NCBI GenBank assembly: GCA_032718475.1
Contig: JAUCBJ010009132.1
Location: forward strand, 114,118-178,117
Source of the DNA: Nemertoderma westbladi
Taxonomy: Eukaryota > Animalia > Xenacoelomorpha
Reading direction: 5' to 3'
Length of the DNA stretch: 64,000 nt
Shown piece after piece: positions 1-64,000 of this stretch (positions within the stretch are counted from its first letter, which is position 1; every line of letters starts with the position of its first letter). Below the pieces are notes generated by a model. That model did no database searches and was not told the DNA's origin. It saw nothing but the letters and a program-made list of their open reading frames with translations. Both the position numbers and the translations under genes were made by a program.

Positions 1-892
1 CGGCTCTGGAGTCAATTGTTTTCAGACTTTAGAAGAAACATTAGTAGGCTTAGATTATAGAACGTATAACTGTTATCTCGCCATAATTATCAACTAACCA
101 AACAATCATATCATATCTTAACCTACCGTCTTAATGCTGTTTACTGTTGTTATTGTTTGTATCAGTTGGTTGAATATTATTATTTGGAGAACATCTATAA
201 AGAACCCAAATTTCCCAATTTTCTTGATACACTACAGGTTAGAGAGACAGGATACATATAACAATTGCGACTTATGTTATCGTGGTTTGTAGTGAACCTA
301 ATGCTATTTGATAGGCACTACATGAGTCAATTGCTGTTCTCTTTATGTGTGATAAAATTCATTGACGGTCGGCAGATTAGTGTGCAGTATTGTGCGGTAC
401 CGGTAGTGTGCATGATTGTGGCTGATAACTAAGCATTTCCTAAAGAATGCGCCTCATACGTGAATCATAAGCCTTACCGACTTACCGTTGTGTTTAGTAT
501 AAGTCATAGCTCTGTTTACCTAGATAGAGCGCCACGTCCTAAAGGAACTGTTAATATTTCCCGAAAGTGAATAATATTGGTCAGAAATTATTTATTAACG
601 ATCAATCGAATAATACAGTAAGCTTACACTGCAATAACAATCTAAGCCCTCCGAATCCAGTCTCCCGGGTATATCCAGCGGGTGAATGGACGCGCACTAG
701 ACTGGCTTCGGCTAATGTTGTGTTTATTGGTATTAAATACTTGTCATTTTCTAAAGTCTATTTATAAACCAAAAGACATATAAATTTTGGCAGGTTAAAC
801 TGCTAAAGGTCTTCAAAAGCGCGTACAATAACAGTTATTTTCTTTATTGCAGTAAGCAATAAAGTTGAAAGTACCGGTAGACCGGTAAACCT

Positions 893-1045
893 GAATCGGT
901 ACTGCTGTAGGTCCGTAGGCCCAACTGCCAGAATGGGTACTGCTGTAGGTCCGTAGGCCCAACTGCCAGAATCGGTACTGCTGTAGGTCCGTAGGCCCAA
1001 CTGCCAGAATCGGTACTGCTGTAGGTCCGTAGGCCCAACTTTCCT
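893..1045. repeat. 38-bp tandem repeat, ~4 copies, in the leader of BEL element 1
   Basis: Unit GAATCGGTACTGCTGTAGGTCCGTAGGCCCAACTGCCA starts at 893, 931, 969 and 1007. Confidence 0.9.
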
Positions 1046-1219
1046 AACCGGTACTTCCAGTATAAGTACATTAGTATTATTCGATTTTGATTATTGTATA
1101 CCGGTAGGTCTCGATATTAAATCGGGGACGCCTGGTTTTTATTGGGATTTTACTTAGGTCTATTTCTGTCAGTTTTATTTCCTAGTAAGTTAATATTGAG
1201 CTGAAGACGTGTAAGTCTG

Positions 1220-1810
1220 CTCAGATTGTTCAGATAATTGTAGGCCGGACTGTTGTCGGACTGTTGTTGGGTCTGGAGAGATTGCGGCGTGTGTGGAGTT
1301 TGTCCGATAAAGTGCCAGTTAGTAAGTTGGGGCAGCCAGAGCTGTAAGGTCAATCCACTCTTAAAGAATAAGTAGTACTACCGTGTTAGAACGCATACTA
1401 ACTAACCATTTTGGAATCTGCACATACTGTAGTTTATTTAGGCTTGATAGTAGTCTGCCAGCGTTTTTAGTCTGTGTTTGTTTGTGTGGTCTGTTCAGGT
1501 ACCGTAATAGTTATTACTCAGATATTTTGTAGGCTGGATTGTTGTCTAGCTATTATTAGGTCTGAAGAGATTGCTGCGTGTGTAGAGTTTGTCTGATAAA
1601 GTGCCAGTTAGTAAGTTGGGGCAGCCAGAGCTGTAAGGTCAATCCCCTCTTAAAGAATAAGTCGTACTACCGTGTTAGAACGCATACTAACTAACCATTT
1701 CGGAATCTGCACATACTGTAGTTTATTTAGGCTTGGTGGTAGTCTGCCAGCGTTTGGTTTGTATTTTGTTTGAGTATTCTGTACGGGTAGCGTAATATTT
1801 ATTATTCAGA
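1220..1810. repeat. ~290-bp tandem duplication in the leader of BEL element 1
   Basis: GATAAAGTGCCAGTTAGTAAGTTGGGGCAGCCAGAGCTGTAAGGTCAATCC occurs at ~1306 and ~1596, with continued flanking similarity. Confidence 0.85.
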
Positions 1811-3124
1811 GTTTATGCGATTATTCGCAACATTCATGTCCCCAAGTTTATTCCTACAGTAATTGTGCTTGTTACACATACCGTTATAGTTAAATTAACC
1901 CCGGTACTACACGGGCTGCTTGGCGTAGGTAAAGACTGGTGACTTTGTGCTCCGGTCACTCCAGCAGATGCCGTGGTTCTTTTAACTGTTCAAGTATATT
2001 TAACTGCTGGTTATTTGTTTTTAATAAGTACTTGTACCTAATTTAGGGTTTGGTGTACAGTGCTTTCCGAAAGTAATTAGTGTGTAGGCAGTGTATTGTG
2101 TTGTAAAGTGGTTAATAGGCACGTTGGATCTGGTAGTCCGCGGTAATTAACTTCTAGGTAGGAACACTCCGTGATACATAACGTAGTACCTATAGCGATA
2201 CGGCTATAGGTCGTCAGACGGTGGTATTTTTCCTATCTGGACAGCGCAACATATTTACTACTACTTATTATTTTCAAATACCGTAGTACCCTGTCCGTTG
2301 TAATAACCAGAAATTCTAACCCTTTGTTAGGCTGGTTTGTAGACTTCCTGTAAAATTACCCTAAAAATTTCGTACGTAATATTTTTTGTTGTGTTTAATT
2401 AGAGATTTAATCTCACCCGTATCGTAAGTAATTCGTAGATAAGTAACTTAGGAAGTAGAATTATTTGTTTTAGTGTCCAATAAGTAGCACTTCACTGAGA
2501 GCGCACAGCTTTTGTGTAGTGATTAATTCCCAGAAATAATAACATCTATTTCAATATTGTAACAAAACCCCTCATACGCGCACATATAAATCCACTAAAT
2601 CTATTAATAAAATAGTAGGCCTGTTATACAACACTTAGGTCTTAATATCAGTTGGACTGCTGCTCAAATAACGGTAATAAAGTAAGTAAAGTAACCAAGT
2701 AACCCCTAACATTCAGAAATTCAATTATTTAAAATAATTGACATACCGGTATTTACAATAGGCTTATTATATTTATTCTATAAATTTAGGCTGAAATCAT
2801 ACCGGTATTCTGTAATTAATTCTAGTCTGTAATAATTATACTTATATACTATAAGTGTCAGCTGTATACCGGTATTCATGATAGGCCTATTATATATTTA
2901 TATATATTTGTGCTAAAATTATATACCGGTACTCTGTGACAAATCTAGTCTGTAATAATACTTATATATATACTATAAGCATACCGGTATTCTAATATAT
3001 TATATATATCACGCTACACTGAGTAGCAGTATCGGTAATTAATTGTGAGGCTAACAGTGATACTGAATTACTAGACTTGCTTTAACTGTAATATAGCAGT
3101 AGGCATTCAACTGTACAATCGAAC

Positions 3125-6100
3125 ATGGCTGACACAAGGCAAACTCTGTCAGATAGTCTCCTAGAAACAACAGCCTGTTTCTCAGATCAAAGTGTAGAGA
3201 ATCCCAGACCGAGATCTGAAACCCCTCATACTGTAAGAAGGGCAACCCCTGCAGTGGTTGTGTCAGAACCTAGGTTGGTAGAAAAGATTTCGCAATTTGC
3301 GAAGTTAGTGAAGCGCCGTTGGTCTGCCATAGGCACTCGGGCCCAAGTCAAGCGGGATCAAGAAGAAGCTATAAAACAGCAGCAACCTCCTAGCCAAGAA
3401 CCTAGTTCTCAGCGGCCCGATAGCTCCAGTAGTTCGGATACTGTTGAGCGGACGCCCGAACGCGGAGCGAAGATGGCGGATACGGTTTATGATGAGCGGC
3501 CAACCTATGAAGAATCAACCGACGCCACTTCTTCTCAAGTGGAAAGCGAGGTGGAAAGCGAAGTGGAAAGCGAATTAACAGCAGCAGAGAAGCCGCGAAC
3601 TAGAGACGCCATTGACATCTATCTGTCAGACTATCAGCGATTCATAGGAGACGAAGAGTTGAGGAGACGACTGTCTGGACTTCGCCCTAATAGTGAAGGA
3701 ACCAAGCTTGTGTTGGACGCAATCGATGCGGAAATGTTAGCTGCAAACCAAGCTAAATTTGATTAAAAACTCCACCTCGTTAGAGTCCAAGAAGAACAAG
3801 TAAAGAAAAAACGGATAGAGGACAGAAAGGCAGTAGCAGCGGCGAAAGCGGCAGCGGCAGTGGAAGAGGCAAAAGCGGCAGCGGCAGTGGAAGCGGCAAC
3901 GGCAGTAGCATCGGCGAAACCGGCAGAGGCAGTAGCAGAAGCAAAAGCGGCAGCGGCAGTGGAAGCAGCCAAAGCAGCAGCAGCAATGGCATTGGCAGAA
4001 GCAGAACAGAGGGCGTCTGAAGAGACCACACAACTGGAGTTGGAAAATCTTCAAGAGACGCAAGACAACATAAATAAACAGTTAACTGCTAGTCAAATGC
4101 AGATGATGAGTCGATCTACTCCCAAACGTCAAGAATACACATCATCGGAAGAAGGCGAGACCACCGATCCTGAAGGCGGAGGAAATAGATCTCGTCTAAG
4201 CAGGCGTAGAAAAACATCTCACCGTTATAAATTGCCTGATTTGCCCCCAGCGGTTAGAAGACAACTAGCTAGCACAGACTTAGGTAGTACAGAACCCACA
4301 GAACAAATTATTCAGGTCAAAAGACTCCCTACAATAGTTGATGAGCCTGAAATAATTAGGCCTGTCGTTCCCAAAGCCACTCCTGTGCTAGAGACCCCTG
4401 TACTTCCAGAGCTTAACTCTAAATTCCCTTTACACAGTACTACACTGCCTGTACCCGGTAGAACAGTCCATGAGAATGTCCCTGTCCTGGAAGCTGAGAG
4501 AGAAATCAAAGATTTGTCTCTCGTCGTCCCGCGTCAGCCCGCTACAATGTTGGCGACTCCCGCTTCGGCGGTCGAGTGGGTAGAGGAGTGACGGCGGGGG
4601 ATGAATCTCCTGCTCGGACAGATGCAGGAGACTGTCTACCAACTTAAGGGAACAGTAAGGGAAGGTAGGGCAGAATTGCAAGAAGTGCAGCAAAGTATCG
4701 CGCTGGAACGCGACAAATTAGTCAATATACAAAAGGGTATACCAATACCCCCAGTAACATTGTGTCAACCTGTTAGGTCTGAAGTATTACATGCGCAAGG
4801 TGTGGAGCCTACACGCATCTATACTGCTAGTGAAGTAGAAACTCCTATAGCAAACCCTATTAAGGGTGATTATAAACCTGTTGTTAATGATATTCCCTAT
4901 AGACCTGATAATAATCCGGGAAATTTATATACCGATAATTCGATATTAAATAACACGATGGCCCAAGAAAGCTTTACGCGTCAGATGGCTAGAACAGAAG
5001 CCCGCCAAGCGGGTAAAGTGGGAGAGATCGTCAAATTCAATGGAGATGAGATGAAATGGTTACCTTTCAATGAATATTACAAAGATAGCATACAGAACTC
5101 TGTACTATCTAACGGAGAGAAACTTAGATTCCTCATCAAGTGCTTGGAAGGACCTCCCAAGTTAATGGCGTTAAAGTTTATTGGACATCCAGATGGATTA
5201 AGACAAGTTTGGGATACATTAAACACCAGGTATGGTAACAAGGATAATATAGCTAAGTATTTGTATGCAAAATTAGTAGCCCCCAGAAACTTCCTTAGTA
5301 GCGGGATTATAGAATTTTCCGATGAGATTCAGGAGATCTGTAGACAATTGGACTGGTTAGGTAAGTCTCATGAATATCAGAGTTCCATGGTTATTGGAGC
5401 AGTAGTCTCTACTTTACCAAAGGGTGGAGTATGTACACGTTGGGACAAGAAAGTGTTGTATATGAATGAGCAGCAACGACGAAGTCCTACCATGGCTGAT
5501 CTCATGTCCTTCTTAGATGGTGAAGTAAAACTACAACTCATCAAGCAGTCCAGAGAGAAAACATCGGAAAATAAGGTAAGTGAGAAACCCGTTTCTAGGA
5601 GAAGAGTAACACCAGTGTGTTACACTGACGACGGCGAAAGCCAAGCTTCTCAAGAAGAGGACAGCGGGAAAGACACAGCAAAATCTTACTATGACAACAA
5701 GACCTATAAAGACGTAAGTAAATATAAGTCTCGAACCAGTGACAGGAGAGAACAGGTAACAACAACTCCTCCTACGTCTCCTAAGATAATTCACGGAAGA
5801 AAGCCCGAAGAAAGAACGAGAGTGCATAACGTTACCCAAGGTAAAGTGAGTAACATCAAACCAAAATGTGCGCTGTGCGACGGGCCCCACCGTTTGAGTG
5901 TCTGTGCTGAATTCCTAAAGAAATCCCTGGTAGACAGACGTGAAGTCATGTGGGATAAGCGGTTATGCTATAATTGCCTCAGACAAGGACACCAACGGCG
6001 AACCTGTTACTCCGACGTAAGGTATGCAAAGTGCGGTGCGAAACATCACATCTTGTTACACAGTGAATTCGAACGAAACAACCCGAGTCAGGTAAGTGAG

Positions 6101-7225
6101 CCCGAACTACATGCCCAATTCAGTGATGTAAATGACACAGATCAAGAGTCTGAGATGGAAGGATTCTATACTGACGAATTCTCCGACGCCAACGAATCCT
6201 GTTACCTAATCAATACCGCGGTGTATCGAGCACTTACTTACGAAAAGGACACCGACAATGAGTTTCCCCCAACTACCTTTGACAGACAACCATCTTGGAA
6301 AGCTCCAACTTCCAACGTAGGAATCAGAGAATTTCCTGTAGTGCAGGTAAGAGTTCACGGTCCTAACAAAAGTTACATAGTGAACGCCCTCCTTGACTCC
6401 GGCAGCACAGGAACATTCATCGATCAAGAACTAGCCGAAGATATCTTTGCTGGACAACCCAAATTCCGGACTAAATTGAATATGTCAGGAATTATGCAGG
6501 TTTGGAAATCTACCCTAACGGCAGATTACTATGTAGGTGTGTTGTCCACCCCCCAGGATAAATTAGGAGCACAAGGTATAAGGTCGGTAAAAATGGTGGC
6601 TATAAAGAACTTCGCTACTCGCAAATACTCGCAAATACTCATCGGCCAAAACGCGCATGAGGCGCTCGAGACATTGGAGAAACGGCCTGCTCAACCGCAG
6701 CCACTACAAACCTATGCGGTAAGAACTAGAGTAGGTTGGTACTTCACTGGCCCTTCCCGTAGAACTCTCAAAGAGAGATTACCTCAACAACAGGTATACC
6801 AAGTAAAGGAATGGGAAGTGGAGAGCAGTGATGTGGACGATCCAACTGAGGGAACACCATACTCCTCAGATAATGACGATATTAACTCCAATGTAGATCA
6901 ATGGAGACATTGCCTTGGGACGATTAATCCAGCCGACATCGCTTCCAGAGGAGCAACTCCTCAAGAACTGATAGATACTCCAGGCTGGTTAGGTGGATCC
7001 GACTTCTTAAGTAAAGAAGAAGAAGAATGGCCTCCTCATCTTACCACGGCGGAGATTAGACAGGCCAAGGGAGCGGAGAAAGTAACACAACAACTCAATC
7101 GCCCAGCTAGTCGTTTATGTTTACTGGAAAGAGACCGAAAACTGTCCGGAAACTATGGAAGGCAAGATACTCTTCCTACGACCACTTCCCTAATCCGACA
7201 AATATCTAGGGACTCCATAACGTAA
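3125..7225 (+). pseudogene. BEL/Pao gag-protease polyprotein with two in-frame stops; RT, most of RNase H and integrase deleted
   Basis: ORFs 3125-3766, 3860-4591 and 4601-7225 share one frame, split by TAA (3764) and TGA (4589). Contains a BEL capsid-like block (FNGDEMKWLPF...EKLRFLIKCLEG), Cys/His knuckles (CALC..H..C, CYNC..H..C) and an aspartic protease (LLDSGS), then jumps to the RNase H C-terminal motif WRHCLGTINPADIASRG. Confidence 0.88.
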
Positions 7226-8449
7226 TAAACATATGGAGTGGGCGTGTGACTATATCATTTTATATTTGTTTTTATTTTATATTTATGTATGTATTATTAT
7301 GTAATTTTATTATAATCGTTTCTTTTAATTTTATTTAGTAGAATGTTATTTTAGTGATTATTTAGTAGATTAGTGCAATATATTAGTGTTTATTACGTAC
7401 GTAATTACTTATAATATATTTAGTGCGATGGCGAGAAATAATTATTTTTTCTCTTTCCTTACTGTCCGTATCATATTATAAATACGTGACTACAGTAAGA
7501 TGAAATGTCCGTACTTATTAAAGTACAATAAAGCTCCTACTATATTTAAGTATTATTGGTAGGCAGAGTATTAGGAATGCAAAGTTCAGACCCTCGTGTC
7601 TCGGCTAAACCAAGCTCTGGGTAGACCTTGGAAACGACTTGCCTCTTCACACTGACATTGCTTCGTGCGATATTGCTCTTCTACCTTATATTAAATAATA
7701 CATATAGTAGCGTGATGTCCCTATAACAGTAGCGTAAAACGCAAATAAATCTGTTAAACCTTTTGACCATCTGTAATTCTAGTCGATTAAGATATCGCGG
7801 CACCCACCGATATACTTGAAAGACAAATTCTAGAATCAGTGGTTAACGTCCCCAGACAAGTTCTGGAATAAATCGGTGCCCATCTTAAATATTAATTTAA
7901 TATTTATTAAAATCTGTAAAATTCAGATCCTTTAAAATTTCTAGTCAATTAAGATATCGCAGCGCTTACCGATACTCTTAAAAGACAATTTTATAGAATT
8001 AAGGATCCTAGGTCCCCAGACATGCTCTGGAATAAAATTGTGTCAATTTTACCATCAAATAATAAAATTCACGGGAATAAATTTAAATTCATATCTTAAA
8101 TGAATTTCATAAATTGTCATTTTGTGCAATTTATAACATTCCCAAAATTCCATTAATTAATAGATCATGGGAGCGGAGATTCATCCTATTGAGTGTATTA
8201 GAGTGAGAGAATCTCCGACATATAGTCAATAGCCGATAAAATTAATAAAATCATGCATAAAGAGGATATTGACAATTAAAGAATTACTATTAAATAGCAT
8301 TCCAGATCTGTATGCATGAGAATTACCCTAATTCTACCGCTAGCTTTCCATAATGTCACCATAGCAACACCCACGCTAGAATTAGAAGCAAGTTAAAAGA
8401 ACAATAGAAAGCTTGTCCCATTGCATAGCATAGAGAATACATAGCACAC

Positions 8450-8925
8450 TGTTAGTATCCAAAGATACACAGTAATAACGTGACATTCTGGAAGGCACTG
8501 ACTAACGGACAAATGGCCTGTATGTGTACAATTGGTGACAGTTGTGTGGAATTTGTGCGTCTATAGGTGAATGTTACTGCTAAAGTATGTTTACAGTAGC
8601 TAGTCGCAATTGTGAAAGTAGCCCAACTCTCCTATAGAAAGAACCTAAAGTGGATTCAAGCCTTTGGCACGGACAGTGGAGTGACTTGTGCCGGTTATCG
8701 TTGTCGTGCTGTTGCTACATGTTGGCGTAAACACCGCGACGACGGTACATCGGCGCTGAGAATCCCACTGTCCGGGGGCAAAGAGAGGTAGGCAGCGACG
8801 CCCGCTCGCCTAAACATAAACTCATTACAATATTAATAAACTCAGATAGCAGATATGACGGAGTTGATAGAAGATGATCTTGGTAGCAGGGAGCGATATA
8901 CTCCACCTTTACAAGCATTTGTGGA
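8450..8925 (-). mobile_element. Possible diverged LTR fragment related to the element-2 LTR 3' half
   Basis: Three colinear short similarities (plus strand): TGTTAGTATCC (8450) vs TGTTAGTATATCC (8930); CTTGTGCCGGT (8685) vs CTTGTACCGGT (9149); GGTAGCAGGGA (8882) vs GGTAGCAAGGA (9332). Confidence 0.35.
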
Positions 8926-10067
8926 TAGATGTTAGTATATCCCTGATAGCCTCAATTTATTTGCGCCTAGCGTAAACTGCCCTACCGCCTGAACGGTACA
9001 ATCCCAATTCAGGTGAAAACACAGCAACCCCCCTAGCCTACAAGTTCTGATGTAACGGACACCGTTGTACGGCAAATAGTCGCACACACACCTGTACTTA
9101 GCAAGAGTTAAGCGTACAGTTTGCTGCACCCTAACCAATGTGTATGCCTTGTACCGGTGTGCCTACGTCCTATCTGCGTACTAGTATCTGCTCTCTCTCC
9201 CTCTCCCCCCGTAGGAATATGAAGGTCTACTGCGGTTTTCCCTGAATCAAGACAGTACAGTCCCTATGATGTAATTTTGGGCTCACAGCGTGTCACTACG
9301 TCTACCTTTTGATCTTTTGGTCTTATACTTAGGTAGCAAGGATCGAACGCTGTCTAACCTTTCAGGCGATGGGCGAATAACTCTAAAGGTATTGCGGGTT
9401 GTCTCTCGTCTACATTCCCGTGATGTTCCCGTTCATTGCTGCGGCCCGATCTCTAGCTGGCCATCCTGTCCCTGAGTTTGTTCACCGTAGTGAATCCATA
9501 GTAAAACAGAAAAGCTGAGAGAATATTCTGACTTTATTACAGAAGATACAATTATAATACAATGTAATCTGAGAATAAACTAAGCACGACAGAATAAATC
9601 TGAGAAGTATAGATATAAGATTGAGATAACTAATGAACGAATCGCACCTTTATATACTAAATTTGTGCTGCAATCAATCGAGAAAATTCTCGATTGTTCT
9701 ATGGGTTCTAACAAGGTTTTAAAGATAGCTTATTGGTCCAGCTAATATATAACTTGCACGACATTGGTTACAATCAAATAACTACAGCCTTATTGGTACA
9801 GACAAATGCAATTAATTTGTAGCGGTTAATTTAAATGAGTTGAAATTCTACACAAAAAATAATTCGCACTTACTAGGATTTGAACTCGATACCTACTATA
9901 CTTATAATTTCCAACGCTCTACCAACTGAGCTACTGAACCACTTGACCGATAGATGCATAATAGATAGAACCAATACGAATGAGAACTCAAAGCAATCTT
10001 TACAAAGTTAGTTCGAATAAAATAAATTTTTGAAAATCCACGGCATTTAGGGAATATAATTCTATAC
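8926..10067 (-). repeat. 3' LTR of element 2 (~1.14 kb)
   Basis: Matches 23569-24710 at constant offset 14643; only 2 substitutions noticed. Minus strand has three CCAAT boxes (~9732-9797), TATATAAA (~9648-9655) and AATAAA (~9533-9538 and ~8956-8961), and ends ...ACTAACA at 8930. Confidence 0.95.
9854..9940 (-). ncRNA. tRNA-like Pol III cassette in 3' LTR (A box, B box, T6 terminator)
   Basis: Minus strand GGTTCAGTAGCTCAGTTGGTAGAGCGTTGG...GAGTTCAAATCC...ATTATTTTTT. The D-stem (GCTC/GAGC) is intact; acceptor, anticodon and T stems do not pair well. Confidence 0.75.
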
Positions 10068-10918
10068 CGCTCCATGAAAACAGGATATTATCGTGCATAA
10101 AATATACGGTTTTCACCAATAATCAATCAAACTATAGAATACTTAGGGCGTACTTACATATTTACAATTAAGTTTCAAACAATACTTCCTTTCTACGTAA
10201 TGATTCGATACAAAATAATTACAAATTCAAACTTTACGTATTTAAGGCTTTACTAAGTAAGTACAATATAAATCTAAATTAAATTCACCAATATAAATCT
10301 ATTGCATCTCAGATATTGCATAAATTCAAACAATTACAAATACAAATAAATGAAAACAATAAGAAAGGCTCGCGAGTCTTCCATCTACTATTGCATCTCA
10401 AATATTGCATAAATTCAAGTAATTACAAATACTTTCGTACCTAAATGTAGATTGCATAAGTTTTGGAATAATTACAAATATGAGTCTTTCTGAGCACAAA
10501 TTTTTCTGTCTATAAAACTTTCTCTTTAGGTACAAATACTGCTTATAAGATATAAATTGCATAATATTCGGAACAATACAAATTGCATAAGTTTGGAATA
10601 ATATAAATTGTATAAGTTCGGAATAATTACAAATATAAAATATAAATTCTTACTAAATATAAATCTTACTAACTATAAGTCTTTACTTAAATATAAATAT
10701 AAACTGCATAAGTTTAGAATAATATAAACCTTTGCATCTCAAATATGAAACATAAATCTTTCAAATATAAGTTCCTTCTAAATATAAACTTTCTAAATTT
10801 CATAAATTCGGAACAATACAAATTGCATAAGTTTTCTAAATATAAAACATATAATTCAAAATAAATCACAAATCATAAGAAAGGCTCACGAGTCTTCCGT
10901 CCACCCTTGCCCTCCCTT

Positions 10919-12118
10919 TTATCGCTTAGTGGATCGAGCCCTGCCGCGTCCTCGAAAACTGCGCACAGGTGACTTTGCTCGCGATATGGGACTAATGGGG
11001 CGAGTCACTGGTTTACTTGGGACGTTGAGAGACGGTGCGACTATTTCCTCGCAAATTCGTCTATTTGGCATCCCAAAACCTCGACCAATTCCTCGTGACC
11101 GATCAGTCGTCACTACAGTTGGTAGAACGTCTGGGAACGCGTGAGAAGCGGACGACGTAGACCCAAGAGTAGCTTGCGCCCCCTGTTGATCAGCTGGTGT
11201 ATGTCCCGATCCTCCTACCGGTTCTCTTGGAAGTGATACCGTATCCCGAGTAACTCGAATAGTCGGCTCAACTCCCTTGCGTTCTTCTACATTAATAATT
11301 TTCTTCAATTGTTGGCCCACCTTCTGGACCCGTATGATCCTACCCTGCCCGTCCTCCCGAGGGTGACGTGCAGACGGCGCAACCGGAGTGGCTGATATAT
11401 TCGTCGCCTCTAGGACCTCCTCTTCCTCGAATACGCTCGCTCGTATACGTTTGTGGTAAAAGGCGGCTCGGTACGCCCATGCGACGGTTAACCAAGCTCC
11501 CTTATTCCGTTTTTCAGTTCGGAAACGATCGAATTCACCATACGTAATCCGATTAACGACTTTCTGAAAATTCCACGTGTTTTTGTTATCCGGGTGAATT
11601 TGTAACAGATACTCGCGCACCACTCGGAATCCGCTGTCGTGGGGCAAAATATCGACAACCTCGATAAGTTCGTCATATTGGGGCATAGCGGAGATATATC
11701 CTTCCGACATCATCGTCTGGGGATTTACCGCCCAAAATCCGAGATGCGCTCTCATCGGAAACCGTCTTCTTTGTGCCGATACATGTTCGTCGGCTAAATC
11801 TTCCCACTCATCAAATAACTTCCTCACGAGTTTTACAGATTCGTGTTCATAAGGTATGTCTCTCAGTTGGCATTCAGATGCTCGATGTCCCTTTATATTG
11901 CAGTAAGTACATTGAGCCATAAATCTCCAGCAAGTATAAAAGGTATGAGACCCTTGATCCCCACACCATCCACAGATTAGCTGAGTCGTAGTAATGTGCT
12001 TTCCACTGCACTTTGCCATATGATGTCCAGCGACGCCACATTTACTACACATCGTATTAGCAGGGTACCACACTCGTTCGTATATAAGATCTCCAATCGG
12101 TCGAGCGCTTCCTCCCAT
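10919..12118 (-). CDS. Accessory ORF of element 2: 399-aa protein with three CCHC zinc knuckles and an RG-rich basic tail
   Basis: CSKCGVAGHHMAKC, CGWCGDQGSHTFYTC, CTYCNIKGHRASEC; C-terminus SFRGRGRARSTKR; same strand as pol, between IN and the 3' LTR. Confidence 0.8.
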   Translation of the reverse strand: MGGSARPIGDLIYERVWYPANTMCSKCGVAGHHMAKCSGKHITTTQLICGWCGDQGSHTFYTCWRFMAQCTYCNIKGHRASECQLRDIPYEHESVKLVRKLFDEWEDLADEHVSAQRRRFPMRAHLGFWAVNPQTMMSEGYISAMPQYDELIEVVDILPHDSGFRVVREYLLQIHPDNKNTWNFQKVVNRITYGEFDRFRTEKRNKGAWLTVAWAYRAAFYHKRIRASVFEEEEVLEATNISATPVAPSARHPREDGQGRIIRVQKVGQQLKKIINVEERKGVEPTIRVTRDTVSLPREPVGGSGHTPADQQGAQATLGSTSSASHAFPDVLPTVVTTDRSRGIGRGFGMPNRRICEEIVAPSLNVPSKPVTRPISPISRAKSPVRSFRGRGRARSTKR

Positions 12119-12127
12119 ACTATAATT

Positions 12128-12729
12128 TTAATCATCTGGGTCTATGGGTTGGTAGGTTTCTGAAGGTTGTAGGCAAACTATAGCATCTGTTGCTTCAAGT
12201 TGTCGAATCTCCGTCTGAGATTTCTTCGGGAGGTTCCTTTCGATCTCAAGAAGTTCCTCTAAAGGATCGTCGGCGATCGTAGTAGTTACTTCGAATTCAT
12301 CACCAAGGTGACCGATAGGCGCGCGCGTCTGCCGTGATTCATCCGTAATCTCCACGATACGTTCTCCTTCATAGGGTAACAATGTAAACATAGATGGTCT
12401 TTCGATAAGAGATCCCGCACAGCGAAGATACACGTCTCGAAATATGCTAAATCCTGCTCGAGTAAAGGCATTGCTGTCTTTGCGAGCTTCGCTGTACTTT
12501 CTGATAATTCCTTTATACCAAATATAGTGTAGTCTTTTGCTCCAAATCGTTCGAATGAAGCTGCCGCCTCCTCTTGGATATCATATCCCCATCTCGGCTC
12601 TCTTTGTATCCCTTTCTCCATAATTAGAGGTGTAGTTACATAATCATTACTACTAGAGGGAATACAACAGAGTTTGTGGTTAGTTGTGAGGAGACGTGAG
12701 AGTTTCGTCTGCCTTTTGGGCTTCGACAA
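12128..12729 (-). pseudogene. Upstream accessory ORF (or N-terminal part of the knuckle ORF), frameshifted near 12435
   Basis: ORFs 12286-12729 and 12128-12433 overlap in different frames. The latter is in frame with 10919-12118, separated by TAA plus 9 nt. Confidence 0.5.
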
Positions 12730-13280
12730 CGCTCTAACCTCCTACCCATAGCCTAAGATCTAAGGTTTCTTTAATGACACGCTGCTTCTTATCTAAAATT
12801 TTTTGCCGAAGTAAAACGAATTTGGGCTAAACTGGCCGTGAGTCTAAAATACTCACCTTTTGATCCCAAACTATTATCAGAAAATAAGCAGTCAAGAATT
12901 AGTAATAAATATAGGGGAGTCTATTTGACGTAACTTATTGAAACAAGACCGTGTAAAATTTAATTAAAATTTTAAGAAAGGCTCGCAAGTCTTCCTCTCT
13001 TGTTTCTCTAATTTTTAAGTTCCACCCGACTGTACCCTGAAATCTATTCACTGGAGAAAATTTTAAAAATTTTTCAAATCCAAATGGATTGTCTAAAATT
13101 TCGAAAATGTCTCAATATTGTGAGTTCCAAGTAGAATTCCATTTCTTATACCTACAAATCCCGCTCCTATGTGACACATAAGGGTACTACCCTCAATGTT
13201 CACATATAAAGACAATGGAATTCTACCGCTGTCCTTACTACGGTGTACAGGTACGTGGAAATCTATTTGTAAACTCCTAA

Positions 13281-14500
13281 TTATTTACTAGTATTAGGTG
13301 GAGATTTGTAATCTCCAGACTCGTTACGAGTCTCTTCAAGGAGTACGAGACGTTGAGTCGGTCTGTCTACTGTACGACCGTCAATTGTCCGTACCGTCAC
13401 AGTTCTTGTCACTCCATCCATAAAATGACACCTGTTATCCAGAAGCGTCTTTTCAGATTCACTTCTGCCAACAGCACGTGATCTCCCGGCTTTAATGCAC
13501 GGGTGTTATTGTACCATGTTGTTCTGGCAGAAATAGAGGGCAAATAATGGTTTTGCCATATTTCCCAGAATTTGTTAGCCAGTAGTTGCGTGATTTTCCA
13601 CGCTTTTCTACCATAGCTGTCGCTTTCTATTGGAATAGAAATCGGTGTCAAAGTCGTCGGTGCCTGCATTAGCAGGTGTGCCGGTGTCAAAGCAAACTGA
13701 GATTGTTTGTCATCGGGTACTAATACTATTGGTCTAGTATTTAGTATTGCCTCGATTTCAACAAACAATGTTGTCAGTTGGTCGTCTGTTAATATGTGGT
13801 TTACTGGAATGACCTTTGCCATTGCTGTCTTTATAGATCTAATCAGTCTCTCCCAGACTCCGCCTCTCCAAGGACTATCTGGAGGATTGAACTTCCAAAC
13901 AATCTTGTGAGGTTGCAGTTCGTTCGAGATTTGATCATGATCTAATTTCTTAAAGGCTCTAGCAATCTCATTCCGAGCACCAACGAAGTTTGTCCCTTGG
14001 TCTGAGTACAAGCATTTTACTAGTCCGCGTCTAGCGATAAATCGCCGCAGTGCTAGTATAAACGCGTTGGTGGAAAGATCCATCACACGTTCAATGTGAA
14101 CTGCCCTACTGGACATACATGTGAAAATCAGTCCCCAGCGTTTTACTAGTATACGTCCACGTTTCGTATGTATGGGACCAAAGCAATCAATTCCAGTCTC
14201 TGTAAAAGGTGGTCTGAATGCTTGAAGTCGTGCTTGTGGTAGTTCACTCATTTCTTGGGTACCTATTCTAGAATGTACCTTTTTACAAATAATACACGTA
14301 CGTGTCACTGAACTTAATGCTTTACTGGGTCTAATTAATACAAATCTAGTACGTAAGTAGGAAAGACAGTGGTGTCTTCCAGCGTGTTTCAGATGTAAAT
14401 GTGCGTCCAGTATCATTGCACGTTGTAGTTCGTGATGTTGCGGTATTATTATTGGGTACCTAAAGTTTGTGTTAAAGTCAATGTTTTGAAGCCGAGATTT
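13281..14500 (-). pseudogene. BEL/Pao integrase domain (frameshifted continuation of pol)
   Basis: HHCC zinc finger; DDE motifs IDCFG / SDQGTNF / GVWER. A frameshift near 14500 restores SRLQNIDFNTNFRYPIIIP. A second lesion near 13420 continues as DGVTRTVTVRT...RPTQRLVLLEE to a stop at 13281. Confidence 0.92.
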
Positions 14501-17500
14501 ATGACAATTAAGCCATTATAAATTATCGGACTCCAACTCAGTATCGGTGACGACTTGATTGGTTGACCTTGACTTATAGATGTGAATTCGCGCGCGAAAT
14601 ATCTCAGTTGGTAATGGCGAATTAATTTAATCTCACACCTGTCAATCTCAGCCAATGTAAGTCGACGTGTGAAGTCACGTTTGCCTTTAACGTATTGTAC
14701 AAAACGTACAATCCACGCTAATTTTCGGCAAGCGTTTGACCAAGAGTCTGTTAAGTTTACAATACGGTCGACATAAGTATTTGTGACGTCATCAGGTAAG
14801 TCAATGGAGAACTTGGAAGGTTTTGAATTACTAGAAGGGCCCACGGGTCCGCCGGTAAGTATTCCCTTGTTGACTGTTGATCCGTCCGGGTCTACAAGTA
14901 ATTTGTCCTTCTTTGTCTTCTTACCTTGATTGTCGGTACTTTGTAAGTCGATCGCTAATGGTGGTTTGAACTCTATGGGGTCAGCAGGTTTCGGTAAACT
15001 TATTTTCCTGCCGACATTAATCCCAGGTCTCACCGTAGGTTGTAGGTTCGGTATGTCTCTTGAGCGCAAAGTAACACCTGTATTTACATTAGCGTAGGTA
15101 CTACCCACATCTGTAATACATGAGGTTTCACCGTGCTTATGGTTGCTCAAGTGTGTCAAAATTGGTAGTTTGTCAATACAAGGCCGCTCCAATAGGGAAA
15201 CTGCGGCTTTATTGTTAGTCAATACATTACTAGTGTCTAGTCGACTGTCTAGTAGTGTGTCTGGCGATACGTCTGGTAACGTATCTGGTTGTTTGTCAAT
15301 AGAAGGCCGCTCCAATAGGGAAACTGCGGCTTTACTGTTTGTCAGTGCGTTACTAACGTCTGGTGGAACATTTTGTGATACGTCTGGCAAAATGTCTGGT
15401 TGGCTGTCTAGTAACGTGTCTGGTTGACCGTCTGGCGATATGTCTGGTTGACCGTCTGGCGATATGTCTGGTGTAGAAAGGCTCGCAAGTCTTCCTCTCT
15501 TGACCTTTGAAGTTATATCTTTCCATTTCGCCTTCGGTTTTTTCTTGAGTTTCGCCGCCGTCGTCTTTTTCTTTGTCTTCCCCTTTTTTGGTTTCTTGAT
15601 TTCGGCGTCCTTAGGAATGGTGTTGGACTTGTTGTCGTATAACGGAGGCCAATCTTGTGTCGATTTCTGCAAGAACTGGGGTCCGTGTTGCCAAAACTCT
15701 TTGTTCTCCGGTTTACAGAATTCCTCAGGCATCATTCCTCGCGACGCAATATCAGCTGGGTTTTGTGGTCCGGGACAATGTCGCCAATCCTCTTTTATCG
15801 AACGGTCTAGAATCTCTGCGCGACGGTTAGCTACGAATGTCTTGAATTCGAGTGTGTCGTTGTTTATGTAAAATAAAACCAACGTCGCGTCAGTCCAATA
15901 AAATATCTGTAAACTCGACTGTAGTTCTGTCTGTATGAGGTTCACGATGGTGGTTGACAGGGTCGCGGCTTGTAGCTCGGCTCGTGGTGTCGTCATATAC
16001 TTAGTAGGCATGGTCTTAGCCTTGGAAGTAATGAGCGAAACATCGAACTCGTCTGATTCTACTTGTCTGCGCAAATACGCTGCCACACCAAACCCGTTGT
16101 CACTGGCGTCGGAAAAACAGTGTAGTTCCAAGTTGTCAGGAAATGTACTCTGTAATGGAAAGTAAACCCTGGGTATGAAATAATCCTCTAGCGAAGACAA
16201 TTCCGCCTCCCAGGTCTTCCATAAGTCCACTTGGTCTGATGAGATCGGCTCGTCCCATGTTAGTCCATCCTTCCATATACTGCGCATATAAATGCGAGCT
16301 TGCAGTATTACTGGACTGATGAATCCTAACGGATCGAACAATCGGCTCAACTTTGACAAGCATGATCTCTTGGTCAGTGTGTTTCCTTGACTGTCCAGTC
16401 TCACCTTCACTCGAAAGTTGTCTGTGTTTGGGTCCCAAAAGAGCCCCAACACCTTAGTCGTCGGTAGTGGTTCGAACTCTAGGTCTATATCACCACCTCC
16501 ACGCTCAGTAGTTCCGAATGAGTCAACTAATTCGGCACTGTTTGAGGCGAATTTGGTGAGGTTAAAACCTCCGCTCGCCAAGCAGTCCCGTAATTGATGT
16601 GCTACTGTTGTAGCACGTTCTACTGTGTCGCAACTTTGTAAACCGTCATCAACGTAAAAGTCACGTTCTACAATTCTAACTATCTCTGGGTCATACAGAT
16701 GTTTCTGATCTCTAGCGGCTTGCTTCAAGGCGTACATCGTACAATTTGGGCTGTCTCTGGCACCGAAGACGCGAACTTGCATTTGGTAAGTCGCTGGTGG
16801 TAGACTTAAGTCCCCTTCCGGATACCAGAGGAACCGCAAACTGTCTCTGTCTCGCTCTAACGCTTTCACTTGGTGAAACATCGCTTCAACGTCGCAAGTA
16901 AAGGCTACTTGGCGCTGACGGAAGCGCATAATCACCCCCATAAGATAGTTATTCATGTTCGGTCCATCCATCAATTCACTATTGAGGGACATTCCCTCAA
17001 ACAGAGCCGCACAGTCATTGACTACGCGTACTTTATCTGGTTTGTCGGGATGTCTCACATAGTGATGTGGCAAGTAGTACGTCTGGTCTGTCACTCGCTC
17101 CGGGTTAGTCATTCGGATAGCGTATCCCTTCGTCAAATACGTCTCCATCTGAGTGTTATACTGCAGATGGGCTTTCTCGTCCTTTAATAGACGTTGTCGG
17201 ATTGAGTGTAGACGTCTTAAAGCCAGTGGGTAGTTATTTATAAGTTTAGGACTTTGGCTACGCCATAACATACCCACCTCGTAATGTCCGTCCTCCGTCT
17301 GTCGGATAGTATCCTCCATGATCTTTAGAGATTGTTTCTCCTGTTCCGACATACAAGGGTCGTAGCTACCAGGTTCAGCTGTATCTTGTTCTAACCACCT
17401 GATAGTCTTCTCCGTTAATTCTTTGTCCAAGGCGGCTTGTTCCAACTGATGAGTTTTCAACGCGTCATCGTCGATATCGACGGGCACTGTTGAGGTTATT

Positions 17501-20500
17501 GGGGTAGGTAGACTCGCAAGCCTATCATCTGTCGTCGATGGAATCTCTAGCTGATTCGTCTTCCCCCCAATTTCTAAACTCACCTTGTGGGTTAGCTGCT
17601 CCTTGTGACTTATCATACTAGTTACACGTCTGTCATGTTTTGTCGACTGTAGTGTAGTATGGTTCACGTCGTGTGAAAAGGAATGAATTGAGTTTGTAGT
17701 CAATAAACTACATGTACTCTGTACGTCGTCTTCCTCGTCACTTACGTCTAGTGTGCGCACAGGCGCTCGAGTATACCACCCTATCGGCGTTCTGCAGGCG
17801 TATGCGTTTCCTGCTACAACTGCCGATGGTCTGGTTTCCCACACCTGGTGTAGGTTGAATTGGTCCGTCCCGATCAGCATTGCTACCGATCTATAATTGA
17901 CAGGACATTCGGGCACACCAAGGTGTCTGAAATACTTACGGTCCTCCAAAGATTGTTCCGGCACTGGACCTAGTAGGTTACTAAAGTCCTTCGTGGCCGC
18001 AAAGGTTAGATCTCTAAAGGGCAACAAAGACCTCTCCCTCTCGCTGTGTTGCGATTTTGGAAGAAGAGAGTCTAAGTCCAACTTAACTCGTGTCACTGGT
18101 ATTGCACGCTGTCCGTGCATACTACTTACTGTATAACTGACGTGCTTACCTTGTCTAAGATCTGTTACGACGTCAGCTATCTTTTCATCTACGTAACTGT
18201 GAGATGAGGCTGAGTCTAGAATCGCGTAAATCCTCTTACTCCCTTTTGTGCCAGTAACTTTTATCGGGATTACACTGAATCCCTTCAGTTGGTCAGTGGT
18301 CAGGAGCGCGATTGACGGTTGTTCGTCTCCATTTGAATATTCGTCGTCTTCTGATTCTTCGTCCGACGATCCGGATTGTTCTGAAAAGCAATCCTCTATA
18401 TGGGTCACGAAAGTCGGAGTCGTTTTCGATTCTCGTTTTCGGTAAGCCGCATCACATCTCGCTGCTGCTTCCGGGTGTTCCCTGGCGAAGCGTTTCGTCG
18501 GCGTGTGGCTGTCTGTGTGGAGCAGACCGTCGTGGTTGCGTCCACAGGATGGACAAGTGTCGGTATTTGGGCAATCCTTACGGACGTGTCCGTGTCGCGT
18601 ACACCGCCAACAAGAGTCCAGTGGCCGTATCTGCAGCCGTCGTTCTTCCGAGTTCAACTCGCGAAATTGTCGACAACCTCGTAACTTGTGACCAATATAC
18701 CGCTTACCTAGATGTTCGCAGTATTGGCAGCCGTTGAAGTCGGTGCTGAGTTGCTGTCTCGTCTGTTTCGTCCCAATGGGCGCAGATACTCTATTACCGT
18801 CTGAGAATTGTCGTGATTCCGTCGGTGTGGCGTAAGTGGCCGTCTTTGTGGATGTTGTCTGGGGTTTTTGTCGGTTGGAGGATGGCAGTGTGATCCCTTC
18901 TGCCACGATGTGCTGGTCGGTATAGTTAGATCGAGTTTCTACTACCGCCTCCCTGGATATTAAAAGGTACACATCTTCTAATTTTAGGAATCCTCCTCGC
19001 TCCTCTCGCTGGTATTCGACCTTCCTCCACTCCCGACGAAGTCGATGGTGGAGTCGTCCTATTATCTTTAATAGGACTGTAGGTGTATTCCCGTAATCAA
19101 GTTGTCCAATTGATCTTAAGGTAGTGATAGCGTTCTTAATCTCGTCAGCCAGTTTTAGTAAGTCGACGGGTTTAGTGATAGCCCCTCCCTTACAGAGTTC
19201 TTCTATTACTGACCTGGCCATACTCACTGTACCTCCGTATATCGAAGTCAAACGATCGTACGCTAGTTCGAAAGCGTCTGGTACACCGACGAAAGTCTCC
19301 GCCAAACGTTTAGGTTCTCCTGACAACGTTTGGAGCAGGTAATTGAACTTCTCCCGTGATGTAAAGGCGCACACGGCGATCTGGGATTCAATATAGTCTA
19401 CGAAGGTATGCCAGTGTTTTGAGCTACCGGAGAACTTCGGTGGTTGTTGTACCGGCAATCCCTGTCTGGCTGCGAATTTCGCTATCTCCTCGGCAACGTT
19501 CAGAGTTTCGCGTCCTTGGTTGGTAACTTGGTTGATATCCCTTCTTGGCGCTTTTCCCTGATACGATATGGGGTTTGAAGGTACCGGTCTTTGTGGTTCC
19601 TTCGGGTGTCTATTGTGTTCGAATTCGGAATTTCTCGAACTGTCGGTGTAACCTTCCTCCAGACGTTCCTCAATCCGGGCCAACTTGTTGACAATGTCGG
19701 CGAACTGTTGCGCACCGATCGCGCCCGCTGGTGGTAACGCCTTCTGTGTCGGTGTATTCTGTGGAGGATTGTCTGCAAAGGAGTTGTCTGAACGCTCGCG
19801 TTTATATTCGTCGGCCGCCCCTGTTCTAAATACCTCGCGTTTCGGGTAATCCGATTCGCTCGAAGTACTACTATCATCTGGATATGGTGGTCGACGTGCT
19901 CGCGTTCGTTGCGTTGTTCGAATTCTAACGTTCCGTTTCGGAACATCGTCCACTGATCTCCGTTGTTCGGTAGGCTCACAAGTCTTCCTCGAAGTCGTAG
20001 ATTGCGATGTAAACTGAACCGGTCGCGTATCCACTGTTCTCCGTTGTTCGGTAGGCTCACAAGTCTTCCTCGAAGTCGTAGATTGCGATGTAAACTGAAC
20101 CGGTCGCGTATCCACTGTTCTCCGTTGTTCGGTAGGCTCACAAGTCTTCCTCGAAGTCGTAGATTGCGATGTAAACTGGTTCGGTGGGCGAATGACAGCA
20201 TTCGAAACAACTGGCCTTGTAGGTCGAAACGTCATTGGATAAGCGTAATGTGTAACGGGTTTAGGTGTCAAAGGTGGACTCACCTGTTTTGTCGTCAGTA
20301 GTGCGGGTCTGGTCAATAAACTACTACGATCTGTAATCGGTGGGTTACTTACCTTGACTCTCGGAATAGGCGACGACGTTGCTCTTGGCGGTATAAACTC
20401 GTTCGGAATAACAAACCTGTGTTCCGTCGCACCATGGATAGGAGAAATATCACTACTACCCGCAATCGAAACAGGTTCCTTAGTCGTAACCGGTGCAAAC

Positions 20501-21996
20501 ATATGAGTTACCTGTGGGAATCGTTGACACACGTCTTTTACTAATTGCCGTTCCCGTCCGGGTGCTCCTACGCTTCCTTCCTTCTTCCGTTCCTGAATTT
20601 GGCGATGTCTTACCTCTAACTGGTCCAAATCATGTCCGTCACGAGATCTCATCGATCGATCGCGGGCCTTTTGATCCAGATCTTCCTCAGCGTTCGCTAA
20701 TTCTCTCGCCTTCTTCTCAAGTTCGAAATGAAGTTTAGCTGTCTTCTCTCGTTGTTCCGTTTGTCGTTGTTGCGCCTCAAATTCTGCTTGTCGTATGGCG
20801 GATTGAGCTTTTATTTGCCGTGTTTTCATTTCGGCCCGTGCTTCCGAAACTAACCTGTCTCGTTCTAATTCCGCCGCTGCCGCTGCCGCTTGTCGCTCTG
20901 ACTCTGCCGCTGCCGCTGCCGCTTGTCGCTCTGACTCTGCCGCTGCCGCTGCCGCTTGTCGCTCTGACTCTGCCGCTGCCGCTGCCGCTTGTCGGGCAAT
21001 GTCTACCTCTAACCTTTCTACTTCAGCTGCTTCTAATTCAGCTTGTTCCTGTAGATGAGAGATTCTCGCTATATTCGCAACGCGTAGCTTCTCTTCCTCT
21101 ACTGCTGCCTGCATCACTAGAAGTTGAGCTTGTTCCTCCATTTCTCGTCGTTGTCGGCAGAATTCTTGCTGTTGTCGAGCAACTTCTGACGTGACTATAC
21201 TTCCCTCGCAGATTTCGCTACGAATACTCACCAGCGATTGATTTAGTATTCCCGGTGCCGATTCGATTTGTGCGAGTGAAGTTTCCCTCGTAGCCTCCGG
21301 CACGGTTTCCCAATCCCCGACGTCTTCGCCGCACATGCGCAAGTGATCCGTCAGGTGTTTCAATTGTCCATCCAGTCGGTACAGTTCCTGTTCTTCCTCG
21401 GGTTGTAATAATTCGTCCGAAACTGACTCACCTAACAACTGGTCCGCTTGTTCCTGTTGTATCTGTCTAATCGTCGACTTAAACTGAATCAGTTTCTCTC
21501 TAGTGATCATTAGTTTCTCTAGGATTCTAAGTTGAGTATCCATGTCCTGTCTCTGTCTAGCTAGATCTTGTAAGCCAACTAAATTATCTACGGACTTATA
21601 TACTTTACTCTGTACTCTAACCTGGAGGGTGTAGAACTCGAATCGAGACATCGGAGCGGTCAACCCGTCTAATATGCGTTGGCCTTCTCCAATACTCCTG
21701 GTTATATGCGCCATGTAACCTCCGACGCTTCTAACCACACTTTCTGTGCTTCCTGCTGAACTTACCATTTCCGTTTCCCTATATCTAGGTTGCGGAACAG
21801 TTAGAAAGTCCTCGGTCCTGCCGTCGCCTCGTACTACGGCATCCGGTACTCCCGTTGGATGTACTGGTGACGCACACGGTGTAGGTTCGGTAGGCTCGCG
21901 AGTCTTCCCCTGTTGTTCTCCCGCTGCTGACTTATCCGCGTCACATGAGTCATAGTCGGTTTGTGTGTTCTTCGTATAGTCTTGTTTGTCACTCAT
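14449..21996 (-). CDS. BEL/Pao Gag-Pol polyprotein (Gag, protease, RT, RNase H), 2515 aa up to the frameshift
   Basis: Capsid-like PKFSGSSKHWHTF; three Cys/His knuckles; protease ILDSAS; RT YYLPHH, KVRVVND, FYVDD; RNase H HCFSDAS, PRAELQAA, WTDA, NPADIASRG. Confidence 0.96.
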   Translation of the reverse strand: MSDKQDYTKNTQTDYDSCDADKSAAGEQQGKTREPTEPTPCASPVHPTGVPDAVVRGDGRTEDFLTVPQPRYRETEMVSSAGSTESVVRSVGGYMAHITRSIGEGQRILDGLTAPMSRFEFYTLQVRVQSKVYKSVDNLVGLQDLARQRQDMDTQLRILEKLMITREKLIQFKSTIRQIQQEQADQLLGESVSDELLQPEEEQELYRLDGQLKHLTDHLRMCGEDVGDWETVPEATRETSLAQIESAPGILNQSLVSIRSEICEGSIVTSEVARQQQEFCRQRREMEEQAQLLVMQAAVEEEKLRVANIARISHLQEQAELEAAEVERLEVDIARQAAAAAAESERQAAAAAAESERQAAAAAAESERQAAAAAAELERDRLVSEARAEMKTRQIKAQSAIRQAEFEAQQRQTEQREKTAKLHFELEKKARELANAEEDLDQKARDRSMRSRDGHDLDQLEVRHRQIQERKKEGSVGAPGRERQLVKDVCQRFPQVTHMFAPVTTKEPVSIAGSSDISPIHGATEHRFVIPNEFIPPRATSSPIPRVKVSNPPITDRSSLLTRPALLTTKQVSPPLTPKPVTHYAYPMTFRPTRPVVSNAVIRPPNQFTSQSTTSRKTCEPTEQRRTVDTRPVQFTSQSTTSRKTCEPTEQRRTVDTRPVQFTSQSTTSRKTCEPTEQRRSVDDVPKRNVRIRTTQRTRARRPPYPDDSSTSSESDYPKREVFRTGAADEYKRERSDNSFADNPPQNTPTQKALPPAGAIGAQQFADIVNKLARIEERLEEGYTDSSRNSEFEHNRHPKEPQRPVPSNPISYQGKAPRRDINQVTNQGRETLNVAEEIAKFAARQGLPVQQPPKFSGSSKHWHTFVDYIESQIAVCAFTSREKFNYLLQTLSGEPKRLAETFVGVPDAFELAYDRLTSIYGGTVSMARSVIEELCKGGAITKPVDLLKLADEIKNAITTLRSIGQLDYGNTPTVLLKIIGRLHHRLRREWRKVEYQREERGGFLKLEDVYLLISREAVVETRSNYTDQHIVAEGITLPSSNRQKPQTTSTKTATYATPTESRQFSDGNRVSAPIGTKQTRQQLSTDFNGCQYCEHLGKRYIGHKLRGCRQFRELNSEERRLQIRPLDSCWRCTRHGHVRKDCPNTDTCPSCGRNHDGLLHTDSHTPTKRFAREHPEAAARCDAAYRKRESKTTPTFVTHIEDCFSEQSGSSDEESEDDEYSNGDEQPSIALLTTDQLKGFSVIPIKVTGTKGSKRIYAILDSASSHSYVDEKIADVVTDLRQGKHVSYTVSSMHGQRAIPVTRVKLDLDSLLPKSQHSERERSLLPFRDLTFAATKDFSNLLGPVPEQSLEDRKYFRHLGVPECPVNYRSVAMLIGTDQFNLHQVWETRPSAVVAGNAYACRTPIGWYTRAPVRTLDVSDEEDDVQSTCSLLTTNSIHSFSHDVNHTTLQSTKHDRRVTSMISHKEQLTHKVSLEIGGKTNQLEIPSTTDDRLASLPTPITSTVPVDIDDDALKTHQLEQAALDKELTEKTIRWLEQDTAEPGSYDPCMSEQEKQSLKIMEDTIRQTEDGHYEVGMLWRSQSPKLINNYPLALRRLHSIRQRLLKDEKAHLQYNTQMETYLTKGYAIRMTNPERVTDQTYYLPHHYVRHPDKPDKVRVVNDCAALFEGMSLNSELMDGPNMNNYLMGVIMRFRQRQVAFTCDVEAMFHQVKALERDRDSLRFLWYPEGDLSLPPATYQMQVRVFGARDSPNCTMYALKQAARDQKHLYDPEIVRIVERDFYVDDGLQSCDTVERATTVAHQLRDCLASGGFNLTKFASNSAELVDSFGTTERGGGDIDLEFEPLPTTKVLGLFWDPNTDNFRVKVRLDSQGNTLTKRSCLSKLSRLFDPLGFISPVILQARIYMRSIWKDGLTWDEPISSDQVDLWKTWEAELSSLEDYFIPRVYFPLQSTFPDNLELHCFSDASDNGFGVAAYLRRQVESDEFDVSLITSKAKTMPTKYMTTPRAELQAATLSTTIVNLIQTELQSSLQIFYWTDATLVLFYINNDTLEFKTFVANRRAEILDRSIKEDWRHCPGPQNPADIASRGMMPEEFCKPENKEFWQHGPQFLQKSTQDWPPLYDNKSNTIPKDAEIKKPKKGKTKKKTTAAKLKKKPKAKWKDITSKVKRGRLASLSTPDISPDGQPDISPDGQPDTLLDSQPDILPDVSQNVPPDVSNALTNSKAAVSLLERPSIDKQPDTLPDVSPDTLLDSRLDTSNVLTNNKAAVSLLERPCIDKLPILTHLSNHKHGETSCITDVGSTYANVNTGVTLRSRDIPNLQPTVRPGINVGRKISLPKPADPIEFKPPLAIDLQSTDNQGKKTKKDKLLVDPDGSTVNKGILTGGPVGPSSNSKPSKFSIDLPDDVTNTYVDRIVNLTDSWSNACRKLAWIVRFVQYVKGKRDFTRRLTLAEIDRCEIKLIRHYQLRYFAREFTSISQGQPIKSSPILSWSPIIYNGLIVINLGFKTLTLTQTLGTQ
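19950..20177. repeat. 81-bp tandem repeat (~3 copies) within gag
   Basis: Encodes QFTSQSTTSRKTCEPTEQRRTVDTRPV repeats; each copy carries the dispersed hairpin motif. Confidence 0.9.
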
Positions 21997-23568
21997 TTCG
22001 GTAGTTGTAAGTCAAGTAAAGTGAGTGTCAAAGTATCGAGTTTTACCGTATTTATATCTAAACGGTACTAATTACAGTCTTATAAAATTAGCCTACCGGC
22101 TGATTTTATAGCAGATGGATAAAATTAGCCTAAACGGCCAATTTTACAGCAAATAAATGTCACGGAATAAGTATATAATAAAATTAGCCTAGCGGCCAAT
22201 TTTACAAATAAATCGGATAACGATATGCGTTATCAAAAGGTAAATTAAATACAATAATACGGACTAATTCAGCAATGAACAAAGAAATCGTACGGAATGC
22301 ATAAATACTTGAGACAGTGGAACCCACAATAATTTTTAACTAATACGGTAATGCCTAACTTATTTATGCAACTTTTCGAACTCACCCACTCCAATAATTC
22401 TCCAGAAAAACAGATTCCCAGATACAAACCGAACGTGAACCTTTCCGTTTTTAACGTTGCGGACGAAACGCGATTTTCCCAACCAAAGTTGTTGAGTTAT
22501 CTATCTCCCAAACTTGCTAAACACGGTCTTGCTCCCGTTACAGTCTAGAAATGAGTTCTGAATCCTGAAAAACAAAAGAGTTAGGTTTCACTTTACGAAA
22601 TTTTTTGTACCGGTACAATATGGTATTTAAACCCTTTTAAACACCGGTATTCAATTCCAAAAAATTTTACACGCGGTTCAAATCAAATTTTATTTCAAAA
22701 ATTAGCACTTAGCTAATCAAATATAAATTTTTACCTCAAAATACAAAATTTTCAAATAACTTTAGTCCTACCGAACCGTAGTTCAGTAAAACATATTCCT
22801 ACTAAATTGGAGAGATACGCCTATTCCTACTATCGGAAGAGACGGTAACAATACCTGCAATATCCTACTGTAAAGTTTGTAAATCAAATCATAAATCCGA
22901 CCTTCTCACCAAAACAGTAAACCCCAAGTAAGCGAATATATTGCAGTATCGATCTCTTTTAACCGGTGAGGCAGAAAACAGTCTACGAGCAGACAAACTT
23001 CGATAAAACAAAATCCCGCGCAGCGAATCCTAAAATCAGGCTGACTCACTGACGGACTAAGGGGCTCGTATACTTTGCCGCGGTGTGATTTATATGGTTG
23101 GGCAAAGGGACGCTAGCTAGGTACAGAGCAGATTTAGAGATGTCTAACTAGCGGGCAAAGTGCAGTAAGGACGAAAGTTAATTTTATATATTTCGAGGTG
23201 TAAATAATTTCTAACGCGCGTGTGTTAATTCTGAACGGTCAAAGCAGTTTTGCTCCTTCACATATATAATTACTGGGTACGGTGTGCATTTTACGAATAT
23301 TCTAATTTGTAACTTGTAGGTCCAATACTCACGAATGATAAGGTTCCTTCCCCTCTTGCGTATTTCCAGGACTCAAATTCAGGCATAAGGTTAATACTAC
23401 GCCCAGAATTCGGCAATTTTAGGTACCAGGTCCCTGATACTAAGAAGAGATGTGTTAGTTTACTACTGTAGGCGTACGGGTACTAATAGCTATCCTGGCT
23501 CCTATCTAGAATTTTAGTCACCCAGGTAGTCCGGGTAACTTCCTATTAGGGCGTTGGCGGGGACACGG

Positions 23569-24711
23569 TAGATGTTAGTATATCCCTGATAGCCTCAATT
23601 TATTTGCGCCTAGCGTAAACTGCCCTACCGCCTGAACGGTACAATCCCAATTCAGGTGAAAACACAGCAACCCCCCTAGCCTACAAGTTCTGATGTAACG
23701 GACACCGTTGTACGGCAAATAGTCGCACACACACCTGTACTTAGCAAGAGTTAAGCGTACAGTTTGCTGCACCCTAACCAATGTGTATGCCTTGTACCGG
23801 TGTGCCTACGTCCTATCTGCGTACTAGTATCTGCTCTCTCTCCCTCTCCCCCCGTAGGAATATGAAGGTCTACTGCGGTTTTCCCTGAATCAAGACAGTA
23901 CAGTCCCTATGATGTAATTTTGGGCTCACAGCGTGTCACTACGTCTACCTGTTGATCTTTTGGTCTTACACTTAGGTAGCAAGGATCGAACGCTGTCTAA
24001 CCTTTCAGGCGATGGGCGAATAACTCTAAAGGTATTGCGGGTTGTCTCTCGTCTACATTCCCGTGATGTTCCCGTTCATTGCTGCGGCCCGATCTCTAGC
24101 TGGCCATCCTGTCCCTGAGTTTGTTCACCGTAGTGAATCCATAGTAAAACAGAAAAGCTGAGAGAATATTCTGACTTTATTACAGAAGATACAATTATAA
24201 TACAATGTAATCTGAGAATAAACTAAGCACGACAGAATAAATCTGAGAAGTATAGATATAAGATTGAGATAACTAATGAACGAATCGCACCTTTATATAC
24301 TAAATTTGTGCTGCAATCAATCGAGAAAATTCTCGATTGTTCTATGGGTTCTAACAAGGTTTTAAAGATAGCTTATTGGTCCAGCTAATATATAACTTGC
24401 ACGACATTGGTTACAATCAAATAACTACAGCCTTATTGGTACAGACAAATGCAATTAATTTGTAGCGGTTAATTTAAATGAGTTGAAATTCTACACAAAA
24501 AATAATTCGCACTTACTAGGATTTGAACTCGATACCTACTATACTTATAATTTCCAACGCTCTACCAACTGAGCTACTGAACCACTTGACCGATAGATGC
24601 ATAATAGATAGAACCAATACGAATGAGAACTCAAAGCAATCTTTACAAAGTTAGTTCGAATAAAATAAATTTTTGAAAATCCACGGCATTTAGGGAATAT
24701 AATTCTATACA
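23569..24711 (-). repeat. 5' LTR of element 2
   Basis: Begins TGTATAG (minus strand, 24711) and ends ACTAACA (23573); near-identical to 8926-10067. Confidence 0.95.
24497..24583 (-). ncRNA. tRNA-like Pol III cassette in 5' LTR
   Basis: Identical to 9854-9940. Confidence 0.75.
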
Positions 24712-25765
24712 CGGAGATGGGGTTTGCGTCAATCCCCACCCCCTTCTCGACTTAAGTCTCTAGTCTTATTCAAACCGATCACATCAACGGGTTGCGAACT
24801 GTATAATGTGTAGCAACAATGTTATTAATTTAATCACGAAGATAATTGTAACAAATTTAGGTAAAGCACGTAACATGTAATATTGTTGTAATATTTCTCA
24901 AAAGGGTTATGTACGTAAATTAATATTTAACTAAAGCACAATATTTCAATGCACTAAGAAATAAACCGAAGATATAAACTATTAATTAAACGTTAATTAA
25001 ACTCGAGACACATATTAGTAGCGCAATTATTAATATTTATTAATACTTTACACCATAATGTTCAATGACATGTTCTTCAAAACATAATTTGAAATAGAAG
25101 TAGTTTGACATCTTATTAACACCACATTTCTTACCAAAATCTTTATTGCGAATTTGTTACTTAAATATAAATGTCGATTTAATGATAACTTTTTACCGTA
25201 CGAATATGTCGGACGCCGTATTTTTTCGACCGCCATTTTTTGGTCCGTTAAACATAATCTTTGATTTCTTAAGATTTAAAATGAATGAATCGCGATTTGA
25301 GATAAAATGGTCACAGGTGTAGAAAAAGGATGTAATCCAATTTTTAATGTATATATTATACGTGCATTACGCGTACTACCCAAACTTAAGGTTTCGAATA
25401 GACAACGTGATTGGAAAAAATAATTTTTTTAACTTAATGATATTATTATTCATAATCAGTCTAGGCCTTTCTGAAATCAAAATGTTACTGATAGCTGAAC
25501 ACTGAAACTGGAAGTAATGCAAATCCATTGTTTTGTACGATGTTAATTCTTATGCACGTTGAATAAAATCCAGGATTTATATTCCGGCGTATTTTTACAG
25601 CATCGGAAGCAGTAAAAGCATCCGATGCAACTGTGACCGTTGCAACTGTGAAGCTTGTTTACAATACGAAAACGCTGTAAATAATGAAATCTTTTTGGTT
25701 TTTAAAAATGTTGAAAAAAATGCAGCTTTCATTTTGATCGAATGCCATGCGAGCACCGAAAAATA

Positions 25766-25935
25766 CATGAACGCTGCATCAAGTAGGTCCAACATGAATG
25801 CTGCACCATGTAGTTGCACCATAGATGATGCACCAAGTAGGTGCACCATGAATGCTGCACAAAGTAGGTGCACCATAAATGCTGCACCAAGTAGGTGCAT
25901 CGTGAATGCTGCACAAAGTTTGTGCACCATGAATA
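25766..25935. repeat. Degenerate 27-bp tandem repeat (~6 copies)
   Basis: Unit approximately CATGAATGCTGCACCAAGTAGGTGCAC. Confidence 0.75.
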
Positions 25936-26500
25936 CTGCTGTTCAGCGTGCAGGCGTGGTGATTCCCTTATTATGAAATGTTCTATTAAATACCATCGAA
26001 ACAAAGCAAAAAAAGTAAAAATCTCCATTCATAAAAAAACATGTAGTTATTTTTTTTATTTAATTGCCAACATAGTGCCAATAGAGTATTTCAATATTGA
26101 TTATTTTTAGTGTTATAAAATTTTTAAAATATTTTGTAAATCAACGGCATCATTCAGACCATACCCAAGACTTAAAAAGGCATATTTTCACTTTCACGTA
26201 CTATTTTCGTACGACTGTACCCGATAAAAAGTTGGGAGGTCAAAATATCGCTATTTCAAATTTATACGATTCCATTAAGGTTTGAAGACAAAATGAAGTG
26301 TGGGAGAGGGGGGGGGGGATGTTACTGCTGCACACCATTTTCTTTTAAAATATGCTGTATTATTTGCCATAAGTACCGGTATAGAAACTTGCTAAGCGAT
26401 AAATAAACTTCAGAACACTAACTGCCCAAACATTTGGCCGAGAAACGCCGGCAATATTTTGCTAAACAGCGAAGATATATATATAAGACCTTTTAAATGT

Positions 26501-27907
26501 TTAGAAGCATTTACTGTGAACTATAGATGGGCCGAATTCATCATATTCTGCTTTGGTAATCATCCTCTCTTGGAAAGTGGATGGAGCAGCGAAAATGGAA
26601 CCTCCGATCCAGGTGGAATTCTGCCTCTCTGGAGGGGCAATGATGTTAATATTCATTGTAGACGGGGCCAGAGCTGAAATCTCCTTATGTATTCGGTCAG
26701 CTAAGCCTGGGAACAAGGATGAGCCCCCAGACAATAAGACATTGGCGTAAAGATCCTTCCTGATGTCCACATCACACTTCATGATCGAATTGTAGGTCAT
26801 ATTTTGAATTCCGAGAGATTCTTTTTTTCCGATAAATGAGGGTTGGAAAAGCGCCTCAGGGCATTTGAAACGCTCGTTACCAATTGTAATGACTTGACCA
26901 TCGGGTAGTTCGTAACTCTTCTCTAAGCTGGAGTTGGAAGCAGCTGTCTGCATCTCCTGTTCAAAGTCAAGAGCTACATAAGCAATCTTCTCCTTAATGT
27001 CTTTCACAATTTCTTTTTCTGATATTTCGGCCATTTCTGCAAGGATCTGACTTAAATAAGCAGTGAGATCCCGTCCAGCAATATCTAATCGCAGGATTGC
27101 GTGCGGCAATATATTACCATCAACTATTGGAACGGTGTGAGTTACACCATATCCTGTGTCTAGTACAATACCTGTTATCTTTCCCGAAGCACAAAGTGAC
27201 AACGCAGCCTGCATGGCGATGTAGATAGCTGGAGATTTGAATGTTTCAAACATGATCTGTGTCATCTTCTCTCTGTATTGTTTAGGGTTGTGAGGAGCCT
27301 CAGTAAGAAGTACTGGGTGTTCTTCTGGGGCAACCTTGAGCACGTTGCCGAAGGTATGATGCCAGATCTTTTCCATGCCGTCCCAGTTGGTTATAAGTCC
27401 GTGCTCGATTGGGTATGTTAGAGATAGAATTCCCCGTTTACTTTGGGCCTCATCACCAACAAAACAATCTTCACTCATTCCCTAAAATTAAAGACATAGG
27501 GCCTACATTATATTCTATATTTTTGTTTGCTGTTGTATTGGAAAATTATATTACTACATCATAAAGTTGTGTGACGTGTATTAAAAACATAATTGCTAAG
27601 ATTGACTCAGGACTACATTCAAGATTTACAATTTTCCCCGAGTCACATCATATTGCTTTGTAAGAGCATGTTGGGCAGGTCTACGTACGAAAGGAAAGGT
27701 GTGTTCTTTCAAGTCTTTAGGTGTCTGCTATTTTTGGAATGTCATATTTTGCTGTAAATTTTTTGTTGGTAATGTATAATCCATTATACTTACCTGGAAT
27801 CTCTGTCTTCCCACAATGGATGGGAACACAGATCTGGGTGCATTATCACCAGCTAACCCTGCTTTAGTCGTTGCCGAACCATTGTCTATCACCACAACAG
27901 CAACCAT
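26501..27907 (-). CDS. Divergent actin-like protein, 2 exons (27907-27794, 27481-26501), ~364 aa
   Basis: Exon 1 [38 protein letters not shown]|GTAAGT; acceptor TTTTAG at 27482; intron position equivalent to that of the neighbouring actin; open to ...IVHSKCF*. Confidence 0.88.
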
Positions 27908-28266
27908 AATGTAATGAATGAAATAAAAATTGATATAAACTAAGATGCGTCTACGGTACCGGTATGTGGGGCGAGCCACGAAGTATAAGTAAAGGTGATT
28001 CTTTGGGTGGTATAATTAATGGACTGTCTTTCGTTGTCGTGGTAATGTTTGAACGCTATTAAGTCGGTCAATCATATATAAATGTCTATCAATTCTTAAA
28101 TAAATAAATATAAATATAAATATTAAATTAAAATTATTATTTATTTTTATTAAAATAATTAAAAATTCTTAAATAAAATGTAACCAAACTTAGTAGAGCC
28201 TACACATCTAGTCTATATAAAGTTAAGAAATTCTATGCACATCCAGAATTCTATATTTCCGCTGTT

Positions 28267-28282
28267 GGCCGCTAGGGGGCGA
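28267..28282 (+). promoter_or_regulatory. CTCF-like binding motif
   Basis: GGCCGCTAGGGGGCGA is close to the CTCF core consensus CCASYAGRKGGCRS, in an AT-rich context. Confidence 0.4.
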
Positions 28283-28789
28283 ATGACCAGGTGCTCTTAT
28301 TTTACTGCTATGCAAACGCTGAACTTTACTTTGTGATGCGCGAAGTCCCCACGTAAGTGTATAATAGTAGAAAATTTTTAGACTAAAATTAGTTTAACCG
28401 AAATAAGGTTAACTATCCTATTTCATACAGGAACTTGTTCCATTTCCCTTTTCCCATCTTAAACATATTATATTTGTTATTTACTAGAGTACCACACTTA
28501 ACTCCAGTCCCCATAATATTGGAGAATCTTTAGAGTTAATGCCAAAACGGTCGATGCCAAAATATAGAGCTAGTATTTCATTGCCTTACTGTATTATGGG
28601 CCAGTTAGTGGTTAGTGGTAATGGTTTGTCTATACAACTGGCAAACAGCTCGCCAGTAGTCGCTTGCCTTACATCCCCAAACACCGGGTCCCTGACACAC
28701 TCGAATTAACGTTGTTTATTAATTCTCTTGTCCCTCACACCTCACCTGTTGTAAAGGAGAATGTGTTGGACAAACATTCCAAGACTTGT

Positions 28790-29207
28790 TACTACTACTA
28801 CTAGGTCGAGCGAACTCGGACAGTGGAAATGAGATCCTTCCATGCTTCCCGATTCTCCATAGTTGTCGCAATTTCGTTTCTCCCAAGTTCAGTATCCCTT
28901 TCAAGTTGATCTATATATGTTATGGCCGGTCGTCCACGACTACGCTTTCCATGAGTTGGTTGCCAGAGAAGTAGATCTGGTATGACCTCGTCTTTACTTC
29001 GCCAGCAGTGCCCACTGAATCTTAATCTGCGTTCACGGAGGGTGGTTGATACAGGTGGTATTGTACCATAAAGCCCGGCGTTTGTTATGTGTTGTCTCCA
29101 GCTGATGTTTAGGGCTGCCCTTAGTAGTCTTGTGTAGCAACCATCTATTCTTTGTTCAAGTGATTTAGTCAGTGTCCAGGTCTCACCCCCGTATAAACAC
29201 ACCCCTT
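28790..29207 (-). mobile_element. 5'-truncated RTE-type LINE 3' end with (GTA)n tail
   Basis: LYGGETWTLTKSLEQRIDGCYTRLLR...RRLRFSGHCWR...RGRP; highly similar to 30589-31007. Confidence 0.9.
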
Positions 29208-29229
29208 ATATATCACAGCAAGAAAATTT

Positions 29230-29660
29230 ATTTTACAAAATTCTCGACAAACACGTCTCGAAAAAATCATTCCCACAAAGTAAAGTTCTGCATTAACCTT
29301 GGATGACAGACGCATTACTATACTACCTAGCTGTGAAACAAAAAATAAATTATATCGATATTACATTAACACCCCACTCACCATATTCAAAACCTACAGA
29401 GATAAACTAACCAGTAGGCCTACGCTCTGAGCCAACGAAAAACAACATTACTTAACACAGTTTGAAGTCAACTCAAAAAACATTAGCAAAACGTGGTTAA
29501 TAATCAATTCAGCACTAAGCAAAAAAAATAAACCCTATTCCAAAGCAGCAAAGAACCCTAGGTACCGGAACCACAACAGAAACTACCCGCGACCCACTAT
29601 AATTGCGTTATACTAAATGAACATACAAAATGGTTGGGACTAAACTGAACATGAGAATTC
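29230..29660 (+). mobile_element. Degenerate CR1/L2-like LINE ORF2 fragment
   Basis: Remnant peptides PWMTDALL and NSKNISKTWLIINSAL resemble the endonuclease-RT linker; heavily disrupted. Confidence 0.35.
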
Positions 29661-30069
29661 CTGTATCTAATCGAAGGCCTAACTCTTTCTTGCTAAGCGA
29701 AACAACTCCAGTAGAAGTAGAATATTTATTACTGCAGTTAAACAATTATTAAACACTATTTATAAATACCGTACACGTAATCCTCTCATATCCTGCATTA
29801 TGTTAACCCCCACCCCCCCCCACCCCCCACCCCCCAAATAAATTAGAATTAGAAATAGAGATAGCTAATAGATATAATTTGTTTTTACAGTACTAGTTTA
29901 CAGGCCCGTAGCCAGGATTTTAAAAGGGCTGTTCGTTTTTACCAAAAAAAGGGCACTTTTTAATTCGTTTAACTAATGAAATATAGGCCTATCCATTGGT
30001 TTAGCCAGAGCAGCAGAGCATATTAAGGTAGGAGTAGGGTAGGGGACTACTACTATGTACTACTACTGT

Positions 30070-30588
30070 AATCGGCCTGCTGCATTGAAACTGAACATTG
30101 AGATGCTATGCCATCTTAACAAAAACATTTTGTCACCACCATGCCATCCACAATATTGGCAAGCCCAATGCAGCGTGCATTAGGAAGGCTATGCCAGCTT
30201 ATCAACAAAATTGCACCGCCACAACTCCCTATCCCCTATGACTTTCGCGAGATTATCCGCATCTTCAAGGCCAGTGTCCTTTAAGATGCGTCTCAAGAAA
30301 GTCATGGGCTGTCCACCATGCTTATTTTCTCCATGCTGCTGCCAAAGCACAAGATTGTGCACAGTCTGGTACTCACGGCGAAAGCAATGTCCTGCAAAGC
30401 GGGGGCGGCTTTGTTCTAGTGTCAAGCTTGGAGGAACCAATGAGACATCTCAAATATTATATAGTGTCTGGTTGGAGATGCAGATATGTGTGCATTGTAC
30501 TTGACACAGTGAACCCGACATAGCATTCTTGCCAATGTGCCATCCACAGATTTGTTGTCCTCAGCGGTTAGAGCCCAGCATGGACTCC
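30070..30588 (-). mobile_element. Old RTE-type LINE, 3' part
   Basis: RFAGHCFRR...LVLWQ...HGGQP; reading frame continues at 33674 (LLYGVHA|WALT). Confidence 0.75.
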
Positions 30589-33500
30589 TACTACTACTAC
30601 TAAGTCGAGCGAACTCGGACAGTGGAAATGAGTTCCTTCCAGGCTTCCTGATTCTCCATAGTTGTCGCAATTTCGTTTCTCCCAAGTTCAGTAGCCCTTT
30701 CAAGTTGATCTATATATGTTATGGCCAGTCGTCCACGACTACGCTTTCCATGAGTTGGTTGCCAGAAAAGTAGATCTGGTATGACCTCGTCTTTACTTCG
30801 CCAGCAGTGCCCACTGAATCTTAATCTGCGTTCACGGAGGGTGGTTGATACAGATGGTATTGTACCATAAAGCTCAGCATTTGTCATGTGTTGTCTCCAG
30901 CTGATGTTTAGGGCTGCCCTTAGTAGTCTTGTGTAGCAACCATCAATTCGTTGTTCAAGTGATTTAGTCAATGTCCAGGTCTCACCCCCGTATAAACACA
31001 CCCCTTTGCTTTCCTAACTTCTATGTCCTTTTTGCTACTCTCTATCCATGATCCTAAGTACTGGAAGTCGTCAACCTTCCTTAGTTTATTATTATCAATG
31101 GTTGTCAAGTTCCCATCAACATTAAAGGTCATGAATTCGGTCTTTGTAGAATTTATATGCAATCCAACCTCCTTAGCAGCCCTCTCCACTTGATTTAGTA
31201 GAAGCTGTGCATCTGCTAGCGTATTAGAGAGCAGGGCGATGTCATCCGCAAAGTCGGTGTCTGTGACTGTAGTTGCCGGATATCTACTACATCTGCGTTC
31301 TTGAAGTGTGAATCCCAGATCTTCACCCTTTGTGGCCGTCCTCATTGCGTATTCCAGCACAATTACAAATAGTAATGGTGCTAATGTGTCACCTTGCAGT
31401 ACGCCAGCCAGGATTGAGAAAAACTCAGTTTTACCATCTGGTGAGAGTATCTGCGCTTCTGTGTCACAATATAACAATCCAATGCCAGCAATAATTACTT
31501 CTGGTATTCCATAAGCTCTTAGGATTTCAAGCATTTTACCTCTATGGATGGAGTCGAATGCCTTCTTGAAGTCCACAAAAGTCATGACTGCGGGGAGATT
31601 CTTTGACTTAATTCCTTCAATCAGTCTCCGTAGTGCAAGTATCTGAGCTATTGTTGATCTACTTGGTCGAAATCCGTTTTGGCTCTTACGCAGTAGTTTC
31701 TCTATGTGAGGCCTAATCCTATATAGAATCATTTTATTGTATATTTTGGCAGCTACCATAAGCAGACAGATCCCACGATAGTTTGTTGGTATGCCGAGGT
31801 CTCCTTTCTTGGGGAGAGGCTTTAGTTGACCTTTAGTCCAAATTGGTGGAGGCTTTTCCCCTTTTAACATCCGGTTGCAAGCATTCAATAATGGTCTGTT
31901 TAGCACTCATGTTTTCCATACCTCCGCTGGAATTTCATCTAATCCACTCGATTTATTATTGGACATGCTTTTAATGCTTCTTTGGAGTTCGGCAGGTGTG
32001 AAGTTCCCTGTTTCTATAGGTAGTGTCTTGTCATATATTTTCCTTGTAGGACTGACCTCGATGTTTGGTGGCTGCCCAAGCAAGTTTCTGAAGTGATTTT
32101 TCCACTTCCCCACACGTTCTACTGGACTATCGGCTTTGAGGCGCCCCTTTGCACAACCTTTCCGACCAGATACCTCATTCACAGTTTGCCAGTTAAGTCT
32201 TGATTGTTGCTGTATGTGAGCAGTTGTAATTGCCTCAATTTTATCCTGTATGTACTTTTCCTAGCTGATGTTGTAGGCCAATTTAAGATCACCCTTAGCT
32301 TTCTCAACGTTGTTAATGTTTTCGGTTGTTGGTTGTTCGGTTTTTACTTTGTAGGCTATCTATGCTTATTCCCCAGAAGTTAGTTATTTTCCCAGTTATT
32401 TAACCCGCGGGCAGGAAACAACCCGAGGGCGAAGCCCGAGGGTGTTCCTGCCCAAGGGTTAAATAACTGGGAAAATAACTAACTTCTGGGGAATATGTAA
32501 GTTGTTGCACATTTATTATGGTATGCATTTCGATTATTTTTGTCCCTTAACAGCTATTTACAGATTCTAAAAGGGCATTGTTTGGGGGAAGAGTTTACAA
32601 AATGGGGCTTGGAAAGTTTTGGGGGTGTTTGTATATTTATTTTTCCCAAGGGAATTGGAAAATTTTCGGTGTGTTTCACTTTAATTCATTAATTGCATAG
32701 GTGTTATTTTGCCCAAGGGAATAATAACACCCAAGTTCCAAGGTAAAACATTAACAAAAAGTATTTTTGGTGGACAAGTGGACAAGTCATGTATCCATTA
32801 CCCACAGACGGTATTGTTCACATTAAATACGTTTTATTAGTATAATTAAGTATTTAGTACTTAGGAAAATAAAAGTTACAACTTTTCCACTATACTCGAG
32901 TTATTTTATTTCCCGAGCGCCAGCGAAGTTAATAAAGGGTCGAGAGAATATTGAAAAAAATGTGCTAGGCCCTACGTTTTTTGCCATATAATACGTAATT
33001 TTAGTCTTAAATTGGTACTTATTTACTTATATTTCTGTGCTAGTGCAATTCAATTTATACCAACAATATCCTTAACCGGATTGTTGTAATAGTTATTAAA
33101 GTAAATTATTAGCAAACTATATTGCTATCGTAGTTCTGGGGTTCAAATTACTGTACTCGTCCTCCTGATGCTGCCTTCTCAATGTTAAATAATTTAATGG
33201 TTCTGGAATATATTAAGTTTATTAAGAATATATTAAGTTATTTACTATTGAGTAAATATATTGAGTTTACTATTGAGCATGGATTTTGCTCAAATTACAT
33301 ACAAAGCTGCAAACATTTTCTACTTCGATGCTCTTTCAACACATGTAATAAAATTTAAGAAATTCCACGACAAATATTTTCACAAATAAAATTTAAGTAA
33401 TTCCATGAAAAATATTTTCACATGAAATACAAAACTAGTTGGTGGTCTGAATGCCTGATTTGCACCTGATGTGACACACAACAGACCTAAGACGAGTACA

Positions 33501-33673
33501 GCAGCATTACCGGTTCCTATGTTTGTATGTCAGTATGTAACACTTCACTACTTCTAAGAGGGAATAACATGGTTATTTTGCCCTAATAGGGAAAAATAAC
33601 TTTTTTGGCCGTAGCCCAGCATTAGAGATAGTTATAATCCCGCTAATAAATGTGTAACAACTTATCTTAATTG
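30589..33673 (-). mobile_element. Younger 5'-truncated RTE-type LINE inserted in the older LINE, 11-bp TSD GCATGGACTCC
   Basis: RT motifs NYRGI, QNGFR, FVDFKKAFDS, GVLQGD, FADD, YLGS (30968-32182); (GTA)n tail at 30589-30601; TSD at 30578-30588 and 33674-33684. Confidence 0.9.
32362..33662. mobile_element. Non-autonomous ~1.3-kb DNA element with a long subterminal palindrome, inserted in the young LINE
   Basis: Flanked by TATCT (32357-32361, 33663-33667); removing it restores LINE coding IKIAYKVK. Palindrome 32367-32495 is centred on GAGGGCGAAGCCCGAG. Confidence 0.65.
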
Positions 33674-34380
33674 GCATGGACTCCAATAGAGGAGCACTGG
33701 TACTACTGCTGCTCTAAATAATCGGACCATAAAGTTTCCGATGAATTCTGAGTGACTTCCAAATCCTGGAAAGCATATTCAATGCTGCCCACGCCTTTCT
33801 CTTACGTATTCGAAGGTCCTCACCTGACTTCCGAATCCATGATCCCGTGTAACAGAAGTTCTCCACATGCTCAAGCATACCATCCTTTGAGCTTTTGCTC
33901 ATCCGGGCTCATCCGGGAGATTTGCTGAGGACTTTCTAAGTCAACTGTCACAATTTTGGTCTTTTTGGTGTTAATAAAAAGACCAACACTAGAAGCAGCC
34001 TGTTCTAATGAGCTGGGGAGCCGTTGGGCTCCCTCTAGTGATTCTGAGAGTACTCCTAAGTTTTCAGCAAAGTCTAGATCAGTTTGGTACAGCACTTGGG
34101 ATGACTTGACTTCTGGAGCCAGTAGGACTATCGCCAATGGGAATATCTGGGAGTACAGACTCAGACACTTTTACTTCTATAAAGTTATCAGGCAATACCC
34201 CGTCATTATTTTATTGAGGAGCTTTTCAAAGTGGGCTTTCCAACCATTGAGGCGATCGGCTGGTGATTCAGCCTTAACCTTGGTGGTTGGTTGGCTTTTC
34301 CGCCCAGGAAGCAAGTTGATCGATTATTCCATGCCTGCGATGATTGCCTGCTGTCGTCGGCATCATTGATGGCATCAACA
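33674..34380 (-). mobile_element. Old RTE-type LINE, RT region
   Basis: Degenerate TDLDFAEN, GLFINTKKTK, FCYTGSW, AWAALNMLSRIWKS. Confidence 0.75.
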
Positions 34381-36314
34381 ATGCCCCCTTGGTCTGGGAG
34401 GCCCGAGGCCTCGGCCTCTTCGGTCTATGCCTAAATCCGGCCCTGATTATTAAAAAAAAATAGATTTAAATAGATACATTAAATACATAAACAATTATAT
34501 ACTCTATCAACGTTATAATAGTAGGCTCCCTATAATATTAAAATAATAGTAAACCAATTGACAGTATGATAACTGACAAGACTGTTAACCGTTATTACAT
34601 AACCAGTGACTTAAACAAGCTCTGTCCAATCAGACCACTAATGGCCTTGGCCTGTGGCCTCCCAGTTCCCTTCAATAAGATTGCTTTACATCACCATTGG
34701 GCTACCTACCTATCTTACATTGCTATATTGAACAGATTGTCAGACTATTTGAACACAGGTGGAGTCAAAACCTCAATGCTGTTCTCCACGAACGTGTACA
34801 ATGTACCCACAGTGCTGAACAGCCGTAACAATGAGGCGCACTCCTGATGTGGTAAATTAGGCTCCCCCTTGCTTCCATTATGTCGAAGTTCCAAGGCCAT
34901 ATTTACAGACTACGATGGTAGAGATGGGGGGGGGGGGGGGGGGGGGTATTAGTGGTAATGTGGCTAAGGGTTAAAACATTTAGATGGAGTCTTCTTATAT
35001 TTGGCTAAGTTAACCTTTCTTTGGCTACCCATGCCTGGGCTGGGACAATGTGAAATATATCTGGTCGGGCTGCTAACTAACATATTTTGCTTTGCTGGAA
35101 AGGCAAATCCGTAAATTCGTAGCATTTTACAGATATTACAGTATTTAATGAAATTTCTCCCCGGCCCTTTCAACATTTTTTCAAGGGGGGGGGGGGGGGG
35201 GGGGGGTGGGGGGCATGTCACAATGCCCCCCCCCCCCCCGAAATCCGCCACTGATTCAGCATGAAATTCTGTATCAGATATGTTTAAATAATTTGACCTT
35301 TTGGTCAGAAAATTTTTGAATTTTATTTCTCTCCCATTTCGACATTCATGTTGAATTTCAACAAATTTCCTGACGGATGTAACCACCAAACCAAGGTGGG
35401 ACCAATGTTGCTTAAAATAATTCATTTAGAAACGTTTCAAACAAATTTATTTGATGCGAACAAGGGCGGCCTAGATTTGGGATTGTTTGGGAAAATATAC
35501 AAACTTAGGATTATATAAGAGTTGTGAACAAAATTACAATTATTATTATTGTTATTCCGAAATAAGAAAATAAGGATTTTCCTGGCTTGAATTAGTTATA
35601 AAGCTTGGCGTGGTTTAGTATTGCAGGTGGTGCTATATTATAGCTCCTTGTAAATTCCACCAAACGTGGCTATAATACTCACAATTAAAGCCATAAAGTA
35701 GTTTTAACGAGTCTTTGTGAGGTGGATTTCAAGATCAATGATGATACCACATGGTACAAGATGTTCGATCGATATTAACTTTTAATTTGAGGAAGTTCGT
35801 CTTCGATATCGACTGTGGAACATGTGGAAGCACCCGGGCATGGCATCCAGGGACAACTGCGACCGTAACTGGATCACGAGAAAGGGCTTCCCAAGCACGA
35901 GAAAAGGCTTCCCCAGCACGAGAAAGGGCTTCACCGGCTTAAGATACCCGAACAAAAGACTATCTGTACAAAAGTTATTCTGACCTGTGGCAGCCGAACA
36001 AAAGGTTGTGGACAAAAGGTAGGCCTGCTCCGATAAAAAAAAACCCAGACAAGCGAAACCAGGAAATGAGGTACTTCATCTTCATTGATTTGGGCTGAGT
36101 TTTGATGTGACCAGTATCATCCGAGGAAAACATCATTACCAACCATACTGAATTTATTAGATAATTCTAGATCAATCTAAGCAAATAAAATAATTACCAA
36201 TAGGATTGCAAAAGCCCACAACTAATCTACTTTCTAACAGGTTGACAACATATTTGAGTTTGTATACCCTGCATTCTGGCTGCCTGACTCTTAACTCCCA
36301 CTATCTATCTATCT

Positions 36315-36790
36315 AAAATCGGCCTGCATTGCAGCTGCACACTGAGATGTTATAATGGCTTAACAAAAAAAATAGTGCCACCAGAAATCTAAAATTGGCT
36401 TGCCGTGATGCAGCATGCATTAAGAATTCTACGGGTATGCCGGCTTCGGCTGCTTGTCGACAAAATTGCACCGCCACAACTCCCTTTCTCCATGATTTTC
36501 GCGAGATTATCCGCATCTTCAAGGATAGTATCCTTTTGAAGCGTCGTAAGAAAGTCATGGGCTGTCCACCTTCATTATTTTCTCCATGAGGCAGCCAAAA
36601 CAAAAGGTTGTGAACAGGCAGGTCCACACAGCGAAAGCAATGTCCTGTGAAGAGGATGCGGCTTTGTTCAAGTCTTAAGCTTGGAGGGAACAATGGGACA
36701 CCTCCAATATTATACAGTGTCTGTTTGGAGATGTGTGCATTGTGCTTGATGCAGTGAACCGGCGTAGCATTCTTGTGAAAGTGCCATCCA
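36315..36790 (-). mobile_element. Second copy of the old RTE-type LINE 3' end
   Basis: Aligns to 30070-30545 (PPSLxLEQSR, GHCFR, GGQPMTFLRR). Confidence 0.75.
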
Positions 36791-37068
36791 GAGATGCATG
36801 ATATTATTTAATATCAAATATATAGAATATCAATCAGCAAATTAATTATTTATTGATCTGCGAGTTCAGCATTCTGTATTTAAACATTCGAAAGAGTTAT
36901 CAAGCGAAATAGAAAGCAAATTATTAATTCTATTTAGACCAAACTAGAAATTTGATATTCACATTCACACAGATAATAATTAATTATTATTAATACTTAT
37001 TATCAAACTTTGCTAATAAAAAAACCAAGTTAAATTTTAGAGTTTTATTGAGTTAAGTTAATAAATGT

Positions 37069-38425
<1,357 letters not shown>

Positions 38426-38489
38426 TTACTGAAATCTATTTCGCGTTTAACGACAACTGCGTTATGAACTTTAGTATAGGGAGGGCCGT

Positions 38490-38860
38490 TGTTATATATT
38501 ATTAGTCGAAACAGGAACTTGTCCCATTCCTGAAATTATGACCATATATGGTAAGATTTAGATAGGGCGGATGAGCCATAATCGCCAAAAACCCGGTTGT
38601 TAATAATAAGGCCCTGTAATATTGTAAAAACCCTTTTGTGGTATTGCCAAAATAAGTTATTATTCCTATTACTATGCTTGTATTAATTACACTTCTTCAA
38701 CATATATAACACAGCAACGAAAATTTACCCTGTATTAATCGCGTTCCTATTATATATATGTATAGAGCAAAAACCCGCGTTACTTATATTCCTTCGGTAT
38801 ATATGAGTTGCGATGGTCGTAGCCAGAGACGAATCAAGCAGGAATTATTACCTTATATGG
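38490..38860 (-). promoter_or_regulatory. Actin promoter: TATA-like box and two CArG (SRF) boxes
   Basis: TATATAA near 38492-38498; CCATATATGG 38542-38551; CCTTATATGG 38851-38860; CAGGAA ETS-like cores near both. Confidence 0.75.
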
Positions 38861-39213
38861 TATTAACTTGGTGATGGCAGTGTTATATACGTTGTATACC
38901 AATGACTTATACGACGCTGTATGTGTGTGTAGTGTGTATGTACTGTATGTGTATATTGGGTATTGCAGGTAGAATAAATAGAGACTGTGATACGATATTT
39001 TTGTACAGATGTCATTTCAACTATTGAATGTTCATGTTCATTAGTATATTACATTTATATACAGTAGCTTTGCTATGTTTCGTATGAGAGTTTTTGTACA
39101 CCGCTTTAGTTATTCATTATACATACACATTCAAGTAGTGTGCATGTTCCTGTGTCCTATGGTACGGTAGTTTAAAACATTCAATGAGTGAGGTGATGTC
39201 AACATAACATATG

Positions 39214-40388
39214 AGATATTCGGAGGCCGTATTGAACTCTGATACGGCCTGTTGCGGTTTATGTAGATATTTGGAGGCCGTATTGAACTCTGATACGGCC
39301 TGTTGCGGTTTATGTAGATATTTGGAGGCCGTATTGAACTCTGATACGGCCTGTTGCGGTTTATGTAGATATTCGGAGGCCGTATTGAACTCTGATACGG
39401 CCTGTTGCGGTTTATGTAGATATTTGGAGGCCGTATTGAACTCTGATACGGCCTGTTGCGGTTTATGTAGATATTTGGAGGCCGTATTTAACTCTGATAC
39501 GGCCTGTTGTGGTTTATGTAGATATTGTCGGAGGCCGTATTGAACTCTGATACAGCCTGTTGCGGTTTATGTAGATATTTGGAGGCCGTATTTAACTCTG
39601 ATACGGCCTGTTGCGGTTTATGTAGATATTCGGAGGCCGTATTAAACTCTGATACAGCCTGTTGCGGTTTATGTAGATATTCGGAGGCCGTATTGAACTC
39701 TGATACGGCCTGTTGCGGTTTATGTAGATATTCGGAGGCCGTATTGAACTCTGATACGGCCTGTTGCGGTTTATGTAGATATTTGGAGGCCGTATTGAAC
39801 TCTGATACGGCCTGTTGCGGTTTATGTAGATATTTGGAGGCCGTATTGAACTCTGATACGGCCTGTTGCGGTTTATGTAGATATTTGGAGGCCGTATTGA
39901 ACTCTGATACGGCCTGTTGCGGTTTATGTAGATATTTGGAGGCCGAATTGAACTCTGATACGGCCTGTTGCGGTTTATGTAGATATTCGGAGGCCGTATT
40001 GAACTGTGATACGGCCTGTTGCGGTTTATGTAGATATTTGGAGGCCGTATTGAACTCTGATACGGCCTGTTGCGGTTTATGTAGATATTTGGAGGCCGTA
40101 TTGAACTCTGATACGGCCTGTTGTGGTTTATGTAGATATTTGGAGGCCGTATTGAACTCTGATACGGCCTGTTGCGGTTTATGTAGATATTTGGAGGCCG
40201 TATTGAACTCTGATACGGCCTGTTGCGGTTTATGTAGATATTTGGAGGCCGTATTGAACTCTGATACGGCCTGTTGCGGTTTATGTAGATATTCGGAGGC
40301 CGTATTGAACTCTGATACGGCCTGTTGCGGTTTATGTAGATATTCGGAGGCCGTATTGAACTCTGATACGGCCTGTTGCGGTTTATGT
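39214..40388. repeat. 51-bp minisatellite, ~23 copies
   Basis: Unit AGATATTYGGAGGCCGTATTGAACTCTGATACGGCCTGTTGCGGTTTATGT. Confidence 0.97.
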
Positions 40389-40457
40389 TAGAGGCCTGAT
40401 GAGTTTGGCTGTTATTGTTGACGTTTGCCTTTGTGAGATTTCACATTCTGGCCTCCT

Positions 40458-40635
40458 TAAGCCGGTTTATACGTGGCAAATTTTTGCGCAACTGGCAACT
40501 TAACTTGTCGAAAAGTTTTGTTAAAGTTTTTAAACGTAGCAACGATTTTAGTGTAACTTCGTGTTTAAACGGATCAACTTGTTTGGCAACTTCAGTTGGT
40601 TGCTCAAAAAGTTTCCACGTGTAATCCAGAATTTA
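40458..40635. mobile_element. Short degenerate MITE
   Basis: Imperfect TIRs TTATACGTGGCAAATTTTTGCGCAAC / GTTGCTCAAAAAGTTTCCACGTGTAA. Confidence 0.5.
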
Positions 40636-41062
40636 GATAAGCAGATTTCAACCTATTAGAACTGATTAAAGCGACAATAAAGTTAACATAGAGTTGATGT
40701 TGTATGTTGGAAAACATAGAGTTGGTACTGTGCGGTGCAGTTGTGAGCTGTAGAAATGGAGTTGAGAAACATTCGGTTTGTTCGCAGGGTTATTTTCACT
40801 GGCTATTCATAAAAAGCAATTAACTGCCGAGTTAAACACATTTTTATCTGATTCATGTAAATTACAACAAGACAAGTTTACATATACTGTAATTCACCGG
40901 TAACTACGGTAACTTTCTATTCTTTTGTATATTGGGATTGGTAAATGAATTACAACATATTTTATTATACTGTTGTCACCTCTGTAATTAAATATTATTG
41001 TAATATTAATAACTAATAATTAATGCTTTCTATGTCATCGTATAACTGTTGGATTATTTCTA

Positions 41063-43588
41063 TTACAGGCATTTGAAGAGACTCGCCAACTTCGCTTGTA
41101 ACGCAGCGCTCTTGAAACATGTAACAATAGCGGCGGCAGATACAGACGCCACAGCCGCCACACCAACTGCCACCGCAACAATCGCTGTCGTCGTTTGGTC
41201 TGAAAATTAATATTGTATTAATATAAATAAATAATCAGTAATAATAAGGGAAATCAATTTCATTATTTACTTATTACCAATATGATAATACCCATTAATA
41301 ATAATATTAATATAACTATTTTCGTGGTGCTATAAAGTAATTGCAGGTATTAATAATTAATAGTTTGTGTAGGTAATAATTAGTCTTTATGATGAAATCA
41401 AATAAATTATTATTATTATTATAGTTGGATTGAAGTTAATCTTGTCACCATAGTAAAAGAAAAATTGTAGGAAAATTGATGTTTATTTAATATAATATAA
41501 TATATGATATATTTAATATATTTTGTTCAATTTTTAGCTACTTTAGCTATTGGCACTACTATGACAAGGATAGTAGTTAAACGTCATGATAATAGCCATT
41601 AACTCAATATAACTTATGGTCAAATAATTGATCAAAAAGTGGGAACCTCGGTCATGCATAGCTACTATTATACAGTACTACAGTACTACAGTACTACAGT
41701 ACTACAGTACTACAGTACTACAGTACTACAGTACTACAATATAAATACTATTATACACCATGACCCGTAATATAGTGTCATTTTCTGATGACATGGACAG
41801 CCCCCCCCCCCCCCCCAGATTTTTCTTCAAATCTTTATCATATTGCTTGAAATTTGAAACACAACTAGTTCAACTCACCGTGGTTGTTACCATGAAGCCG
41901 GAATTTTCTATTTTGCCTTTAAATTTTTATAAAGCGTTTTAAAAAAGTGTATTTTGCGAAATCGTACCCTCCGTATCGTCGCCATTCTTCACATTAGTCG
42001 TATTTTTTATCATATTAGAAAGCTTGCGTTGCAAGGATTCCACATTTGTAACAATGTTTGAATTTCGTTGAGAAACAGCTGAGATAAAGGCGTTAAACGA
42101 TTGCAAGCCATTTATTCTATTTAATAAACACAAATTCTAGAACGTGTTATTTATTTTATGAGTTGGTAGGCAACAGCGGTATGCCTATCCAATATATATA
42201 CTGCGTACAGTAGCTAATCATACATAAACAAAATGTTCCAGAACATTTGTGTATTTATTAAATAGAATAAATGGCCTGCAGCGAACAATAATTGTTGCAA
42301 TCTTTGAACGCCTATATCTCAGCTGTTTCTCAACGAAATTCAGATATTGTTACATATTTGGAATCCTTATTCCGCAAGCTTTCTCTTAATTTTCCGACTA
42401 ATGTGAAGAATTGCCACGACACTGAGGTTGCGAGTTCGGGAAAAGACACTTTAAAAAAAATTATTGATGCAAAATAGAAAATTCCGGCTTCATGGTAACA
42501 ACCACGGTGAGTTGAACTAGTTGTGTTTCAAATTTCAAGCAATATGATAAAGATTTTGTAGAAAAATTGGGGGGGGGGGGGGGGGGGGTCCGTGTCATCA
42601 GAAAATAATACTATATTACGGGTCATGGTGATTAACAATGTCAGAGAAATGACAATAATTACCGAAAAAATTATAAGTGCTTCCTTGTTGACATGTAGTT
42701 CTAGTACACCTTGCTTGATGATAATGAAAACACCTACTGTATTCTGTAATTTTAGCAACATTGCAATTAGGCCTACACATAATTCGGGAAAATTATCTTT
42801 ATATCATATGTTGCTTGGCAACAATGCATTATTTTTATTCTATTACTATCTGTTTCAGTTAATGCAATCTCAAAACTCTTTTGTAAAAGAATGTGCGGGG
42901 GGGTCCAATTAATCCATTATAATCCGGAACATGGGATAAGTAACTGTAATTAATTGTACGTTATTGCTCAACGTATTCTAACGCTTCACCCATTCTATCA
43001 AAATTAACTAGTTTTTCGTCTTATGTCTGTAATAAAAATAACAAGCTTGTTTTTTGGCTTAACATTCATCGCACTACACAACAGGCTAATGTGTAATATT
43101 TCAATTCGTATATTTAAAGCTGAAAGCGAAACCAGAAATAAATTTTTATTGCCAAAACACTTGCATTACAATAGTGTATGTTTTGTGGTTTAAGTTCGTT
43201 TCGAGTTATTAGCGAAATTGAAAACCAACGACCACCACAGACATTCCATAAAATAAGTGTCATTAAATCTGATTCTGTCTATTGTAAAAGCAATGTTATG
43301 GTTATTGTGGTGTGTTAATTTTCACACAACTGTGAAGCCTTCGACCCATTTATGTCTAAGTTTTGACTAACTATTTATGTGGAAGGAATCATAAATATTT
43401 TTACAAACCTTCTAAAAAGGCCGATCCTTGGTCGTCATCACCTTTGATCACATCAATCGTTTGAAGGCTCCCCATGGTAGATCGCATTTCCGTGACGTCA
43501 TCAGCAATGGAATCTTTGACTCGAGATATTTCAATGGTAGATTCACCGCCTTCTTGTTGACGTTTCTTACGCCTCTTAGCGGTGCAAT
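41063..43588 (-). CDS. Probable last two exons (43588-43409, 41199-41063) of a membrane protein with a furin site and C-terminal TM helix (ZP-domain-like tail)
   Basis: Phase-1-compatible AG/GT/AG sites give DCTAKRRKKRQQEG...MGSLQTIDV...FLE|DQTTTAIVAVAVGVAAVASVSAAAIVTCFK...KCL*. Upstream exons were not found. Confidence 0.5.
41671..41738. repeat. (TACAGTAC)n microsatellite, ~8 copies
   Basis: Read directly from the sequence. Confidence 0.95.
41756..42630. mobile_element. Foldback/MITE-like element with ~400-bp inverted arms
   Basis: CACCATGACCCGTAATATAGT... / ...ACTATATTACGGGTCATGGTG; arms stay complementary to ~42145/42235, including poly-C/poly-G. Confidence 0.88.
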
Positions 43589-44388
43589 CTGTAACGTGCA
43601 ATTAGACAGTCTACAACCAAAAGAAGAAAAATAAAAAAAAGTCGGTGTAAACACACCGACTTTTTTTTTATTTTTATTTTTACTTTACTCAGGGATTAAG
43701 ACCCAGTCCATATATATTGTCATATATAAAGTAATTACATATTGAGACAATAAACGAGAACCACCTAAGATTATATTTAAACCTAAATTGTAGCTACTAC
43801 AATGATTTATCTTTATTTTTTAAGCTTTGCTTTTGCTTACATTGAAGACGAAAAGAGAAGAGGAGATAAAGAGATAGAGAAGATAAGAGTAAATTTGTGA
43901 CAAAGTGTCTGATAGAGCTCGTAACCGATAAAATAATAGAACTGAGTGCGAGAATACACTGTATAAATTATTGTTGCATAAAGTTAACGAGTCTATTTAC
44001 TACCTTAGGCCCTGTATATAATGCAAAAATAGGAATTCATTATTTAAAAATTATAATAATTGCCGCGAGTGAAATGGCCGCATTTGGGAATCCTTTGCGC
44101 AAAAAAAAGAAAGAAAAAGTGAGAAAGGATCCCCTCTCCATGTAATAGGGAGGGGAACAATCAAACAAAGTTTATCAATTTAAGAATCATTTCTCAACTA
44201 TCATTTTGTTTATATAATATAACAGGCCCATGTGAAGAATATGAGACTTTCTGCCGTTATATTTCACTTTGCTGTTACCCCCATGTGAAGAATACCTGGT
44301 TTTCACCAAAAACACAGGTTACAGAAGGGATGAATCTAACCAAAACAATAAACGATTTAGTATACAGTATGTACAAGTTATATAAGAC

Positions 44389-44792
44389 AGAAATAAGCGC
44401 TAAAAAACACTTAATAAAGATAAATTAAAAAAAATAAAAAATCTTCATATATAAAATTCCAATAAAAAGTCGACCGAAAAGTGAAATCCTGGTATACTTC
44501 AGATGGGCGATATAACATGCCACTGTAAGCTTCTCAGCTCCAGATAGGGGGGAAAACTGGACGCAATAATAATGCATCCCTCTCCAGGGGAAATTCGACG
44601 CAAATAACAGCTGATTACTCTCAAAAATAAAACAGTAGCCTGTTCTATTGTGTTTAGTTTATTGTTTTGGTTAAAATAACGTGCCACTGTAACCTGCTCC
44701 TTTCCCTTAATTGAGAATTTAACATTGAGGCGGGATATTAATTCGCCAAGGCGGGTTTTGCGTCGAGTTCCCCCTCCCCCCCCCCTGTCTCC
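44389..44792 (+). repeat. ~400-bp dispersed repeat, copy 1 (upstream of twist)
   Basis: CAGAAATAAGCGCTAAAAAACACTTAATAAAG... matches 45981-46377; inverted fragment at ~49620-49775. Confidence 0.88.
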
Positions 44793-45665
44793 TCAGCTCA
44801 TGTCCCTTAATAATTGATAATTAACATTGTTAATACGCAGATACCACCACACAGAAGATAATATTAATTTACTATCTACAAATATATGTGAATTTTCCGC
44901 AATATCATTCTGTATTAATGTGAGTAAGACGGATTCAACAAATCCCGTATATATAGTATAATACTGTTCAAGTTACTATAATACTTCAGTTGTTATTAAT
45001 AATTGCTGACCCTGTAAGTTCTAAGAGGTGGCCTAATGTGTCGCAGTTTAGTTCCAGCCAGGTGTAAATTATTCCTGGTAATTTCAAACGGCCTCTGGTA
45101 AATACAATGAATCACCCTTATTCTCTGTGTAAATGTCACAGCAGGACACCTCTAGAGGATATATAGGAATACAAGTTAGTAAGTAGAATGTTTACCTACA
45201 AAAAGCATTGCTAATAGAATGCATTATAGATATTATACACTAAAACCCAGACAGTTTGGCATTTACCCCCAACCAATGGTAGAGGACTATTAGTATTATA
45301 GTATCCTACCTTGTTGCCTCTACTACACTTCCCTGCTTGGTAGGGGGACTGACCCGCCAGCTATTAGGTATAGTGAAGCCAAACTTTCCCAGACATCCTG
45401 GCAGCTAAACACACCCCAACCCAGTCAAAAAGAGCCTTATAGACGCCATATAGGCTGGAAACCAATATATTGGCGACACAACGTCTAGTAAATTTATAAA
45501 GTTCCTATGTGATTTAGTTTGGTGTCATTACTAGTGAGATCTCTGCCTTTGTATATTTGTTTGGAATAATATTTAATTGTTAAGATTAACAAATATTTTA
45601 ATTGTTATTTAATTTGTTTTCTAATTAAATCGAAGATTTAAACACTGTGATTGGTGCTATCTGCA

Positions 45666-47109
45666 ATGTCATCTACAATGTCTAGAATGTTAACAACATC
45701 GGAAGAGATAGAGACGGAGTTATTCCCTAACTCTCCTTTGTCATTACATCTGTTGGAGTCCGAAGGCGACATCATTAGGAAACCCAACCCCGCTAAACAC
45801 TGCGAAACCAACAATATCGCTGAGTTTATCAAAAATGAATATTTCGCGAGAAACCAAAATAGGTAAGATACATTAAATTAATTTCGCAAACTTTTCTATG
45901 TAATATTATATGAATATTATTTGTTACCGCTATTGAACTATTGAAATTCAGTATAATTGTTAGCAGTTAATAATAATAAGCAGAAATAAGCGCTAAAAAA
46001 CACTTAATAAAGATAAATTTTAAAAAAAATAAAAAATCTTCATATATAAAATTCCAATAAAAAGTCGACCGAAAAGTTAAATCGTGGTATACTTCAGATG
46101 GGCGATATAACATACCACTGTAAGCTTCTCAGCTCCAGATAGGGGGGAAAACTGGAATCAATAAAAATTCATCCATCTCCAGGGGAAATTCGACGCAATT
46201 AACAGTTGAAAATTGAAAATCATAAAATTGTAACCTGTTCTATTGTGATTCGTTTATTGCTTTGGTAAAAATAACGTGCCACTGTAACCTGCTCCTTTCC
46301 CTAAATTGAGTATTTAACATTGAGGCGGGATATTAATTCGCCAAGATGGGATTTGCGTCCAGTTTACCCCTTGTCTCGGAAATTTAGGTGTATTTGAATT
46401 TGATTAATTTATTTGAGGCGCTTATTTATAATTGGAAAAATTGTAAATAAAGTAAAAGTATGTTTTATGACGTTGAAAATAATTACGGGAACATTTGTAA
46501 CAGAAACCATCTAGGAACATTTCAAGTTTTTCGCAAATTTTTAGTGACGTAAAAACTTGATTAAACAGATTATCTTTTAAATAGATGAACTTTCAAACAG
46601 ATTAACTTTTTAATAACAATTTAAATGAATGACTTTAAAATAATCATTACATTTCCTTGTCATTCACTGAAAATTCACAGCTAAATCGTACTGTTTCCAG
46701 GGGAACGAAGCGTCGCAACTGCTCACCGATTGACGCCGACGAAACACACCGCGCTAGACGCCGAGCCCAACAGACGGCGGACGAGATGCAGACTCAACGA
46801 GTTCTCGCCAACGTGCGGGAGAGACAACGAACGCAAAGTCTCAACGACGGGTTTACTTCCCTACGAAAGATTATACCAACACTCCCCTCGGATAAACTCA
46901 GCAAGATTCAGACCCTCAAACTCGCTTCCCGGTACATCGACTTCCTCTGTCAGGTTCTCTCGAGCGAGAGCGCAGCGGTCTGCGAGCCGTTAGCGCGAGT
47001 TACAAACGCGCCAAGTTGCAACTACATCGCTCAGGAGAGACTTAGTTACGCGTTCTCTGTATGGAGAATGCAGGGCGCTTGGCAGAATTCGTACACAAAC
47101 AAACAATGA
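45666..47109 (+). CDS. twist: Twist bHLH transcription factor, 2 exons (45666-45862, 46701-47109), ~201 aa
   Basis: b[54 protein letters not shown] and WR motif [16 protein letters not shown]. Phase-2 intron AG|GTAAGA...TTTCCAG|G; exon 1 is inferred. Confidence 0.93.
45981..46377 (+). repeat. ~400-bp dispersed repeat, copy 2 (in twist intron)
   Basis: Aligns with 44389-44792. Confidence 0.88.
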
Positions 47110-47250
47110 ATTATTTAAACTTCACTTTTTATAATGGTTTTACAAATCCTTACTCTGGTTTAACGCTATTTTTATAGAAAAAACTACCAGTGCCCGCTAA
47201 CTTTGTATTTAAAAGTTTCCAACGATTGAAAAAAAATGAGTAACTATTTA

Positions 47251-48798
47251 AACGCGGGTAATGAATGTTAGACCGGACCTATACGCGAACGCGGGTAATG
47301 AATGTTAGACCGGACCTATACGCGAACGCGGGTAATGAATGTTAGATCGGACCTATACGCGAACGCGGGTAATGAATGTTAGACCGGACCTATACGCGAA
47401 CGCGGGTAATGAATGTTAGACCGGACCAATACGCGAACGCGGGTAATGGATGTTAGACCGGACCTATACGCGAACGCGGGTAATGAATGTTAGATCGGAC
47501 CTATACGCGAACGCGGGTAATGAATGTTAGATCGGACCTATACGCGAACGCGGGTAATGAATGTTAGACCGGACCTATACGCGGGTAATGAATGTTAGAC
47601 CGGACCTATACGCGAACGCGGGTAATGAATGTTAGACCGGACCTATACGCGAACGCGGGTAATGAATGTTAGACCGGACCTATACGCGAACGCGGGTAAT
47701 GAATGTTAGACCGGACCTATACGCGAACGCGGGTAATGAATGTTAGACCGGACCTATACGCGAACGCGGGTAATGAATGTTAGACCGGACCTATACGCGA
47801 ACGCGGGTAATGAATGTTAGATCGGACCTATACGCGAACGCGGGTAATGAATGTTAGACCGGACCTATACGCGAACGCGGGTAATGAATGTTAGACCGGA
47901 CCTATACGCGAACGCGGGTAATGAATGTTAGACCGGACCTATACGCGAACGCGGGTAATGAATGTTAGACCGGACCTATACGCGAACGCGGGTAATGAAT
48001 GTTAGACCGGACCAATACGCGAACGCGGGTAATGAATGTTAGACCGGACCTATACGCGAACGCGGGTAATGAATGTTAGACCGGACCTATACGCGAACGC
48101 GGGTAATGAATGTTAGACCGGACCTATACGCGAATGCGGGTAATGAATGTTAGACCGGACCTATACGCGAACGCGGGTAATGAATGTTAGACCGGACCTA
48201 TACGCGAACGCGGGTAATGAATGTTAGACCGGACCTATACGCGAACGCGGGTAATGAATGTTAGACCGGACCTATACGCGAACGCGGGTAATGAATGTTA
48301 GACCGGACCTATACGCGAACGCGGGTAATGAATGTTAGACCGGACCTATACGCGAACGCGGGTAATGAATGTTAGATCGGACCTATACGCGAACGCGGGT
48401 AATGAATGTTAGACCGGACCTATACGCGAACGCGGGTAATGAATGTTAGACCGGACCTATACGCGAACGCGGGTAATGAATGTTAGACCGGACCTATACG
48501 CGAACGCGGGTAATGAATGTTAGACCGGACCTATACGCGAACGCGGGTAATGAATGTTAGACCGGACCTATACGCGAACGCGGGTAATGAATGTTAGACC
48601 GGACCTATACGCGAACGCGGGTAATGAATGTTAGACCGGACCAATACGCGAACGCGGGTAATGAATGTTAGACCGGACCTATACGCGAACGCGGGTAATG
48701 AATGTTAGACCGGACCTATACGCGAACGCGGGTAGTGGATGTTAGACCGGACCTATACGCGAACGCGGGTAAATGAATGTTAGACCGGACCTATACGC
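47251..48798. repeat. 37-bp minisatellite, ~42 copies
   Basis: Unit AACGCGGGTAATGAATGTTAGACCGGACCTATACGCG. Confidence 0.97.
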
Positions 48799-49316
48799 CT
48801 ATACGGACCTATATAAAGTCAATAGAACAGGTTATAGTTTTATTTTTGGGATTTATAAAAATGTAAAAAAAATCGACTTCCGTAGGGACAATGTTAAATG
48901 TAGAATCCGGATACGGATCCGCGTTTTACTCTGACCCTATTGTTGAGAGTTGTTTGAATAGAAGGTCCAAATAATGATACGACGAATCTGTTTGCAGTGT
49001 TTATATTTGAGTTAGATTTTTCTTTCGATTTACGGTCTAGGTTGTTTGAATTAAATACGATTTGTAGTTTGATTATTTAAATTATACTGATAATTTATAA
49101 AATGTAATAACAGCGGATGCGGGATGGCGGATTTGTTTTGTAAATAGTATTTCTTCCTACTTAATTAATGCAATCTGTACTACGTAGCGTGCGTATCATA
49201 ATTATATAAATATATGTGAAAATATTGGAAATAATGTTATTTCACAAATAATAACTTTTTCATCAAGCTTAGAGGGGCGAATTCAGTTTTAATACACAAA
49301 TGTACACAACACAAAC

Positions 49317-49610
49317 AGCAGCTTGGTGTAGTGGTGACCTTCCTGGGTTTCCAATTAGGAAGCCCTGGTTCGATCCCTGGATGGGGCAACACTCTTTGGT
49401 CACAGTGCTTTAAATGCTGCAGCCCAGCCCAACCCTAGCTTCCATTCATCCTTGACTGGTCGATAAATGGGAACCAAGGCAACCTGGGAAACAGAGTGGA
49501 AGGGTTTACTGTGGAAGATCACCCATGGTGGTGAACAGGCATTCCTTGGCTTAACGAGCCTAAAATATTCTCCCATTCAATAAACAAATGTAATTATTAT
49601 TCTAATAATG
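49317..49610 (+). mobile_element. tRNA-derived SINE
   Basis: A box TGGTGTAGTGG, B box GGTTCGATCCC, body with CTTCCATTCATCC...GGTCGATAAATGGGAACC resembling metazoan SINE cores, and an AT-rich tail. Confidence 0.75.
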
Positions 49611-49847
49611 TATAATACGTCAAGACAGGGGGGGGGGGGGGGGGGGGTGGGGGGGTACGTTATTTTAACCAAAACAATATACTAAACACAATAAAACATG
49701 TTACAGTTTTATTTTTGAGAGTAATCAGCTGTTATTCGCGTCGAATTTCCCCCGGAGAGGGATGAATTTTTATTCATATTATATATCTGAATGCGTCATG
49801 GTATCAAATAATGATTTAAAGTTATAATTGAGTAAAATATTTGAATG

Positions 49848-52800
49848 TTAGTTGGACCCACCTGAGCTGCCTTTGTGACAGCGATTATTCCCGTAGTTGC
49901 ACCCACCTGAGCTGCCTTTGTGACAGCGAGTATTCCCATTAGTTGCACCCACCTGAGCTGCCTTTGTGACAGCGACTATTCCCGTAGTTGGACCCACCTG
50001 AGCTGCCTTTGTGACAGCGATTATTCCCGTAGTTGTACCCACCTGAGCTGCCTTTGTGACAGCGAGTATTCCTATTAGTTGCACCCACCTGAGCTGCCTT
50101 TGTGACAGCGACTATTCCCGTAGTTGCACCCACCTGAGCTGCCTTTGTGACAGCGAGTATTCCTATTAGTTGCACCCACCTGAGCTGCCTTTGTGACAGC
50201 GATTATTCCCGTAGTTGTACCCACCTGAGCTGCCTTTGTGACAGCGACTACTCCCATTAGTTGCACCCACCTGAGCTGCCTTTGTGACAGCGACTATTCC
50301 CGTAGTTGGACCCACCTGAGCTGCCTTTGTGACAGCGACTATTCCTATTAGTTGCACCCACCTGAGCTGCCTTTGTGACAGCGACTATTCCCGTAGTTGC
50401 ACCCACCTGAGCTGCCTTTGTGACAGCGACTATTCCCATTAGTTGCACCCACCTGAGCTGCCTTTGTGACAGCTACTACTCCCGTAGTTGGACCCACCTG
50501 AGCTGCCTTTGTGACAGCGACTATTCCCATTAGTTGCACCCACCTGAGCTGCCTTTGTGACAGCGACTATTCCCGTAGTTGCACCCACCTGAGCTGCCTT
50601 TGTGACAGCGACTATTCCCATTAGTTGCACCCACCTGAGCTGCCTTTGTGACAGCGACTATTCCCGTAGTTGGACCCACCTGAGCTGCCTTTGTGACAGC
50701 GACTATTCCTATTAGTTGCACCCACCTGAGCTGCCTTTGTGACAGCGACTATTCCCGTAGTTGCACCCACCTGAGCTGCCTTTGTGACAGCGACTATTCC
50801 CGTAGTTGCACCCACCTGAGCTGCCTTTGTGACAGCGACTATTCCCGTAGTTGGACCCACCTGAGCTGCCTTTGTGACAGCGACTATTCCCGTAGTTGGA
50901 CCCACCTGAGCTGCCTTTGTGACAGCGACTATTCCCATTAGTTGCACCCACCTGAGCTGCCTTTGTGACAGCGACTATTCCCGTAGTTGCACCCACCTGA
51001 GCTGCCTTTGTGACAGCGACTACTCCCCGTAGTTGCACCCACCTGAGCTGCCTTTGTGACAGCGACTATTCCCATAGTTGGACCCACCTGAGCTGCCTTT
51101 GTGACAGCGACTATTCCCATTAGTTGGACCCACCTGAGCTGCCTTTGTGACAGCGACTATTCCCGTAGTTGGACCCACCTGAGCTGCCTTTGTGACAGCG
51201 ACTATTCCCGTAGTTGCACCCACCTGAGCTGCCTTTGTGACAGCGACTATTCCCAGTAGTTGGACCCACCTGAGCTGCCTTTGTGACAGCGACTACTCCC
51301 GTAGTTGGACCCACCTGAGCTGCCTTTGTGACAGCGACTATTCCCGTAGTTGCACCCACCTGAGCTGCCTTTGTGACAGCGACTATTCCCATTAGTTGGA
51401 CCCACCTGAGCTGCCTTTGTGACAGCGACTATTCCCGTAGTTGGACCCACCTGAGCTGCCTTTGTGACAGCGACTATTCCCGTTAGTTGCACCCACCTGA
51501 GCTGCCTTTGTGACAGCGACTATTCCCGTAGTTGGACCCACCTGAGCTGCCTTTGTGACAGCGACTATTCCCGTAGTTGGACCCACCTGAGCTGCCTTTG
51601 TGACAGCGACTATTCCCATTAGTTGGACCCACCTGAGCTGCCTTTGTGACAGCGACTATTCCCATTAGTTGCACCCACCTGAGCTGCCTTTGTGACAGCG
51701 ACTATTCCCGTAGTTGGACCCACCTGAGCTGCCTTTGTGACAGCGACTATTCCCGTAGTTGCACCCACCTGAGCTGCCTTTGTGACAGCGACTATTCCCG
51801 TAGTTGAACCCACCTGAGCTGCCTTTGTGACAGCGACTATTCCCGTAGTTGGACCCACCTGAGCTGCCTTTGTGACAGCGACTATTCCCATTAGTTGCAC
51901 CCACCTGAGCTGCCTTTGTGACAGCGACTATTCCCATTAGTTGGACCCACCTGAGCTGCCTTTGTGACAGCGACTATTCCCGTAGTTGCACCCACCTGAG
52001 CTGCCTTTGTGACAGCGACTATTCCCGTAGTTGAACCCACCTGAGCTGCCTTTGTGACAGCGACTATTCCCGTAGTTGGACCCACCTGAGCTGCCTTTGT
52101 GACAGCGACTATTCCCGTAGTTGGACCCACCTGAGCTGCCTTTGTGACAGCGACTATTCCCGTAGTTGCACCCACCTGAGCTGCCTTTGTGACAGCGACT
52201 ATTCCCGTAGTTGGACCCACCTGAGCTGCCTTTGTGACAGCGACTATTCCCGTAGTTGGACCCACCTGAGCTGCCTTTGTGACAGCGACTATTCCCATTA
52301 GTTGCACCCACCTGAGCTGCCTTTGTGACAGCGACTATTCCCATAGTTGGACCCACCTGAGCTGCCTTTGTGACAGCGACTATTCCAATTAGTTGCACCC
52401 ACCTGAGCTGCCTTTGTGACAGCGACTATTCCCATTAGTTGCACCCACCTGAGCTGCCTTTGTGACAGCGACTATTCCCATAGTTGCACCCACCTGAGCT
52501 GCCTTTGTGACAGCGACTATTCCCGTAGTTGGACCCACCTGAGCTGCCTTTGTGACAGCGACTATTCCCGTAGTTGCACCCACCTGAGCTGCCTTTGTGA
52601 CAGCGACTATTCCCGTAGTTGGACCCACCTGAGCTGCCTTTGTGACAGCGACTATTCCAATTAGTTGCACCCACCTGAGCTGCCTTTGTGACAGCGACTA
52701 TTCCCGTAGTTGCACCCACCTGAGCTGCCTTTGTGACAGCGACTATTCCCGTAGTTGCACCCACCTGAGCTGCCTTTGTGACAGCAACTATTCCCATAGT

Positions 52801-55800
52801 TGAACCCACCTGAGCTGCCTTTGTGACAGCGACTATTCCCGTAGTTGGACCCACCTGAGCTGCCTTTGTGACAGCGACTATTCCCATTAGTTGCACCCAC
52901 CTGAGCTGCCTTTGTGACAGCGACTATTCCCATTAGTTGCACCCACCTGAGCTGCCTTTGTGACAGCGACTATTCCAATTAGTTGCACCCACCTGAGCTG
53001 CCTTTGTGACAGCGACTATTCCCATTAGTTGCACCCACCTGAGCTGCCTTTGTGACAGCGACTATTCCAATTAGTTGCACCCACCTGAGCTGCCTTTGTG
53101 ACAGCGACTATTCCCGTAGTTGGACCCACCTGAGCTGCCTTTGTGACAGCGACTATTCCAATTAGTTGCACCCACCTGAGCTGCCTTTGTGACAGCGACT
53201 ATTCCCGTAGTTGCACCCACCTGAGCTGCCTTTGTGACAGCGACTATTCCCGTAGTTGCACCCACCTGAGCTGCCTTTGTGACAGCGACTATTCCCATAG
53301 TTGAACCCACCTGAGCTGCCTTTGTGACAGCGACTATTCCCGTAGTTGGACCCACCTGAGCTGCCTTTGTGACAGCGACTATTCCAATTAGTTGCACCCA
53401 CCTGAGCTGCCTTTGTGACAGCGACTATTCCCGTAGTTGCACCCACCTGAGCTGCCTTTGTGACAGCGACTATTCCCGTAGTTGGACCCACCTGAGCTGC
53501 CTTTGTGACAGCGACTATTCCCGTAGTTGGACCCACCTGAGCTGCCTTTGTGACAGCGACTATTCCAATTAGTTGGACCCACCTGAGCTGCCTTTGTGAC
53601 AGCGACTATTCCCGTAGTTGGACCCACCTGAGCTGCCTTTGTGACAGCGACTATTCCAATTAGTTGCACCCACCTGAGCTGCCTTTGTGACAGCGACTAT
53701 TCCCGTAGTTGCACCCACCTGAGCTGCCTTTGTGACAGCGACTATTCCCGTAGTTGCACCCACCTGAGCTGCCTTTGTGACAGCGACTATTCCCGTAGTT
53801 GGACCCACCTGAGCTGCCTTTGTGACAGCGACTATTCCCGTAGTTGGACCCACCTGAGCTGCCTTTGTGACAGCGACTATTCCAATTAGTTGCACCCACC
53901 TGAGCTGCCTTTGTGACAGCGACTATTCCCGTAGTTGAACCCACCTGAGCTGCCTTTGTGACAGCGACTATTCCCGTAGTTGGACCCACCTGAGCTGCCT
54001 TTGTGACAGCGACTATTCCAATTAGTTGCACCCACCTGAGCTGCCTTTGTGACAGCAACTATTCCCATAGTTGAACCCACCTGAGCTGCCTTTGTGACAG
54101 CGACTATTCCCGTAGTTGGACCCACCTGAGCTGCCTTTGTGACAGCGACTATTCCCGTAGTTGGACCCACCTGAGCTGCCTTTGTGACAGCGACTATTCC
54201 CGTAGTTGGACCCACCTGAGCTGCCTTTGTGACAGCGACTATTCCAATTAGTTGGACCCACCTGAGCTGCCTTTGTGACAGCGACTATTCCAATTAGTTG
54301 CACCCACCTGAGCTGCCTTTGTGACAGCGACTATTCCAATTAGTTGCACCCACCTGAGCTGCCTTTGTGACAGCGACTATTCCCGTAGTTGCACCCACCT
54401 GAGCTGCCTTTGTGACAGCGACTATTCCCGTAGTTGCACCCACCTGAGCTGCCTTTGTGACAGCGACTATTCCCGTAGTTGGACCCACCTGAGCTGCCTT
54501 TGTGACAGCGACTATTCCCGTAGTTGGACCCACCTGAGCTGCCTTTGTGACAGCGACTATTCCAATTAGTTGCACCCACCTGAGCTGCCTTTGTGACAGC
54601 GACTATTCCAATTAGTTGCACCCACCTGAGCTGCCTTTGTGACAGCGACTATTCCCATAGTTGAACCCACCTGAGCTGCCTTTGTGACAGCGACTATTCC
54701 CGTAGTTGGACCCACCTGAGCTGCCTTTGTGACAGCGACTATTCCCGTAGTTGGACCCACCTGAGCTGCCTTTGTGACAGCGACTATTCCCGTAGTTGGA
54801 CCCACCTGAGCTGCCTTTGTGACAGCGACTATTCCAATTAGTTGGACCCACCTGAGCTGCCTTTGTGACAGCGACTATTCCAATTAGTTGCACCCACCTG
54901 AGCTGCCTTTGTGACAGCGACTATTCCCGTAGTTGCACCCACCTGAGCTGCCTTTGTGACAGCGACTATTCCCGTAGTTGCACCCACCTGAGCTGCCTTT
55001 GTGACAGCGACTATTCCCGTAGTTGGACCCACCTGAGCTGCCTTTGTGACAGCGACTATTCCCGTAGTTGGACCCACCTGAGCTGCCTTTGTGACAGCGA
55101 CTATTCCCGTAGTTGGACCCACCTGAGCTGCCTTTGTGACAGCGACTATTCCAATTAGTTGCACCCACCTGAGCTGCCTTTGTGACAGCGACTATTCCCA
55201 TAGTTGAACCCACCTGAGCTGCCTTTGTGACAGCGACTATTCCCGTAGTTGGACCCACCTGAGCTGCCTTTGTGACAGCGACTATTCCCGTAGTTGGACC
55301 CACCTGAGCTGCCTTTGTGACAGCGACTATTCCCGTAGTTGGACCCACCTGAGCTGCCTTTGTGACAGCGACTATTCCAATTAGTTGGACCCACCTGAGC
55401 TGCCTTTGTGACAGCGACTATTCCAATTAGTTGCACCCACCTGAGCTGCCTTTGTGACAGCGACTATTCCCGTAGTTGGACCCACCTGAGCTGCCTTTGT
55501 GACAGCGACTATTCCCGTAGTTGCACCCACCTGAGCTGCCTTTGTGACAGCGACTATTCCCGTAGTTGAACCCACCTGAGCTGCCTTTGTGACAGCGACT
55601 ATTCCCGTAGTTGCACCCACCTGAGCTGCCTTTGTGACAGCGACTATTCCCATAGTTGAACCCACCTGAGCTGCCTTTGTGACAGCGACTATTCCCGTAG
55701 TTGCACCCACCTGAGCTGCCTTTGTGACAGCGACTATTCCCGTAGTTGGACCCACCTGAGCTGCCTTTGTGACAGCGACTATTCCCGTAGTTGCACCCAC

Positions 55801-58800
55801 CTGAGCTGCCTTTGTGACAGCGACTATTCCCGTAGTTGAACCCACCTGAGCTGCCTTTGTGACAGCGACTATTCCCGTAGTTGGACCCACCTGAGCTGCC
55901 TTTGTGACAGCGACTATTCCAATTAGTTGGACCCACCTGAGCTGCCTTTGTGACAGCGACTATTCCCATTAGTTGGACCCACCTGAGCTGCCTTTGTGAC
56001 AGCGACTATTCCCATTAGTTGCACCCACCTGAGCTGCCTTTGTGACAGCGACTATTCCCATAGTTGAACCCACCTGAGCTGCCTTTGTGACAGCGACTAT
56101 TCCCGTAGTTGGACCCACCTGAGCTGCCTTTGTGACAGCGACTATTCCAATTAGTTGCACCCACCTGAGCTGCCTTTGTGACAGCGACTATTCCCATTAG
56201 TTGCACCCACCTGAGCTGCCTTTGTGACAGCGACTATTCCCATAGTTGAACCCACCTGAGCTGCCTTTGTGACAGCGACTATTCCCGTAGTTGGACCCAC
56301 CTGAGCTGCCTTTGTGACAGCGACTATTCCCGTAGTTGGACCCACCTGAGCTGCCTTTGTGACAGCGACTATTCCCGTAGTTGGACCCACCTGAGCTGCC
56401 TTTGTGACAGCGACTATTCCAATTAGTTGGACCCACCTGAGCTGCCTTTGTGACAGCGACTATTCCCATTAGTTGCACCCACCTGAGCTGCCTTTGTGAC
56501 AGCGACTATTCCCGTAGTTGCACCCACCTGAGCTGCCTTTGTGACAGCGACTATTCCCGTAGTTGCACCCACCTGAGCTGCCTTTGTGACAGCGACTATT
56601 CCCGTAGTTGGACCCACCTGAGCTGCCTTTGTGACAGCGACTATTCCCGTAGTTGGACCCACCTGAGCTGCCTTTGTGACAGCGACTATTCCCGTAGTTG
56701 GACCCACCTGAGCTGCCTTTGTGACAGCGACTATTCCAATTAGTTGCACCCACCTGAGCTGCCTTTGTGACAGCGACTATTCCCATAGTTGAACCCACCT
56801 GAGCTGCCTTTGTGACAGCGACTATTCCCGTAGTTGGACCCACCTGAGCTGCCTTTGTGACAGCGACTATTCCCGTAGTTGGACCCACCTGAGCTGCCTT
56901 TGTGACAGCGACTATTCCCGTAGTTGGACCCACCTGAGCTGCCTTTGTGACAGCGACTATTCCAATTAGTTGGACCCACCTGAGCTGCCTTTGTGACAGC
57001 GACTATTCCAATTAGTTGCACCCACCTGAGCTGCCTTTGTGACAGCGACTATTCCCGTAGTTGGACCCACCTGAGCTGCCTTTGTGACAGCGACTATTCC
57101 CGTAGTTGCACCCACCTGAGCTGCCTTTGTGACAGCGACTATTCCCGTAGTTGGACCCACCTGAGCTGCCTTTGTGACAGCGACTATTCCCGTAGTTGCA
57201 CCCACCTGAGCTGCCTTTGTGACAGCGACTATTCCCATAGTTGAACCCACCTGAGCTGCCTTTGTGACAGCGACTATTCCCGTAGTTGCACCCACCTGAG
57301 CTGCCTTTGTGACAGCGACTATTCCCGTAGTTGGACCCACCTGAGCTGCCTTTGTGACAGCGACTATTCCCGTAGTTGCACCCACCTGAGCTGCCTTTGT
57401 GACAGCGACTATTCCCGTAGTTGAACCCACCTGAGCTGCCTTTGTGACAGCGACTATTCCCGTAGTTGGACCCACCTGAGCTGCCTTTGTGACAGCGACT
57501 ATTCCAATTAGTTGGACCCACCTGAGCTGCCTTTGTGACAGCGACTATTCCCATTAGTTGGACCCACCTGAGCTGCCTTTGTGACAGCGACTATTCCCAT
57601 TAGTTGCACCCACCTGAGCTGCCTTTGTGACAGCGACTATTCCCATAGTTGAACCCACCTGAGCTGCCTTTGTGACAGCGACTATTCCCGTAGTTGGACC
57701 CACCTGAGCTGCCTTTGTGACAGCGACTATTCCCATTAGTTGCACCCACCTGAGCTGCCTTTGTGACAGCGACTATTCCCGTAGTTGGACCCACCTGAGC
57801 TGCCTTTGTGACAGCGACTATTCCCATTAGTTGCACCCACCTGAGCTGCCTTTGTGACAGCGACTATTCCCATAGTTGGACCCACCTGAGCTGCCTTTGT
57901 GACAGCGACTATTCCCGTAGTTGGACCCACCTGAGCTGCCTTTGTGACAGCGACTATTCCCGTAGTTGGACCCACCTGAGCTGCCTTTGTGACAGCGACT
58001 ATTCCCATTAGTTGGACCCACCTGAGCTGCCTTTGTGACAGCGACTATTCCCGTAGTTGGACCCACCTGAGCTGCCTTTGTGACAGCGACTATTCCCGTA
58101 GTTGGACCCACCTGAGCTGCCTTTGTGACAGCGACTATTCCCGTAGTTGGACCCACCTGAGCTGCCTTTGTGACAGCGACTATTCCCGTAGTTGGACCCA
58201 CCTGAGCTGCCTTTGTGACAGCGACTATTCCCGTAGTTGGACCCACCTGAGCTGCCTTTGTGACAGCGACTATTCCCGTAGTTGGACCCACCTGAGCTGC
58301 CTTTGTGACAGCGACTATTCCAATTAGTTGCACCCACCTGAGCTGCCTTTGTGACAGCGACTATTCCCGTAGTTGCACCCACCTGAGCTGCCTTTGTGAC
58401 AGCGACTATTCCCGTAGTTGAACCCACCTGAGCTGCCTTTGTGACAGCGACTATTCCCGTAGTTGGACCCACCTGAGCTGCCTTTGTGACAGCGACTATT
58501 CCAATTAGTTGCACCCACCTGAGCTGCCTTTGTGACAGCGACTATTCCCATTAGTTGCACCCACCTGAGCTGCCTTTGTGACAGCGACTATACCAATTAG
58601 TTGCACCCACCTGAGCTGCCTTTGTGACAGCGACTATTCCCATTAGTTGCACCCACCTGAGCTGCCTTTGTGACAGCGACTATTCCCGTAGTTGGACCCA
58701 CCTGAGCTGCCTTTGTGACAGCGACTACTCCCATTAGTTGCACCCACCTGAGCTGCCTTTGTGACAGCGACTATTCCCATTAGTTGCACCCACCTGAGCT

Positions 58801-61800
58801 GCCTTTGTGACAGCGACTATTCCCATTAGTTGCACCCACCTGAGCTGCCTTTGTGACAGCGACTATTCCCGTAGTTGAACCCACCTGAGCTGCCTTTGTG
58901 ACAGCGACTATTCCCGTAGTTGGACCCACCTGAGCTGCCTTTGTGACAGCGACTATTCCAATTAGTTGCACCCACCTGAGCTGCCTTTGTGACAGCGACT
59001 ACTCCCATTAGTTGGACCCACCTGAGCTGCCTTTGTGACAGCGACTATTCCTATAGTTGGACCCACCTGAGCTGCCTTTGTGACAGCTACTACTCCCGTA
59101 GTTGGACCCACCTGAGCTGCCTTTGTGACAGCGACTACTCCCATTAGTTGGACCCACCTGAGCTGCCTTTGTGACAGCGACTATTCCCATAGTTGAACCC
59201 ACCTGAGCTGCCTTTGTGACAGCGACTATTCCCGTAGTTGCACCCACCTGAGCTGCCTTTGTGACAGCTACTACCCCCGTAGTTGCACCCACCTGAGCTG
59301 CCTTTGTGACCGCGACTATTCCCATAGTTGGACCCACCTGAGCTGCCTTTGTGACAGCAACAATTCCCATTAGTTGGACCCACCTCAGCTGCTTTTGTGA
59401 CAGCGACTATTCCCGTAGTTGGACCCACCTGAGCTGCCTTTGTGACAGCGACTATTCCCGTAGTTGGACCCACCTGAGCTGCCTTTGTGACAGCGACTAT
59501 TCCCATTAGTTGGACCCACCTGAGCTGCCTTTGTGACAGCTACTACTCCCGTAGTTGGACCCACCTGAGCTGCCTTTGTGACAGCGACTATTCCCGTAGT
59601 TGGACCCACCTGAGCTGCCTTTGTGACAGCGTCTATTCCCATTAGTTGCACCCACCTGACCTGCCTTTGTGACAGCGACTATTCCCATTAGTTGGACCCA
59701 CCTGAGCTGCCTTTGTGACAGCGACTATTCCAGTAGTTGGACCCACCTGAGCTGCCTTTGTGACAGCGACTATTCCCATTAGTCGCACCCACCTGAGCTG
59801 CCTTTGTGACAGCGACTATTCCCGTAGTTGGACCCACCTGAGCTGCCTTTGTGACAGCGACTACCCCCGTAGTTGCACCCACCTGAGCTGCCTTTGTGAC
59901 AGCGACTATTCCCATTAGTTGGACCCACCTGAGCTGCCTTTGTGACAGCGACTATTCCCAGTAGTTGGACCCACCTGAGCTGCCTTTGTGACAGCGACTA
60001 TTCCCATTAGTCGCACCCACCTGAGCTGCCTTTGTGACAGCGACTATTCCCGTAGTTGGACCCACCTGAGCTGCCTTTGTGACAGCGACTACCCCCGTAG
60101 TTGCACCCACCTGAGCTGCCTTTGTGACAGCGACTATTCCCGTAGTTGCACCCACCTGAGCTGCCTTTGTGACAGCGACTATTCCCGTAGTTGCACCCAC
60201 CTGAGCTGCCTTTGTGACAGCGACTATTCCCATTAGTTGCACCCACCTGAGCTGCCTTTGTGACAGCGACTATTCCCATTAGTTGGACCCACCTGAGCTG
60301 CCTTTGTGACAGCGACTACTCCCGTAGTTGCACCCACCTGAGCTGCCTTTGTGACAGCGACTATTCCCAGTAGTTGGACCCACCTGAGCTGCCTTTGTGA
60401 CAGCGACTATTCCAGTAGTTGGACCCACCTGAGCTGCCTTTGTGACAGCGACTATTCCCATTAGTTGCACCCACCTGAGCTGCCTTTGTGACAGCGACTA
60501 TTCCCGTAGTTGGACCCACCTGAGCTGCCTTTGTGACAGCGACTATTCCCCGTAGTTGCACCCACCTGAGCTGCCTTTGTGACAGCGACTATTCCCGTAG
60601 TTGCACCCACCTGAGCTGCCTTTGTGACAGCGACTATTCCCGTAGTTGCACCCACCTGAGCTGCCTTTGTGACAGCGACTATTCCCATTAGTTGCACCCA
60701 CCTGAGCTGCCTTTGTGACAGCGACTATTCCCATTAGTTGGACCCACCTGAGCTGCCTTTGTGACAGCTACTACTCCCGTAGTTGGACCCACCTGAGCTG
60801 CCTTTGTGACAGCGACTATTCCCGTAGTTGGACCCACCTGAGCTGCCTTTGTGACAGCGTCTATTCCCATTAGTTGCACCCACCTGACCTGCCTTTGTGA
60901 CAGCGACTATTCCCATTAGTTGGACCCACCTGAGCTGCCTTTGTGACAGCGACTATTCCAGTAGTTGGACCCACCTGAGCTGCCTTTGTGACAGCGACTA
61001 TTCCCGTAGTTGGACCCACCTGAGCTGCCTTTGTGACAGCGACTATTCCAATTAGTTGCGACCCACCTGAGCTGCCTTTGTGACAGCGACTATTCCCGTA
61101 GTTGCACCCACCTGAGCTGCCTTTGTGACAGCGACTATTCCCGTAGTTGGACCCACCTGAGCTGCCTTTGTGACAGCGACTATTCCCGTAGTTGGACCCA
61201 CCTGAGCTGCCTTTGTGACAGCGACTATTCCAGTAGTTGGACCCACCTGAGCTGCCTTTGTGACAGCGACTATTCCCATTAGTCGCACCCACCTGAGCTG
61301 CCTTTGTGACAGCGACTATTCCCGTAGTTGGACCCACCTGAGCTGCCTTTGTGACAGCGACTACCCCCGTAGTTGCACCCACCTGAGCTGCCTTTGTGAC
61401 AGCTACTATTCCCATTAGTTACACCCACCTGAGCTGCCTTTCTGACAGCGACTATTCCCGTAGTTGGACCCACCTGAGCTGCCTTTGTGACAGCGACTAT
61501 TCCCGTAGTTGGACCCACCTGAGCTGCCTTTGTGACAGCTACTATTCCCGTAGTTGCACCCACCTGAGCTGCCTTTGTGACAGCGACTATTCCCGTAGTT
61601 GGACCCACCTGAGCTGCCTTTGTGACAGCTACTATTCCCGTAGTTGCACCCACCTGAGCTGCCTTTGTGACAGCGACTATTCCCGTAGTTGGACCCACCT
61701 GAGCTGCCTTTGTGACAGCGACTATTCCAATTAGTTGCACCCACCTGAGCTGCCTTTGTGACAGCGACTATTCCCGTAGTTGCACCCACCTGAGCTGCCT

Positions 61801-64000
61801 TTGTGACAGCGACTATTCCCGTAGTTGCACCCACCTGAGCTGCCTTTGTGACCGCGACTATTCCCATTAGTTGCACCCACCTGAGCTGCCTTTGTGACAG
61901 CAACTATTCCCATTAGTTGGACCCACCTGAGCTGCCTTTGTGACAGCGACTATTCCCGTAGTTGGACCCACCTGAGCTGCCTTTGTGACAGCGACTATTC
62001 CCGTAGTTGGACCCACCTGAGCTGCCTTTGTGACAGCGACTATTCCCATTAGTTGGACCCACCTGAGCTGCCTTTGTGACAGCTACTACTCCCGTAGTTG
62101 GACCCACCTGAGCTGCCTTTGTGACAGCGACTATTCCCGTAGTTGGACCCACCTGAGCTGCCTTTGTGACAGCGTCTATTCCCATTAGTTGCACCCACCT
62201 GACCTGCCTTTGTGACAGCGACTATTCCCATTAGTTGGACCCACCTGAGCTGCCTTTGTGACAGCGACTATTCCCGTAGTTGGACCCACCTGAGCTGCCT
62301 TTGTGACAGCGACTATTCCCATTAGTCGCACCCACCTGAGCTGCCTTTGTGACAGCGACTATTCCCGTAGTTGGACCCACCTGAGCTGCCTTTGTGACAG
62401 CGACTATTCCCGTAGTTGCACCCACCTGAGCTGCCTTTGTGACAGCTACTATTCCCATTAGTTGCACCCACCTGACCTGCCTTTGTGACAGCGACTATTC
62501 CCAGTAGTTGGACCCACCTGAGCTGCCTTTGTGACAGCGACTATTCCCGTAGTTGGACCCACCTGAGCTGCCTTTGTGACAGCGACTACTCCCGTAGTTG
62601 CACCCACCTGAGCTGCCTTTGTGACAGCGACTATTCCCATTAGTTGCACCCACCTGAGCTGCCTTTGTGACAGCGACTATTCCCGTAGTTGCACCCACCT
62701 GAGCTGCCTTTGTGACAGCGACTATTCCCGTAGTTGAACCCACCTGAGCTGCCTTTGTGACAGCGACTATTCCCGTAGTTGGACCCACCTGAGCTGCCTT
62801 TGTGACAGCGACTATTCCCGTAGTTGGACCCACCTGAGCTGCCTTTGTGACAGCTACTACTCCCATTAGTTGCACCCACCTGAGCTGCCTTTGTGACAGC
62901 GACTATTCCCGTAGTTGCACCCACCTGAGCTGCCTTTGTGACAGCGACTACTCCCGTAGTTGGACCCACCTGAGCTGCCTTTGTGACAGCGACTATTCCC
63001 GTAGTTGGACCCACCTGAGCTGCCTTTGTGACAGCGACTATTCCCGTAGTTGGACCCACCTGAGCTGCCTTTGTGACAGCGACTATTCCCATTAGTTGCA
63101 CCCACCTGAGCTGCCTTTGTGACAGCGACTATTCCCGTAGTTGGACCCACCTGAGCTGCCTTTGTGACAGCGACTATTCCCGTTAGTTGGACCCACCTGA
63201 GCTGCCTTTGTGACAGCGACTACTCCCATTAGTTGCACCCACCTGAGCTGCCTTTGTGACAGCTACTATTCCCGTAGTTGGACCCACCTGAGCTGCCTTT
63301 GTGACAGCGACTACTCCCGTAGTTGGACCCACCTGAGCTGCCTTTGTGACAGCGACTATTCCCGTAGTTGGACCCACCTGAGCTGCCTTTGTGACAGCGA
63401 CTATTCCCATTAGTTGGACCCACCTGAGCTGCCTTTGTGACAGCGACTATTCCCGTAGTTGGACCCACCTGAGCTGCCTTTGTGACAGCGACTATTCCCA
63501 TTAGTTGGACCCACCTGACCTGCCTTTGTGACAGCGACTATTCCCATTAGTTGGACCCACCTGAGCTGCCTTTGTGACAGCTACTACTCCCGTAGTTGGA
63601 CCCACCTGAGCTGCCTTTGTGACAGCTACTACTCCCATTAGTTGGACCCACCTGAGCTGCCTTTGTGACAGCGACTACTCCCTTAGTTGGACCCACCTGA
63701 GCTGCCTTTGTGACAGCTACTATTCCCATTAGTTGCACCCACCTGAGCTGCCTTTGTGACAGCGACTATTCCCATTAGTTGGACCCACCTGAGCTGCCTT
63801 TGTGACAGCGACTATTCCCATTAGTTGGACCCACCTGAGCTGCCTTTGTGACAGCTACTACTCCCGTAGTTGGACCCACCTGAGCTGCCTTTGTGACAGC
63901 TACTACTCCCATTAGTTGGACCCACCTGAGCTGCCTTTGTGACAGCGACTACTCCCATTAGTTGCACCCACCTGAGCTGCCTTTGTGACAGCGATTATTC
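49848..64000. repeat. 45/46-bp satellite, >14 kb (~310 copies), runs off the window end
   Basis: Unit TAGTTG(G/C/A)ACCCACCTGAGCTGCCTTTGTGACAGCGACTATTCC(CG/CAT/AAT). Confidence 0.99.

Follow-up and report, generated by a model that had tools for sequence, protein, structure and literature searches.

A BEL/Pao retrotransposon with a dispersed inverted-repeat motif and two additional reading frames downstream of a splice acceptor

Complex retroviruses express accessory ORFs from spliced RNA and pair proteins with cis-acting RNA structures, as in Rev/RRE and Tat/TAR. Does a retroelement of Nemertoderma westbladi use an arrangement of this kind? The locus lies in a 64,000-nt stretch of DNA (the window; assembly GCA_032718475.1, contig JAUCBJ010009132.1, positions 114,118 to 178,117 of the forward strand). 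A preliminary description had united five features of a young element in a single system: an extra gene with three CCHC knuckles, nine copies of a hairpin, a tRNA-like cassette in both LTRs, the lack of a canonical primer-binding site (PBS), and splice signals. We identify the element as a BEL/Pao LTR retrotransposon that carries two additional reading frames downstream of a splice acceptor (Table 1). Its "complex" anatomy holds and goes beyond the earlier claim, adding another ORF and one splice joint to an accessory frame under selection.

The element lies on the minus strand, belongs to a multi-copy family and, at 15.8 kb, is unusually large for an animal retrotransposon. Its LTRs flank a gag-pol region with the order PR-RT-RH-IN, as in BEL/Pao elements, and Gag carries the triple Cys-His box described in the available text of PMC554778. 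The RT/RH region is of the Pao type (PF05380, E 7.8e-42; 2038 matches at E<=1e-50), and there are Pfam matches to Peptidase_A17, DUF1759, and DUF5641. All of these features, together with LTRs of ~1.1 kb and the YVDD and DAS motifs, are common to the Belpaoviridae as described in PMC8742986 and the available text of PMC554778; in contrast, belpaovirids measure 4.2-10 kb, and only this element has two extra ORFs without an env match and a dispersed motif, while missing the 18-nt PBS for a tRNA 3' end. The ICTV profile gives only gag, pol, and env as genes of the family and describes its replication as poorly understood (PMC8742986). The element also sits on a long branch: the nearest RT found is ~43% identical, no close relative was found, and in an RT tree of 89 sequences, built without named reference elements, its branch measures 0.97 against a median of 0.22.

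The description of the element as young is supported by its LTRs, which are 99.8% identical (mismatches at 2/1142 nt), but this copy has broken reading frames, and no target-site duplication was found at it. The flanks differ, the left being a high-copy repeat and the right low-copy; rearrangement or mis-assembly is a possible explanation for the missing duplication at this one copy. CpG is not depleted in the element (O/E 1.14 vs 0.72-0.98 elsewhere).

Table 1 Features of the element, in coordinates of the window.
Feature	Position	Strand	Remarks
5' LTR	23573..24711	-	1139 nt, TG...CA; 1-2 first nt ambiguous; 2 mismatches vs 3' LTR
Degenerate tRNA-derived Pol III cassette in U3	24497..24585	-	A box 24576, B box 24528, T6 24502; twin at 9854-9942
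Pol II consensus signals	24176..24439	-	three CCAAT, TATA 24299, AATAAA 24181; putative function
Non-TGG primer-binding region	23551..23572	-	partly complementary to a tRNA-Gly (its 5' 22 nt); a lead only
Intron GT...AG, removes gag-pol	12653..22385	-	9733 nt; one contig, run X4; sites in mechanical lists
gag-pro-RT-RH ORF	14449..21996	-	BEL-type triple Cys-His box, ILDS, YVDD, FSDAS
Integrase	13409..14515	-	frame differs from pol in this copy
ORF-B	12286..12621	-	111 aa; first long ORF past splice acceptor; overlaps ORF-A; homologue not found
ORF-A frame	10919..12391	-	~490 codons from ATG 12391; stop at 12128-12130 interrupts in this copy
3' LTR	8930..10068	-	preceded by short, atypical purine run
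Motif, core	21889..21908	-	in gag
Motif, three core copies	19969..20150	-	81-nt tandem triplication in gag
Motif, arms swapped (inverted)	17507..17526	-	PR-RT linker
Motif, divergent, arms swapped	16192..16211	-	in RT/RH
Motif, core	15476..15495	-	RH-IN linker
Motif, divergent, perfect arms	14361..14380	-	in integrase
Motif, core	12976..12995	-	between integrase and accessory ORFs
Motif, divergent	12463..12482	-	in ORF-B
Motif, divergent	12314..12333	-	ORF-A/B overlap; inner pair altered both sides
Motif, core	10879..10898	-	directly past ORF-A stop
Motif, core	10363..10382	-	AT-rich 3' UTR

A contig joint, 12652->22386, connects the leader to the accessory ORFs; its ends, CT..AC, read GT..AG on the element strand, and both donor and acceptor appear in a mechanical scan that lists 40 donors and 9 acceptors in 15.8 kb. 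Support for the joint is a single contig, one side of which is 30 nt long, from one of four runs, the kind of run (DNA or RNA) being a guess. Of the splice signals proposed earlier, one donor/acceptor pair is thereby backed by a joint. As with CERV and Rev, the accessory ORFs would be reached through a spliced mRNA, judging from this contig, and their translation is putative. The depth profile of run X4 is RNA-like; contig depth is not a measure of expression.

The knuckle gene reported earlier is present as an ORF of 399 aa at 10919-12127 (knuckles at 12049-12008, 11974-11930, and 11911-11870), but it is not a stand-alone gene, since the same frame goes on upstream at 12128-12580 and the 399-aa ORF is the 3' part of this longer frame. 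The stop codon that separates them is specific to this copy; nearly all of the depth there differs, in 4/4 runs. ORF-A leads from an acidic N-terminus through the three CCHC knuckles and a central region to a Pro/Ser- and Arg-rich tail, with R or K at 10 of the final 30 residues. CCHC knuckles and Arg-rich tails are typical RNA-binding features. The knuckle frame is under purifying selection: among the variants listed for it, 8/11 are synonymous compared to 3.2 expected (P=0.003); gag-pol is comparable, with 11/19 of its listed variants synonymous, the selection and sister comparisons drawing on 40 of 725 and 40 of 69 rows of the variant tables.

The C-terminal 399 aa of ORF-A had no homologue in a search of 5.8 billion sequences or in metagenome contigs. 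A search of 1.84 billion representatives gave a single match, a Coffea protein alike in the knuckles only; atlas matches were CCHC-rich proteins, all under 0.9; and the best E against the PDB was 0.55. The single-sequence fold of ORF-A has a pLDDT of 36, and its N-terminal part was scanned against Pfam only. For ORF-B, searches including Pfam returned no homologue, and we rejected its mutually inconsistent atlas matches as noise. No -1 slippery site linking ORF-B to ORF-A was found. An origin of ORF-A by duplication of the Gag nucleocapsid or its knuckles was also rejected, there being no similarity between them. Deletion derivatives of the element (joint 10342->12973) are missing the accessory region.

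The dispersed motif is strongly enriched. Its strict form, AGGCTCRCRAGTCTT, occurs in 8 exact copies where 0.04 are expected; the relaxed form, AGRC-N6-GYCT, occurs 13 times compared to 0.27 in shuffles, and the enrichment is seen only at a spacer length of 6. Adding an inverted, divergent copy at 17507 to the eight exact ones gives the nine counted earlier. One AGAC arm is combined with one AGGC arm at 12/13 sites, two of them inverted. The sites lie roughly 2-2.5 kb apart, with moderate regularity in a post hoc analysis (CV 0.38, P=0.014 for 7 sites; CV 0.49, P=0.037 for 8 sites), and fall in all three reading phases as well as in non-coding DNA. Nine of the 13 are in the intron and four in the spliced exon; the LTR and leader contain none. 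Some copies have a longer context of 26-59 nt in common, and the joints 10342->12973 and 10348->10870 connect motif-bearing modules.

Although the motif itself is real, the case for a hairpin is weak. Folding energies of the core copies on the genomic strand are -0.4 to -2.9 kcal/mol, and a populated stem is seen in 2/13 contexts there, compared to 7/13 on the opposite strand. The inner bases can pair in 13/13 copies, including 4/4 divergent ones, through the combinations T-A, A-T, G-C, and G-T. Ten copies have a YGYG-type loop whose variation is confined to pyrimidines on the genomic strand, where an A-C opposition also occurs in 10/13 copies. Covariation is no higher than in shuffles (144/500 and 401/500, with 7 distinct copies).

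The proposal that all five features form one system is not supported: an odd PBS is common among distant relatives, the cassette is a relic, and neither is tied to the knuckle protein. The motif, the cassette, and ORF-A were found in 0/79 distant loci, all of which encode a related pol. The A/B-box relic and the unusual PBS most likely represent traits of their own. The cassette does have an A box, a B box, and T6 in both LTRs, but no tRNA fold: ARAGORN finds no tRNA gene, the score against the Rfam tRNA model is 12.8 bits (cut-off 29, E 6.1), and the folding z is ~0. Finding it in both LTRs counts as a single observation. It is a degenerate Pol III relic, similar in kind to those in Helenus LTRs. 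Helenus TRIMs also have tRNA-like sequence within their LTRs, for which an origin by SINE insertion has been proposed, but they are short and non-autonomous (available text of PMC10886601), whereas here the element codes for proteins and its cassette precedes a Pol II TATA box. With 15.8 kb and gag-pol, the element was rejected as a member of Helenus/TRIMp3.

As reported earlier, the PBS is not canonical: there is no TGG start and no 18-nt match to the 3' end of tRNA-Arg or tRNA-Gly as described for BEL/Pao elements (PMC8742986), and the region is the same in sister contigs from two runs. A TGG-type PBS is also missing in 12/13 distantly related loci whose LTR end could be located, so it does not act as a strict family marker. 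We rejected self-priming by the cassette or the RNA 5' end, the longest match of the element to the 3'-proximal end of the PBS being 6-7 nt, and likewise a tRNA gene or self-encoded primer, for which both a cloverleaf and a PBS-complementary 3' end are missing. ARAGORN relaxed with introns gave only noise, and at 120 loci with a PBS-like pattern in viral contigs it found tRNAs at one, which is chance level in a weak test for eukaryotic tRNA. Cer7 reportedly encodes its own tRNA.

What might the knuckle protein do? From the observed anatomy, the selection on the knuckle frame, the motif enrichment, and the one GT-AG joint, we infer, tentatively and with low confidence, a CERV/Rev-like role in which the triple-knuckle protein would bind the 13 sites as RNA stem-loops, leading to export or packaging of the unspliced genome. 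In this model the ORF-A and ORF-B proteins would both come from spliced RNA, the sites would act as stem-loops bound by ORF-A and not by Gag or a host protein, and the genome, though it contains an intron, would be exported or packaged. The knuckles with the Arg-rich tail, the pairable inner bases, and the lack of both motif and ORF-A from 79/79 distant loci also favor this role, as does the CERV precedent. Against it stand the stem populated in 2/13 contexts, covariation at shuffle level, the A-C opposition in 10/13 copies, two inverted copies that suit a DNA site, a splice joint seen in one contig, and the lack of an ORF-A homologue to guide function.

The likeness to Rev/RRE and Tat/TAR lies in the accessory ORFs behind a splice joint and in the Arg-rich tail of ORF-A. 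The RRE consists of a single large structure in an intron and TAR of a single 5' hairpin, whereas here there are 13 weak 20-nt sites, none in the LTR and four outside the intron; because these four are exonic, the sites do not mark unspliced RNA as RRE does. A closer parallel comes from Cer1 of C. elegans, a Ty3/gypsy-type element. Its CERV protein is an export factor made from spliced mRNA, so the principle of an LTR retrotransposon encoding a factor through splicing is already known; PMC10309623 describes Rev too, and the word "stem-loop" does not appear in its text. Like ORF-A, CERV is an LTR retrotransposon protein with a cysteine-rich region, and it is needed for export of the unspliced RNA, but it has sequence shared with GAG and a candidate C4 finger (PMC10309623, available text) where ORF-A has three CCHC knuckles.

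Under the RNA-factor reading, which remains doubtful, the element would be a complex belpaovirid whose spliced-RNA triple-knuckle protein reads about twelve 20-nt sites dispersed along the genome. Such a response element would be distributed, in contrast to the single RRE or TAR, and a 5' tRNA-Gly fragment might serve as primer. A dispersed cis code of this sort, matched to the factor, would be new. Selected, spliced, non-env accessory genes in BEL/Pao show that "complex" organisation arose here too, and with the element come one defined protein and one defined 20-nt site with which to ask how the RNA of intron-bearing retroelements avoids being retained in the nucleus or silenced. We found no published description of this combination of features in a literature search that covered few subscription papers and no Repbase records.

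Nearly as likely as an RNA factor is a double-stranded DNA site, asymmetric AGAC-N6-GCCT in either orientation, through which an accessory protein or a host factor would keep the whole 16-kb element open in a VANC-like manner; the U3 A/B boxes could add boundary function. The motif is about as compatible with such a site as with an RNA stem-loop: the arms are paired as AGAC and AGGC in 12/13 copies, two of them inverted, the spacer is always 6, and sites at intervals of ~2-2.5 kb disregard reading phase and coding status. The undepleted CpG would agree with an open element, but a young element would lack depletion regardless. VANC of VANDAL, which acts against silencing, likewise is an extra protein encoded by an element in which short motifs have multiplied, some in tandem, as targets of VANC often are and as in the one triplication here; VANDAL, however, is a plant DNA transposon for which DNA binding was shown, with mainly non-coding targets (available text of PMC5735166). 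Our element lacks any Pfam resemblance to VANC, and the comparison is confined to motif multiplicity and CpG O/E. A DNA site has no need of the inner-base complementarity in 4/4 divergent copies (~0.02 by chance, an estimate), and the one-sided loop changes of the core copies and the lack of a motif in the LTR or leader also count against it. CCHC knuckles, moreover, bind mostly single-stranded nucleic acid.

Somewhat less probable than a DNA site, and itself unlikely, is that the features are independent, with the Gag nucleocapsid or a host RNA-binding protein reading the sites for packaging, localisation, or stability and the accessory proteins acting elsewhere, for example in countering small-RNA silencing. 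Gag has its own triple Cys-His box, ORF-A does not duplicate the Gag knuckles, deletion derivatives (10342->12973) do without the accessory region, the PBS oddity is lineage-wide, and tRNA-like LTR sequence occurs elsewhere without an accessory gene (available text of PMC10886601); yet among the 79 loci with related pol, the motif and ORF-A are both unique to this family. Finally, it is improbable that the motif merely results from template switching and duplication having carried a short near-palindrome into linkers, without a selected role, as the common 26-59 nt context of some copies, the three copies from one triplication, and the joints between motif-bearing modules (10342->12973, 10348->10870) might suggest, given that divergent copies in RT/RH, integrase, and the ORF overlap retain the arms and 6-nt spacing while their spacer letters differ, and that 13 sites occur where 0.27 are expected.

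We are confident that the 15.8-kb element has a complex anatomy. Judged by its proteins, it is a BEL/Pao retrotransposon: the 2515-codon ORF matches the Pfam domains Peptidase_A17 and DUF1759, and the integrase (DUF5641, H2C2) lies downstream in a different frame, with a length difference at the pol/integrase frame change in some sister contigs. Its length exceeds the 4.2-10 kb of the Belpaoviridae (ICTV profile, PMC8742986). Most of the best hits to the RT-RH region share 39-45% identity with it (one shares 33%), and those with names come chiefly from marine invertebrates. In the tree the element forms a long branch (0.97; median 0.22).

Features of the element and the surrounding window
Feature	Position	Strand	Remarks
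5' LTR	23573-24711	minus	2/1142 positions differ from 3' LTR
3' LTR	8930-10068	minus	2/1142 positions differ from 5' LTR
gag-pol ORF	from ATG 21996	minus	2515 codons; BEL-type triple Cys-His box, protease ILDS, RT YVDD, RNase H FSDAS
ORF-A	10919-12391	minus	three CCHC knuckles
ORF-B	from ATG 12621	minus	111 aa; overlaps ORF-A frame
LTR cassette	24497-24585		A box, B box, T6 in U3
Related inverted repeat	13314-13336		longer spacer; directly past integrase
Flanking repeat	8600-8928		left flank
Decayed BEL/Pao element	3100-7225	plus	gag and protease straight into RNase H-end fragment
Duplicated block	about 1230-1850		~310 nt; upstream of decayed element
Two actin genes (label by inspection)	26501-27481; 37069-38073		first strongly diverged
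Non-LTR RT fragments	28790-32260	minus	3' end duplicated
bHLH ORF	46639-47109	plus	presumably Twist-like
Tandem arrays	25739-25954; 39069-40492; 47104-about 48900; 49758-64000		units of 27, 51, 37 and 45/46 nt

The element's two ends show no target-site duplication. On the left lies a high-copy repeat, on the right low-copy DNA. Other copies of the left-flank repeat, which is very abundant, run on into sequence not present in the window. An identical set of four bases comes after each LTR (8926-8929 and 23569-23572), and the first LTR base differs between the two; the exact terminus is uncertain by 1-2 nt. Contigs matching the stretch number 23098, 9286, 858 and 67 in the four public runs. Single element contigs in run X3 reach a depth of ~10,000 against 14 for one flank contig, which suggests copies in the hundreds, a rough estimate since depth is not copy number. 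Around 9600-10163, summed depth over U3 is above that over U5 in all three runs compared, most in X4; U3 may be common to other families, or the excess may reflect RNA 3' ends.

The integrase lies 3.3 kb from the 3' LTR, compared with 223-649 nt (by subtraction) in the 16 related loci with a visible 3' LTR start, out of 79 examined (72 with integrase). The knuckle ORF in this interval proved to be real, as the preliminary description had proposed: among the best-supported variants listed, excluding positions at its stop, the 11 common ones in its frame include 8 synonymous changes where 3.2 would be expected (P=0.003); for gag-pol the figures are 11/19 and 5.9. Because the stop at 12128-12130 is peculiar to this copy among sister contigs, the frame likely spans ~490 codons from ATG 12391. 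Of the three variants listed in its upstream part (12172, 12173, 12296), one is synonymous, so the variant test lends no support there. ORF-A and ORF-B are probably separate genes, since sister contigs run across 12297-12436 without a gap and two of three ORF-B variants are synonymous in its frame. Protein, metagenome-contig and PDB searches returned no homologues of either past generic knuckles, and Pfam gave no envelope-family match for the two.

One donor/acceptor pair among the splice signals is supported by an X4 contig, which joins 22386 to 12652 and leaves out 9733 nt that, read along the element, start with GT and end with AG. Both sites also appear in a mechanical splice-site scan done after the joint was seen. 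Under either view, X4 as an RNA run or the contig as a retroposed spliced copy, the joint implies a spliced RNA without gag-pol in which the leader is joined to ORF-B. Its support is this single contig, one side being 30 nt, and it is absent among the joints listed for the other three runs. Further strong splice-like sites lie at 22565-23332 (a possible 5' UTR intron) and 12856 (a donor that precedes the accessory acceptor), with no joints at them among those listed.

The repeated hairpin motif was upheld as an enriched site but less so as a hairpin. The strict motif has 8 exact copies in the element against 0.04 expected, and AGRC-N6-GYCT occurs 13 times, where shuffled sequences yield 0.27 and at most 3; with any other spacer length the element has 0-3 matches. 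With inner pairing required, the pattern occurs 0 times in 31 kb of other window DNA and 6 times in the 603 kb from relatives; when pairing is not demanded, 2 matches appear elsewhere in the window. That the motif is a by-product is improbable. Because copies span all three reading phases and non-coding DNA, the constraint acts on nucleotides. Inner bases are pairable in 13/13 copies with changes on both sides, and core-copy loops retain both Gs, but the stem folds in 2/13 contexts on the genomic strand versus 7/13 antisense, and covariation among the 7 distinct of 10 core-like copies is not above shuffles. Ten copies have an A-C opposition, two are inverted, and four of 13 lie outside the intron. 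An asymmetric DNA site with fixed spacing suits the motif about as well as an RNA stem-loop.

X1/X3 contig joints (10342-12973, 10348-10870) connect motif-bearing modules into derivatives without accessory ORFs, possibly by template switching at the motif. At 10366, the match of one X4 contig sets in where the motif does, behind 255 or more unrelated letters, a hint of the motif in another context.

By analogy with CERV, which shows that an LTR retrotransposon can employ a factor of this type (PMC10309623), we tentatively favour a CERV/Rev-like reading of the accessory genes and motif: the knuckle protein would be translated from the spliced RNA and, by coating the motif sites, would license the unspliced genome. 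A DNA-level function resembling VANC (PMC5735166) is a doubtful alternative, though nearly as probable. That the features are independent of one another is likewise doubtful. Among 79 distant loci, the strict motif and the A/B pattern each occur in 0, and no ORF-A-like downstream ORF was found (one match at E 0.063); with no intermediate relatives, this joint absence speaks neither for nor against coupling.

The cassette precedes the TATA box by ~200 nt and has an A box, a B box and a T6 run. It is nevertheless no tRNA: ARAGORN finds no gene, the Rfam tRNA score is below cut-off and there is no fold signal. Its match to the PBS is too short for a primer. Passages on Helenus (PMC10886601) describe tRNA-like sequence within LTRs. 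A 15-nt stretch of ORF-A (11116-11130) is complementary to part of the cassette D-loop (24557-24571), near chance level.

A canonical PBS is indeed lacking, and the PBS region is the same in sister contigs. Among the related loci, 39 have a terminal repeat, and in 13 of these an LTR end in CA could be seen (11 distinct sequences); because TGG directly follows in just one of the 13, the non-TGG PBS is lineage-wide. The interior of three loci (L010, L017, L060) starts with a T-loop/B-box-like word after the 5' LTR, not a TGG PBS. Compared post hoc with a non-host tRNA, the human tRNA-Gly half (from a passage of PMC8256553), the 22 nt past the LTR form 14 Watson-Crick and 3 G-U pairs by hand with its first 22 nt, including the 8 positions adjoining the LTR; chance would give this in a few per cent of cases (rough estimate). 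tRNA-Gly is among the listed primers of Belpaoviridae (PMC8742986). The pairing is a lead and no more.

The decayed BEL/Pao element lacks both RT and motif. In related locus L046, a 369-aa ORF outside the element (7879-8985) has the appearance of what we take to be a tyrosine-recombinase-type transposon protein.

Follow-up and report, generated by a model that had tools for sequence, protein, structure and literature searches.

A dispersed 20-nt motif as a candidate RNA hairpin signal in a BEL/Pao retrotransposon of Nemertoderma westbladi

A 20-nt motif recurs at nine sites along a young retrotransposon in the window (the whole stretch of 64,000 nucleotides of Nemertoderma westbladi DNA that was analysed). 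Judged from sequence, the preferred reading, with a probability of roughly 0.5, is that these sites are sense-RNA stem-loops, likely bound by a CCHC protein of the element (most likely the product of an accessory ORF) for RNA export or packaging. The motif would fold in the sense RNA as a short stem-loop at each of the nine sites, an element-encoded CCHC zinc-knuckle protein would bind the stem-loops and coat the long genomic RNA, and this coating would license nuclear export and then hand-over to packaging. New copies probably spread via short-tract copying and tandem duplication into tolerant linkers and spacers, and may have been kept where they closed long unmarked gaps. We infer an RNA as the folded molecule, a weak stem stabilised by protein, and export or packaging as the outcome; the accessory protein is a slightly better candidate for the binder than Gag NC. 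To our knowledge, the selection, protection and export of genomic RNA are understood for few LTR retrotransposons, and the known signals are confined to one region.

The element (8926-24710, minus strand, 15.8 kb) is one young BEL/Pao LTR retrotransposon, whose two LTRs lie in direct orientation (1142 bp each) with 2 mismatches between them. Its main parts are as follows:

23569..24710, minus strand: 5' LTR, 1142 bp, without motif copies (LTR comparison)
14449..22011, minus strand: gag-protease-RT-RNase H polyprotein ORF, 2520 aa (domains DUF1759, Peptidase_A17)
13409..14515, minus strand: integrase part, in a different frame (Integrase_H2C2, DUF5641)
12871..12904, minus strand: putative splice signals ahead of the accessory ORF, with branch point, pyrimidine tract and AG acceptor (sequence reading)
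12128..12741, minus strand: upstream ORF pieces, 12128-12580 and 12286-12741, likely part of the accessory gene (ORF list)
10919..12127, minus strand: main piece of the accessory ORF, 402 aa, candidate hairpin binder (ORF translation)
8926..10067, minus strand: 3' LTR, 1142 bp, without motif copies (LTR comparison)

The gag-PR-RT-RH-IN order and the Pao-type domains DUF1759 (E 6e-11), Peptidase_A17 (E 8e-42), Integrase_H2C2 and DUF5641 were all detected, and nearly all homologues of the polyprotein carry PF05380, with identity up to 43%. The element thus resembles BEL/Pao (Belpaoviridae) members in its LTRs, single polyprotein order and DUF1759/Peptidase_A17/DUF5641 domains, but differs in having an additional knuckle ORF downstream of the integrase. 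In the present copy, the frame of the polyprotein breaks at its end, ahead of the integrase part, which is itself shortened at its end (DUF5641 positions 2-61 of 94 matched). Three Cys/His knuckles were read from the translation of Gag at approximately aa 1095-1165, a pattern that we take to be a BEL/Pao feature. A TGG-type tRNA primer site was not found after the 5' LTR, and both the element ends (TG..CA) and the target-site duplication are imperfect. The family is present at high depth in the sequencing runs of the host, and assembled copies could therefore give a proper covariation test; run X5, presumably RNA and of low depth, was left out of the evidence.

The core word AGGCTCRCRAGTCTTCC occurs in eight exact plus-strand copies (10366, 10882, 12979, 15479, 19972, 20053, 20134 and 21892), with a variant at 17507-17523. 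Allowing up to 3 mismatches, 12 matches were found versus 0.41 expected, a number reached by 0 of 100 shuffles, which confirms the motif reported by an earlier sequence-only reading. The best-scoring matches all fall within the BEL/Pao element, where the motif is the sole gapped word found at six separated places, and no copies were present in the neighbouring element (element 1), the LTRs or the 1.56-kb leader. The same reading had counted nine copies; their positions are real, but three of them (19972/20053/20134) are united by an 81-bp tandem array, leaving seven independent sites, and two further copies (12314-12333 and 14834-14853) had been missed. The corrected total is 11 copies at nine sites:

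21889..21908, minus strand: site 1, gag codons 35-41, loop CGCG (motif search)
20131..20150, minus strand: site 2a, 81-bp tandem unit, loop UGUG (motif and repeat searches)
20050..20069, minus strand: site 2b, 81-bp tandem unit (motif and repeat searches)
19969..19988, minus strand: site 2c, 81-bp tandem unit (motif and repeat searches)
19949..20178, no strand assigned: 81-bp tandem repeat, 2.8 copies, triplicating the hairpin within gag (repeat search)
17507..17526, minus strand: site 3, protease-RT linker, G·U replacing A·C (motif search, family contigs)
15476..15495, minus strand: site 4, downstream of RNase H (motif search)
14834..14853, minus strand: site 5 (new), base pairs exchanged at both 4/17 and 8/13, with A·C and the YGYG loop unchanged (structure scan)
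12976..12995, minus strand: site 6, non-coding, between integrase and accessory ORF (motif search)
12314..12333, minus strand: site 7 (new), within the accessory ORF pieces, pair 8/13 changed to G-C (3-mismatch match, structure scan)
10879..10898, minus strand: site 8, 21 nt past the accessory ORF stop (motif search)
10363..10382, minus strand: site 9, 3' non-coding region (motif search)

Six of the nine sites lie within ORFs. The proposal of a nucleic-acid-level signal, present in non-coding DNA and in two frames of gag-pol, was upheld: coding copies read as KT(R/C)EPT (aa 35 and 621) or (G/D)RLASL (aa 1496 and 2173), and the chance of obtaining the motif letters through synonymous codon choice alone is 3e-4 to 8e-3 per coding site. 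Peptide-level selection as the source of the motif was rejected on account of the two frames and the non-coding copies. A peptide trace of the motif was absent from all 185 homologous proteins (0 for both KT[RC]EP and GRL[AV]S[LP]), which is weak evidence at such distance. Regular spacing of 2-2.5 kb had also been claimed. The gaps between the seven reported sites (516, 2097, 2500, 2031, 2543 and 1839 nt) gave P=0.006 for the largest gap and 0.016 for the CV, but once the two new sites are included (516, 1435, 662, 1858, 642, 2031, 2543 and 1839 nt), this regularity weakens to P=0.044 and 0.038, respectively. The spacing is better described as a maximum gap of at most 2.55 kb (P ~0.04) than as a periodicity.

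The two new sites emerged from a scan with a structure-only descriptor (four Watson-Crick pairs, an A·C or G·U middle pair and a YGYG loop), which detected 2 new sense sites versus 0.04-0.06 expected and 0 matches in the non-satellite DNA beyond the element (36-40 kb). Control descriptors whose middle pair was Watson-Crick or C·A/U·G gave 0 new sense matches. Over eight distinct sites, pair 8/13 is U-A six times and G-C and C-G once each, pair 4/17 is A-U seven times and G-C once, and pair 2/19 is G·U five times and G-C twice, with no variation at pairs 1/20, 5/16 and 7/14. Pairs 8/13 and 4/17 show double complementary changes and no single ones. A wobble, A·C or G·U, is fixed two pairs below the loop, and loop G2 and G4 are invariant at all nine sites; in spite of their stem-pair swaps, the two new sites still have A·C as the wobble, a YGYG loop and G..C at the ends. 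Since the stem changes preserve the pairs, the A·C and the loop, they speak for a hairpin in a single strand rather than a site in double-stranded DNA, and G facing C or U at pair 2/19 indicates the sense strand. At site 5 the swaps flank the retained A·C, which a single arm-to-arm copying event would presumably have erased. The stem-pair shuffle counts (12/500 and 9/500) are partly circular, because the two new sites were selected for pairing and site 5 had been seen at low rank before the descriptor was written.

It is rather unlikely that the motif is instead a pseudo-palindromic double-stranded DNA site, inverted at site 3, for a dimeric factor of element or host origin through which the gene body would stay open, in the manner of VANC/TnpA-like anti-silencing. 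The motif is near-palindromic, the sense RNA fold is weak, and same-orientation arrays growing by tandem repeats are described for VANC targets in the available text of PMC5735166; such growth is represented here by the 81-bp array and by the unit 10354-10523, which contains site 9 and is duplicated in one contig each of sequencing runs X3 and X4. The excerpts available describe the motifs of VANDAL/VANC and Spm TnpA as 8-10-bp double-stranded DNA sites of plant DNA transposons, with VANC21 motifs mainly in non-coding DNA (PMC5735166; 10.64898/2026.08.24.746577). The present system shares with these an element-specific short motif in a single orientation, multiplication by tandem repeats and an element-encoded accessory protein, whereas its motif shows hairpin-like covariation and occupies linkers within coding sequence. 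Besides the complementary double changes, the lack of copies in the LTRs and leader counts for an RNA hairpin, as promoter-type DNA sites would be expected there. CCHC knuckles mainly bind single strands, and the element has none of the CpG depletion that would suggest a methylation arms race.

Site 3 bears on both sides of this choice. In the window form it scores better inverted (24.5 vs 12.3 bits), which weakens the earlier view of this site as a G-U wobble variant. Its 5' flank is length-polymorphic within the family, and contigs of runs X1/X2 (one sample) and X4 have 9 additional bases at the 5' edge, which restore the usual sense-strand GGA flank and support that view. In this longer form the sense and inverted readings tie, with two changes each, and in the sense reading the only differences, both synonymous, fall at positions 6 and 15, which pair with each other. 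The accessible part of PMC5769748 presents C·A+ and G·U as isosteric. No variants at >=1% were observed in 17489-17554, which is informative in neither direction on motif constraint; likewise, none of the family variants listed (40 of 630 substitutions and 12 of 36 indels) falls in a site, an uninformative result with <1 expected.

The proposed sense hairpin stood with regard to its YGYG loop and wobble, but not as a stable free fold. In 8 of the 9 reported copies, the folding energy of the sense 20-mer at 37 C is no better than -0.4 to -2.0 kcal/mol, and with 60-nt flanks the mean stem pair probability is 0.05-0.28 for the sense versus 0.46-0.80 for the antisense strand. Folding programs assign no pairing energy to A·C. 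RNAalifold predicted no consensus structure, and an Rfam scan of window positions 1-30000 (E<=1) gave one weak match at 26749, outside the element, and none within it. The sense fold would still need protein help.

Similarly unlikely is a single-stranded DNA hairpin on the minus-strand cDNA (G·T pair, CRCR loop) during reverse transcription, which might serve as a pause, strand-transfer site or extra plus-strand start and aid the copying of a 15-kb template; by analogy with REP or attC hairpins, the mismatch would distinguish the strands. The antisense folds better both as RNA and as DNA, covariation is blind to strand, and no gap is longer than 2.55 kb. Of the 7 reported sites, 5 have a purine-rich 15-mer in front of them (10-13 of 15, against a background of 54%). 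One run-X3 contig parts from the window sequence precisely at 10366, where its flank belongs to the other motif class. On the other hand, pair 2/19 varies between G-C and G·U in the sense strand, the DNA folding energies are just 0 to -2 kcal/mol, and no motif-to-motif joint is found among the 15 of 51 joints listed. The internal plus-strand origins known to us are purine tracts, not hairpins.

Under the preferred reading of protein-bound RNA stem-loops, the candidate binder lies close at hand, with 4 of the 9 sites inside or directly around its gene. The accessory ORF (10919..12127) comprises three CCHC-type knuckles (zf-CCHC match E 0.002, under the cut-off), a middle region without assignment and an Arg/Ser/Gly-rich tail. 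The gene is fragmented in the present copy, and the ORF pieces at 12128..12741 are likely its broken front part. No close homologues were found among 3673 candidates; HMMER gave three matches (two to the knuckles only and one to a marginal repeat protein), all atlas matches were below 0.9, and the single-sequence structure model had a pLDDT of 36.

Several known systems offer partial parallels. In GGAG and GGUG tetraloops, G2 and G4 are the bases to which the knuckles of HIV-1 NC bind, as stated in the available portion of PMC7599994. The same two positions are G in the present loop, and in retroviral psi hairpins they are pocketed by the two knuckles; psi, however, clusters in the 5' leader, whereas here the leader has no copies and these are spread downstream. 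Short stem-loops with a common loop motif, numerous and genome-wide, including coding regions, are reported for ssRNA viruses and HBV pgRNA, where number and spacing matter (PMC6281560, in part). The present element resembles them in its nine dispersed sites with a YGYG loop and a covarying stem, although the fold is predicted to be weak. Its copies, however, resemble each other much more closely (8 of 20 positions invariant), are few (nine sites in 13.5 kb) and belong to a retrotransposon. In Cer1, CERV is needed for genomic RNA export, and the text available for that study mentions no stem-loop or cis-acting signal (PMC10309623). Cer1 and the present element are both LTR elements with an accessory Cys-rich protein, but the present protein has CCHC knuckles; none of the matches in the homologue searches was named CERV. 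As a putative nucleic-acid-binding protein of the Rev/RRE or CERV kind, the accessory product gives mixed signs, with three CCHC-type knuckles and an Arg-rich tail on one side and a zf-CCHC match under the cut-off and a model pLDDT of 36 on the other. The RRE is one large clustered structure, whereas the present sites are dispersed and 20 nt long, far smaller than an RRE or CTE, a caveat for an export role. The SPRE of ERVs lies near the 3' end and consists of a 17-nt core between C-rich flanks; by inspection, its core has only GGAAG in common with the present motif (PMC8579622, partial text).

A host protein (an export adaptor, stability or anti-termination factor) reading the sense-RNA hairpin is a still less probable alternative, to which all the hairpin evidence applies equally. 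AAGAC occurs in 6 of the 9 sites and provides five letters of AAGACA, an NXF1-binding motif whose activity rose with copy number according to the available part of PMC4174252. In CTE and gamma-CTE, AAGACA lies in the loop of a long stem-loop (PMC4174252, same part); here it is found at 0 of 9 sites, and the AAGAC letters lie in the stem and are altered at three sites. In addition, the element has no Rfam match and neighbouring element 1 lacks the motif.

A more specific version of the preferred reading, which we hold only tentatively, is a private RNA tagging system, in which a new triple-knuckle protein would recognise a family-specific wobble hairpin placed in every tolerant linker. If so, no transcript stretch longer than ~2.5 kb would be left unmarked, and the system would correspond, at the level of RNA, to VANC anti-silencing, carrying a very long transcript past host surveillance. 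As a short, sequence-defined hairpin adjoins its candidate binder, the question is testable with oligonucleotides and one small domain, and if the two prove specific for each other, they would also provide a small, naturally occurring RNA tag together with its protein.

The least probable explanation is that the copies have no function and are traces of template switching over short tracts, tolerated in linkers that accept insertions: neighbouring copies do have common flanks (the 28-nt identity noted earlier between 12975 and 15475, at sites 6 and 4, is exact (10+14+4 nt), and 7 nt of 3' flank are common to sites 1 and 2a), but most site pairs lose similarity a few bases beyond the 20-mer, the core persists in non-coding DNA as well as in two reading frames, and the changes preserve pairing. 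Other candidates were rejected, including a GNRA register (two sites have C or G at position 13, and the stem fails to extend), an ADAR site (the stem is too short) and host sites for BANP, p53, SMAD and Su(H), whose consensus sequences, compared by eye, are each disrupted in several of the copies.

No relative with usable DNA came to light: a metagenome scan gave 27 pattern matches and one distant 1.3-kb locus in which the motif is absent, and a viral scan gave 0 loci; a motif pattern scan of viral contigs gave two loci with one copy each, read as chance. Searches of mostly non-subscription literature yielded no report of a repeated dispersed hairpin in BEL/Pao or other LTR retrotransposons. 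CpG decay as the source of YGYG was also rejected, with CpG o/e of 0.86-1.28 across the element regions; among the family transitions listed, 9 of 34 are in CpG context versus a 23% background. A possible twelfth copy at 14361-14380, left out of the counts, has a perfect stem with the wrong loop and middle pair (E 1.0).

Element 2 (8926-24710, minus strand), which carries the motif, is a BEL/Pao retrotransposon and an ordinary member of that family, as indicated by its LTRs, an ORF with DUF1759 and Peptidase_A17, and an integrase piece after it:

8926-10067 and 23569-24710: LTRs of element 2, 1142 bp each, 2 mismatches apart
Minus strand of element 2: 2520-aa ORF with DUF1759 and Peptidase_A17
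Downstream of the 2520-aa ORF, in a different frame: integrase piece
12286-12741, 12128-12580 and 10919-12127, minus strand: ORF pieces after the integrase

The three last pieces are likely a single accessory gene that a frame break plus a stop have split in this copy. ORF 10919-12127 encodes three CCHC-type knuckles and then an Arg/Ser/Gly-rich tail, and no close homologue of it was found (0 of 3673 candidates; otherwise three weak matches). Polyprotein homologues showed at most 43% identity (65 matches in one search; best 120 of 419 in another). Breaks in the window copy lie at ~14450-14515 and near 13410. Between 59 and 70% of sampled words were present in four DNA runs (three samples, one organism), and thousands of contigs from runs X1 and X4 map to element 2 at 80-100% likeness, so it is a multi-copy family with subfamilies. 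Several minor features were also observed. The LTRs terminate in TA instead of CA, with an imperfect target-site duplication, and the stretch after the 5' LTR (23544-23568) lacks a TGG-type tRNA primer site. Each LTR has a tRNA-like stretch (~24500-24585 and ~9857-9942, minus strand) with A- and B-box-like words by eye, not called as tRNA by ARAGORN. A 27-nt repeat in three copies (22082-22204) lies immediately upstream of gag, and the 3' non-coding region (10214-10857) contains AT-rich degenerate 25-33-nt repeats whose length varies among copies.

All nine motif copies listed by the sequence-only reading were located, eight exact and one at 2 mismatches; three of them form one 81-bp tandem array, which reduces the number of independent sites to seven. 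Enrichment over background was evident: when up to 3 mismatches were allowed, there were 12 matches where chance predicts 0.41. Of the three matches beyond the nine copies, two are known copies on the opposite strand, and the one at 12317 is a genuine site. In an unbiased gapped-word count, the motif was the sole gapped word at six separated places in element 2, and nothing resembling it appeared in element 1, the neighbouring BEL element (3092-7225; 22% identity to element 2 in gag-protease). A covariance model recovered every one of the 11 copies at E<0.001, as follows from how it was built; it gave no additional site at E<1. A perfect 8-bp hairpin at 14361-14380 (minus strand, integrase HHCC region), with the motif's outer letters, a CCAC loop and an A-U middle, is possibly a decayed copy. 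Element 1 contains one hairpin look-alike (7157-7176, plus strand; E 5.8) with a matching outer stem including G·U and another loop, 43 codons past the RNase H 'WPP'. This is near the position of the element 2 site, at 52 codons, and the frame is shared. Element 1 has no second copy, and the look-alike may be chance or possibly a family-specific variant.

Pairing-preserving stem changes point to a hairpin rather than a DNA site. A six-site matrix scored 12314-12333 (site 12333, named by its 5' edge in sense) at 19.4 bits, a score matched in 1 of 1500 shuffles. A descriptor that left the stem sequence unspecified and asked for a YGYG loop, a middle pair of A·C or G·U type and four Watson-Crick pairs yielded the nine known copies, 12314-12333 and 14834-14853 (site 14853), against a chance expectation of 0.06 (1500 shuffles) or 0.04 (200 shuffles), and none outside element 2; it was composed once 12333 was known, and 14853 already stood at 8.3 bits in the matrix scan. 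Control descriptors with a Watson-Crick or reversed-wobble middle gave no new sense match. When any middle pair was permitted, 12333 and 14853 were the sole new sense matches (0.6 expected), both with A·C and GG..C ends. Comparison of the eight distinct sequences showed three different Watson-Crick pairs at 8/13 and two at 4/17; at 2/19, G faces C or U in seven of them, 6/15 is a wobble in every one, and 3/18 is loose (unpaired in four). Eight motif positions are invariant, including loop G2 and G4. CpG o/e is 0.86-1.28 in element 2 versus 0.52-0.81 in the actin/LINE region, which disfavours methyl-CpG decay as the origin of loop variation.

A stable fold of the free sense RNA was not supported: sense 20-mers have -0.4 to -2.0 kcal/mol (except 17526, -4.2), the hairpin is mostly unformed in context at 10-37 C, and RNAalifold gave no structure across sites. 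The structure thus rests on covariation rather than energy. The antisense strand is predicted to fold better, and what assigns the hairpin to the sense strand is the pattern at pair 2/19 together with the loop guanines.

Site 17526 (17507-17526) had been read as a variant changing A·C to G·U; the isosteric pairs described in PMC5769748 are C·A+ and G·U. The window form scores higher as an inverted copy. Contigs of X1 (three), X2 (two; same sample as X1) and X4 (two) carry nine extra bases at its 5' edge, giving the usual GGA flank in sense, and in this longer form only paired, synonymous positions 6 and 15 differ from the consensus. Reading the site as inverted would likewise require two changes, on top of the inversion itself; the sense reading is judged about twice as likely. 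No variant at >=1% occurs in 17489-17554, which gives no test of constraint.

A quasi-regular 2-2.5-kb spacing did not hold in that form. With seven sites counted, no gap exceeds 2543 nt, which is below uniform-placement expectation for the largest gap (P=0.006; P=0.002 with placement restricted to author-listed linker regions); for nine, the values weaken (largest gap P=0.044, CV P=0.038). Coverage without a long gap, crowded around the accessory gene, is a fair description, and no copies occur in the LTRs or leader.

Copies were confirmed in non-coding DNA and two reading frames, and the motif letters are improbable given peptides and ORF codon use (P = 3e-4 to 8e-3 per coding site, four sites). 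Likeness between sites stops 0-10 bases beyond the 14-nt core (21 pairs); neighbouring sites share more flank, which suggests spread via short-tract copying. The segment 10354-10523, containing one site, is tandemly duplicated in one contig each of X3 and X4. One X3 contig diverges from the window exactly at 10366, the motif edge, into flank of the second motif class and 255 unrelated bases, representing another site or a recombinant.

Element 2 encodes two candidate knuckle proteins, and one of them would bind the sense-RNA hairpin (probability about 0.52). The accessory protein would be the somewhat likelier binder, because four sites lie in or around its gene and element 1 lacks the motif. 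The bases that HIV-1 NC pockets in GGAG and GGUG tetraloops are G2 and G4 (PMC7599994), and G is likewise fixed at loop positions 2 and 4 here. Cer1 is described as an LTR retrotransposon encoding its own export protein (PMC10309623), and RNA viruses as using dispersed stem-loops to signal packaging (PMC6281560). The motif does not qualify as an RRE, CTE, SPRE or VANC motif, and it is likened to known RNA cis-elements in mode of action. Neither Rfam nor the literature that was searched yielded a match: the former to the dispersed 20-nt hairpin, the latter to such a covarying hairpin with an orphan knuckle protein.

A double-stranded DNA anti-silencing site, which has precedent (PMC5735166; 10.64898/2026.08.24.746577; 10.1101/2024.09.27.615353), is unlikely, and equally so a single-stranded DNA signal acting in reverse transcription. 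Slightly less probable is an RNA element read by a host protein, for which the AAGACA and SPRE tests were both negative. Neutral footprints are the least probable reading.

Elsewhere in the window, element 1 (plus strand) is a truncated, broken BEL relative, with gag-protease fused directly to the RNase H end and an Ala-rich repeat resembling element 2's. Two actin ORFs, ~84% alike (26501-27481 and 37069-38073, minus strand), and a non-LTR-type reverse transcriptase ORF (30968-31906, minus strand) occupy a region whose CpG depletion (0.52-0.81) resembles gene-body methylation. Satellites of 51 bp (39210-40388), 37 bp (47251-48798) and 45/46 bp (49849-64000, spanning 14 kb) were also observed, as was one long fold-back element (41751-42635).
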